Shown in pieces: positions 1-64,000 of a DNA stretch of 64,000 nt. This DNA is from Naegleria gruberi. Taxonomy: Eukaryota. Within the stretch, counting starts at the first letter, position 1, and every line of letters starts with the position of its first letter. Under the pieces are notes generated by a model. That model was not told the origin of the DNA. It ran no database searches and was given only the letters and a program-made list of their open reading frames with translations. The stretch lies in NCBI GenBank assembly GCA_000004985.1, contig GG738896.1; one strand, given 5' to 3'. Made by a program: the position numbers and the translations under genes.

Positions 1-13
1 GTTTAGTACTGAA

Positions 14-541
14 TTAAGGAAATATTCGAAACTTACCATGAGTATCACTCGTAACGTTTACAATAGAATTAATTTCGTCATTTTTGGCGAAATGAGGAAT
101 CAATAAATTGGTCAATAAGAAATGTCCCAAATGATTAACACCAAATACAATATCATATCCTTGTTTGGTTGTTGAAATATTTGGAGGTGCTTGAGTTGCA
201 GCATTACAAATCAATGCTTTCAATGGTGGTAATTTTTCTTGATTGAAATTTGTTACAAAATTTCTGACAGAATCCAAATCTGCAAGATCCAACTCTATAA
301 ATGTCAATCTACTAGCATACTCTTGATCAATTTCAACAATTTGTTGAATAGCTTGCTTTCCTTTTGATTCATCTCTGCATGCCAACACAACATGCCACTC
401 ATCAATTTTATCACTCAACAAGTATTTGGTACTTTCAAAGCCAAGTCCACAATTAGCACCAGTAACAATGACTGTTCTCTTTCCTTTACTCATTTCTTGG
501 AGTTTTTTTAATAAATTGTTTCTTGTTATCTCCGTAACCAT
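14..541 (-). CDS. Short-chain dehydrogenase/reductase (SDR), N-terminal part; the C-terminus runs off the window start
   Basis: TGANCGLG Rossmann glycine motif near the N-terminus and a later NAA(T) motif typical of classical SDRs. The ORF is open to the window edge on the minus strand. Confidence 0.7.
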   Translation of the reverse strand: MVTEITRNNLLKKLQEMSKGKRTVIVTGANCGLGFESTKYLLSDKIDEWHVVLACRDESKGKQAIQQIVEIDQEYASRLTFIELDLADLDSVRNFVTNFNQEKLPPLKALICNAATQAPPNISTTKQGYDIVFGVNHLGHFLLTNLLIPHFAKNDEINSIVNVTSDTHGKFRIFP

Positions 542-889
542 TCAGAGCGCTTTAAGATGGGCTAGAAAATATGCGCTACTGAAATGACCGCTCACTTTAT
601 GGGTTTTTCTATTGGTCTGAATAATTCCTAGCACAAATTATGTACAAATTGATAATTAAGAGTCAATTCAATGATTCCGATATGATATCAAACCATCAAG
701 TATTGAATGTACGTAAGTCCAGCTTACTTAGTGTGTTAATATTGAATTCTTTTAGTAGTTTGTGTAACAGCCATAAATTTGATCTCCAAAACAAACACTT
801 GTTTGTGACGTGTCCATCATTATTTCACTATTTTTCATTATTCCCATAAAATTGATTCAGATCTTCTTCCTCAAGAGATTATAAAAAAA

Positions 890-2515
890 ATGTGTACACC
901 AAAGGCAAAGTGTTCATTGTGTCCACAAATTCAATGCAATCATCTTCCTCAATATTGTGTCTATCATGCATGGAACCACTTGTCGTGCCATCAATGTAAT
1001 CAACCAATTGTTGAAATAATTCACAATTTAATCTTTTATTTCTATAGGAAAAGATCAACTGCAAGATCCGAAGAAGAAAACTCAGATCATGTTGATTCAA
1101 TTAAAGATGCAGAAATTGAATATTTAAATGAACAATCTTCCGTTTATGAAATTTTAAGTGAAAATTTCATGGGAATGGAAAACGTTTTTTCACAATTCCC
1201 AATTCTGTCAAGATATTGGATGGGAGAGGAATTGAGAAGTGCATTGAATGTATTGTTGAGATATTTCTCAGATCATGATGAAGAATTGAGAGCTTTGAAA
1301 TTGGCAGAATTTAAGAATGTCACTCTGGAATTGTTAGATAATTTCCTGAAGGAAAATCTGTCAGATCTATTTCTATATTTTGCTGTTCCAGATAATGGAA
1401 ATATTCAATGTATTGAATGTGTTGAAAGAGGTCAATTGCAAGTTGTGGAAGAATTGAGAAGTAAACCACAAGAACAAGCTCTTGCTCCAGAGGATAACAT
1501 TCAATTTCAATGGATGAATGATGATGAATTGGGAGTGGTATTCTCCTTTTTAGAGTTTCCATTTGATTTTCCTGTAATTTCTTTGACTTGTAAGAGATTG
1601 TATCATTTCTTGCATTATTCCTCCAATTTTTCATGGCTCAGTAATGTAGTGTTTCCTCCAAGAGGTCAACTTCAACTTTGCAGTGCTGGATCTAGCTTTA
1701 ATTTTGAATTTTTTATTCGAAACATGTTCAGGACATATAGAGGTCTCACTAATCTTTCGTCCATTTCCAAAATTTACAACTTTTTTGATTCTTACTATTT
1801 CACAAATGGTCTACTGATCAACAAGCTATTCAGTGAAAATTTGATCACAGAGACATGTCTTGACACTCTATTTATCCAGGACTATGGAACTTCAGGTTAT
1901 CTCACTTATTATTGGTTGAGAAAAATACGTAGCTCCAGGCGAGGTCCAATACGAAGGATTTCCATATTTGTCATGAGTGGAAGTAAGAGTTTATTCCAAC
2001 TAATGATTATTTACAATTACTTGAAAAACAATAATATGGATCAGGAATTGTTAATTGACCTGATAGGTCCTTATCATATTTCTCTTTCTCTTAAATTATC
2101 TAATGATGATTTGAATATTCAGGAAACAGGACTACCAATCAAAATGGCAAATACCTTACTCGAAAGTTTACCAGGAGATTCAGGTTCCATTTTACCAATG
2201 GTAACTCATTTGGATTATTTCTTCATGAAAGATTATTCTTGGTTGGAGAAACATCAAGTTTCGAATGGTTTGGTCATTCGGCAGGTATGGGTTGATAGTT
2301 ACATTCCAAATTATACTCAATTATTGAGGAATATGAAAGAGAGGGGAATAGTTATTCACAAAATAATTCTCCATCATGATTATTTGCATAAAGTAACCGA
2401 AACTGAACAAGAAGAGTTGCTATCAATTACAAGCAATATTGAGATTTGTAAACTTGCAAGCTTTCTGCCAGATCCACCTGTAGATAGATGGCCATTATCG
2501 AGTGTTATTCAGTAA
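890..2515 (+). CDS. Hypothetical protein with F-box-like segment and leucine-rich C-terminal region
   Basis: 541-aa ORF. Contains an F-box-like hydrophobic motif (LGVVFSFLEFPFDFPVISLTCKRLYHFL) followed by an L-rich region. The first ~90 codons are Cys/His-rich and may be 5'UTR, so the true start could be a later Met. Confidence 0.5.
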   Translation: MCTPKAKCSLCPQIQCNHLPQYCVYHAWNHLSCHQCNQPIVEIIHNLIFYFYRKRSTARSEEENSDHVDSIKDAEIEYLNEQSSVYEILSENFMGMENVFSQFPILSRYWMGEELRSALNVLLRYFSDHDEELRALKLAEFKNVTLELLDNFLKENLSDLFLYFAVPDNGNIQCIECVERGQLQVVEELRSKPQEQALAPEDNIQFQWMNDDELGVVFSFLEFPFDFPVISLTCKRLYHFLHYSSNFSWLSNVVFPPRGQLQLCSAGSSFNFEFFIRNMFRTYRGLTNLSSISKIYNFFDSYYFTNGLLINKLFSENLITETCLDTLFIQDYGTSGYLTYYWLRKIRSSRRGPIRRISIFVMSGSKSLFQLMIIYNYLKNNNMDQELLIDLIGPYHISLSLKLSNDDLNIQETGLPIKMANTLLESLPGDSGSILPMVTHLDYFFMKDYSWLEKHQVSNGLVIRQVWVDSYIPNYTQLLRNMKERGIVIHKIILHHDYLHKVTETEQEELLSITSNIEICKLASFLPDPPVDRWPLSSVIQ

Positions 2516-2697
2516 TTCGTGGGATATCCAACGGAGCTACAAATCTGAACACCAAAGAACACGATTACAAAAATTTGATATGTAATTTCCTTTTATGAGT
2601 GTTTTTAAGCTCCTTTAGAAACACCTCATGACCATTTGCTACTAATATTTAAACTACTCAACCAAACGAATAACATGTTAAATATTATTGAAAAAAT

Positions 2698-3252
2698 ATG
2701 AAGAAACAATTGTTGCTAATCTGTTTAATTGGTTTAATTCTTGCTGTTACCTATCAACATGCAGTTGAAGCCAGAAGAAAAATCAACAAACCACTTGACA
2801 AGTTGATCAAGTCTATCATTAGAGTTATTGAAGAGGAAGAAAGCATGTCTGATTCTTACATTCTTCCATCCATTGCTGTTGCTGATACTGCCAAAGCACT
2901 TGTTGGTCGTTGTGTCAATATCATTAAGGGATCTACTGAAAATGGAAAGCCATGTTTCAGAACACCTTTCGAATTTGCAGCTGAAGCTTACAAACTTGTT
3001 GGAAAGTCAAATCTTCCACTTGATGAAGATGGTTACTATGAAAGTTCAAGTGTTAAAAAGGTACCAAGATATGGTGATTTCAATTATGGTGATGTTCTTG
3101 TTACTAATGGTGGAAATACTGTTGGTATTTATGTTGGAGATGGAAAGATTGTTTATGCAATTAAGGTTAATTTTGTTACCAAGGTTGAAATGACAACAAT
3201 TTCTGGATTCACTTCAAAGAGAGGTTTACCTACTGCTTTTGAAGTTGTTTAA
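2698..3252 (+). CDS. Small secreted protein, possible NlpC/P60- or LRAT-like papain-fold remnant
   Basis: Signal peptide MKKQLLLICLIGLILAVTYQHAVEA. The motif GDVLVTNGGNTVGIYVGDGKIVYA resembles the HVGIYxGxGxxxHA block of NlpC/P60-type amidases, but I could not place the catalytic Cys/His confidently. Confidence 0.35.
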   Translation: MKKQLLLICLIGLILAVTYQHAVEARRKINKPLDKLIKSIIRVIEEEESMSDSYILPSIAVADTAKALVGRCVNIIKGSTENGKPCFRTPFEFAAEAYKLVGKSNLPLDEDGYYESSSVKKVPRYGDFNYGDVLVTNGGNTVGIYVGDGKIVYAIKVNFVTKVEMTTISGFTSKRGLPTAFEVV

Positions 3253-3326
3253 ATTAATATTTAAACATATTTGGAAATTACTCTTTTCAAAATAAAGTTA
3301 AATTTCCAAAATTAGCATCGAATTTA

Positions 3327-3683
3327 TTACTTATTTTGATATTTTGTGGTCATTGCATATTCAATAGCCTTTACAAGTGAATTACCAGTTGTGCATGTTC
3401 CAGCAGCTGCAGTAATTTCAAATCCACCAGTTAACACCGATTGAGCAGCTGCAGCAGCCACACCAGTCAATCCTGCCAAAACATTCGATATTATGGCACT
3501 ATCCATTGAACTTTGATAAGTAGCACACAAACTATCCTCTTCTGCATCATAAATGATACATGTATAGTTCCAGGATTTTGCATTTTCAAATCCTAATTTT
3601 GCTTCCTCAAAAATGTCGGTGTCTGTTTCAATGTAGGGCGTATTGCCAACTGATCGATAGGTTACTACTTTATATTTTCCCAT
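3327..3683 (-). CDS. Small hypothetical protein with a Gly/Ala-rich glycine-zipper-like segment
   Basis: 118-aa ORF convergent with the secreted protein upstream. The central segment GLTGVAAAAAQSVLTGGFEITAAAGTCTTG looks like a small-residue membrane or zipper motif. I recognise no homology. Confidence 0.35.
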   Translation of the reverse strand: MGKYKVVTYRSVGNTPYIETDTDIFEEAKLGFENAKSWNYTCIIYDAEEDSLCATYQSSMDSAIISNVLAGLTGVAAAAAQSVLTGGFEITAAAGTCTTGNSLVKAIEYAMTTKYQNK

Positions 3684-3851
3684 TGTCAGTAGTACTAGTT
3701 GAATTGTTTTTTTTTTAATAATTCAATTTCAAGATTTTCAGTTTTGGGATTTTACCTTATTTGGAATATGATTAAAACAGAATTGAACGCATGTAGAAAG
3801 ATAGTTTTTGTTTCATTGATTCAAATTCCATATTCCATTTAACAAATTATT

Positions 3852-4997
3852 TTACAAATTAAGAATTTTAAGAGAGGATAGAGCTGACAAATAATTAACT
3901 CCTAATTTTGTAATTCTATTATTATCCAAATATAGAGCTGTTAAATTGGAAAGTTTGTGAAAATCTTTCAAACTTTCATCAGATATTAAATTATTAGAAA
4001 GTTTTAAAATCCTCAAACTTGTTACTGAACTTAAATATTCAACTTTTTGAATGGAACAGAAAGATAAATCCAATTCTGTCAAATTAATCAAATTTACAAA
4101 ATTAGAAAGTCCATTTCCAGTAATATCTCGCCTATCATTGCTACAACCGTTGAGTTTTAGAACTGTCAAGTTTCTAAAATTGGAGAAAAATTCCAGCAAT
4201 TCATCGTTCCAATCCCAAAGACACCTACATTCGAACTTTTTCAAATTTACAATGGAAGTGAGAAATTTCAACTCTTCATCAGTATTACTAAAATAACCCA
4301 TTTTCAAATCAGTTAAATTTTCAAATTTACAACCACCATGCAATGTCAATTCGAAAAGTTCAACATCAAGTTGTTGTAAAGTTTTACAAAATTTGCTTTC
4401 AAGAATTGAATTCCATGACGATTCAGACATTGAACTGAGAATGCTCAATTTCTCTAATGGCCAATCTACTTCATTAAATTTCAAATTCATTGCTTCTCCA
4501 TTCGAAATTGTCAATGATTTGATTTTTGAATGATGACATTTCAAAAATTCGCCTCCAAATTGAAAATTGTGTAATTCCAAGCTTTGTAAACTTTCAATTT
4601 TCATGAATTTTTCCAAAAGATTATAGCTACCATCGTTGTAAATGATTAATTCTTGCAGATTAGTCAATTTTGAAACAATTAATTGTTCTAAATTAGCCAA
4701 CCTCTTTCTCCTTTCCATTTCCTCCACTAAAAAGTTTAAACTAAACGATTCGATTGTTGCCGAAAATTTAGTAACCAAGTGTAACTTGTTAGAATCCATC
4801 AATTTTCGTTTTGCATCATTTTCCGATCCATCATAATTGATCATGAAATAATGAGGTCGAATGCTTTGATAATTTTCATTCCAATCTCTGCAAACTAATC
4901 TAACAGATGATAAAATCCACAAATAATCACAATAGGATAGAATTTCAAAAAAGATTACATTTATAGGAAGCTCTGATAAGTTTCCCTGTTTTAACAT
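3852..4997 (-). CDS. F-box-like / leucine-rich-repeat protein
   Basis: N-terminal F-box-like motif (LSELPINVIFFEILSYCDYLWILSSVRLVCRDWN) followed by multiple LxxLxLxxN-type LRRs and a C-terminal LRR cap (LSNLTALYLDNNRITKL). Confidence 0.6.
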   Translation of the reverse strand: MLKQGNLSELPINVIFFEILSYCDYLWILSSVRLVCRDWNENYQSIRPHYFMINYDGSENDAKRKLMDSNKLHLVTKFSATIESFSLNFLVEEMERRKRLANLEQLIVSKLTNLQELIIYNDGSYNLLEKFMKIESLQSLELHNFQFGGEFLKCHHSKIKSLTISNGEAMNLKFNEVDWPLEKLSILSSMSESSWNSILESKFCKTLQQLDVELFELTLHGGCKFENLTDLKMGYFSNTDEELKFLTSIVNLKKFECRCLWDWNDELLEFFSNFRNLTVLKLNGCSNDRRDITGNGLSNFVNLINLTELDLSFCSIQKVEYLSSVTSLRILKLSNNLISDESLKDFHKLSNLTALYLDNNRITKLGVNYLSALSSLKILNL

Positions 4998-5040
4998 AGT
5001 TGATGCAAACGAATTTTTTTTGGAATTTAAATAATTATTA

Positions 5041-6008
<968 letters not shown>

Positions 6009-7906
6009 AAAATCTAAGGAATATTGGAAGTATTACATGTGATTTTCTTATTATTATGTTATTAAACATCAAAACCTTTCTTTTGCAGTATGCAAAAAAT
6101 GAAGGAACACTAGGTGAAAAACCAATGATTCGGAGTTTGTTGATTTTCAACATGGTTTCACATCATCAAATAATGAAACCAACACATCATCATCTGGACA
6201 TCATCTAAGTAATAGTATTTGTGGAATTTTTAATTATTGGATTATTATCATTAAATTGGAAATGTTTTTTCAAGTTGAAAGTTTTATGAAATGGATTACC
6301 ATCATAAAGCATACCAACCATCCATATGGTGCCATTCATCATCAAAATATAATAGTAATGGTTGTGGAAATACATCTTGTAATAGTTAATAGATTCAATT
6401 TTTATAAATAAATATAATTTTTATTATATATAATATATATATTATATATAAAATCATCATCACTGGTCGATCTAATGGGAAAGATGGAAAACCAGCAATC
6501 TATCATTGTTCGGAATGATGAATAATAGGTTATGCAAATTTCTCCAGTGACTTTGTACCAAGAAATCATAGTATTAGGTTCATGTCAAATTTCACAATAT
6601 GTGCATGTGCCGTAGCTCAACATGTACTTCACCAACTTGGAAAATTTCTTCGAATAGTATTGTTCAAAATGACCTCCAACAACATTGTCATTATCGAATT
6701 TTTGATTTGATTGGTGGTTATGGAGATGAGAAAATTTCAAAATTTCCTTCATCAATTATTGGCTTGATTTCTCAAATTAAATCAACCAATTATTTACAAC
6801 AACACTATCATAGTATTAACAATAAATATTGTTAATAGTTTTTCTTCAATTTTTTTGAAATTTGCCTTAATTAAGATTTCTAAAATTTTATTAAGAATTG
6901 TTTCATTCAATTTTTATCCCACAAGCAATTATACAATGAACTGTAGATATATTGAATATAATAATTCATTCATTGAAATTTGCAATTCTAATCATGCAGA
7001 AACAGTTCTTAATTAACAAGTAGATCTACTGTTTCCCATGCATGATCTTGTTATTGAGTATGTACAGGAAAGTTCTAAACGAAACATTGGATGAAACTAA
7101 GGAATCAACAAAGTTTTTAAATTTTCCGTAATCTTTCTCTTCACGTTATCTAAAAAGAAGAAGGAGTTAGTCCAACTTCTTCGCTGGCATGATATGCCGC
7201 TATTCATTGATTGGTTTCTTGTTAAATTCATTGTAAACTAAACTAATGTTAGACAATGTCCCAAACACAAAACAATCAAGAAATCAAATGACAGTAAACT
7301 TCTTGTGGGCACTCAACTTACCTTCTTGGTACTGTTTTAATATGCCACCAAATAAATCCACATACATAAACTCACCATTTAATCGCTTTCGAATAATTAT
7401 TTGTTGCCAATGTTGGTTTATTGCATGTTGCATCTCTCGAAAATTTACTGAAACAAACGATTAATTGATTTATGGCAGTGTCCACTACTACCAAAAGACA
7501 AAACGCAGTTTTTGCTGATTGTTGACTGCTTGCTTTCTAATAATGCCGTATGAGCAAAACGATACCAAATGTGAAACTACTCCTTTCGAATAATTGCCTT
7601 CTCAAAGGTAACGTTTGTCATCAATCCTCATTTAAACCTCAATGGTAAGGTCCACCAAGCTTTTAAATGACTTATTTCTGACAAGTAGTGCGATACCTCA
7701 TGAAGCAACGTTTCGCTTTTTGTTACCCAAACATGAATTTAACAAAGGTTGTTGAGGGAGCGAAATGTTGTTTCGACCAGTTTCTTGTAAGTTTCGTATA
7801 TTTGTTTTTGCTTCAAATGTACCTCTCAGCAAGCGAAAACGCAAATTGTTGAAGTAAAAAACAAAACAATTCACAATCCACACTCTCTTCAAAGGAGACG
7901 AAACTT

Positions 7907-9433
7907 TTGAAAATGAACAGCTCTCAAGTTTTCACATCCCAAGTTGACTCGTCAATTATTCCTATTGATGTTGCAAATGTTGTTGTTGGAAATGATGAAG
8001 ACGATTTTTATAAAGCATTCGGTTCGTTTAGTTATGATGCTGAGTTGAATGTTGCCACAAATTGTGATGATAATCTTCAGTTGACCAACAATTTGTTTCC
8101 ACAAACATGCCACCCACTTTCTAATACCCTTTCGAATAATAATACTAACTGTAAAATCACAAAGCATCCACATAATAACCATGCAGATGATATCATTGAA
8201 CAAGAATCATTTAACTTTCTAACTGCCCTGACCGAAACTCATGATCACAACCAAACTAATCTTTCAGAATTTGTGAACAACAATCAACAACCCCATGACC
8301 CATCACTGTCCACACCACCTACCACATGCAACGAATCATCAAATCATTCACCAATCAGCAACAAATCAACCGTTCACAATAATAATGGGTCAACCAACAC
8401 CACCACCTCAACAGGTCCAGTTTCCATCTCTGCAATTACTGGTCGTCCACTTTATCCAAGACAACGACATACAGGAAGTACTCGTTGTGCCAATTGTAAT
8501 ATTGATCAAACTCCAATGTGGAGAAAGGGATTGCATGGTGAAATTTTGTGTAACAAGTGTGGACTCTATCTCACCAGACATGGAAAGGAAAGACCATTGA
8601 ATTTACAACAACAACAGCAACAACAATTGGATTCTGAGGAGGTGATGGTAGCAAGTACTGTTGCAGTGTCATCAGCAGAGGAGAAGGTAAATTCTGGTCA
8701 ATCAAGGAAAAGAAGAAATAAGGTAGCTAGTGAAAAGAAGGAAAAGAAGGAAAAGAAGGAAAGAAAGTCAAATAGTGAAAAGACGAAACGTTGTAATTTA
8801 AAGAATTGTGAAAATAAGGCAAAAAAGAAGAAAGGAAATGGTTCAGATTTCGAATTCAGTTCTCAAAGTCCAATTTTAAATGCTGCCATTCTTGATTGTA
8901 ATCAGGAATTTAAGATTTCAAGTCCAATCCAAACAGTTTCTAATCAATTAGTGGCCTCTCCAACTAATTCTTGCTGGAATGGTGCAACTAATGTTCACAC
9001 AATCATCTCACCAACCAGCACTCCTTCCCAAACACCAACCATGATTTATAAGAATGACCAACCAATCATGAATGTAATTCCAAATGATTGGATTCTTAAT
9101 CAACTAAGCACATGCACTCAATCAGTCATGCAAAAACAAGTATGGCCAAGCTATACAGTTCAACAATCAAATCCCAACACTGTTATCTATTCAATAGAAC
9201 CGAATCAAAGTTATCAACCATGGAATAATTACTTTACACTTGATAATTCTCCAGTATTTCAATCTGAAGATCAACAACTCTTTAATAACTTTTTCACTGA
9301 CAACCATTTTTTGAATCAATCTCAACAGACAATTCACAACCCTCAATATCACCACACTGATTTGTTTGCATTAAAATTGGATCAGCATGAGCTTATTAGT
9401 GAATTAATGTCAGACTTTCAATTTATCCAATAA
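7907..9433 (+). CDS. GATA-type zinc-finger transcription factor (single finger)
   Basis: CANCNIDQTPMWRKGLHGEILCNKCGLYLTRHGKERP is a CX2CX17CX2C GATA finger with its basic tail. It is flanked by low-complexity N/Q/S/T-rich regions and followed by a K/E-rich basic stretch. Confidence 0.85.
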   Translation: MKMNSSQVFTSQVDSSIIPIDVANVVVGNDEDDFYKAFGSFSYDAELNVATNCDDNLQLTNNLFPQTCHPLSNTLSNNNTNCKITKHPHNNHADDIIEQESFNFLTALTETHDHNQTNLSEFVNNNQQPHDPSLSTPPTTCNESSNHSPISNKSTVHNNNGSTNTTTSTGPVSISAITGRPLYPRQRHTGSTRCANCNIDQTPMWRKGLHGEILCNKCGLYLTRHGKERPLNLQQQQQQQLDSEEVMVASTVAVSSAEEKVNSGQSRKRRNKVASEKKEKKEKKERKSNSEKTKRCNLKNCENKAKKKKGNGSDFEFSSQSPILNAAILDCNQEFKISSPIQTVSNQLVASPTNSCWNGATNVHTIISPTSTPSQTPTMIYKNDQPIMNVIPNDWILNQLSTCTQSVMQKQVWPSYTVQQSNPNTVIYSIEPNQSYQPWNNYFTLDNSPVFQSEDQQLFNNFFTDNHFLNQSQQTIHNPQYHHTDLFALKLDQHELISELMSDFQFIQ

Positions 9434-9594
9434 ATTTTTGACTTGATTTAGTTCTTAATTGGATCACATGGTGGTGCTTGTTCGAAGGATTACTTTGTAA
9501 CTTTCTTCAAATAAATTTGCTAATATGGAATTTATGCGAAGGAAGAAAATGTATTCTCATCAAAGAACAATTCACAATCACTAACAACATGAAT

Positions 9595-9665
9595 GCGTCG
9601 ATGGTTTAGTGGTAGAATACGGCGTTGCCATCGCCGTGACCCGGGTTCAATTCCCGGTCGACGCA
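9595..9665 (+). tRNA. tRNA-Gly (anticodon GCC)
   Basis: The 71-nt sequence GCGTCGATGGTTTAGTGGTAGAATACGGCGTTGCCATCGCCGTGACCCGGGTTCAATTCCCGGTCGACGCA folds as a cloverleaf. It has a 7-bp acceptor stem, GTGGTAGA D-loop, anticodon loop TTGCCAT, TTCAATT T-loop and discriminator A. Confidence 0.9.
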
Positions 9666-9925
9666 TGAATTATTTTTTATTTTGATGATTTTTTGATTTC
9701 ATGTCATAAATTTTGTTCGTCCAAATCTCGACATGTTATTCTACTATATTCTCTTGTTTAACGAAATTTTGTTTAGTATTCATCGAGATATTAAGCTCTG
9801 GATCCATACCATATTTCTATCTAAAAATGTCAAAATAAAAATAATTTGATATGTTACAAAAAATGTGACAATCTCCATCTTTTTATAACATTACTTGATA
9901 TTAACTGTAAGAATAAAGATGAATC

Positions 9926-10156
9926 TCATCCACCTCTCCAACTCAAAGCCAAGTAAATGGTACTATCCTGTTTCATTTCATAATCTTGAATTGTTTTTCC
10001 ATCTTCAAGTTTTTTGCCATTTAAAATCAATCGTTGACTTGGTGGAGGTATTCCTTGTTTTTCATTCACCAGTTCTTTAATTTTTTCGATAGAGTCTGTG
10101 CATTCAACGTCGATAGGGAAGGAATGACCTGATAGGGTCTTGATAAATAGTTGCAT
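9926..10156 (-). CDS. NEDD8: Ubiquitin-like modifier, NEDD8-like, ending exactly in RGG
   Basis: 76-aa protein about 50% identical to ubiquitin. It shares the NEDD8-like block EKIKELVNEKQGIPPxxQRLI, has a small residue (Ser) instead of Arg at position 72, and carries the di-Gly immediately before the stop. Confidence 0.6.
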   Translation of the reverse strand: MQLFIKTLSGHSFPIDVECTDSIEKIKELVNEKQGIPPPSQRLILNGKKLEDGKTIQDYEMKQDSTIYLALSWRGG

Positions 10157-10260
10157 TTTTTATTGTGTTTTTAGGATAATAATAATCATGAACTTTGTTT
10201 AAATAGTTCAGCTCTGAACAAGGAAATTACAAAACCTACAACTGAACACGAAACATGAAT

Positions 10261-10323
10261 CGCCCACCGTGGCACGACCATAAGGTTAAGAGCCTTGCGC
10301 TCTGCCGACTGAGCTAGACGGGC
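10261..10323 (-). tRNA. tRNA-Lys(CUU)-like sequence lacking ~10 nt of the T-arm (pseudo-tRNA or unusual tRNA)
   Basis: Minus-strand sequence GCCCGTCTAGCTCAGTCGGCAGAGCGCAAGGCTCTTAACCTTATGGTCGTGCCACGGTGGGCG. It matches canonical tRNA-Lys-CUU in acceptor, D-arm and anticodon arm (loop CTCTTAA), but GGTTCGAGCC of the T-stem/loop is absent. Confidence 0.5.
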
Positions 10324-10445
10324 TACATTCATTAAAAAAACAATTCATTGATATTCATCTCCCGAATAGCAAGGTTTTGACACATTTTCAAATAGGTTTT
10401 TTTCAAATAAGCAATGAGAGGAAAGGATTGCATTCAAAGAAGATA

Positions 10446-12341
10446 TTATTGTTTTTTCCAAACTTTATTCAAATTTCTTTGCACTTTGTGCCACACAGAA
10501 ATTTGAAATGGAATAAATGCATTGTATTGTTCCATAACTCTTTTCAACCTCATACTCTCCAAATCAATATTCTTTGCAAAAAATCTATAACATGTAGCAC
10601 AATGCTTGGCAGCCTCAATCATTATTTCCAAATCTACCTTGTATTGTTTTTTCAAATGTTCATAGACATCTCCATTATGTTGCAAAAGTTCCAAAATGAA
10701 TTTCTTATCCAATCTAAATTTTTCTGGAATAAAAGGGAAGGCAATAGCATTCAATTTAATAGCTTCCGTAATGAATTCTCTGTCCATTTTCAATTCATCA
10801 TTTGCACATCTCATAAAGCGTCCATCCTCCCTTATCTTATTCAACATATCTCCTCTTTGGTCAATAAATATATAACCGTGGTTAAGGGCATGCTCAATCA
10901 TTTTCTGGTTCTCTCGTATTTCATTTGATGCCCAATTCAGAGCAAATACGTCTTGATTAACAGCTTCGTAGACTACTTCCCAATCTGACTTTAATTCAGT
11001 AGAGGCAAAACTGACTGCTCTACCACAATTTCTCACGGCTTCCAAGACTACTTGCCTATCGTTTAGCAATCTTGGAGAGGCAAATTGTAGAGTGTGCCCA
11101 TTCTTTGAAACTGCAGAAATTACCACCTCCTTGTCATCCTTCAATTCAGCACAAACACTCATCAACACAAAAGGGTTGAACTCAATGGCTTCCATCACTA
11201 TCGACTTATTTCTCTGTAAGGTAGAATCTACATACTGAAATGCAAAAAAATCTTGTTTAAGTGCTGCCAATACAACTTCACGGTCTGCTCTCAAGTTTGA
11301 AGGAACATATTGCAAACATATGCCTTGTTTCTGTACGGCCATCAATGCTAAATCCTTTTGTCTTTTCATAGACTCTGATGCCCAATAATAAGCAGTAGCA
11401 TCATGTTGCATAGCTTCCAGTACAACTGCTCGTTCTGAACGCAACTCGAGAGATACATACTCAAGTGCCCTACCATTTTGCTGAACTGCCTTAATTACAA
11501 TTGATCTATTTCCCTTCAGATTTTCTGATGCGTATGCGAGTGCATAACCATAATTCGTTACAGCTTCATACACTACTTCATAATCATTCTTTAATTCATC
11601 AGAGGCAAATTGTAGCACACCACCTGCTCTTTTGACGGCTTGCAATACCAGTTGCTTATTATTAGAGAATGCATGTAAATTTACATGTTGAAGCATGTAA
11701 GGTTCTTTTTGAAGAGTTGCCTCTACCACATCCAGGTCCAATTTTAATCTGTGGGAGGTATATTCATAGGCCATTGCATTTGATGAGATAGCTTGCAATA
11801 CAAACCGTTTGTCATCCTGGAAAAAAGGACCTGCATATGATAAAGCCAATCCATTCTGTGAAATGGCTTGCCATACAATTTCCTCATCAGTTCTAAATTC
11901 CACAGCCCCATTAAAGAGAATTTTACCATCCAATTTCACTGCATCCAACATTATTTCTCTATCTATTAGACTAATAGGCACATATTTCAGAATGGTTGCA
12001 TTCTCCTTTACTGCCTTTCGAATAAAATCAACATTTCCAAGCCAAACCATTGGGAAATATTGACAAATTTGGGGAAATTTCCGATAACCTACAAAAACAC
12101 TCTCCTCATCTCCTAGGAATTCAAGAGGAAGTGCCTTTACAGTTTCAGGATCTCGTTCAAAGAAGGCCTCTTTGGCAGTTAACCATTTTCTTCTACCCTG
12201 CGATTGATAATCGAATTTAATCTTTAGCTTTTGACGATAAATGTGATGCGAAGGATCATCTAGTATGACAATCACTTGTGGAGAGATCAGGGTTGTATAC
12301 TCCTTCTCGGAAGATTTTAATGATGAATTATTGCAAATCAT
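10446..12341 (-). CDS. DUF4116-repeat protein
   Basis: About 13 tandem ~36-aa repeats of the pattern [RK]xxVLxAVxxNGxALxYASxELKxDxEVV, matching the DUF4116 repeat family as I recall it. 631 aa. Confidence 0.7.
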   Translation of the reverse strand: MICNNSSLKSSEKEYTTLISPQVIVILDDPSHHIYRQKLKIKFDYQSQGRRKWLTAKEAFFERDPETVKALPLEFLGDEESVFVGYRKFPQICQYFPMVWLGNVDFIRKAVKENATILKYVPISLIDREIMLDAVKLDGKILFNGAVEFRTDEEIVWQAISQNGLALSYAGPFFQDDKRFVLQAISSNAMAYEYTSHRLKLDLDVVEATLQKEPYMLQHVNLHAFSNNKQLVLQAVKRAGGVLQFASDELKNDYEVVYEAVTNYGYALAYASENLKGNRSIVIKAVQQNGRALEYVSLELRSERAVVLEAMQHDATAYYWASESMKRQKDLALMAVQKQGICLQYVPSNLRADREVVLAALKQDFFAFQYVDSTLQRNKSIVMEAIEFNPFVLMSVCAELKDDKEVVISAVSKNGHTLQFASPRLLNDRQVVLEAVRNCGRAVSFASTELKSDWEVVYEAVNQDVFALNWASNEIRENQKMIEHALNHGYIFIDQRGDMLNKIREDGRFMRCANDELKMDREFITEAIKLNAIAFPFIPEKFRLDKKFILELLQHNGDVYEHLKKQYKVDLEIMIEAAKHCATCYRFFAKNIDLESMRLKRVMEQYNAFIPFQISVWHKVQRNLNKVWKKQ

Positions 12342-12640
12342 CTAGATCACAGTAGGTCGGCTTGCTAAAGTGAAGGAAATTTTTTTGTTGGTATCACAAT
12401 CACAAGTTTTGTTCCTCATCTTAATAATTAAAAACAACAGTCACTCTGATTCATCCGGAATGGCTAAAATCACCAGCATTAAAATCATTGTTATCGTCAT
12501 GGATATTCAGTGGCGGTCCTAATAGCATGATGTAATAATTAAACCACTTGAATCATCGGATCATATTCATCCAATTTTATTGTTCATATCAATTTGAATC
12601 ATACTGTTCTAATCATAACATACATTCTATATCATGAGAT

Positions 12641-15600
12641 TTATAAATCATCTAATTTGTTTGTTGTTCTCTTTCTCTTTAACACCAAAGCAATTACAAC
12701 AATAATTATCATCAGGACACTAAGCAGAACACAACATCCACCAATACTTCCCACAATAGCTCCAATTAAGACTGCAGAATTATCTGTCACAACTCCAGAA
12801 CCTTTAGAAGGTGATTCCTTCTTATAATTTTGATCAATGACAACAATGGAACGTTCAAGACTGTATGTGTTACAAGTTACTGAAACTGCCTTGTCAGTTG
12901 AAGTTTTAGTCTCAATTCCATCTGATTTCCATTCCTTTGCAGTTTCGTCGAAATATATGCAGGAAACATTCAAATTTTCATTGTTGGAAATAGTCAAATT
13001 TTCGAAGAGTATGGCAACTGGATCTGCAAGGTTTTGAACTGGTATTTTCTGTCCAGAGTTTGCTTTAGCAATCACAGAAGAAACAATTGGCGAAACAAAT
13101 CCCAAAGTTTCTGATGATATGGTTGTGGTTGATAATGAGCTCAACACAACAACTTCCTCATTCTTCAATGAAGGATCAATTCCTTCCAGATATACAGACA
13201 TTGTTGGAGGTAGGTTAATTTTGACAGATGGTAGCTCAATATTTCTGGAGTTCAATAGAGTGATATCCGAAACTGGTGTAATCAACGTTTCTGGAGCATT
13301 GAAAATTGGAGAAGTGCAAATATGTGCAATGGTCAATACTGTGCAAATATTTGGGGTAGAACAATCAGATCCCATGTAGCCAACCTTACAGGCACAATTA
13401 TTAAAAGATTGACAAATTCCATTTCCAGAACAAACTTTCGAATCAGTTTCGGCAAAACCAAAGCATGTTGTCTGGTTACTGCAAATCATTCCTTGAGAGG
13501 ATTGAGTAAGGAAGTATCCTGAATCTTTACAGTATGGTGTTAGCATTCTAATTCTATTATTTCCTCTATCGACAAATAGAATTCTGTCGCCCTTCAAAAC
13601 TGTCAAACTTAATGGATCATTGAGTAAAGATATCTTTGCATTGGAAGAATCACCGTTCAATCCTAATTGTAAGAATGATCCTGCAATCAATGAAATCTGT
13701 CCAGTCAAATCAACCTTTCGAATAACATGTCCTTGTCTTTCAGCAATAATCATTTCACCATTCGAAAGGAAAGCAACAGAAGCTGGTGCTTTCAAATAAG
13801 CAGAAGTAGCAGGTACATTATCGATTAGTGAGGTTAAAGTTGTTGAACCATTACCAGCAATTGTTGTAACCATTCCCATTTCAGATAAACTTGTTTTTCT
13901 TATTCTAAAGTTAATGGTATCGGCAAAAACGAGTTCATTGTTATGAAATTGCATATCTAGAACAGTTCTAATATTGGTTTGATTTGCTAGGTTATCTCCG
14001 TTATATCCATTCACATAACCACCAACAACTGAATCAATAAGTCCAGTCGAAAGTGAAATTTTACGAATCTTGTACAGAGTATCAGAAAAGTACAAGTAAT
14101 CTCCAAGTATTTTCATGGAATAGACAGTTCTGAGTTTGGCATTGATTGCAGGTCCCTTATCACCAATTCCACCTGCAATCGTCTGCACATTTCCAAAAGA
14201 AGAAATCTTTCTCATCAATAAATTCTTACTATCAGTAAAATAGAGCTCATTACTGAATGGAGATATAGAAACACCCAATGGTTGATTCAAATTTGTTGCT
14301 AGGGCGCTTTGGTCACCATTTGAAACTGTTAAGCCTGTTCCAGCAATGTTATAAATGATGGAACTTTCAAAATCCATCTTTTTTATGACATTTTGTCCTT
14401 TGCAATAAATAAATCTCCTTTTGGTGAGAATGTAATGAATCCTAAAGAACCGAGAGAAGTCGAGTTGGCCAAACCAGTTGTACTCCAAATGGAAGTTCCA
14501 TTCACACCAGCTACATTGTAAATAATTTGATTGTTGACATTAATTTTTCTGATAAGATAATTCACACTATCTGAGATGAAGAGCTCACCTGTAATTGGAT
14601 GAATGGAAAGTCCGTAAGGTGAAATATTTGAAATGGAAGCTGGCATTGCATCGCCATTATATTCAGAGAGACCACTTCCTGCAATTGTTGAAATTATTCC
14701 AGTACTATTCGAAATCTTTCTAATAACCTTATTTCCAAAATCAGCAATGAAAACATCACCTGTACTAGCGTTATAAGCAACATCTGTTGGATGATTCAAT
14801 TGGGCACTTGTTGCCAATTGACCATCTCCAGAATATCCAGCTAATCCTCCAGCAATAGTTAAAACTTGTTTGCTACTTGCCAAATATTTTCTTATTCTAT
14901 TGTTATTGTAGTCAGCAATAAGCAAATCACCATTTGGAAGAACAGATAATCCTAAATTTGAATTGAATTGTGCAATTGATGCATTTCCATCTTTAAAACC
15001 AGCTATTCCATTTCCAGCAATTGTTGAAATAATTCCAGTTTCGTGGTCAATCTTACGAATTGCATGATTAATTGAATCACAAATGTACAAATCACCATTT
15101 ATAGCAAACGCCAAACCAGCTGGTTCATTCAATTGGGAGGCAATCGAATTGAAATTGTCACCTGCCAAGGTTGAAACTGAACCTGCCACTGTCGAAACTC
15201 TTTTATCCTTCTTTGAAACTTTCAATATTTTAAAGGTTGTTCCAATAAACACATCTCCTGATATTTCAGATTGCGTAACAGAATAAGGATAATTCAACGC
15301 AGTTTCATTTCCCAATTTACCATCAATATCATCTTGAACAAGACCTACAACACCAGCCACTGTTTCAATGAGTGAACTACTTTCAATATTACTCAATGAA
15401 TTTACTCTCAACACTCTATAATTATTGGTATCGGCAATTAGTAATTCATCTGTTTGATTATTATAGAAGGAGGTATAGGGTCTTTTAAGAGCTATTGTGG
15501 ATTGGTAGCCAGAGGTGCCACCTGTATAGATTTCAGAGCCATCTCCTGCTATGGTGTTGATAATGTTGGTTGTCAAGTTAATGTGTCGAATTCTGTTATT

Positions 15601-16626
15601 TGAAGCATCAGCAATATATAATTTTTTTCCATAAATGGCTAAACTTGTAATTCCATGAAAAGTTGCATTTAATGCATTTCCTCCATCTCCACTAAATCCT
15701 GGAGTAATTCCTGCATTATTGGCAATAACAGTTCGTACACCATTTGAAAATTTAACAATTTGATCGTAAGTTGCTTCTGCCACATACAAATCTCCATTCG
15801 AATCAAATACGATTCCTTTAGGTCCAAAAGACGAAACATAGGTATAAACACTGCCATTATTTGCAATGTACTTGATTGCATTATTGTCAAAATCAGAGAA
15901 ATACATTTCACCACTCACAGGATTGAAGACAATCGCCCAAACTTCACCAACATTCGAATATAAAGCCAAAGATCCCTCAGCACTGTTTCCCTTCACACCA
16001 CTACCAACAATATTGTAAATGATTCCATTGACAACCTTTCTAATTCTATAATTGTAGGTATCACAAATAAAAACATCACCATTCGAAACTGGAACGACAC
16101 ATCTTGGTTGATTCAATGAAACAGATAATGGAGAAACACCAGAAGATGAAGAGTCGAATCCACCACCTGCGAATGTAACCATGTTGTAATTGTTGATGGT
16201 AGAATTAAAATAAACCTTTCGAATTCGAGCATATTCAGCAATATACAGTTCTCCATTCGAATTCAGAGCAACACTACTCGGTGTCAACAATGTATCATTA
16301 GCGAGAGTGAAATAACTGCTTTCTCCTGCTGCCAAAGTTGGTGATCCAGCAGCGAGATGTGAAAAACCATTCGAATCAACATATCTTACCTGATGATTGT
16401 ACATGTCAGAGAAATAGACATTCCCATTCAATGGTGAAACAGCAACGCCAAGTGGGAAAGTCATGCCAACTTGAGTGGCCTTGACTCCCTCTCCGTACAT
16501 TTCTCCCAACAGTGTGGTTAGTTTGAAATCGACAGGTTTAGTTTGAGAAAAACATCTGACTGTCCATGCAAAACAAGAAATCAACACAACAACCACAAAC
16601 AGATTTACAGGTTGTAAGGTTTTCAT
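12641..16626 (-). CDS. Large NHL-repeat, EGF-like, single-pass transmembrane surface protein (teneurin-like architecture); two ORFs joined across a frameshift or micro-intron near 14364-14389
   Basis: Signal peptide MKTLQPVNLFVVVVLISCFAWTV, then more than 20 NHL-type repeats (GDLYIAD/NRIRKI motifs) spanning ORFs 14383-16722 and 12641-14488. These are followed by a Cys-rich EGF-like region, a TM helix (IGAIVGSIGGCCVLLSVLMIIIVVIALVL) and a basic tail. The two ORFs overlap in adjacent frames, and both frames show NHL motifs across the junction. Confidence 0.65.
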
Positions 16627-16993
16627 TTTTTTGGAATGATATGAGAATCTGAATAGATTCGTTATTGTCGTAATAAAAGATTTTTTTGGAATGATAGAGG
16701 TGATGATTGTTTCACTCGCCATTACCGGGAAAAAATATATTTAATCCCAAGGTTACACATTGTTTTACTTACAACCCTAAAATGAGAAATTATTGTCGTT
16801 TTCAATTCTTACTACCCTATCGTCAGTATGGTGAATTGAGCCAAATTGCTCAAGTATGGTAAATTGAGCCAAATTGCTCTTGGATTCGGCAGGTATTCTC
16901 CATTGTAAATTGATTCTGTTGGTAGAATCTCCACTTACAATAATTGCAATAATTGCGCTCATAATTATCAATCTCTTTAATCCATTCCAACAT

Positions 16994-19919
16994 TTATTGT
17001 TGTTCTTGTTTAATTTTCTTTGTTGGAGGTTCATTGCTAGCTGATGCTTCTGCTGGTCTACTGTTTGGTTTCTGATCTGATAGGATGCCATATTGTAAAA
17101 GGGTTTTGAGTATTTGTTCAATTGCTGTCGAGAGTGATTTCTTAGATTCTGGACTTTTAAGAACTTTGGTCAATCTTAATGTTTGTGGAGATCCTCTGTT
17201 CAATATAATAAAATAGGTCATAATTACAATTAGTTGGTAAACTTACTTTTTGATGGTTTCCTTTTCAATGTCAATTGCATTTCGCAAGATTTGTTCGACG
17301 TGCTTCCTTGACTGTTGCTTTTCCTTAAAATTAAAAACAGTTTCAGAAGATTCTATAAATTGCTTCACTTTCAGACAACTATTGCATGTACAAGTAACAG
17401 GAATATGTGTAAATTTCCACTTGTTGGTATCACCCAAATTGAATTCTGTAAGGGATTCATTTGTTGAATTAGCAGCATTGTGTAATAGCTTGTAGCTATG
17501 ATCCAAAATGATTCTAAATCCTGATCCAGTCCAGAAACATTCATTTCCATTATTTTTGGCTAGTCCTTCAACCAATTCATACATATTATTTGTCGAATAA
17601 TTTTTGTTTGCAACAATAGCCTTTGAGATATTCATCTCATCTTCAGTTTTTCCAAGCTTTCTACATAATGTCAATAACTTTACACTGTTAAGTATAGAAA
17701 TATCCTTCTTTTGCATTTCTAATATTGCTTCAAACAATTTACTAGCCAAAAATTGTTCTTCCTTTCCATCCTTTACCAATATATTTTCCAAAACAGAAAT
17801 CAATGAAGGCATATTCTGGGGTCTTAATGTTGATAACGATTGGGAGAGAAGTGGAGAGATTTGTTCCAATCCAAAATGCTTCATAACTGGTATACATTGT
17901 TCAACATTAGCAATGGTAATAGAATATGAGCCAAAAGCAGTCTTGAAAACCTTAGGGCATAATTCAATTCTATTCAATCGGATGATAAGGTCGGCAGAGA
18001 AAGATGTATTATCATTCTTAAGGGATGCATTTACGAATTGGGTAATTTTTTCAGAGGTGGAGGGATACTTGTCCTTGATTCCTAAAAGCAAAACAATTGC
18101 ATCCGATTTGATTCCATAATAAGTGGAAGCAGCTATCATTGGAATATTTGATATAAATTTTTCAATCCATGTTGGTTCCTCTAATTCTAAAACCAAAGAT
18201 GCTATTACTTCAATTTCAGATGAAGTACTATATGAATGCTTGAAACATTTTTCAATATACTTATCAAATAAAACCTTAAAATTCTCAACACCATGATGTT
18301 TGATTAATGTGGTAGCTATTTTAGCCTCTTGTATATGTCCCAACCCTCCACCAAGCCATAATCTTTCTATAAACTTTAAGCTCAATGGCAAATAGGACAG
18401 AGCTATACAAGCTTCAAGAATATCTTTAGACTCAATATTATATGTGGAATTACATTCAGAATCTTCAGAACAAGTAAGTTTTGATGATGTTAGGGCCATT
18501 AGCAAACGTCTCGTATTTTCATGAGGGTTTTGTTTGAATTTTTCTAAAAGTTCTGTAACTTTGTCTTTGTGTTCCAAAGATTTCAATTCGTTTGGAATCA
18601 TAATAATACAAGCACTTTTGTACCATCGTTCAATCGTAGCTCCCTCATTACCAGTTGTTTCAATCTATTTAGTTTTGGTAAAGTTGTTACAAATTATTGA
18701 AACTTACATCTCTATTTTCTTCTGGCATGCTTCTTCTTACATCATCTGGAAAGATTTCATCCTCCATCAAATGAATTTTCTGATTAATTGGTTGTCCAAC
18801 AACATGACCTTGATAATACAATTTGGTTTCTTCAATATCCCTTACAGTAGATCCACAGGATCTTTCATGCTTTTCCAAAATTGCCAAAGATGTTTCCACG
18901 TTTGGTATTTGTTTAAGTAATTGATATATGGCTTCATCTTTGCCTTTTAGCAATTCAGGAGTTAAACCAGCAGTGGAATATTTGTGGTCCATAACATAGC
19001 AAAGCTTGGAATACATTGGTGCTTCTAACCATGATTTTACAATGGTCTCAATTTGTTTCAATTGAGTATCACTATCAAAAGCTTGAATTTTGTCGGCACC
19101 AGAGTATACCAAATTATAAATCAAAGCTAATCTATATCCAGATTTAACAGTCTCAACCTTATGTGAAACATCACAATAAAAGCTCACATAATATGGATTA
19201 AAAGTTGCATCTTCCGAAGTCTTGTAAATATTTTCTTTTTCTTTATGTCTTACAACTATTTCACCTCCTGTGAAAGAGCTTGGCAATTGAACAACTAGAG
19301 TGGCAATCATACCATTTTCCTTCTCAGTATCTCTATGAAAATCAAAGAATCCTCCTTCTTCATATAATAACATTTTGTAAAGAGAAAATCCAATTTTCTT
19401 TTCTTGTGCAATTCCTAAATCCTTTTTCACATTATTATTAACCAAATCCTCAATTAAACTATTCCACTTTGGATTTGTTATTTTAAATCTCTGTGGATCC
19501 AATTGCCATGATTTTCTAACAGACTCATCATAAATAGTTTTATCCAATCTTCCAAATGGGCTCATTGAGCAATTTTTAATCAAGTCCTTAGCTTGTTCCT
19601 CATAAATTATCGGAAGTGGCAAAGGCTTATAAACTCCTGATTCTTGTAAAATTTCAATAGCAGGTATTGAATATTCAGCACTTAATTTTCCACCAGTTGA
19701 AAAATCACCACTTCTGTCTGTGCTATTCATCACTTGTATGAGTTGTTTTTTAATATTTACTTCGGGAAGTGATTCCGCAATCGTTTCACGGATGATGATA
19801 GGAAGAGAAGCTACTGGACCTTGTCTAGTGTACTCTTCTTCCGAATCATAGGAACATGCGTAATCATCAGAATCATCAGAATCAAAGAAAGTTCTTTGAG
19901 CACTTTGTCGGTTGCCCAT
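16994..19919 (-). CDS. N-myristoylated 2OG-Fe(II) oxygenase-domain protein with a long helical C-terminal region; three exons reconstructed from three ORFs
   Basis: I joined the ORFs as (19919..18708, 18664..17247, 17195..16994). The 43-nt (18665-18707) and 51-nt (17196-17246) introns have gtaagt donors and tag/cag acceptors, and the reading frame is preserved exactly, with MIPNELKS in frame after the splice. The N-terminus MGNRQS is a myristoylation consensus. FHRDTEKENGMIATLVVQLPSSFTGGEIVV plus a downstream His and Arg fit the HxD...H 2OG-Fe(II) oxygenase jelly-roll motif. Confidence 0.6.
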
Positions 19920-20483
19920 TTTTTTTTGATTTTTTTTTAAATAATAAATAATGCGTTAATCTGCTTCAAACTGTTAATGTGATCATATTTCTTTTAACTT
20001 GATTGTAATCATTGGAACTGGATTGCCTAGACGGTGGGCAGTGCCATGTATTCGTTGTTCCAACCAAATTTTTTTAGAGTCGAGGCCAATTTATAAATAT
20101 TTTAATATTATTTATTCTTCTGATGATATTCTGATCCGCTGGTAGTATCGTCTTGGCAAATTCTTGGAAAGCTTTTGGAGTTTATGGTTTGATGGTTGGT
20201 ATTTCATCATCAACAGGATTTCCTCTTTTTGTTGCCAATTTCTTGGTTTCTTTGTTGGGTTGGAGATTTAGATGTAAGAAGAAGATTCCACCAGTCAAAG
20301 AAACTTCCTGATGATGGATGGGTTGTTGTATTAATTTTCTAGCCAACTGCCATGTTGTTCAGTTGCTTCCAAATACCAGCTTGTGATTGGACATTGTAGC
20401 CAGTAGACAAAATCTCTTAATTTTTTTAAATTTTAATTTAACGGTTTTTAATCAGCCAAATGTCAAAGCAACGGATCTTCTGT

Positions 20484-20654
20484 GGCTCGACTTGTAAATT
20501 TTTTTGTCTGACCCGGCTCGACTTGTAAAAATTTTTGTCTGACCCGGCTTGACTTGGAAATTTTTTAGCCTGACCCGGCTCGACTTGGAAATTTCGCAAG
20601 TTCTGCATAAAATGCCTCTGGCTCGACTTTGAAATTTTTACTCCCTGACCCGGC
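20484..20654. repeat. Minisatellite: about 5 tandem ~31-nt units (GGCTCGACTTG[GT]AAA...CTGACCCG)
   Basis: Direct reading of 20484-20654 shows repeated 'gacccggctcgacttg.aaa.ttttt' units with point differences. The region is GC-richer than its surroundings and intergenic. Confidence 0.8.
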
Positions 20655-20799
20655 ATTTTACATCACTGACCACCGTCTAGGATTGCCCATAAATTCAGTG
20701 TAATGGAATGGCCGTTGCTTTCGAATATCTTTATTTTTAAATCCAACAGTGTTTTTAAAGGAATATAAAAATGATTAAGGGTTTCTTACGTGGATTATT

Positions 20800-22932
20800 T
20801 TAAAATATTGCCTCATACTTATTTTTGACTTTTTCGTGCAATGAGTAAATGAATGAATTAAGTGAGAGATCTCCATCGTCATTTTGAATATCAATTTGCA
20901 TACTTGTAATATAGAGAATTACATTTCTTTCTAAATAATCATCCATAAATAATAAAAAGCCCAATAAATAGACTTTTTGGACCTGTTTGTCGTTAATCAC
21001 AGGAGAAAGGAAAAAGTCAACTTCACCACCTAATTTTTTAAGGTATTTGGCGAATAGATTATCTGAAATATCTATATCAATAAAATAGAATATTCCAACC
21101 ATAATCAAATACATGATGTGTGTATCTGTTTCTAACCCATTGATGGCGTCGCATACCTTCTTAGGAATTGGTAAACCAAGTCTCAAGCATTCAGCTAATA
21201 AACAACTCAAATTCCATCTATTTTGTGATGGATGGTCACAACATGTCTCAAGTAAAAGATATATATTTGATGTAGAATCCACGAGTGGCGGAAATTCATG
21301 ATATATTCTATTAGCAATAATTATTTCAGCTAACATGTCAGCAGGTAAATACACCCGAGGTTTGTAATAATCATATATAAATGGAATCAAATCACTTGAT
21401 AATTGTTCCAGAATTTCTCTTCTCGACTGAGAAACAGTGTCTTCCAATAATAGCTTAATTGAAGACTGACAAAGGGCTAATTGTGTCACAAGAGGAATAG
21501 AATTTTCCTTACGCTGCTTAATAGCATCAAAATATCCAGGTAGAACTATTGCAGATAAATAGGAAAAACCTCTTTCACGAATGAACTCAATAATTTCTTC
21601 CAAATATTTAGTATTTTCAAGTTCGTGAATATATTTGGTTGCCTTGTTTAAAATAATGGACAAAGAATAATCTAGATCTATATCAGCTAAATAGTCCTTA
21701 TAGGTAATAATGAAGATAAATAGCGATAATACATCATTAGTGCTCTCTACTTGGAAATTGTAAGCTGCCATCATCATTGAATCTTTCAAGACGTTACAAT
21801 CCTCTACAGTCAGCTCGGCAGTAATAGAAGCCATACGGATGGTTAAAGATTTGTTAAATGCATTTTGAATGATAGGTTGGGGAATATCGCTTCTGCAACA
21901 TTTGAGACACAAAGCTAGAGATTCTATTCCCCCTGGAAGTTCACAGAATGTAACCAATAGCATTGCAGATTTTCTAATTTCCAAAGTCTCTGTTTCATCT
22001 CCAATTATGGAGAAGAGATCAGGAATAAACATTTTAGGCTTAAGTTTAAATTTGATATATCTCATAAAAGATAAAATACCAATCATTCTTTTCGATCTCG
22101 ATTCATTTCTTTCCATGTATTTGAGTTTCTCTAATTCTAATGTTACTAATTTGTGGTAATAATCTCCAAAATATGACACAGCTTCAGGGTAACAATCTAG
22201 ATTAGTACAATGTTCATACATTAACTTGAACAATTCAAATTTGTCAATTTGTTTCAGTGGATGAATTCTAATACTATCATCAAGTAATCGCCTCTCTAAT
22301 TCTATCATGAATCTCTCAAACATTGACTGTTCAGATCCTCCCCATGTTGGACACAATGATTCATCACTCCAATTTCTCTTCTCATAATGAATCAAAAACA
22401 ACAAGAAAGTTTCCAGAAAATCATTCAAAGACAATTGATGAATCACTTCAAAAGTAAACAGGGAATATTTAAATATCCAGCTTGGAACCACTTCTTTAAA
22501 TTTAAACAGTGAGTCAATCACTAAACAATTTCTTTCCGAACTTGTTTCCATGTAGGATTTCATCAACATCTTCGGAACGTCTCCATGATGATAATTAAAC
22601 TCTTCATCCACTTCCCGATCATATAGAGCAATTACTTTAAATAAATTGGCTAAATCATCCTCTCCAAATGACAATTCTTCAAACACTTCTAATACTTCCT
22701 TTTCCTCATTTCCCAATTCATCAGATAATTGTGCATAGGTGATGTAAATTGTTTCCATGACATTTTCAAAATTACCATAATAATCACCCTGTTCAAGGAT
22801 AAACTTTAGGAGAGTGTGAATATCTGGTGGGAGTGGTAGTTTCATTTTTTTTTCGAAATTCAATATTTTTTCAATACTATTGAAAATAATTATATTTTCT
22901 AATTGAATATTCTTTTGTTGGAATTTCCACAA
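20800..22932 (-). CDS. Hypothetical large alpha-helical protein
   Basis: 710-aa ORF with no internal stops; I recognise no motif. The true start is probably MKLPLPPD about 30 codons downstream of the annotated start. Confidence 0.5.
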   Translation of the reverse strand: MWKFQQKNIQLENIIIFNSIEKILNFEKKMKLPLPPDIHTLLKFILEQGDYYGNFENVMETIYITYAQLSDELGNEEKEVLEVFEELSFGEDDLANLFKVIALYDREVDEEFNYHHGDVPKMLMKSYMETSSERNCLVIDSLFKFKEVVPSWIFKYSLFTFEVIHQLSLNDFLETFLLFLIHYEKRNWSDESLCPTWGGSEQSMFERFMIELERRLLDDSIRIHPLKQIDKFELFKLMYEHCTNLDCYPEAVSYFGDYYHKLVTLELEKLKYMERNESRSKRMIGILSFMRYIKFKLKPKMFIPDLFSIIGDETETLEIRKSAMLLVTFCELPGGIESLALCLKCCRSDIPQPIIQNAFNKSLTIRMASITAELTVEDCNVLKDSMMMAAYNFQVESTNDVLSLFIFIITYKDYLADIDLDYSLSIILNKATKYIHELENTKYLEEIIEFIRERGFSYLSAIVLPGYFDAIKQRKENSIPLVTQLALCQSSIKLLLEDTVSQSRREILEQLSSDLIPFIYDYYKPRVYLPADMLAEIIIANRIYHEFPPLVDSTSNIYLLLETCCDHPSQNRWNLSCLLAECLRLGLPIPKKVCDAINGLETDTHIMYLIMVGIFYFIDIDISDNLFAKYLKKLGGEVDFFLSPVINDKQVQKVYLLGFLLFMDDYLERNVILYITSMQIDIQNDDGDLSLNSFIYSLHEKVKNKYEAIF

Positions 22933-22966
22933 AACAACTTTATGAAATTGTTACAAGTTATATTTA

Positions 22967-34301: not shown

Positions 34302-35891
34302 TTGACAATAAGATGCCTTAACTTTGCAAAGTTCATCAAGGCAAAATTAAAATCAAAAAAAATGTCAGCAAAGAGTTCATTCTCTCTCCCCGTTAAGAAA
34401 AAGTCTTCAACCTCTGCCTCCTCTTCTGTATCAAGTAAAGCCAAAAAACCAGTTATTGCCTCCTCTTCATCAGCAGTTCAAAGAACACCTCCCCCAACCA
34501 TTAATCTCCCTTCCGAGGACTCTTGCAAAGTTGATGAAGTTGAACAGAGATTTGATCCCAGGTTCAAGTCACTTGCTTCCGATAATGTAATTTTAATATT
34601 GGATTTTATGGGAGGTGAAGTTACACAAGATTTGAGCTCCATTTCTCTTCTCATTAAGAATTGTTATGGTAGATTCGGAACTGATTCCTCTATTAAGTTT
34701 CTGTATCGATATGGGAGTTATTATACTAACGAGATTAATTTGGAGGGAATGATGTTTATTTTCAATGAACAATTTAGACAGTGCAAGAGATCGAACATGG
34801 AAACAAGAATTTTGAATGCCCTATGTCGCTGTTCAGGCGAAGAAAACGTTTCAGATGCCAATACAATTATTCAACAATTGGATAACTTCTCAAAGGAGAA
34901 TAGGCAATTGTGTCTATCATTCCAACAATTGAATTTTTATGGAATGGAAACATTTTGGGAAGTGATTGAAAAGTGTTTTGAGGTATTTCCAAATTTTGAA
35001 AAGTTGAAAATTGGTTTTTATCCTGATCCTCCAACAAAGGTGCCTCGACGAAACTTTAAAAGAAAGTATCATATCGACCTAGTAAGCTTCCCTAAGGCTC
35101 TAGAAAAATCAAATATGAAATGCAAAAAATTGGTCTGCCATAGAAATGTGATGAAGGGAGATTTAGCGTTCAAGTTACCACTTTTAGAGAAGTACAAAGT
35201 AATTGGAACAGATCACCTCAAACAAATAGATCATTTAGAAGAATTGAAGAATCTCAAACATCTTTGCTTAGTGTATCATGATGCAAGAACATATGGCATG
35301 GAATTTAAAGCTAATGATCCTCAATTTTTCATATCTTTATCCAAGTGCACAAACTTGACAAGGCTCAAAATTAATGGTTTGTACATGTTTGGAGAGGAGT
35401 TTATTCACATCAATAATTCTCTTCCTAATCTCACCTACTTGAATTTGAAAAAATGTTTTTGTCAAAATACTGATGGAATTTTCAATGCCATTGGAACTTT
35501 CAAAAAGTTGAAAACTCTTATTTTAGGTTCTCATGAACAAAATTGCGTTGCGAAATTAGGTAATTTGAAGCAATTAGAATACTTAGAAGCATCAGACTTG
35601 AGTGCAAAGGATGTGAACACAATCTCTCAACTCGTAAATTTGAAATCCCTTATTGCAGAAGCACTTTACATTACCGATGAAGAAGGGAAAGATTTAGAAA
35701 AATTGAAAAATCTTGAACAGTTCAAATTTTCTACTGCAGGCGATATGTATTTTGGTATGAAATTGATTACATTTTTATTCGACAATTTAAATGTGAAAAA
35801 ATATGAAATTAATACCTACAGAAATTCTCTAGATAATATTCCAAAAGATATTCAGCAAAGAATGAATGGTAGGTGCGACACAGAGAAATAA
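34302..35891 (+). CDS. Leucine-rich-repeat protein (F-box-like/LRR family), Ser-rich N-terminus
   Basis: 529-aa ORF. The likely start is MSAKSSF at about 34362, followed by an S-rich low-complexity stretch. The C-terminal half has many LxxLxxLxL repeats (LKNLKHLCLVYHD, LTRLKINGL, LPNLTYLNLKKC, LKTLILGSHE). Confidence 0.55.
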   Translation: MTIRCLNFAKFIKAKLKSKKMSAKSSFSLPVKKKSSTSASSSVSSKAKKPVIASSSSAVQRTPPPTINLPSEDSCKVDEVEQRFDPRFKSLASDNVILILDFMGGEVTQDLSSISLLIKNCYGRFGTDSSIKFLYRYGSYYTNEINLEGMMFIFNEQFRQCKRSNMETRILNALCRCSGEENVSDANTIIQQLDNFSKENRQLCLSFQQLNFYGMETFWEVIEKCFEVFPNFEKLKIGFYPDPPTKVPRRNFKRKYHIDLVSFPKALEKSNMKCKKLVCHRNVMKGDLAFKLPLLEKYKVIGTDHLKQIDHLEELKNLKHLCLVYHDARTYGMEFKANDPQFFISLSKCTNLTRLKINGLYMFGEEFIHINNSLPNLTYLNLKKCFCQNTDGIFNAIGTFKKLKTLILGSHEQNCVAKLGNLKQLEYLEASDLSAKDVNTISQLVNLKSLIAEALYITDEEGKDLEKLKNLEQFKFSTAGDMYFGMKLITFLFDNLNVKKYEINTYRNSLDNIPKDIQQRMNGRCDTEK

Positions 35892-36023
35892 TCAGAATAC
35901 TTTTAATTATCACTTTTACTCCTCAAATATATATTTGCGCCCTACGCTCATAATTCACTTGTCGCAATCAAAACACAAAAATAACATGATGATTATAATT
36001 AGTTCGTTTTCATCTTTAAAAAA

Positions 36024-38150
36024 ATGAAACTCACAATCCTCGTCGGATTGCTCTTGCTTTGCTTGTTGGTTTCAACACAAGCAGCCTACAACAATGAATT
36101 GGCAGACGACATTATCGACATTTTGTCTGACAGAAGAGGAGGAAGAAGATTTGCAGCACCAGCCTACACTCCACCTCCAAGACATTATGCTCCTCCACAA
36201 CCTGTCTTTAGAGCAGCACCAGTTTACACTCCTCCTCCACAACCTGTGTATCATAGACCTGCTGTTGTACATCATCCAAGACCTGTTTATAGAGCTCCTC
36301 CACAACCTGTGTATCAACCACAACCAGCAATTGCTCAACCACAACCAGTGAGAAGAGGAAAGAGAGGAAGATTTATTCCACCACAACCAGTTAGTCAACC
36401 AGCTGCTGTTCCACAACCAATAGTTGCCCAATTCCAACAACCAAGAGGAAGAAAGGGAGGTAGAGGTAAAAGAAATAATTTCCAAGCTCAAGCTCCACAA
36501 CCAACAGTTGGTCAACCAATAGCTCAATTCCAACAACCAGCTGGAAGAAGAGGTAAAAAGGGTAAGAAGGGTGGTTTCATTGGTGGTCAACCATCAATTG
36601 GTCAACCTACTCCATCAAGAGGTAAAGGAAAAGGAAAGGGAAAGAAGGGAAAGAAGGGAAATAAAGGAAATGTAGCTCCAGAAGATGGTTCCTCTCAAAC
36701 CAGTGGAAGAAAAGGTAAGAAAGGAAAAGGTGGTAAGAAGGGTGGATTATTCAGTAAAATCACTAAGGGACTCATGGGTGGCGGTGGTGCTGGTGGTAAG
36801 AAAGGAAAGGGTGGTAAGAAGAATAAGAAACAAGAACAACAAGAACAGCAAGAACAAGAACAACAAGAGCAAGAAGTTGCTGCTGCTGAACAACAAATTG
36901 TCGAACAACAAAAAGCTGCTGAACAAGATATCTCTGAACAACAAGCTCAAGTTGAGAAACAAGTTGGAGAACAAAAGCAAGAAATTGAATCACAAATTGC
37001 TCAACAACAACAACAAGCTGAACAACATATTGCCAAATTGAGAGAAGAATTGGAAGCTAGTATTCAATCTGCTAATCAACAAATTGAACAACAAGTATCT
37101 CAACAACATGAAGATTATAAGGTACAATTTAAGGCAGCTCAAGAACAACTTACACCACAAATTGAACAACTTACTGAACAACAAACTCAAATTGAAACTC
37201 AAATGACTGAATTGGCTAAAGTAGCTCAAGAACAAGAACAAGCAAAGGAAAGATTGATTGAAAAGGAAAAGAAATTGAATCAAGAATATCAACAATTAAT
37301 GGCAACTGAACAACAATTGGTTGCTCTTGCTATTGTCGAAAAAGCTCCATTGCAAACTACTCAACAACAAGCTCCTCAATTAGCTGAAACTCAACCTGCC
37401 ACAAATCAAGAAAATCAACAAGAACTTGCTGATTTGATCTATGATGTATTGTCAGATGTCTATTCCACAAAGAAAGGTAAAGGTGGCTTCCAACGTTTCA
37501 AAGCTGCCCCAACCAGACAATTTGCTGGACAACCATCAGCTCAACCTAGAGGTGGTAAGAAAGGAAAGGGTGGTAAAAAGGGTGGATTCCTTAGTAAAAT
37601 CACTAAGGGATTCAAGGGAATCATGGGAGGTGGTAAAAAGGGAGGAAAACAAGCTCCACCATCAACCTATTCCTCAAATGGTGAGATTGCTGCCCAACAA
37701 CAACAAGCTGAACAACAAATTGCCGAACAAAAGCAACAAGCAGAACAACAATTGACTCAACAACAACAAGAAATTGAACAAAAATTGACTCAACAACAGC
37801 AACAAGCTGAAGAATTGATTGCCAAGCAACAACAAGAAGCTGAAGATTTGATTGCCAAGCAACAAGCTCAATTACAAGATCAAATTCAAGCTGCTCAAAA
37901 GCAAATTGACGATCAAGCTGCTAAAATGACTGCTGATTTACAAGCTGAAACTCAAGCTACTCAAGAAAAGATTGCCAAGCAAAAGGAACAACTCGATCAA
38001 CAACAAGCTCAATTGCAACAAGTTGCTGACAAGCAAGCTACCACCCAACAAGAAATCGATGCTAAGGAAAAGGAACTTGCTGAACTCGAACAAAAATTGG
38101 CTACCTTGAGACAAGCTATTCAAAAGATTACCAATGCCAAGAAGCAATAA
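36024..38150 (+). CDS. Secreted low-complexity protein: Pro/Gln-rich module, KGKKG basic repeats and long Q/E-rich coiled-coil, internally duplicated
   Basis: Signal peptide MKLTILVGLLLLCLLVSTQA. The module ELADDIIDILSDRRGGRRF...PQPV..(KGKKGKKG).. recurs as ELADLIYDVLSDVYSTKKGKGGF...GGKKGKGGKKGGFLSKITKG. Each copy is followed by about 150-200 aa of QQQAEQQIAEQKQ heptad-like coiled-coil. Confidence 0.6.
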   Translation: MKLTILVGLLLLCLLVSTQAAYNNELADDIIDILSDRRGGRRFAAPAYTPPPRHYAPPQPVFRAAPVYTPPPQPVYHRPAVVHHPRPVYRAPPQPVYQPQPAIAQPQPVRRGKRGRFIPPQPVSQPAAVPQPIVAQFQQPRGRKGGRGKRNNFQAQAPQPTVGQPIAQFQQPAGRRGKKGKKGGFIGGQPSIGQPTPSRGKGKGKGKKGKKGNKGNVAPEDGSSQTSGRKGKKGKGGKKGGLFSKITKGLMGGGGAGGKKGKGGKKNKKQEQQEQQEQEQQEQEVAAAEQQIVEQQKAAEQDISEQQAQVEKQVGEQKQEIESQIAQQQQQAEQHIAKLREELEASIQSANQQIEQQVSQQHEDYKVQFKAAQEQLTPQIEQLTEQQTQIETQMTELAKVAQEQEQAKERLIEKEKKLNQEYQQLMATEQQLVALAIVEKAPLQTTQQQAPQLAETQPATNQENQQELADLIYDVLSDVYSTKKGKGGFQRFKAAPTRQFAGQPSAQPRGGKKGKGGKKGGFLSKITKGFKGIMGGGKKGGKQAPPSTYSSNGEIAAQQQQAEQQIAEQKQQAEQQLTQQQQEIEQKLTQQQQQAEELIAKQQQEAEDLIAKQQAQLQDQIQAAQKQIDDQAAKMTADLQAETQATQEKIAKQKEQLDQQQAQLQQVADKQATTQQEIDAKEKELAELEQKLATLRQAIQKITNAKKQ

Positions 38151-38409
38151 ATCAAAGCTTGCAGTGCACAAATCGCCTTATTGGTTCCCAATTTCATCAC
38201 ACAAGGATGGACAGCAGTAGAACCGTACTGAACAGCTTAAATAATACATTAATCTCACAAAATTGTCCATTGAATTACATCTCACTTGCTTTAACTGAAC
38301 CAATGGTTCATTTTCATAGGCAATCCTTTGTTAATCTTTCTGCGTGTTAATGGGGATAACAAGAGTGAGTGCACACGCAAAGATAAGCATTACCAAAAAA
38401 AAATTCACA

Positions 38410-39066
38410 ATGAGAGTTTTCTTATTGAGCTGTGTTATTATTGCCTTCGTGATGAGTGGCCAAACCTTGGCTCTCACATGTAATCCAGGAAGTTATGTTG
38501 GTATGTTATTTAGTGTTCTTGATCATTATCGACCATTTATAGGAAAATTACAAGGAAACGATGCATGTCTTCCGTGTGGAGTTGGTTACTTTTGTGCCAA
38601 TGGAATCACTCAAGAAAAGTGTGCCTTCAACACCTATTCTTCTGGCTCTGCTACCTCATGCACAGCATGCCGTAATTCCAATAGAGGAACTGATGCTGCC
38701 AATTCTGCCTGTTTGTTGCCAAATACACCAGCCAATGCTATTGAATTTACTAAAACAATCACCGTTGATTCCACAAAGCTTATTTCAACATTCACCAAAT
38801 TGAATTTGGCTGGTTACGATTATGTTGATGTTCGTATCAAGCAAACACCACTCAATCCAAATGTTCCAATTACCAATATTAAAGTTTATGGCCACAGAAG
38901 CACTGGATTCCCTGGACCTGGTAAATATGATGGATTTGAGAATAGTAAGGAACCATTTTTGAGTTATGACAATGATTCTAGTGGTGATATCTTGTACTTG
39001 TCAATTTATGCTCATCCAGACACAATGTTGACTATTGATTTGCAAAGAGTCAAGAATGGTCAATAA
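38410..39066 (+). CDS. Secreted protein with an ephrin-receptor-like (GCC2_GCC3) cysteine-rich domain
   Basis: Signal peptide MRVFLLSCVIIAFVMSGQTLA, with the ATG at about 38410 (the ORF track's earlier start is upstream filler). CNPGSY...CLPCGVGYFCANGITQEKCAFNTYSSGSATSCTACRNSN matches the CxxCxxGxY...C...C pattern of ephrin-receptor-like/TNFR-like Cys repeats. Confidence 0.5.
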   Translation: MRVFLLSCVIIAFVMSGQTLALTCNPGSYVGMLFSVLDHYRPFIGKLQGNDACLPCGVGYFCANGITQEKCAFNTYSSGSATSCTACRNSNRGTDAANSACLLPNTPANAIEFTKTITVDSTKLISTFTKLNLAGYDYVDVRIKQTPLNPNVPITNIKVYGHRSTGFPGPGKYDGFENSKEPFLSYDNDSSGDILYLSIYAHPDTMLTIDLQRVKNGQ

Positions 39067-39165
39067 ACCAATTAGAAGTTTAAACCACAGTCAGATTAAT
39101 TCAGATTTCAAGAATCCTTAGTCATATATTCTTCTCAATACTCTATATTGTTTCTTTGATTGTAT

Positions 39166-39240
39166 GTTCAATCCAAAATTTGTTCCAAAGTTTGATCATT
39201 AGAAATTGTATTATTTGTAGTTTAGGATATTGCTGTTTTA
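39166..39240. repeat. Dispersed repeat, copy 1; the inverted partner is at 48128-48197, next to an assembly gap
   Basis: The reverse complement of 39166-39240 matches 48128-48197 at about 90%, where CAATATCCGAAACTACAAATAATCCAATTTCTAATCATGATCAAACTTTGGAACAAATTTTGGAT aligns with caatatcctaaactacaaataatacaatttctaatgatcaaactttggaacaaattttggat. The ORF-track proteins 39143-39370 and 47789-48208 share the peptide YPKLQIIQFL.IKLWNKFW. Confidence 0.75.
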
Positions 39241-39737
39241 CCAGACGAGTTGGGACAAAGAAGAAGAATATTTTTATGATTTTGTATGCTTGGAAAGCAT
39301 GTATATTGTAGAAGAATTCACATTCAATTTTCCTATCCATCTCTATCATTGCATGAATGGTTTTGTCCATGACGTGTCATTAACAAGGAAAAGATGCATT
39401 ATTGGATAAACAAGAACGAGAATGCTGCCATTGATTGTGTTAATACCATTGCTAGAATGGTCATTACTGATCATTCCCAATAAGTTCAAAAGAAATTGTT
39501 CAGGAAACGAAATTATTGTAAATATTAATTATTATCTTTGTTATAAAAGTATAGATAGTGAAATTTTGGCATATTTGGAAATAGTTTTTCAATATGATTT
39601 TTCAAAAGAACTTCTGAACAAGATCCATCTTTTTATTTTGGTTTAGTTTTTCCAGAACAAAATGGCAAATGCAATGCGGTGCAAAGGCTATGAGATTTAT
39701 TTGACACGCAGATGATTAGTGACGTACTAACAAAAAA

Positions 39738-42700
39738 ATGTCACAACAGCAGTTCATTGAAATTTACATTTCCAACTACAAGACCATCACACCTGATGAT
39801 CGTCACACTAAACCCTACACCAATTACATTCTCGATATTTCTCTCCAATCCGATAAAAATCCTCAAGAAATTTTCTATCAATGGTCAATAGAATATCGAT
39901 ATTCACAATTGAGAAGTTTTCACTCTCTACTTTCCAAGTACTTTAAAAAGCTTCCGACATTTCCTCCAAAAGTAAGTTTAATTTTTTTAAATATTTTAAT
40001 TTTTTTTAAATATTTAATATTTTGTATATTTTGTAAATTAGAAATTATTTAATAGATCATCGGAAATGATTGAAAAAAGACTTGTGGAATTAAAAAAGTA
40101 TTTTAAACAATTATTTAAAAATAGAAATGATATATTTAACAAATCGGGAACTCTTTCGTTTATTTTGAAATTTATCAACATTCCAAATGAATTAATGCAA
40201 TATGTAATAGTTACAAAAGATGATTTAAATTCGGTGGATTCTCTCACTTTTTTAAATTCAAAACTTGACAAGTCAATTGAATCTCCTTTTTGTAAAGTAA
40301 TTTTCCATAAGGGAGTGAGATATAAATTATCGAAATTTATTGGAAATGGTACATATGGTAAAGTTTATCATTCTGTCGATGATTCAGGATATGAGTATGC
40401 AATTAAGGAAATTCCTGCATTGTATGTTGATACAATGTTTGTGGAAAACAATGTAAAACTCATCTCTGAATGTAATGAAACATTTCTGAGATATATATTG
40501 AGAATTTTAGATACATTTCAAATTGCTAATAACTATTATGTCGTTACAGAATATTTTAATAAGGGATCTCTTAATAATATACGAAATGATGTGAAAATGA
40601 GTGTTTCTACAATTTTACAAATAATTATACAAATGGTCACTTCATTAAGATTCTTAAATTCAAAGAAAATGGTACATTTGGATATTAAGGAGGGAAACAT
40701 TTTTGTTCAATTCTTTAATGGACATCGAATTTCACTAATTTTAGGAGATTTGGGATTGAGTAGAAAAATTAATCCTTCCATTCAATTGAATACTATTAAC
40801 AATAATATTAATAATATAGAAATAGTTAAAGAAAGCTTATTCGAATCATTATCCAGTTCTGCATCTGTTGGAACACCATTATATCAAGCTCCAGAAATGT
40901 TACAACAAGAAAATCCTTTCATTCATGAAAAGAGTGATATTTATTCTTTAGGTTGTACAATATTATATTATTTATTTGGTAAAATTAAAGTATTGAATCA
41001 AGAAAAAGAATTAGATTGGGAAAAGATCAATTCTCTCTTTCAAAAACTTGAAGAACCAGAATGGAAATATATTTATGAATTGTTACAAAAAATGTTAACA
41101 ATTGATGTTAACGAGAGAGCAGACACCAAAACAATACTTGATTTTATATTTAAAAAACAAGATGCATTGCCATCGGAAATGAATGAAGAAAAAAGAAATC
41201 AATTCATCCTGGACGAAATGGAAAGTATTGATTTACTAACAAGTTATGTAAAATTACAAGATTATTTCAAAACAAGTGATTCCATAATAAGAGATTCTCT
41301 TTATGAAAATGGAAATCAATTGGAAGATTTACCAGAACATTTTAAAAACAATTCCAACTATTTTAACATTGCAGCTCAACAAAATTCAATGTTGCATAAA
41401 GACTCAGATCAATTTAATTATTATCTAGAGCTAGCTGCTGATTCGAAACCAAATAACAATGAAATTACTCTCCTTACAAAAAATTCCTCTGAACAAAACA
41501 GAAATGATTACTACTTTGCTTTGAGTTCAGTTTCAAAGGACGGAAAAACTTTAAGATTTGTTGGACATCTTTTGAAAATGAATAGAACTATTGTAATGAC
41601 AGCTGTGAAACAAAATCCATTGGCAATTCAATATGCCCCCAGTTCATTAAGGAAAGATAAGGAAATAGCAAAGGAGGCCCTTGTTTACAATGGCAGAACT
41701 TTGGAATATTTAGAAGAGTTACAAGATGATGAGGAAATTGTACTCGCAGCTGTTTCTGTTCATGGAATTGCCATAAAATTTGCTTCTCCAAGATTGAGAT
41801 CTCACGAAAATATAATCAGACGAGCTGTCAAAGTTGATGAACGTGCCATTGAATATGCTGATACTTCAAATTTATCACTGAAATTATTATTTGAAATTAT
41901 TTGTCAAAATATTGATGCATGTTATTATTTGAAATATGACGAAAAGTTAGTGATGGACTATGTGAAACAAACCAATGATAGCAATGCGAAAACATTTCTA
42001 TTGTTAATGGAAAAAAAGGTATCCATGTCGAAAATGATTCAATTGGCCGACGATATTGGAAATCCACTTGCCCAACTTTATGTTGCCCTACATAGAAGGG
42101 ATAATCCTGAAAGAATGCTCAATGCTGCCAAGCAAGGTAATTTACAAGCTCAATTGATATTGGCACGTTGGTTACAGATGTATGGACATGTTGATTCGGC
42201 AGTGGATTGGTTGAAAAAATGTGCCTCCCATTCATATCTTCCTGCAATTGTTTTTCTCTGTTCATTACTTGATCCAGCTACGGATGGTGAATGGTTTTTG
42301 AAAGGGGCTCATTTAGGAGATGGTGAAATTCAATACGTTTATGGCTTATCAATTTTTTATGAAAAAAATCGTACTCAAATTAATTATCAGGGATTTTATT
42401 GGTGTAAACGAGCTGCTCATCAGGGGTTTCCTAGAGCTCAATATCACATGTCTCAATGTTACAAGTATGGATTAGCAGTTAATAGAAATCCTGAGAAGGC
42501 TTTCAAATGGATGAAACTAGCTGCAGAGAATCAAGTGATAGTAGCTCAATATCAACTTGGATTATTTTATGGAGGTGGAAAAGGAACTGTGCAAGATGTC
42601 AAAAAAGCATTTTACTGGTTAGAAACTTCTGCCAAAAAGAAAAATTGGGTTGCCTTAAATGAACTTGGACTAATTTATATGAAAGGTCGTTATGATGTTA

Positions 42701-43062
42701 AAGTAAATTATGATAAGGCAATTGAATATTTCAAGAAATCTCTCCAAACCCTTGAAGATTACAAAAATAGTCCCATTAGTGATGATTTTGATCCGTTTGT
42801 AAATCCTCCAAAAGGTAATGGTGAATATCTCTATTTAAATATTGGAGAATGTTATTTCCTTAAACAGAAACGTGAGGAAGGAATTGAATGGATGATGAAA
42901 AGTATTTCATTAGGATGTGAATATGCAGTAGAAGTATTGGAAGAGTATACAGGTATCGTTGTTAGTACAGATGCCGTAGGGTGGCAAAATTATTGTTTTA
43001 ATAATACAGAGGAAGTAATTTTGAATATGCATAGAGCTGTAGATAGCAAATCACAAGAATAA
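39738..43062 (+). CDS. Multidomain PX domain + protein kinase + DUF4116 repeats + Sel1/TPR-like repeats; two exons with a 70-nt intron (39972-40041)
   Basis: Exon 1 (39738-39971) encodes the PX N-half with the RSFHSLLSKYFKKLPTFPP motif. The intron runs gtaagttta...aaattag, and exon 2 is in frame through the annotated Met at 40066. The kinase subdomains are present (GNGTYGKVY, AIKEI, HLDIKEGNIF, DLGLS, GTPLYQAPE), though the canonical HRD reads HLD. They are followed by 3-4 DUF4116 repeats (VKQNPLAIQYAPSSLRKDKEIAKEAL...) and then multiple Sel1-like repeats (AQYHMSQCYKYGLAVNRNPEKAFKWMKLAAENQVIVAQYQLGLFYGGGKG...). Confidence 0.7.
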
Positions 43063-43073
43063 GAGAAAGATAA

Positions 43074-43856
43074 TTAAAGCTGTTTTATTAGAATATTAAC
43101 ATTGAGGACAAACTTTTCAAAACAATGAGCCATGAAATTGAAGATTCTTCTTGGAATGCTTGTTTCTGCCAACATACTGACATCTCTTCTTGGGAAATCA
43201 TGATGATTATCGTGTTCATTTACATGGTGGACATGGTGTCCAACAAGAATTTCAAGAACAAGATTGATATCAACATATTTTTGGAAAGGATAATACTTGT
43301 CAACGAGTGAATCGAACCAACCTTCTTCATGAGCAAGAGTTGTGAAAACCATAAAGATTACAGACATGACAAGTCTACTCATTATCAAGTGACACATATA
43401 AGCCAATGGATTCATCAACAAGAATGGAAGAAGCAACAATACCAATCTACTGAAATACATGAGTGCAGTGTATCTTTTAGGTTCAGTCTTATTCTTCCTC
43501 TTCAAATAGCATTCATTATAATACAAATCAAATACTGAACTTCTCTTGAATAATATCCAACGATTTGGGGAGGATTTAAACCAATAGTCTGGATCAATCT
43601 TCATAATTTGTTTCTTTCTATAGGCAATATCAGCACGAGTCAAGTAACCAAGAGTCCATCTTCCTCCTAAGAATAAATAAACAGGCGATAAGGTAACCAT
43701 TTGGGTCATTATGCCAACACCTGCATAATTCATTAGAGCCATGGAAGCAAGTGGGACAAAACCTGAAACTAAATTGCAAGCCATCGAGGAAAATTTATCA
43801 TGAGCAACTTCCTTTCCTTTAACTGGATATCTGCCGTGTTGAGTTTGTTTAGCCAT
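43074..43856 (-). CDS. Polytopic membrane protein with histidine-box motifs (lipid desaturase/hydroxylase-like; possibly TMEM189/PEDS1-like)
   Basis: Several hydrophobic helices and His clusters (AHEEGW, GHHVHHVNEHDNHHDF) reminiscent of di-iron membrane desaturases/hydroxylases. The size (260 aa) fits the TMEM189 family, but the assignment is tentative. Confidence 0.4.
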   Translation of the reverse strand: MAKQTQHGRYPVKGKEVAHDKFSSMACNLVSGFVPLASMALMNYAGVGIMTQMVTLSPVYLFLGGRWTLGYLTRADIAYRKKQIMKIDPDYWFKSSPNRWILFKRSSVFDLYYNECYLKRKNKTEPKRYTALMYFSRLVLLLLPFLLMNPLAYMCHLIMSRLVMSVIFMVFTTLAHEEGWFDSLVDKYYPFQKYVDINLVLEILVGHHVHHVNEHDNHHDFPRRDVSMLAETSIPRRIFNFMAHCFEKFVLNVNILIKQL

Positions 43857-44605
43857 TGTTGATGAGGGTATTTGTGTTGTTGTTTTTTTTTGTTGGAAAA
43901 GAGTAAAAGCATTTGCGAAGGCCTTTTATACTCTCGCTTGGCAACAAATTTTGTTTTTTTTATTTTTAAACTTTTGAGGCCACAAATTTTATTGTGCCAT
44001 TAAGCTTAAGAAGAACAACAAAGTCATGGTTAAAAGCTGTAGTTATGCACAGTGATATTTGATTAGTGTTCAGCACCCGTACTAACGTTTTTTTTCTCTT
44101 TAAAAATACAATGATGATGACTCTGTTGAACTCCAAACAAGTTATTCATGGGAAGTTACATTAGCAATAGATGTATTACTATCACTTCCACTATCAACAG
44201 CAATAGAGGTGATATTACCACCGAACAAGTGGGAATATCTATTAAAGTTTTGAAATCTCTTCTTTCGTGAGTCAGTATAGAGGGAACATTGGTAAAGATT
44301 TTCACAATATAATCCAGTTCACTAAAATCATTGCCACTAATCGTAGTAGTATTGGTTATTTCCAATATATTTTCAATAGCTTTTCCAAATTGAACACGAA
44401 CTCTGAGATCCTCTACTTGTTTATCTGTGAGTATCATCATTATCATCATCCTCTACTGGCCAGATATTTGCACTTCTCCCATAACTATCCTCTTTTGCTC
44501 GGCCATTTTCAAATCCAAATCAGTACACTTCTTTTTGGCAACAGATTCTGAATCTAGTGCTTGTTCCAGTTTTCTTCAAACGATTGCATTCACTATGTAA
44601 TTCAT

Positions 44606-44745
44606 CAAGATCCTTATTTAATTCATTTTGTTGCTGGATTAATTTTTATTGGAATTCACTCTGTTGTTGGACTAGTTTTTCTTGGAATTCATTTTGTTGT
44701 TGGATTAATTTTTCTTCAAAATATATCTTTTGCTCTTCCAACTGG
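44606..44745. repeat. Tandem repeat, ~36-nt unit x3-4 (GGAATTCATTTTGTTGTTGGATTAATTTTTCTT)
   Basis: Direct reading shows near-identical units. The small ORFs 44557-44776 across it are translation artefacts of the repeat (FCCWINF.WNS repeated). Confidence 0.7.
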
Positions 44746-45897
44746 ATTTCATTATTACCATAGTAGTAGTTCTTGAAACAATTTCTTCATTAGTGGGATG
44801 AGTTCTTGAAACAATTTCATTAGTACGCTTTGTCTCAGAAGCCTTCTTCTTTGTGCTGGAAGTGACTACAGTAGTGTACATTTGTAAAAAATACCTTTAC
44901 TTATTGTGTCACTCATCATGTCTCACACAACCATTAATAAAAGAAAGCCTAAGTGATTGAGTATACGGAGGAGGAAACACGATATTATGGGGCAAAGGAA
45001 AATAGAATATATTAAGGTTGACTCATATTAGCACAAAGTAATAAATTTTATTGAGCTTTCATCAACGATCTTGTTAAAAAGTATTTACAAAGGTACAATC
45101 TGTAATCCAAACACACATTCTTTTCTATCGTAATTAAAATCTCTAAAAATTAATTTCACATAAAACAAGTCTGGATTCAAATGAAATGGTCTGATGCAGG
45201 TGATGAACATCATCCCAAACTCCAAAAGTAAGTTATCTGGAATTCTAATGGCTGTTCCTGAGTGAGAAATTATGTCTTCATTGGTGAGGACATGGTTTTC
45301 TTTCTTGGATTTAAACAGAAATTCATCTGTACATCCACCATTCAAATCGCCATCTTTACAAAAATGAACTTTAGGATTTGCTCGACGTGATTTTTAGTCA
45401 ACCTTAATATATTGAGAAAGATCAAAATAGGGAGTGTTTATTGGTAGGTTCCCAATTATTTGTAAAAATCTACAGTTCTTTCAAACCTGTCATTTTGCAA
45501 TTGATAAATTGTAACAGAGGATGGATCGATATTCATTCCTAATTCAGGGAAGATGTGAATAGGATCGGAAATAAATGTTAACATTAAGCAGTTTTAAATG
45601 GAAACAGTCACTTGTGAAAAGGAACAGTAATATAAAATTCCAGGAATGTGATGGTATCAACACAATAGAATGTATTTCATTACAAGCAAGGATGTACCAA
45701 GTAACTCTTTAAGGGCTCAAATGTATTCAAAACAATCTAATGGATGAATCTAAATTTTCAAATCTATTAACATAATTACAAAATCTTCCAATTTATGATA
45801 GTTTTAGTGATTAAGTATTAAAATTACATATCAAACACTTTTATTAGACGGTAATTAAAAGTACTAGGTCAGTTATCACTAATACATTCTAAATTGA

Positions 45898-47658
45898 TTA
45901 CTTTCTCTTCTTCTTCTTATTCTCCTCAGTTGCCAAACTAGTCAACTCTCCTCTTTCCAAACTTTTAAATTGTGCAAGATCTTTTTCTCCAACAACAGCA
46001 GCCATATTAGCCAAATAGGTATCAATCATTTCTTCATTGGTAATATTCATCTCAACATAATAAGGAGTTCCATACCAAGTATCCCAATCATTTTCCTCAC
46101 TAAACACTTTTTCAATGTCATTAATTGGAATTCTGTCCTTTCTTCCCTTTCTTGGGATTTTACATGCTTGGCAATAGTAAAAGTGATTGTGAAGTTGGTA
46201 GTGAACTATTACAACAACGTGGTCATTTAAAAGTTTGCCATGAATGAAGAATCCTTTTCTGAAAAGCTCAATTGGGTTTTTGAATATAATTTCCAAACTG
46301 CAAAATCTCTCAAATTCCATAATTCCAATGCTTTTGTAATTCTGTTTGGTGACTTGGCAATTTTCAACCTTGTCAATGTCAATTGTGTTTCTGAATTTGA
46401 TGATAAATATTTCAGTATCTTGTTTCAAGTAAGCATCAAATAGAGAATAACAAATATCGAAACAGAAAGAGCTGGTTGATGTATCAAAGTATGCGAATCC
46501 AATACGACAAGTGGCAGCTTGAGTCTCTCTTTCAAAATCAAGTTGTTGAGCTGTAGAAGTTCCCAATGCCTTCTTAATAATGAGATAGACCCCATTCAAA
46601 AGTGAACTTCCTCCATCAGGATTACAACAAGTAGTAAATTCAATTTTTGAATAGTCCTTGAACTCATCTTTGAGATAATCTTTTTGTCTATTGACATAGT
46701 CTTCCAATTTTTCAACAGAAATATATTCTTCGACTAATTTTCTGAAATAGGCATGTGAAACAAAGCCACCACATACAATAACATTCTTACAACGATATTG
46801 AAGGATAACATCAAGAATTGGTTCAGCAATCTCTGCAACACCCTCTGTGAAACAACTTTCCAAATTGGAATATTGCTCCGGTAACTTGTCAGAATCTCTG
46901 TCATTGAAAAGTGCCTTCATTACCATCATTGTATCAATTGAACTATCCATCTTCTTGATCTTCTCATGAATGAGTGAGATTCCTCTTGTTTCACCACTCA
47001 CTTGAATGATTTTTTCATCTTTCTTAACAATTGAATCAGAAGTCAAACAACCAACATCTACAACAATACAGCTACTTGAATCATCTAAATGGAGGAGTAA
47101 TGAATATTCCTCAATGATGTAAACATCACTCATTCCAATAGAACTGTTTAAGAAGGTCATTCCAATAACTTCATGAGCAATTTTCTTGAATCTCCTCTTA
47201 ACTTCAATGTCAGTATCGGTTGGAACTGTGAAAATGAAGCATTTAGCTTCATAACAATTCTTTTCTCCCTTTTTAGGAAATGTACATGAAGTCATGAGTA
47301 ATTTCAAAAACTCTTTCAACAAATATTCAACTTGAAACTCTTTTCCTTCAACAGAAATAGTTTTTTGATCCAATACAGTGAACCATTTCTTGATGCTTGG
47401 AAATAAAATTGAAGAATCTGAAACTTTTTGTAAAGAAAACTTCTTTGAAAGTTTACAATAGTAAAGCCAGGTCTTTACAAATTCAACACTTGTTCCAAAA
47501 TCTGATGAAGATTTCATAGGAGAGAAAGTAATAGTATCACAATTCAAACTGTTTCCCTTAATTTGAAACTTCTTTCCTTTACAAAAGCTTGATCCAATGT
47601 CAAATGCCAAAATATTGGAATATTCACTTTTCAAGTTGAAAACTCCTGAATTGAACAA
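45898..47658 (-). CDS. Actin/Hsp70-superfamily (ASKHA) ATPase-fold protein, HSPA12-like; the N-terminus may extend into the assembly gap
   Basis: Phosphate-1-like ILAFDIGSSF, phosphate-2-like IVVDVGCLTSDS and adenosine-motif-like NVIVCGGFVSHAYFRKLV lie in the order expected for the actin/Hsp70 fold. 586 aa. The upstream 160 bp abut N-gap 47823-48127. Confidence 0.45.
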   Translation of the reverse strand: MFNSGVFNLKSEYSNILAFDIGSSFCKGKKFQIKGNSLNCDTITFSPMKSSSDFGTSVEFVKTWLYYCKLSKKFSLQKVSDSSILFPSIKKWFTVLDQKTISVEGKEFQVEYLLKEFLKLLMTSCTFPKKGEKNCYEAKCFIFTVPTDTDIEVKRRFKKIAHEVIGMTFLNSSIGMSDVYIIEEYSLLLHLDDSSSCIVVDVGCLTSDSIVKKDEKIIQVSGETRGISLIHEKIKKMDSSIDTMMVMKALFNDRDSDKLPEQYSNLESCFTEGVAEIAEPILDVILQYRCKNVIVCGGFVSHAYFRKLVEEYISVEKLEDYVNRQKDYLKDEFKDYSKIEFTTCCNPDGGSSLLNGVYLIIKKALGTSTAQQLDFERETQAATCRIGFAYFDTSTSSFCFDICYSLFDAYLKQDTEIFIIKFRNTIDIDKVENCQVTKQNYKSIGIMEFERFCSLEIIFKNPIELFRKGFFIHGKLLNDHVVVIVHYQLHNHFYYCQACKIPRKGRKDRIPINDIEKVFSEENDWDTWYGTPYYVEMNITNEEMIDTYLANMAAVVGEKDLAQFKSLERGELTSLATEENKKKKRK

Positions 47659-47822
47659 TCTTCGACTGGATCTAAATTGTCTCTAGGTAATTCTCCAAGT
47701 TTGTCAAGTTCAATTTTAAGATCGTCAAGATATTTATCAATCTACTGACATTCGAATAGAAGATCAACTCTACTTACCTGACTATCAGTTGGAATATGAT
47801 CTTTCAAAGATTTTGAAACTGG

Positions 47823-48127
47823 NNNNNNNNNNNNNNNNNNNNNNNNNNNNNNNNNNNNNNNNNNNNNNNNNNNNNNNNNNNNNNNNNNNNNNNNNNNNNN
47901 NNNNNNNNNNNNNNNNNNNNNNNNNNNNNNNNNNNNNNNNNNNNNNNNNNNNNNNNNNNNNNNNNNNNNNNNNNNNNNNNNNNNNNNNNNNNNNNNNNNN
48001 NNNNNNNNNNNNNNNNNNNNNNNNNNNNNNNNNNNNNNNNNNNNNNNNNNNNNNNNNNNNNNNNNNNNNNNNNNNNNNNNNNNNNNNNNNNNNNNNNNNN
48101 NNNNNNNNNNNNNNNNNNNNNNNNNNN
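47823..48127. other. Assembly gap (305 N)
   Basis: Run of N. The ORF-track entries with poly-X are artefacts. Confidence 1.
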
Positions 48128-48174
48128 CAATATCCGAAACTACAAATAATCCAATTTCTAATCATGATCAAACT

Positions 48175-49182
48175 TTGGAACAAATTTTGGATGAACATTG
48201 TCGAATGATGTTTTTGGATATTCTATTCGATATGAAAGAGTTTACGATGGATGAAATATTTGATAGGAATGATGGAGATATTAATTGTGAAATGGAAAGT
48301 GTTGTAGAATCATTCAAGGGATGTCCAAAAAATGGATGGAATTCAGTATTGGATCAATATTCGTATAAAGTTTATGCTAATTTGTGGATTAATTATCCTA
48401 AACTGAGAGAAATATTTGCGAAATCATTGATAGTGTTTGTTCCAGTAGAAGTGATTGTGAACTATGATCAATTTTTTAGATTAATTAATAAGGGAGAAAT
48501 CTCAATGAATCAACTGAAATTTATTCGAATTCAAGGGGATAGAACTCGAGAATTAAAATTGGAAATAGGGAATGAATCTTTCTTACTGGTTGATGTTAAG
48601 AAATACACAACATTAGGCAATAGACAAGCCCGTTTAAGGAGATGGCAAGAACTTAATTCCAATGCCAAATTTGGAATCGTTATTCAAAGTCTCATTAGTT
48701 TCGATCATCCTTTTGAATTTTCTGAATATGAATTCTTTGATTCGATTGGAATTATCAAAGAATATTTAACCCATAAGGCATCAAAGGAATTGCGAATTGT
48801 TTTCATGTTTACAATGGCCGATTTACTATATGAAAAATCAACTTTCCAATCCAAGAATTTGAAAGAACCCACTAGAGATCGAATAGAATTGAAACATATT
48901 GGAAATATGAATAAGGAACGAGATTTGATTAATTCAGTTCTTGACTTTTATCAAAACGTGTTTGAGACTTTCAGAGAGAATGAAAAATTCGAGTATCATA
49001 TTATTAATAATCTGTCCACTGATGAATCATATCAAGCACTGATAGAATCGAATAAGGAAAACGATGATCCAACCAAGCAGGTCATTATTTCTAGATCATT
49101 GATAAGGCGTTCGCTGGGAGTTTTATACAAAATGATTGGTCAATCACAATTATCAGATGTAAGCATTCGTATCACCGATTAG
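48175..49182 (+). CDS. Hypothetical protein, 5' end uncertain; the gene begins inside a dispersed repeat next to the gap
   Basis: 335-aa ORF with no recognised motif. Its first ~10 codons lie in repeat 48128-48197, so the real N-terminus may be in the gap or downstream. Confidence 0.4.
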   Translation: MEQILDEHCRMMFLDILFDMKEFTMDEIFDRNDGDINCEMESVVESFKGCPKNGWNSVLDQYSYKVYANLWINYPKLREIFAKSLIVFVPVEVIVNYDQFFRLINKGEISMNQLKFIRIQGDRTRELKLEIGNESFLLVDVKKYTTLGNRQARLRRWQELNSNAKFGIVIQSLISFDHPFEFSEYEFFDSIGIIKEYLTHKASKELRIVFMFTMADLLYEKSTFQSKNLKEPTRDRIELKHIGNMNKERDLINSVLDFYQNVFETFRENEKFEYHIINNLSTDESYQALIESNKENDDPTKQVIISRSLIRRSLGVLYKMIGQSQLSDVSIRITD

Positions 49183-49734
49183 AAAAGAAATAATATTGAA
49201 AAGAAACTTTGACTAGTTTCGAATAAGCTGTTGTTTAAATTCAGAGATTAGAGATTCACCAAGTTCTAGGCTACTCAAATGTATAGGCGAAAATAGTGAT
49301 GATTTAATTATCAATATATATATCCATATATCAATTATTATAATTTAATTCTTGATCTTTTGGAACCAGAGGAAGTTGAAATTGATATTGGTGATGATAT
49401 GGATGATGATCCAATCCAACCAGTTACTCATCAATCAAGTGGAGGATATGATCCAGAATTTGAAGAAATGAAGAAGAAATTCAAAAAACCAACTGGTGCC
49501 TCAGAAGGTTGTGTTAATTGCATTATGAAGGAATATATGAAGACTAAAGCTAACACTGAAAAGTTTGGTATTGGTGCTAATCCTGACAATGTAAGCTATG
49601 AGCTTTTACAATTCAACTCTTCCTGGGCCTTCAAAGAAGACAATTTCGAGAGTCATTTTGATTTAGAGTTATATGTTTTTGTTGGATAGGTTGAAATAAT
49701 ATTGTAAAGTGATGATAATTTTGACATGGTGAAT

Positions 49735-49854
49735 GGCTACGGCCATATCACGATGAATGCACCTCATCCCGTCCGATTTGAGAAGTTAAGCATCGTAGAG
49801 CCACATCAGTACTGAGGTTGGAGACAACTTGGGAACCTGTGGTGCTGTAGTCTT
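49735..49854 (+). rRNA. 5S ribosomal RNA, copy 2
   Basis: Identical to copy 1 except for one substitution (CATCGTAGAGCC vs CATCGTCGAGCC). Followed by TTTTT. Confidence 0.9.
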
Positions 49855-49989
49855 TTTAACTTTTCCTTAATGTTGATTTCAAAAAAAGCAATACAAAGCC
49901 GAAATTGGTCCCACTAAGGAAATGAAAGGAAATGAGGGTATTATTCCAAAATAAATAATATATAAAACATAGTTCCCTGACGATGATTA

Positions 49990-50460
49990 TTAATATGATT
50001 GGTTGCTGTTATTCGAATGCCAAGCGGCTAATGATGTCACAGGTAAAAAATCTTCCAATCCAATCTTTTTCAAAGATGATGTTTCAATGTAAGTAATGTA
50101 ACCAGTACGTCTTGCAATATCTTCTCCTTCCTCAAAGGTAATTGGCTTTCGAAGATTTGAGTGTTGGAATACAGAATACCTTTCGTCAATTTTACACTCA
50201 CATCCCTTTTGCTTTCGTGCGTATATCAGGAATGAATTTTTCAATTGACAATGTCAAAGACTTCAATGACCAGACAGAGAAACAAACACAACATAAATTG
50301 GCAATTGGATAAAATACAGTTTTTGTTCCATAACCTGTACGACAAGCTAAATTCCACATTTTCATACTAACTGTATTCTCCTTCAATTGAACTCACAATT
50401 ATCATAAATTTCTGGAAAATTTTCATATAATCCATCTGTTCACTTGTTAATTTTAGAATT
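49990..50460 (-). pseudogene. Rho-family small-GTPase-like sequence, fragmented: at least two frameshifts, no P-loop found, degenerate switch II
   Basis: Minus-strand segments align in order to Rho. ENFPEIYDNCEFN fits FPxxYxPTVFDNYSAN. KMWNLACRTGY fits LWDTAGQEDY, with the catalytic Gln lost. CFSVWSLKSLTLSIEKFIPDIR fits CFSxxSPxSxENxxEKWxPEV. KPITFEEGEDIARRTGYITYIETSS fits the EEG...A...YxECSA block. These segments lie in three different frames separated by stops, and I found no GxxxxGKT upstream. Confidence 0.45.
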
Positions 50461-50767
50461 TCATGAATTCAATAAATTTTGCTATAATTAATATTTCCAC
50501 TTTTGGCAACCCATTTCATTTAATTCATTAACTTTCACTTGGTAGTTTCGATTTGTTTCATCCTCAAATAATCTTCCATCAAAAGAGATCGTGAGAATGG
50601 ATAATAATTATTAGAAATCAATAAAAGGTTTCCGATAGTATGTAAATCTAGAAATTTAATTCAGTGATCGATCTTTCTAATAACATTTTTTTGAGCTAAT
50701 ATTTCAAACTATTTCAAACTAAATATACATTGCCGAAACTGAGCTTGGCAATACATGTACAGGGCTG

Positions 50768-52225
50768 TTAATGCGACTTGTTATGTTGAAATAAATCTTG
50801 TATGCAACGAAAAGGACTTTCCAAACTTAAACAAGCAATTATTATAATATCCTTATCATTTCTTATTAATGGATCTTCAACAAATTCAAGTAAACTTCCT
50901 CGTCTGTAAACAGCTTCCTTTACAACATCATAATCATTCCTAAGCACATAGGACGCAAATTTGATTGATTCTGGATTGCTTTTGACAGAAGCCAGCATGA
51001 TTTCCTTATTATTTCTTAATGAAATAGGGACATGCTCAATTGCATTTCCACTGGGGAATGTAACAGCATCTAAAACAATATCAAAATCATCCTGTAGTTC
51101 CTTAGGTACAAACTTTAAAGCATCACCATTCCATCTTACTGCAATTTTAGCAATTTCCTTTTTGTTTTTCAATCGGTCAGAGGCAAATTGTAAAGCTAGT
51201 CCATTTTTCTCCACTGCAATTCGAACTATTTCTTCATCATCCTTAAATTCCTCACTTGTATTTTTAAGGGAAAGTGGCGAATAACCAACACATTCCTTTA
51301 CAATAGCCCGTAAATATTCCTGTTTGAGTTTACAATTCTCTTCAAAATCCTGTGTTAAAAATATCCTTTCATTCCACATTTGAAATTCATGGGCTATTTC
51401 CAACATCTCCTTGTGTGTGAAGGGTTTCGTTTCATGCGACATTAACCTCTTTACAATGTTTTTCACATCACTATTGCTCTCCTCTTCTCTATAATCGTAG
51501 TAAAACTTGAAATCATGGTACGTTTCATAATTGTGAAATCTGAAAAAATCACCATAAATATTAATGGCAACAGAGTGTAATTCCTTTTTAAGTCTGAGAG
51601 AAGCAAAATCATAAGCAATTACTTCATCACAAGCAAAATCATCGATAGCATCGTTATTGAACAAATAAAAAGCATCTGAATACATGGCTGCTATCACAAC
51701 ATCCACATCATCTCGCAATTCTTTTGAAGCAAATTCAAGAGCTAGCCCACAAGTAGAGACAGCTGCCAAAGCTGCTTTCTTATTGTTTCCACATTCTTTT
51801 TGATACCAATCAAGAGAACAAGGATTAAGTGCACATGCCACTTGACTAAACTCCTCATAAATATATAAATTCAACGTCCCTCCAATGTCAATACTATCTT
51901 CACTGCTAAATTTAAATAATTCTTCCGTAATATATTGTCCATCTCTTTTCCAATTCAATTTTAATTGTTCAAAAGCAAATTCCCTTTCATCATTGTCTTG
52001 ATTACATTTTTCAAAGGCCTTTAGGATAGGGTGAATAATCAATTCGTATTTCACATTTTTTGGAACATCACGAATTTGTTGCATTAAAATTGGAGATTTA
52101 AAACTTTGATCGAGAAGTATTCGTACATGGGAAGAGTTGGAATTGATATTGTCGTAGGTTGCCTTCTTTTTGAGAGGAGGTGAGGAAACGGAATTCTCTA
52201 GGCAACTTCTTTTCATTTTTTCCAC
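50768..52225 (-). CDS. DUF4116-repeat protein (third paralogue in the window)
   Basis: C-terminal two-thirds consist of repeats such as VGYSPLSLKNTSEEFKDDEEIVRIAVEKNGLALQFASDRLKNKKEIAKIAVRWNGDALKFVPKELQDDFDIVLDAV, the same motif family as 10446-12341 and the middle of 39738-43062. Confidence 0.65.
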   Translation of the reverse strand: MEKMKRSCLENSVSSPPLKKKATYDNINSNSSHVRILLDQSFKSPILMQQIRDVPKNVKYELIIHPILKAFEKCNQDNDEREFAFEQLKLNWKRDGQYITEELFKFSSEDSIDIGGTLNLYIYEEFSQVACALNPCSLDWYQKECGNNKKAALAAVSTCGLALEFASKELRDDVDVVIAAMYSDAFYLFNNDAIDDFACDEVIAYDFASLRLKKELHSVAINIYGDFFRFHNYETYHDFKFYYDYREEESNSDVKNIVKRLMSHETKPFTHKEMLEIAHEFQMWNERIFLTQDFEENCKLKQEYLRAIVKECVGYSPLSLKNTSEEFKDDEEIVRIAVEKNGLALQFASDRLKNKKEIAKIAVRWNGDALKFVPKELQDDFDIVLDAVTFPSGNAIEHVPISLRNNKEIMLASVKSNPESIKFASYVLRNDYDVVKEAVYRRGSLLEFVEDPLIRNDKDIIIIACLSLESPFRCIQDLFQHNKSH

Positions 52226-52551
52226 TTTCGAATTTTAATTTTCATGCTATGAAATAGATAGAATTTCGTCCATTGATCAATGGTATAGAGGCGATTGGAA
52301 TAGTTTGAGACATTTTGGAGTTGAAACAAGAGATGATGAAATATTCTTCCTTTACGACATTTTTGGAAAAAAATAGAGTCAAAGTTGAGGGATCCAAAAA
52401 AGGAAATACTAAATATTTTTAAAAAATAAAAACGGAATTATGGAGCATATCATCTACACGATCAACTGACTAAAAATCGACAAAAAATAACATATATTGA
52501 ACTAGAAAATATAAAATTATTAATCATTACCCCCCATTTAAATCATTAAAA

Positions 52552-52670
52552 AGACTACAGCACCACAGGTTCCCAAGTTGTCTCCAACCTCAGTACTGAT
52601 GTGGCTCGACGATGCTTAACTTCTCAAATCGGACGGGATGAGGTGCATGAATCGTGATATGGCCGTAGCC
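52552..52670 (-). rRNA. 5S ribosomal RNA, copy 3 (minus strand)
   Basis: The reverse complement equals copy 1 except that GATGAATG reads GATTCATG, i.e. the GAA trinucleotide is reverse-complemented. It shares the ~30-nt upstream flank TTGATAAATCTTAATTTA[A/T]GATATTTAAT with copy 1 and is followed by a T-run. Confidence 0.9.
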
Positions 52671-52859
52671 ATTAAATATCATAAATTAAGATTTATCAAA
52701 AGAATGTGCTCTGATTCGAATATGGAATAAACTCAGGTATGCAATTAGGATGAATACTACATTCACCAATTCTAAATATACAGATTCAAATTGATGAGTT
52801 TGTGGATTATGTTATACTAGTAATATTCTAATTTTGGAAAGTTTAATTTTAAAAAAAAA

Positions 52860-54481
52860 ATGTCTCAATTAGAAATTGCTGCGCAAGCAGTTGATTGTTA
52901 TGTTGACGAAATTAAAGGATGGTGCAAGTGCAAGGTTTATATTTATGAGCCATCAAATGAGAAAGTTTGGAAAGATGCAGAATTGAGTGGTTTGTGCACG
53001 TAAGTTTTATTGGAAATGTTTCGAAATGAGAATTTATTGGTTGGTAGAATTCATTTACAGTTACTGTCGAATACGATTTCGTTGAATGTTACAAATTTAA
53101 TAACGAAACAAGTTTCATTCAAAGNNNNNNNNNNNNNNNNNNNNNNNNNNNNNNNNNNNNNNNNNNNNNNNNNNNNNNNNNNNNNNNNNNNNNNNNNNNN
53201 NNNNNNNNNNNNNNNNNNNNNNNNNNNNNNNNNNNNNNNNNNNNNNNNNNNNNNNNNNNNNNNNNNNNNNNNNNNNNNNNNNNNNNNNNNNNNNNNNNNN
53301 NNNNNNNNNNNNNNNNNNNNNNNNNNNNNNNNNNNNNNNNNNNNNNNNNNNNNNNNNNNNNNNNNNNNNNNNNNNNNNNNNNNNNNNNNNNNNNNNNNNN
53401 NNNNNNNNNNNNNNNNNNNNNNNNNNNNNNNNNNNNNNNNNNNNNNNNNNNNNNNNNNNNNNNNNNNNNNNNNNNNNNNNNNNNNNNNNNNNNNNNNNNN
53501 NNNNNNNNNNNNNNNNNNNNNNNNNNNNNNNNNNNNNNNNNNNNNNNNNNNNNNNNNNNNNNNNNNNNNNNNNNNNNNNNNNNNNNNNNNNNNNNNNNNN
53601 NNNNNNNNNNNNNNNNNNNNNNNNNNNNNNNNNNNNNNNNNNNNNNNNNNNNNNNNNNNNNNNNNNNNNNNNNNNNNNNNNNNNNNNNNNNNNNNNNNNN
53701 NNNNNNNNNNNNNNNNNNNNNNNNNNNNNNNNNNNNNNNNNNNNNNNNNNNNNNNNNNNNNNNNNNNNNNNNNNNNNNNNNNNNNNNNNNNNNNNNNNNN
53801 NNNNNNNNNNNNNNNNNNNNNNNNNNNNNNNNNNNNNNNNNNNNNNNNNNNNNNNNNNNNNNNNNNNNNNNNNNNNNNNNNNNNNNNNNNNNNNNNNNNN
53901 NNNNNNNNNNNTGCAAAGAGAATGGTAGGAGAAGATTACTTCCTTGCCATATTGCATCTCAGTCTGGAAATGTGGAGATTTTGGAATTTTTGATTGACCA
54001 CGCTTGTAAATATTATCTGAATAATAGTACAAAACTTCAACAGTTGAGTGAATTTAACAATGCATCTATTTTCAATAATTCATTGAATGAGTTCATAAAA
54101 CAATTTCTTTCAATCAAAACCCAAGATGTAAATAGTCAAACTCCACTTCACTTGGCAGTTCGGGAAGGTCACACTTCTTGTGTAAAACTATTACTTGAAA
54201 AGGGTGCTGATCCACTTTCAGTTGATCATATTGGTAAAACAGTAGTTGATTATTCAAGAATGAACTTTATTAATAAGCATGTTATCATTGAAGAATTGCA
54301 AAAGTATGTGGATTTTGCAATCTTACCTCCACTAGAACCAATACCTATCATTCCAAACATTGCTGAGTCAGAATCTATTGAAGAAGAAATAATTGTAAAT
54401 CAAGAACCAGAGCTACAATCTGAATCAAGCAATTCTAATCAAGAACAAGATGAAGAAAATGAGAACATTTATTTTATGTGA
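52860..54481 (+). CDS. Ankyrin-repeat protein spanning assembly gap 53125-53911; first exon 52860-52999, 48-nt intron (53000-53047)
   Basis: ATG at 52860 encodes MSQLEIAAQAVDCYVDEIKGWCKCKVYIYEPSNEKVWKDAELSGLC. The donor gtaagtttt and acceptor ggtag join in frame to ORF 53010... After the gap the sequence reads CHIASQSGNVEILEFLI and TPLHLAVREGHTSCVKLLLEKGADP, which are ANK repeats, followed by an acidic C-terminal tail. Confidence 0.6.
53125..53911. other. Assembly gap (787 N)
   Basis: Run of N. Confidence 1.
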
Positions 54482-54575
54482 AACCTTCTTATGAGACAAG
54501 TATTTTTGAAATGGCACTTTCTAGTTTCATCCATTTTCAAATGGTTGATGTATTGAAGACACAACACAATAAAAA

Positions 54576-55100
54576 ATGGCCAAAAGAAAGACACCAAAAC
54601 CACTTGCCTCTCTTCGAATTCTCTCCTATTCCGATAAGAAGAAACTTCAGTCTCAACCACAATATAGAACCAGACGTTCAAAGCCACCAATCGATTGGGA
54701 ATTAACCATTTACAAATGTGATTCCTCTCAAATGTCTTCTGATGAATTTGTTACAACCTACTATCAGACTGATCCTAAAAACCCTGCATTGGAACGATTT
54801 GATGAGATTGAACTGACTGATTTTCTCTCCAATCATTGTGACATTTATCTGGAACAACTCAAGCCAATTCCATCATCTGTTTCAGTGGGAAACTCCAAGA
54901 AGAATAATCCAAGAGCAGAGTTTGAAGCCAATGATACCAATTGGTTGTCTGAATATTTCGAAGATATCTCATTTGCAAGTTTTGATTCACTTCCTACCAA
55001 ATACACAAATTGTGTTCTCACTGTAAATAACCCAATTTTAAAGAGAATGGTTTGTTATGGAGATGATGAAGCCGTGTATTGTTTTGAATTACAACTCTAA
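54576..55100 (+). CDS. Hypothetical protein (174 aa), basic N-terminus
   Basis: Uninterrupted ORF with no recognised motif. The N-terminus MAKRKTPKP is basic and NLS-like. Confidence 0.35.
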   Translation: MAKRKTPKPLASLRILSYSDKKKLQSQPQYRTRRSKPPIDWELTIYKCDSSQMSSDEFVTTYYQTDPKNPALERFDEIELTDFLSNHCDIYLEQLKPIPSSVSVGNSKKNNPRAEFEANDTNWLSEYFEDISFASFDSLPTKYTNCVLTVNNPILKRMVCYGDDEAVYCFELQL

Positions 55101-55188
55101 TACTAAAATTGTATTCTTTTTTAGAAGTGTGAATTGATTCTTTTGGTGGTGTCAGCTGTCTGTTTTAGACATTAAAAAAAATACAACA

Positions 55189-55731
55189 ATGCCTGTTTCT
55201 CAAGATTTGGAGGAAAAAGTGAAAAGTATGTTTGGTTTCATACCAAACAGTTTAGCAGAAATGTGCAAAGATCCTTTCACCATACAAGTTTACCTTCAAG
55301 GAATTAATTTAAAGAAGGAGCATGCCACTCTCACATTTATCCAACGTCACATTGTTGAATATATTGCTTCATCAATGAATGGTGATGAATACTGTACACA
55401 AATGCACGCCAAATTCCTGAAAACTAAAGCAGGATTTACCAATGAAGAATTATTGGAAATGAAATATGGAGGATTACCTTCAGCTAGTTCTCATCCCGAT
55501 GTTATTCCCATCATCAAACTTGTCCGTACCATCATCAATAAGAAAGGGAAATTATCACAGGAAGATATTAGTACATTTGAAAATATGAAAATTACAAGGG
55601 ATCAAATGTATGAAATTATAACATCAATTCATCTAAAATCCATACAAAATTATGTAAATAATTTGTCGAATCCAATCTTGGATGAACGTTTCTGTGATAA
55701 TGTTTCTCAAACAACAACAACACGAAAATAA
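55189..55731 (+). CDS. Carboxymuconolactone decarboxylase/AhpD-like (CMD family) protein
   Basis: IASSMNGDEYCTQMHAKF matches the CMD/AhpD core motif (N.C.YCxxxH) with its surrounding helical context. 180 aa, intronless. Confidence 0.55.
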   Translation: MPVSQDLEEKVKSMFGFIPNSLAEMCKDPFTIQVYLQGINLKKEHATLTFIQRHIVEYIASSMNGDEYCTQMHAKFLKTKAGFTNEELLEMKYGGLPSASSHPDVIPIIKLVRTIINKKGKLSQEDISTFENMKITRDQMYEIITSIHLKSIQNYVNNLSNPILDERFCDNVSQTTTTRK

Positions 55732-55937
55732 ATCATCACTTTTAAATTAGTATCTAAATATGATCAGGAAAATTGGATATTAATTTAAATAATAACAGAT
55801 AGAATATAATATTTAATAATTATTTACAGATCCGATCATTGCAAGTTTAATTTTCTGACCAGATCAAAAGCTCATTCAATGTTCGCTTTTTATTTATCGC
55901 GCCATCTGAATTTGGCGCCTCAAATGTACAAGTAAAT

Positions 55938-58303
55938 TTGAAAAACGGTAAGGTTAAAAAAATGAATCAACAACAACAATTGAGGTTGCCGCCTCCTCAA
56001 TCACCAGGAATCATGATGCAAGAACAACAACAACAACAGCAGGCGAGAGGAAGACCAAACCTAACTTCGTATTATAATAGTAGCATTAATAATCAATATC
56101 CAGTTCCATCAATGCCTCCCTCTCCGAGTAATTTTGGAGGAACACCAAATGGGAGATTAATGTTTGGAAAACCAACATCATCAACACCAAATTCTTCAAA
56201 TAATAATGGAAGACCATCTTCTGCTCAACCAATGAGAACTGTTTCCAGACAAGAAATTAACAATAACATGAATAGAATGAATAATAGACAGCAACGTCCA
56301 ACGAGTGCATCACCAGCTGCCGTAAAGAGTGCTCACTTTACGATGGGAGGAACAGAGCCACTTAAACCAAGTGAGAGAAAAATTGGAAGAAAGCACTTTG
56401 TCAATGCTCCAACAATTATTACAACCACAACTTCATCTTCTGATAAACTTGATGTAGCAGAGACATTGACAATGACATCTTCAGGTCTAAGGACATCAAA
56501 AAGTGATTTGGATAAACCATTCCACTCTCTTTACCAAGCTTATTGTCGAAGAATAAGAATAGAACCTTTGGAATTTATTGTAGCAAACAGTTTAACAAAA
56601 GGTCTGTTTGAAATTGATCTCGACTTGATCCCACAAGAACATTGGAAGAGATGTTTGGCTGCTCTCAAAAACTCTCGTCAATCCTTCAATTCCATTAGAA
56701 TTGCTTGGGGTGAATCAAATTATGTCAGAGATTTCTCAACCATCACCAACAACAAACCTAAGACTACATCATCCTCTCCATCTCTCCTCTCCATCAAAGA
56801 ATCCATGCTGATCCATCAAATGAGAAGCACCAATCAGTTAGAAAGAAAGACAAGCTCGAGGTCTATTAACCTTGTCGATCCAATTACATATGCTGACTCG
56901 CTAAAGTTTGTCAGAATTCTTGCTCCCTGCTTTAGTGCATTTTTGTCAAAATTGGAAATTATAGGAATACCCATCTCAAAACAATGTACATCTTTCATGC
57001 AAAAAGGTCTGTTAGAAGCAAAGAGTTCACTGAGATGTCTTTCATTAAAAAACACAGGTCTTGGAGATGAGGCTTTCAGAGATATTGGATGCCTGCTTAC
57101 TCAATTCATCAAATTAAGCAAGTTAACAGTGAGTGGTTGTTGCCTTTCTGATGACAGCTCCCAATACATTCTCAATTTAATGAGGGAAAGAATTAATCAA
57201 AAGAGCCATGAAGCATGGTTAGTAAGTTTAAGAGGAAACCAGGAAGCCTATGATAGTATTGAAGATTTGACATCGTTGGATCTTTCTGATAACTATTTCT
57301 CTGATTCTACAGCTAAAGCCATGTCTCATATCTTGTATGATGATCAAACGTTGAAAAGTAAGTTATTTGTTTTAGCTCTATCTTACAATATTCCTTTTTA
57401 GAATTGAATTTAAGTAAGAATATTATTGGTGTAACTGGTATTTCATTATTCTTTGATGTGGTAGTTCACAATGAAGTAATTGACTATATTGACTTGAGCG
57501 CCAACTTTGGTGTAACAGAATTTTCAGAAAAGTTTGATTCTCACACTCTGTTCACCAATTTCTTCGATTCACACGACTTTATATTCCAAAGAATTTCTAA
57601 AAGGAAAAAGAAAAAGACCTCTGAAGGTGAAGAAAAAACAAAAACCTCAAAGAATGGGAAAAAGAAGGATTCCAAGATTGTTAAACTCAAAGTACCATCC
57701 AAGTCTGATAGAGATGCTCATCAAGAACTCGAATCCCTTGCGTCTGATTCACTCTCGCCAAGGTCAGACGAAACAGATGAAAGTGGTTATGAAAGTTGTA
57801 CAGGTAGAATTGAAGGAAATGACAAGAAATCAAAAGAGGAAGAAGAAAAGGAGAAGAAGAAGGCTGAAGAGAGAGAAGAAAAAACTCTCAGGTTGAAGCG
57901 TGAGTCTGAGCTCATTAACATGCAAATTGAATTCAAAAACATGGATGATCTGTTGGTGAAACTCAAAAAGAACAAGTTTGAAAATGAGAATAGAATTCAA
58001 AGCCAAGAGAGAAGTCTAACAGATCTCCAACAAGCACTTGTACAACTCACTCAACTTGTGAATGAACTTCAAGAAGAAAAACAAACCTTAAACAAGCAAC
58101 TAATTGATACCAATGAGAAACTGGAAAAGTCGCAAACCAATGTACAGTCGCTAACTTCTATAGTGGAAGCAAATTCCAACTCTTCGAAAAGGAAGGATTT
58201 CATTCAACCTGACATTCATATTGATCCATCCCTGAAACCATCTCAAGTTGCAAATGAAGATATTGCATTCAGAATTACAGAATTATTTAATAAGAAAAAA
58301 TAA
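55938..58303 (+). CDS. LRR (ribonuclease-inhibitor-like) protein with Q/N/S-rich N-terminus and C-terminal coiled-coil; two exons with a 44-nt intron (~57358-57401)
   Basis: The donor aaaa|gtaagtt and acceptor cctttttag|aa join ORF 55938-57401 to ORF 57404-58303 in frame (LKSK|LNLSKNIIGV). LRRs include LSLKNTGLGDEAFRDIGCLL, LTVSGCCLSDD and LDLSDNYFSD. The C-terminal E/K-rich coiled-coil is ERSLTDLQQALVQLTQLVNELQEEKQTLNKQLIDTNEKLEKSQ. Confidence 0.65.
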
Positions 58304-58419
58304 TATGCAACAGTCACGGGAGTATATTATGAAAATCTAAGCAATTAAATCTAGGAAGTGTAAATAAATATTTAAAGTAATAATTATTTGTAAATTTCAA
58401 TTAAATACATAACAAAAAA

Positions 58420-58926
58420 ATGAGTGAACAATTACCTGAAGTCACCTACCGATTTTATGAAGGTGAAAAAGATTTGGACTTGATTAAACAAATTATGGAT
58501 ATTCATCTGAGTGAACCATACTCTGTTTATACATATAGATTTTTTGTGAATGAATGCCCAAAGCAAACTGTTCTTGCTTTTATTGATGGAAATTTCGTCG
58601 GAGCTTGTGTTGGAAAAAGTGAAATGCACTTGGGAAAAACAATGCGTGGATATATTGCCATGTTGGCTGTTGAAAAGGAACACAGAAAGAGAGGTATTGC
58701 CACAGAATTGGTAAAACGAGTGATTGAAGAAATGAGATTAGCAGGATGTGATGAAGTTGTTTTGGAAACGGAATTAACCAATGCATCAGCTTTAACATTT
58801 TACGAAAGATTAGGATTTGTCAGGGATAAGAGATTACACAAATATTATTTGAACCAGGGATGTGCTTTCCGATTGAAATTATATCTGAAAAACACAGTCC
58901 AACAACAACAAGAAGAAACCAATTAA
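58420..58926 (+). CDS. NAA30: N-alpha-acetyltransferase 30 (NatC catalytic subunit, MAK3-like GNAT)
   Basis: GNAT motif A (GYIAMLAVEKEHRKRGIATELV) and the conserved YRFYEGEKDL and SEPYSVYTYRFF blocks characteristic of Naa30/Mak3. 168 aa. Confidence 0.8.
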   Translation: MSEQLPEVTYRFYEGEKDLDLIKQIMDIHLSEPYSVYTYRFFVNECPKQTVLAFIDGNFVGACVGKSEMHLGKTMRGYIAMLAVEKEHRKRGIATELVKRVIEEMRLAGCDEVVLETELTNASALTFYERLGFVRDKRLHKYYLNQGCAFRLKLYLKNTVQQQQEETN

Positions 58927-58941
58927 AATTTAAATGATAAT

Positions 58942-60831
58942 TTATACAAGTTCAACATCGTCACCATCATCATCGCTGTCGGCAGCAAATTGATTTAAAA
59001 CAGCATCATCTTCTTCATCATCAGAATCTTGTTGTTTAACATTCTTTTTCGATGTCACAGACTTGGATGGAGCTGATTTTCTTGTAATTTCTTCTTCGAC
59101 ATCATCTTGCATGGTTTCTTCTGTTTCTCCTTCCTCAATTGAAGCACCTTCTTTGTCTAATTTCATCCTTCGTTGTAATAATTGTCTATTGTAAGCATTC
59201 TTTCCTCTTTGGAGCTTCTTAATGTATTCATAAAGCTTACGCTTCTTTCTTGAGGCCATAAGCTTACGCATTTCAATTTGCTCTTGTTCCTTTTCTTCCT
59301 TCTTGTTCTTTGGTTTGTTGGACAACTTTTGAAGTTGAACTTCGTCCTTTGACTTTTGCTTGGACTTCTCCAATTCTTGTTGAACATCTGTAAACTTTTT
59401 ACCTTCCATTTCAGCCATGAATTCAATTTGGTGTCTATCTTCTTCTTCATCACTGTCATCATCAAGATCTTCCAAAACTTCAGCTTCTTCCTGATCATCT
59501 TCCACATCTTGTTGGTATTGTCTCTTGATTAATTTCAATTCCTTTTCAACCATAGATCTGATTTCTTCGGCATACTTTGGCATGTATGTATCCTTCTTAT
59601 ATTCAACAAATGGAGAGAGATGAGGTGGGAGTTTCTTACCAGGAGCATAAGGTTCAACTGGTAATTTAATCATTGCATTGACACTATCAAAAAGGTATTG
59701 AGGTTGAACATATTCACGATCCTTGATCATCTTTTCTGCAGGAACCTTTCTATCTACAACCATATGTGTAATTTTATCATAGGTTTCATCAAATGGAGAA
59801 TCTTCCGAAGCCCATCCACATTCTCCTCCAAATGATTTAACAATAAATTCTAAAGAGGCCTTTGGACATTCTCTAGAGAAGTAAAAGACCATTCCTTTGA
59901 ACATTCCTTTAAACTTCTTCATGAAAACTTCCTCTGGTGTGGATTTCTTATTTTCTTCTTCTCCTTCAACAGCAGGTCCAGAAACAGAGCTCAAATCAAT
60001 CTTTTCCTTCATTTCTTCATCTTCTGGGAGATCAATCAAGTATGATTTATCATTCTTTGTAGTATAGTTTGGTGGATATTCCATATTATTGTCGAAATAT
60101 AACTTGTAATTGATAAATGTCAAGAGGGTAATGTAGAATTGCATGAAACTTCTGAAAATGTTAAAATCAATATTTTCTGGAATTACTTGTGGGAAATCAT
60201 AAGGAACAATCCAAGTGACATCAACACCTTGAACGTTAGCTTGATAGTAAATACCCTTAAATGAAAGGAAAACTTTTCTTAAACTGTTGGTTTGACAAAC
60301 AAGTGAACAAAATTCATCACACAATCTCTTGGCGTTTTCTGACATTTCAGCAGTAACTTTACCCAAACCAGCTGGTAATTGAGTGAACATGAACAAAATG
60401 CACAAACAATCGTTCAAATCATTAAGAGCAGCTTGGAATGATGGATATCTTTCCTTTACAAGATGGTCATAAGTGAATTCTGGTTCCAATTCCTGTAAAC
60501 GTTCAAAATGTTCAATATCACCTCTTCCTTTAGCTTTGGAAACTCTTCTCAAATATGTTTTATATTCTCTCAACTTATCAATCAGTGGATCGTGAGCAAT
60601 AAAGTTAATATCCTTCTTGTAATAATAAGTTTTATCCTTTGCATATTTAGTAGCGTTTTTAGCCTTTACGTTTTTCTCTGGGACTTTAGGGTGAATACCT
60701 TTCAGAATGAGCATGTGTCTAAAGTTTGCTCTAGATAATTGAAGTCTTTCTTGAGCAGTATTCTTTGCCAAATACTTGACCTTGGTCAAATCCTTGGTGG
60801 CAAAAAAGTTCTTTTGTGGTGCTTTACCCAT
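58942..60831 (-). CDS. PES1: Pescadillo homolog (PES1/NOP7), ribosome-biogenesis BRCT protein
   Basis: The N-terminus MGKAPQKNFFATKDLTKVKYLAKNTAQERLQLSRANFRHMLILKGIHP matches the pescadillo N-domain. A central BRCT-like region (KGMVFYFSRECPKASLEFIVKSFGGECGW) and an acidic/K-rich C-terminal tail are present. Confidence 0.85.
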   Translation of the reverse strand: MGKAPQKNFFATKDLTKVKYLAKNTAQERLQLSRANFRHMLILKGIHPKVPEKNVKAKNATKYAKDKTYYYKKDINFIAHDPLIDKLREYKTYLRRVSKAKGRGDIEHFERLQELEPEFTYDHLVKERYPSFQAALNDLNDCLCILFMFTQLPAGLGKVTAEMSENAKRLCDEFCSLVCQTNSLRKVFLSFKGIYYQANVQGVDVTWIVPYDFPQVIPENIDFNIFRSFMQFYITLLTFINYKLYFDNNMEYPPNYTTKNDKSYLIDLPEDEEMKEKIDLSSVSGPAVEGEEENKKSTPEEVFMKKFKGMFKGMVFYFSRECPKASLEFIVKSFGGECGWASEDSPFDETYDKITHMVVDRKVPAEKMIKDREYVQPQYLFDSVNAMIKLPVEPYAPGKKLPPHLSPFVEYKKDTYMPKYAEEIRSMVEKELKLIKRQYQQDVEDDQEEAEVLEDLDDDSDEEEDRHQIEFMAEMEGKKFTDVQQELEKSKQKSKDEVQLQKLSNKPKNKKEEKEQEQIEMRKLMASRKKRKLYEYIKKLQRGKNAYNRQLLQRRMKLDKEGASIEEGETEETMQDDVEEEITRKSAPSKSVTSKKNVKQQDSDDEEDDAVLNQFAADSDDDGDDVELV

Positions 60832-61180
60832 TTTTATATACTATCGTGTTATTAACAAAATATTGTTGAGTTGTGGTTGTTATAGAAAATAGGCTTTGTC
60901 CGTGATGATAAAAAAATAACTCGGTAGTTTAAACGACAAAAGAAATTGTTGCTAGCTTGTTGTTGTTACGTTATTTTTTTTGAAGCAAGAATGAATATTT
61001 TTTCATCAATTTTTCATCAAATTGTTTGAACGGAGAGATTCAGCATCATAAAGTGCAACAAATAGAGCTGCAGTTGTTGATGAATTAAAAGCTTTTTCAG
61101 TTCAATACATGTTACCTTACTAGTTGAATGCATGGTTTGGTTAGAAGTGTTTTGAAAGATATTGAAAAGAATGATTTTTT

Positions 61181-61906
61181 TTATTGTTCAGATGACGATT
61201 CTTCTGTCTTGTTTTCTCTAGATTGTTTCAGTTTCTTATTGAGGGATTCCAAAGTAGTGCATTCACGAGCTAGTTTGAAAATTAAGTGATTGGTTTTAGT
61301 GGATTTTTCAATGAGTTTGTCCAATTCGTATTTCAAGTCATATTGTTCTCGTTTTCGTTTCTTGTTGATATTTTCAATTTCTTGTAAAACTTGAGTCTTT
61401 TCTCTTTCCAATAATTTAATTTGTTTTTGAAGATATTCATTGGCTTTTCTTAGTGATTCCTCTCCATAATTCTTAGCTAATTCAGTATGTATACAATTAT
61501 GATAATAATACAATGGTTCATTCTTTTTGATAGTTTCCAAATATTCTTCCTTTTCCTTCTCTGAAAAGAATGGAACAAATTCTTGTTTTTCGATCATTTG
61601 TTTATAATGTTCCGATAAGCCAGTTGTAGAATTAGAAAATTGAGGTTCATAACTTGATGTTGTATTCGGATGATATTCCTCCATCTCACAATTCTTCATT
61701 TCCTCCTTGATCATGTTATCAATTTGTCTTTTTAATATTTCAACTTGAAATTGATGATATTCTCCCTTTGATAATGATGAATCGGATACACCTTCCTCCT
61801 CTTCAGAACCTTGAAAATAGGACGACAATGGATGCTTTACGCAACACTCCAATCGATCCACATAACTCAACGCATCCAAAATATTCTCCTTCAACGATGA
61901 TGACAT
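61181..61906 (-). CDS. Hypothetical coiled-coil protein (241 aa)
   Basis: Uninterrupted ORF with heptad-like K/E-rich regions (KLLEREKTQVLQEIENINKKRKREQYDLKYELDKLIEK). Confidence 0.45.
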   Translation of the reverse strand: MSSSLKENILDALSYVDRLECCVKHPLSSYFQGSEEEEGVSDSSLSKGEYHQFQVEILKRQIDNMIKEEMKNCEMEEYHPNTTSSYEPQFSNSTTGLSEHYKQMIEKQEFVPFFSEKEKEEYLETIKKNEPLYYYHNCIHTELAKNYGEESLRKANEYLQKQIKLLEREKTQVLQEIENINKKRKREQYDLKYELDKLIEKSTKTNHLIFKLARECTTLESLNKKLKQSRENKTEESSSEQ

Positions 61907-62150
61907 TTTTTAATATTTATTAATTTAAATAAAATTCCCTCTTGATGCTTGTTCAATAAGAGGGAATTGGCTAACAACTAATAATGTACTTTCATCATCA
62001 ACCTATCGGAATGATCAATAATATGACCATCATAATGATGATTATCCATTGATACCTTCAAACTTGTTCATTAGTTTTTCCGAAGGGAATATTCAATCAT
62101 CGAGGTAGAATGGACTCCACTGAACGGGCGTTCAAATACAAAAAAAAAAT

Positions 62151-63258
62151 ATGTCTACATCAACAACAGACGATCAAGTATTGATTAAAATTGCATCGGA
62201 AGAGGAATTTTCTCAATCGGTTGTTAGTTTGATTACATCGTCATCATCAAGTGCTGTGAATGGCGTTGTTGTACACTTTTGGGCTGAATGGTGTGCACCA
62301 TGTTTTGAAATGGATAAGATTTGTGTAAATCTTGCTCAAAGGTTTACCAATATTAAATTCTATAAGGTATGGTGTAGTTAATTATGTGATAAATATATTT
62401 AAAATAATAATTAATAATTTAATTGTAAAATAGGTTGAAGCCGAACAATTACCAAATCTTACTGAACGATTCGGAGTTCACTCAGTGCCAGCTTTTGTCT
62501 TTTTACCATCAAATCAAAATGCATCTAAATTATCTTTCACAGTTTTGGAAGGTGCTAATCCACCTGAACTTTCAAAGAGAACAAAGGCTCTCTCTGAAAG
62601 TGTCAACTTGCCACAAACTCAACAACAACCAGCAGGAGGAGGTACTGATTTAACTAGTAGAATTAAGAATTTGATCAATCAAACTCCTGTTGTGCTTTTT
62701 ATGAAGGGTAATCCATCAACTCCAAAATGTGGATTCAGTAATCAAATTGTGGAAATTTTGCGTAAGGAAAACATTACTTTCTCTACATTCGATATTTTGA
62801 GTGATGAAAGCGTTAGACAAGGATTAAAGTCCTATTCAAATTGGCCAACTTATCCACAATTGTACGTTAAGGGAGAACTTATTGGAGGACTTGATATTGT
62901 AAAGGAAATGGCTCAAGAAGGAAGTCTCTGTGAACAACTTGGTCTTGAACCTGAGGAAGATTTAAATACCAAATTGAAACGTCTCGTTAATCAAGCTCCT
63001 GTCATGCTCTTCATGAAAGGATCTCCAGAGGCTCCAAAATGTGGATTCAGCTCCAAGATTGTTGCCATTCTCAATAATAATAATGTCAAATTCTCTTCAT
63101 TTGACATTTTGAGTGATGAAAGTGTTAGACAAGGATTGAAGACTTATTCAAATTGGCCAACTTTTCCTCAACTTTATTCTAAAGGAGAACTAATTGGAGG
63201 ACTTGATATCGTTAAAGAATTGGCTGATAATGGAGAATTGTTGGAAAATCTCGAATAA
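62151..63258 (+). CDS. GLRX3: Grx3/PICOT-type protein: thioredoxin domain + two monothiol glutaredoxin (CGFS) domains; two exons with a 67-nt intron (62367-62433)
   Basis: Exon 1 has the Trx fold with WAEWCAPC. The donor aag|gtatgg and acceptor aaaatag|gtt keep frame. Exon 2 continues the Trx fold (VPAFVFL) and carries two Grx domains, each with CGFS, WPT[YF]PQLY and GGLDIV. Confidence 0.85.
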
Positions 63259-63274
63259 ATTATTTATTGTTATT

Positions 63275-64000
63275 TTAATCAGTCTTTTCCTTATCGACCT
63301 TCTTTAACAATGTCAGTAACATAATAAGAATGGAACAAACAGCGGAGCAAATCAATGCATAACCATAAAGTGTAAATCTGAAATGCATGGTGCTGTATGC
63401 TGCAGCAAGTTCGCAAGCAACCATGATGAGATAGTGTCTAAAGTTGAATTCCTTTGTTAGAGTTGTTTGATTAATGAAAATCAAAACAAAGGTAACCAGA
63501 CATGGTAATAAGGAAACAGGATTGATCATGTTTGCAAAACGAGCTGGAGGAATAGTTTGAGTGAATAACTCAATACCCTTGAGGGCTGTCTTGGAAATAT
63601 GAATCATTTCCTTCCATTCCTTAATCCAAACAATACATGAAGGTAGAAGAATAATTGTTGAGATAGAGTGAAGCATCAAAAAGGCGCTCTTCAACGACTC
63701 ATGTTGAGCATCTTCACTAGATACAGCCATATTCAATAACATCAAAACGAGAGTGAATAAAAATCCTAATCCAATATGCATATACTTATGAACTCCATAT
63801 GCAATCAAGAGAGAGCAGGCAATGATGAAAATACTTGATGTGAAAACAAACTTCAACAATCTGGCAGGTAAATAGAGAATTATCATTACAACTCTCAACA
63901 AAAAGTAAAGAATGTGCAAAATGGAGAAGGCAGTAATTAAGGAAAGAACTATATAAATTGGCTCACTTTCGTGATAGGTCATTGTGTCAGCTTGTGGCAA
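63275..64000 (-). CDS. Polytopic membrane protein, N-terminus at or beyond the window end
   Basis: 241-aa ORF with at least 6 hydrophobic helices. The first in-window ATG gives MTYHESEP at about 63981. No recognised motif. Confidence 0.4.
   Translation of the reverse strand: MPQADTMTYHESEPIYIVLSLITAFSILHILYFLLRVVMIILYLPARLLKFVFTSSIFIIACSLLIAYGVHKYMHIGLGFLFTLVLMLLNMAVSSEDAQHESLKSAFLMLHSISTIILLPSCIVWIKEWKEMIHISKTALKGIELFTQTIPPARFANMINPVSLLPCLVTFVLIFINQTTLTKEFNFRHYLIMVACELAAAYSTMHFRFTLYGYALICSAVCSILIMLLTLLKKVDKEKTD

Follow-up and report, generated by a model that had tools for sequence, protein, structure and literature searches.

The locus and its nuclear setting

Within the window, i.e., the whole stretch of 64,000 nucleotides that was analysed, the locus considered here comprises a tRNA-Gly(GCC) gene, an intronless reading frame for a ubiquitin-like protein (termed Ubl below) and a tRNA-Lys(CUU)-like sequence with a truncated T arm. 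A sequence-only reading made earlier had placed these three elements here, and each of them is found again with ARAGORN, Rfam, Pfam and the list of open reading frames. The features are as follows.

9595 to 9665, plus strand: functional-looking tRNA-Gly(GCC) gene, 71 nt (ARAGORN; Rfam RF00005, full model 1-71)
9673 to 9678, plus strand: T6 run resembling a Pol III terminator, 8 nt 3' of the tRNA-Gly (reading of the sequence)
9926 to 10156, minus strand: divergent ubiquitin-family reading frame, intronless, 76 codons plus a TGA stop, ending in ...LALSWRGG-stop (list of open reading frames; Pfam)
10157 to 10260, minus strand: 104-bp spacer from the tRNA-Lys remnant to the Ubl start codon (alignment of the window with the strain contig L001)
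10261 to 10323, minus strand: tRNA-Lys(CUU) element of 63 nt, best read as a pseudogene (Rfam alignment, consensus of 129 copies, L001)

The tRNA-Gly(GCC), which is the sole tRNA called by ARAGORN in the whole window (at 9594-9666), scores 66.9 bits against Rfam RF00005 at 9595-9665 on the plus strand and is canonical, with an intact B box, GGTTCAATTCC. The T6 run downstream would serve as its terminator, as such runs generally do for Pol III. The tRNA-Gly is an ordinary Pol III gene. It lies on the strand opposite to Ubl, 260 bp past the Ubl stop, and the tRNA-Lys remnant lies on the same strand as Ubl, 104 bp upstream of the Ubl start, with the spacer at 10157-10260 presumed to hold the Ubl promoter and 5' UTR. 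The sequence-only reading described Ubl as sandwiched between the tRNAs. Intergenic spacers of 100-300 bp are the rule across the window, and since spacers this short are usual there, nothing beyond coincidence is found in the arrangement on the evidence seen; the adjacency of the tRNA-Gly, Ubl and the tRNA-Lys remnant is most likely a coincidence in a compact genome.

The window is gene-dense, with about 33% G+C, and contains three dispersed 5S rRNA genes (Rfam) together with reading frames that include those for GATA, DUF4116, NHL, kinase-DUF4116-Sel1, tubulin-chaperone-like and Pescadillo proteins. The Pescadillo reading frame (58942-60831) is 82% identical to that of N. fowleri and 78% identical to that of N. 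lovaniensis, with Acrasis, the next named taxon, at about 41%, and genes for PGAP1, thioredoxin/glutaredoxin, BCAS2 and Pescadillo follow one another in this order in the window, N. fowleri and N. lovaniensis alike. Three long reading frames of the window have no exact protein match on record. Based on the 82% identity of Pescadillo, the common local gene order and the 5S rRNA genes, we take the window as nuclear DNA of a Naegleria amoeba. It is noted that around Pescadillo N. fowleri and N. lovaniensis (L125, L126) are partially syntenic with the window, at a place 49 kb away from the three-element locus, and that these two loci contain no tRNA or 5S genes. The DUF4116 gene adjoining the locus has no orthologue above 37% identity in the protein search, its best match sitting on a bacterial contig, and the DUF4116 loci of N. 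fowleri and N. lovaniensis (L123, L124) are not syntenic, having neither a tRNA nor Ubl nor any other gene of the window. Nothing that bears on this locus in particular came up in the literature on the metagenome project from which L001 comes, on Naegleria NEDD8 and on Naegleria tRNA genes.

The tRNA-Lys(CUU) element and its truncated T arm

The element at 10261-10323 (minus strand) scores 37.9 bits against RF00005, with E = 2.2e-4 for the whole window, which is above the gathering score of 29, and it is not called in the ARAGORN run on the window. The Infernal/Rfam check of this region thus gives a tRNA match, but not a normal tRNA of 73 nt. In the cmscan alignment a single nt stands in for 11 model positions of the T stem-loop, the acceptor and D arms are intact, and a non-canonical pair is flagged in the anticodon stem. 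The sequence of the element in the window reads GCCCGTCTAGCTCAGTCGGCAGAGCGCAAGGCTCTTAACCTTATGGTCGTG^CCACGGTGGGCG, where ^ marks the deletion junction, lying between window positions 10273 and 10272.

For comparison, metagenome DNA was scanned with the pattern AGAGCGCAAGGCTCTTAACCTT, which runs from the D-stem 3' strand through nt 42 and sets no condition on position 43 or on the T arm. The scan gave at least 120 loci with at least 129 tRNA-Lys(CUU) copies from many eukaryotes, and across the 129 eukaryotic copies listed the sequence is very conserved, with the consensus GCCCGTCTAGCTCAGTyGGTAGAGCGCAAGGCTCTTAACCTTGTGGTCGTGGGTTCGAGCCCCACGGTGGGCG. The T arm is complete in every listed copy that is not cut by a contig end, none being truncated; the few degenerate copies in the list show one extra nt in the T stem (L017, L019, L112) or a divergent T region (L060, L110). 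No exact Naegleria-type copy (GCCCGTC acceptor plus AGTCGGC D loop) occurs among the at least 120 loci fetched, and the ancestral sequence of the Lys element referred to below is the one deduced from the copies of other eukaryotes rather than from a full-length Naegleria gene of its own.

Relative to the 129 copies listed, the bases missing from the element are exactly GGTTCGAGCC, nt 52-61, in agreement with the sequence-only reading, which had found the T arm short by 10 nt. This decamer, G52-C61, takes in all of the T loop, together with the 3'-terminal part of the 5' T-stem strand on one side and the opening base of the 3' strand on the other, and in place of 5 bp and a 7-nt loop with T54-Psi55-C56 only GTG-C-CAC is left of the T arm. 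The T-loop decamer is at the same time the B box, to which TFIIIC mainly binds in type-2 Pol III promoters, and the B-box promoter GGTTCGANNCC, which is the T stem-loop region, is not present in the element. Among the 63 retained nucleotides, 61-62 match the consensus of the 129 copies listed. The acceptor stem, the D arm with the A box and the CUU anticodon loop are those of the consensus save for a D-loop C, which occurs in other full-length copies as well, and the acceptor and D arms thus agree with those of functional copies. The sequence-only reading had called the anticodon arm perfect too, but this does not hold, because the A at window 10281 (G43A) turns pair 27-43 into a C.A mismatch and the anticodon stem is no longer fully paired, at a site where G43 is invariant (129/129 copies listed). 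Note also that the minimum-free-energy fold of the 63-mer is not a cloverleaf and is no stabler than those of shuffled sequences (z = -0.48), and that no second T-arm fragment or further tRNA-like element is found within the window, even at permissive thresholds.

The element can also be followed in a second sequence. L001, a 515-bp metagenome contig of ENA (ERZ929261/ERR1078381), is the sole other public sequence that encodes the exact Ubl protein. It begins inside the Lys element, with GGCTCTTAACCTTGTGGTCGTGCCATGGTGGGCG, and has the same truncated T region, the junction of the 10-nt gap, GTGCCA[C/T]GG, being identical in L001 and the window. Over the 515 bp the two sequences differ by 3 substitutions and 2 indels, and from these differences L001 is judged to come from a closely related, slightly diverged strain that was independently assembled. 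L001 keeps G43 and hence a perfect anticodon stem; since G43 is present in L001 and in all the listed copies, the A43 of the window is derived and stem-breaking. Private to L001 is a C-to-T substitution at a CpG in the T-stem remnant, which changes CCAC to CCAT. Moreover, L001 has 22 extra nucleotides directly 3' of the Lys element, GTTTTTATTTCACAATATGATA, which are not in the window; this indel is bounded by GTTT microhomology and supplies a TTTTT terminator at +8 in L001, whereas in the window the first T4 run comes only after about 27 nt. Of the three substitutions, two lie in the Lys remnant, within 34 nt (Fisher p = 0.014 versus the rest and 0.048 versus other non-coding DNA), a comparison that involves small numbers and covers the 3' 34 nt only, a stretch at the end of a contig and so more prone to assembly errors. 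The depletion of change that is expected of a functional tRNA is clearly absent from the remnant, with no sign of purifying selection.

The best reading of the Lys element is that it is a young tRNA-Lys(CUU) pseudogene, with the simplest history being one deletion before the split of the strains and neutral decay thereafter. A recent pseudo-tRNA was one of the two possibilities named in the sequence-only reading, and it fits what is found: the element equals the consensus without GGTTCGAGCC and with G43A, the T5 terminator has been lost in the window strain, and there are private changes in both strains. In the proposed pathway, a single 10-nt deletion in an ancestral, conserved tRNA-Lys(CUU) gene would have taken out G52-C61 and with it both the B box and the T loop, and this deletion would be older than the split of the two sampled strains. 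As general tRNA biology suggests, without the B box the high-affinity TFIIIC binding would be expected to be lost, and without the T arm RNase P/Z, the CCA-adding enzyme and eEF1A would accept any transcript poorly as a substrate. Later drift would then have brought, in the window strain, the G43A change that breaks the anticodon-stem pair and a 22-nt deletion that takes out the T5 terminator and, in the L001 strain, the C-to-T change at the CpG in the T-stem remnant. Given the score above the gathering threshold, the A box and the intact anticodon stem and T5 of L001, it is conceivable that some residual transcription of the remnant persists.

The other possibility named earlier, that the 10-nt gap arises from an assembly or sequencing error and the true gene is a normal 73-nt tRNA-Lys, has its prior plausibility alone to recommend it. 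The ENA ERZ929261 contig L001, in spite of its 3 substitutions and 2 indels relative to the window, has the identical gap junction, and since the same gap is present in an independent assembly, an assembly error is excluded, barring a systematic error common to both; we give an artefact next to no weight. It is also very improbable, though not to quite the same degree, that the 63 nt represent a working nuclear tRNA-Lys(CUU) without a T arm, or some other functional tRNA-like RNA, kept by selection. The truncated element is common to two diverged strains, it keeps an intact acceptor, D arm and anticodon loop and an Rfam score above gathering, in L001 the anticodon stem is perfect and a T5 terminator follows the element, and the 12-nt remnant of the variable and T regions is about as long as the TV-replacement loops found in the mitochondrial tRNAs of nematodes, all of which would be consistent with such a function. 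However, the element has no B box, its fold is no better than those of shuffled sequences, and the substitutions between the strains cluster in the remnant instead of being depleted there, with the window strain carrying a stem-breaking change at a site invariant in the 129 copies listed and having lost the T5 terminator. A private substitution in each strain together with the lost terminator therefore argues for a pseudogene and not for a working T-armless tRNA. Moreover, in PMC7730189 and PMC6158502 arm-less tRNAs are documented only in metazoan mitochondria, where the enzymes of processing and translation are co-adapted to them.

With the eukaryotic cytosolic tRNA-Lys(CUU) genes the element has in common the D arm, the variable loop, the CUU loop and an acceptor stem with two G.U pairs, while it differs from them in having no nt 52-61, in the C27.A43 pair and, in the window strain, in having no T5. 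With the T-armless mitochondrial tRNAs of nematodes and arachnids it has in common a cloverleaf minus the T arm and a linker of about 12 nt, but those tRNAs (PMC7730189, PMC6158502) are mitochondrially encoded, form whole sets and are served by co-adapted EF-Tu and CCA enzymes. By contrast, the Lys element is a single nuclear copy, one deletion away from a canonical gene and decaying; it is neither organelle-encoded nor part of a set, its context being nuclear, its tRNA-Gly neighbour canonical and no other truncated tRNA being present in the window.

As for a role of the remnant towards Ubl, the idea that it has been kept, 104 bp upstream, as a structured element of the promoter or 5' region of the Ubl gene is less likely still than the proposal of a third modifier given below. 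RNase P/Z need the stack of the acceptor and T arms, and for this reason a role of the remnant as a "punctuation" signal of these enzymes for the Ubl mRNA was rejected as unsupported.

The ubiquitin-family reading frame

The product of the Ubl gene (9926-10156, minus strand) has 76 aa, MQLFIKTLSGHSFPIDVECTDSIEKIKELVNEKQGIPPPSQRLILNGKKLEDGKTIQDYEMKQDSTIYLALSWRGG, followed by the stop; it starts with MQLF and ends with LALSWRGG. The translation confirms what had been noticed earlier, namely that the reading frame ends at RGG-stop with no C-terminal propeptide. The product scores 82.3 bits against Pfam PF00240 (cut-off 25.4), and its best phmmer match in the PDB is ubiquitin, with 82 bits per domain. 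From the single sequence, AlphaFold2 predicts a beta-grasp fold with confidence (pLDDT 87.2), and for this model the top 50 Foldseek matches in the PDB are all ubiquitin, with TM up to 0.96 and an rmsd of about 1 Å.

We consider the reading frame to be a real gene, a paralogue within the ubiquitin family that is restricted to this lineage. It is conceivable, although we hold it unlikely, that it is not a working gene but a ubiquitin unit, retro-copied or duplicated, that is in decay and still open by chance, and the lack of an orthologue in the word-index protein search and the pseudogene next to it could be taken in this sense. Against this, the 38 amino-acid changes from ubiquitin have come without any stop, frameshift or indel, the start and the stop fall exactly at ubiquitin positions 1 and 76, the core hydrophobic positions are changed conservatively, and the AlphaFold2 model is confident. 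Moreover, the in-frame codon-usage score of +0.384 bits/codon falls among those of the long reading frames of the window (0.28-0.89), the 5 other frames all score below zero, and GC3 is host-like, so that host-like codon usage is seen in the correct frame alone. In addition, the coding DNA of Ubl is identical in L001 and the window while the flanks have changed, with 0 differences in 231 coding bp versus 3 in 254 non-coding bp, a contrast that is not significant (p = 0.25).

A 5-mer word search of a protein index with 5.8 billion clusters finds no homologue of Ubl save the identical metagenome copy. In an exhaustive HMMER search, the 150 top matches listed are all multi-domain proteins of the poly-ubiquitin type with at most 51% identity, the best single domain among them having 78.9 bits and about 50% identity to Ubl; polyubiquitins fill these 150 matches, and single-domain relatives at 55-70% identity could lie behind them. 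A scan of viral contigs found no relative of Ubl, which leaves a giant-virus origin without support.

In agreement with the earlier estimate of about 50%, Ubl is identical to human ubiquitin at 38/76 positions, in a gap-free alignment, and it is also identical at 38/76 to human NEDD8, for which the sequence used was checked against 1NDD. The scores are higher for ubiquitin than for NEDD8, both with phmmer (82.0 versus 72.9 bits) and with BLOSUM62 (219 versus 197). At the positions that discriminate between the two, 8 match ubiquitin alone and 8 match NEDD8 alone, and at 14 positions where ubiquitin and NEDD8 agree Ubl departs from both, including K11H, H68Y, V70A and L73W. Human ubiquitin and NEDD8 are identical to one another at 44/76, and thus resemble each other more than Ubl resembles either. 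Residue 72 is Ser, as the sequence-only reading had it, where ubiquitin has Arg and NEDD8 has Ala, and residue 73 is Trp, giving the tail LSWRGG; L8/I44, most of the L8/I44 patch, K6/K27/K33/K48 and the C-terminal Arg-Gly-Gly are kept.

Since the ubiquitin of Naegleria differs from human ubiquitin in only three residues (PMC9741609), Ubl with its 38/76 is a separate paralogue. It has neither the near-invariant sequence nor the LRLRGG tail of bona fide ubiquitin. Nor is it closer to NEDD8 than to ubiquitin, and the Ala72 of NEDD8/Rub1, on which E1 selectivity depends, is absent together with its L73-R74-G75-G76 tail, Ser72 sharing with Ala72 just the property of not being Arg. The earlier label "NEDD8-like" is therefore given up, because the identity to ubiquitin is equal, the scores for ubiquitin are higher, 14 positions are off both and Ala72 is missing. 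Judged by its sequence, Ubl is best called a lineage-restricted, divergent protein of the ubiquitin family, apparently neither the ubiquitin of the organism nor a recognisable NEDD8 orthologue. The presence of COP9 signalosome subunits in N. gruberi (PMC4860701) makes a neddylation system probable, in which NAE (APPBP1-UBA3) would activate NEDD8 for its attachment to cullins, and a conventional NEDD8 is probably encoded elsewhere in the genome.

That Ubl is nevertheless the NEDD8/Rub1 orthologue of the organism, evolving fast, appears improbable to us. Its residue 72 is small and uncharged, its I15, D16, T20, I26, E28, V30, E32 and K54 are those of NEDD8 and not of ubiquitin, and its 38/76 identity to human NEDD8 is lower than, but of similar order to, the 45/76 of yeast Rub1. 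This reading is at variance with the identity to ubiquitin, which equals that to NEDD8, and the higher ubiquitin scores, with the ubiquitin-like F4, Q2 and L50-E51-G53, with A72 and L73 not being kept, with the 14 positions at which Ubl differs from what ubiquitin and NEDD8 have in common, and with the top 50 Foldseek matches, all of which are ubiquitin. In addition, plant and human NEDD8 are identical at 64/76, next to which an orthologue at 50% would be an outlier.

Set beside ubiquitin (PF00240, LRLRGG), Ubl has the same length, the same beta-grasp fold (TM 0.96), the terminal RGG, and M1-Q2, F4, K6, L8, K27, K33, I44, K48, Y59 and L69 in common, while the identity is 50%, with the replacements K11H, K29L, K63Q, H68Y, V70A, R72S and L73W, and the gene is monomeric, encoding neither a fusion partner nor an additional residue at the C-terminus. 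With NEDD8/Rub1 it has in common 50% identity, a non-basic residue 72, E28 and E32 and a single-domain gene, but it has Ser rather than Ala at 72, Trp rather than Leu at 73, F4 rather than K4, and no C-terminal propeptide. Urm1 and FAT10 are ubiquitin-like proteins that end in Gly-Gly without processing, and Ubl is like them in that the stop comes directly after Gly-Gly, so that no C-terminal hydrolase step would be needed; those families, however, are far from Ubl in sequence, whereas Ubl is a close structural copy of ubiquitin itself.

Proposed activity of Ubl and meaning of the locus

We propose that Ubl would be a small modifier of the ubiquitin type, made with its Arg-Gly-Gly end already free at translation. 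The exposed Gly-Gly would then permit the activation of Ubl and its conjugation to lysines without processing by a C-terminal hydrolase, where an E1 that tolerates Ser72/Trp73 would activate it, and the same two residues would alter its recognition by E1 and by deconjugases. Since the fold core, L8/I44, the lysines and the free Arg-Gly-Gly are kept, conjugation to lysines without prior proteolytic processing would be its most likely activity. A bolder proposal, which we offer tentatively and regard as rather doubtful, is that Ubl may be a third ubiquitin-type modifier, belonging to one Naegleria lineage and made in the mature Gly-Gly form, whose Ser72/Trp73 tail would confer an E1/E2 or deconjugation specificity of its own.

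For the locus as a whole, we put the probability at about 0.78 that it consists of an ordinary tRNA-Gly, a dead copy of tRNA-Lys(CUU) and a real, lineage-restricted ubiquitin paralogue, which are adjacent by coincidence. An annotation should mark the Lys element as a pseudogene and label the reading frame "ubiquitin-like", not NEDD8. With the Lys element, one 10-nt loss of the B box and the T loop would be enough to kill a highly conserved tRNA gene, the remnant of which then drifts quickly. The case takes away the suggestion of a nuclear T-armless tRNA and has little weight for tRNA biology, being a matter of ordinary genome wear.

Finally, we note that while the tRNA part is ordinary, what is new here is Ubl, an apparently lineage-restricted member of a well-known family. 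It is a modest lead, i.e., a compact, intronless and apparently orphan paralogue of ubiquitin whose di-glycine is exposed from the start and whose Ser-Trp tail is unusual. Should the proposed conjugation prove true, Ubl could be a natural probe of the tail specificity of E1 and of deubiquitinases (DUBs) in a deep-branching eukaryote.

The CATGAAT motif around the tRNA elements

It is noted that both tRNA elements, the tRNA-Gly(GCC) gene and the 63-nt tRNA-Lys(CUU) pseudogene (the Lys remnant), are adjoined by the + strand heptamer CATGAAT, and the sequence holds three more ATGAAT copies at most 40 nt upstream of the Lys remnant:

9588-9594, +, CATGAAT, directly 5' of tRNA-Gly
9664-9670, +, CATGAAT, overlapping the tRNA-Gly 3' end
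10254-10260, +, CATGAAT, directly 3' of the Lys remnant
10327-10332, 10343-10348 and 10353-10358, the Lys remnant's own strand, ATGAAT

Across the 64 kb the heptamer occurs only 14 times on the + strand and 7 times on the − strand. At the Lys remnant, the leader AUGAAU is complementary to the trailer AUUCAU, with a match of 6 bp. The motif may be a leader/trailer motif or a Pol III start-site motif. The window has five Pol III genes, and all but one of them carry AAT directly before +1; the Lys remnant has AATGTA.

Dispersed 5S rRNA genes and gene order around Pescadillo

Three dispersed 5S rRNA genes are present in the window, scoring 100-106 bits:

34077-34195, +, 5S rRNA gene
49735-49853, +, 5S rRNA gene
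52552-52670, −, 5S rRNA gene

The copies at 34077 and 52552 have in common an upstream sequence of about 30 nt, ttgataaatcttaattta[a/t]gatatttaat, which is absent from the copy at 49735. Relative to the other two, the copy at 52552-52670 has TGAA replaced by TTCA near 5S positions 20-23, a 4-nt inversion by which ATGAAT becomes ATTCAT.

No 5S genes were found in the Pescadillo loci of N. fowleri and N. lovaniensis, where the order PGAP1, thioredoxin/glutaredoxin, BCAS2 and Pescadillo is the same as in the window (52000-58900), while on the other flank of Pescadillo the arrangement in the window is unlike that of the two loci. The window's o55189 ORF corresponds to a CMD-family gene of those loci, and its N-terminal 46-61 residues have their match about 10 kb off in the other two species.

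NHL-repeat and DUF4116-repeat ORFs

Two repeat families are represented by the following ORFs:

12641-14488, −, NHL-repeat ORF
14383-16722, −, NHL-repeat ORF
10446-12341, −, DUF4116-repeat protein ORF
40066-43062, +, DUF4116-repeat protein ORF
50768-52225, −, DUF4116-repeat protein ORF

The two NHL-repeat ORFs, which overlap in separate frames, are probably a single gene split by an intron or a frameshift. One of the DUF4116-repeat proteins is a fusion with a protein kinase and Sel1 repeats. Because the 631-aa DUF4116 protein adjoining the tRNA-Gly, ubiquitin-like ORF and Lys remnant cluster has no orthologue above 37% identity among database entries, and because its best match is carried by a bacterial contig, these comparisons suggest that the DUF4116 family is fast-evolving and has possibly been exchanged with bacteria.
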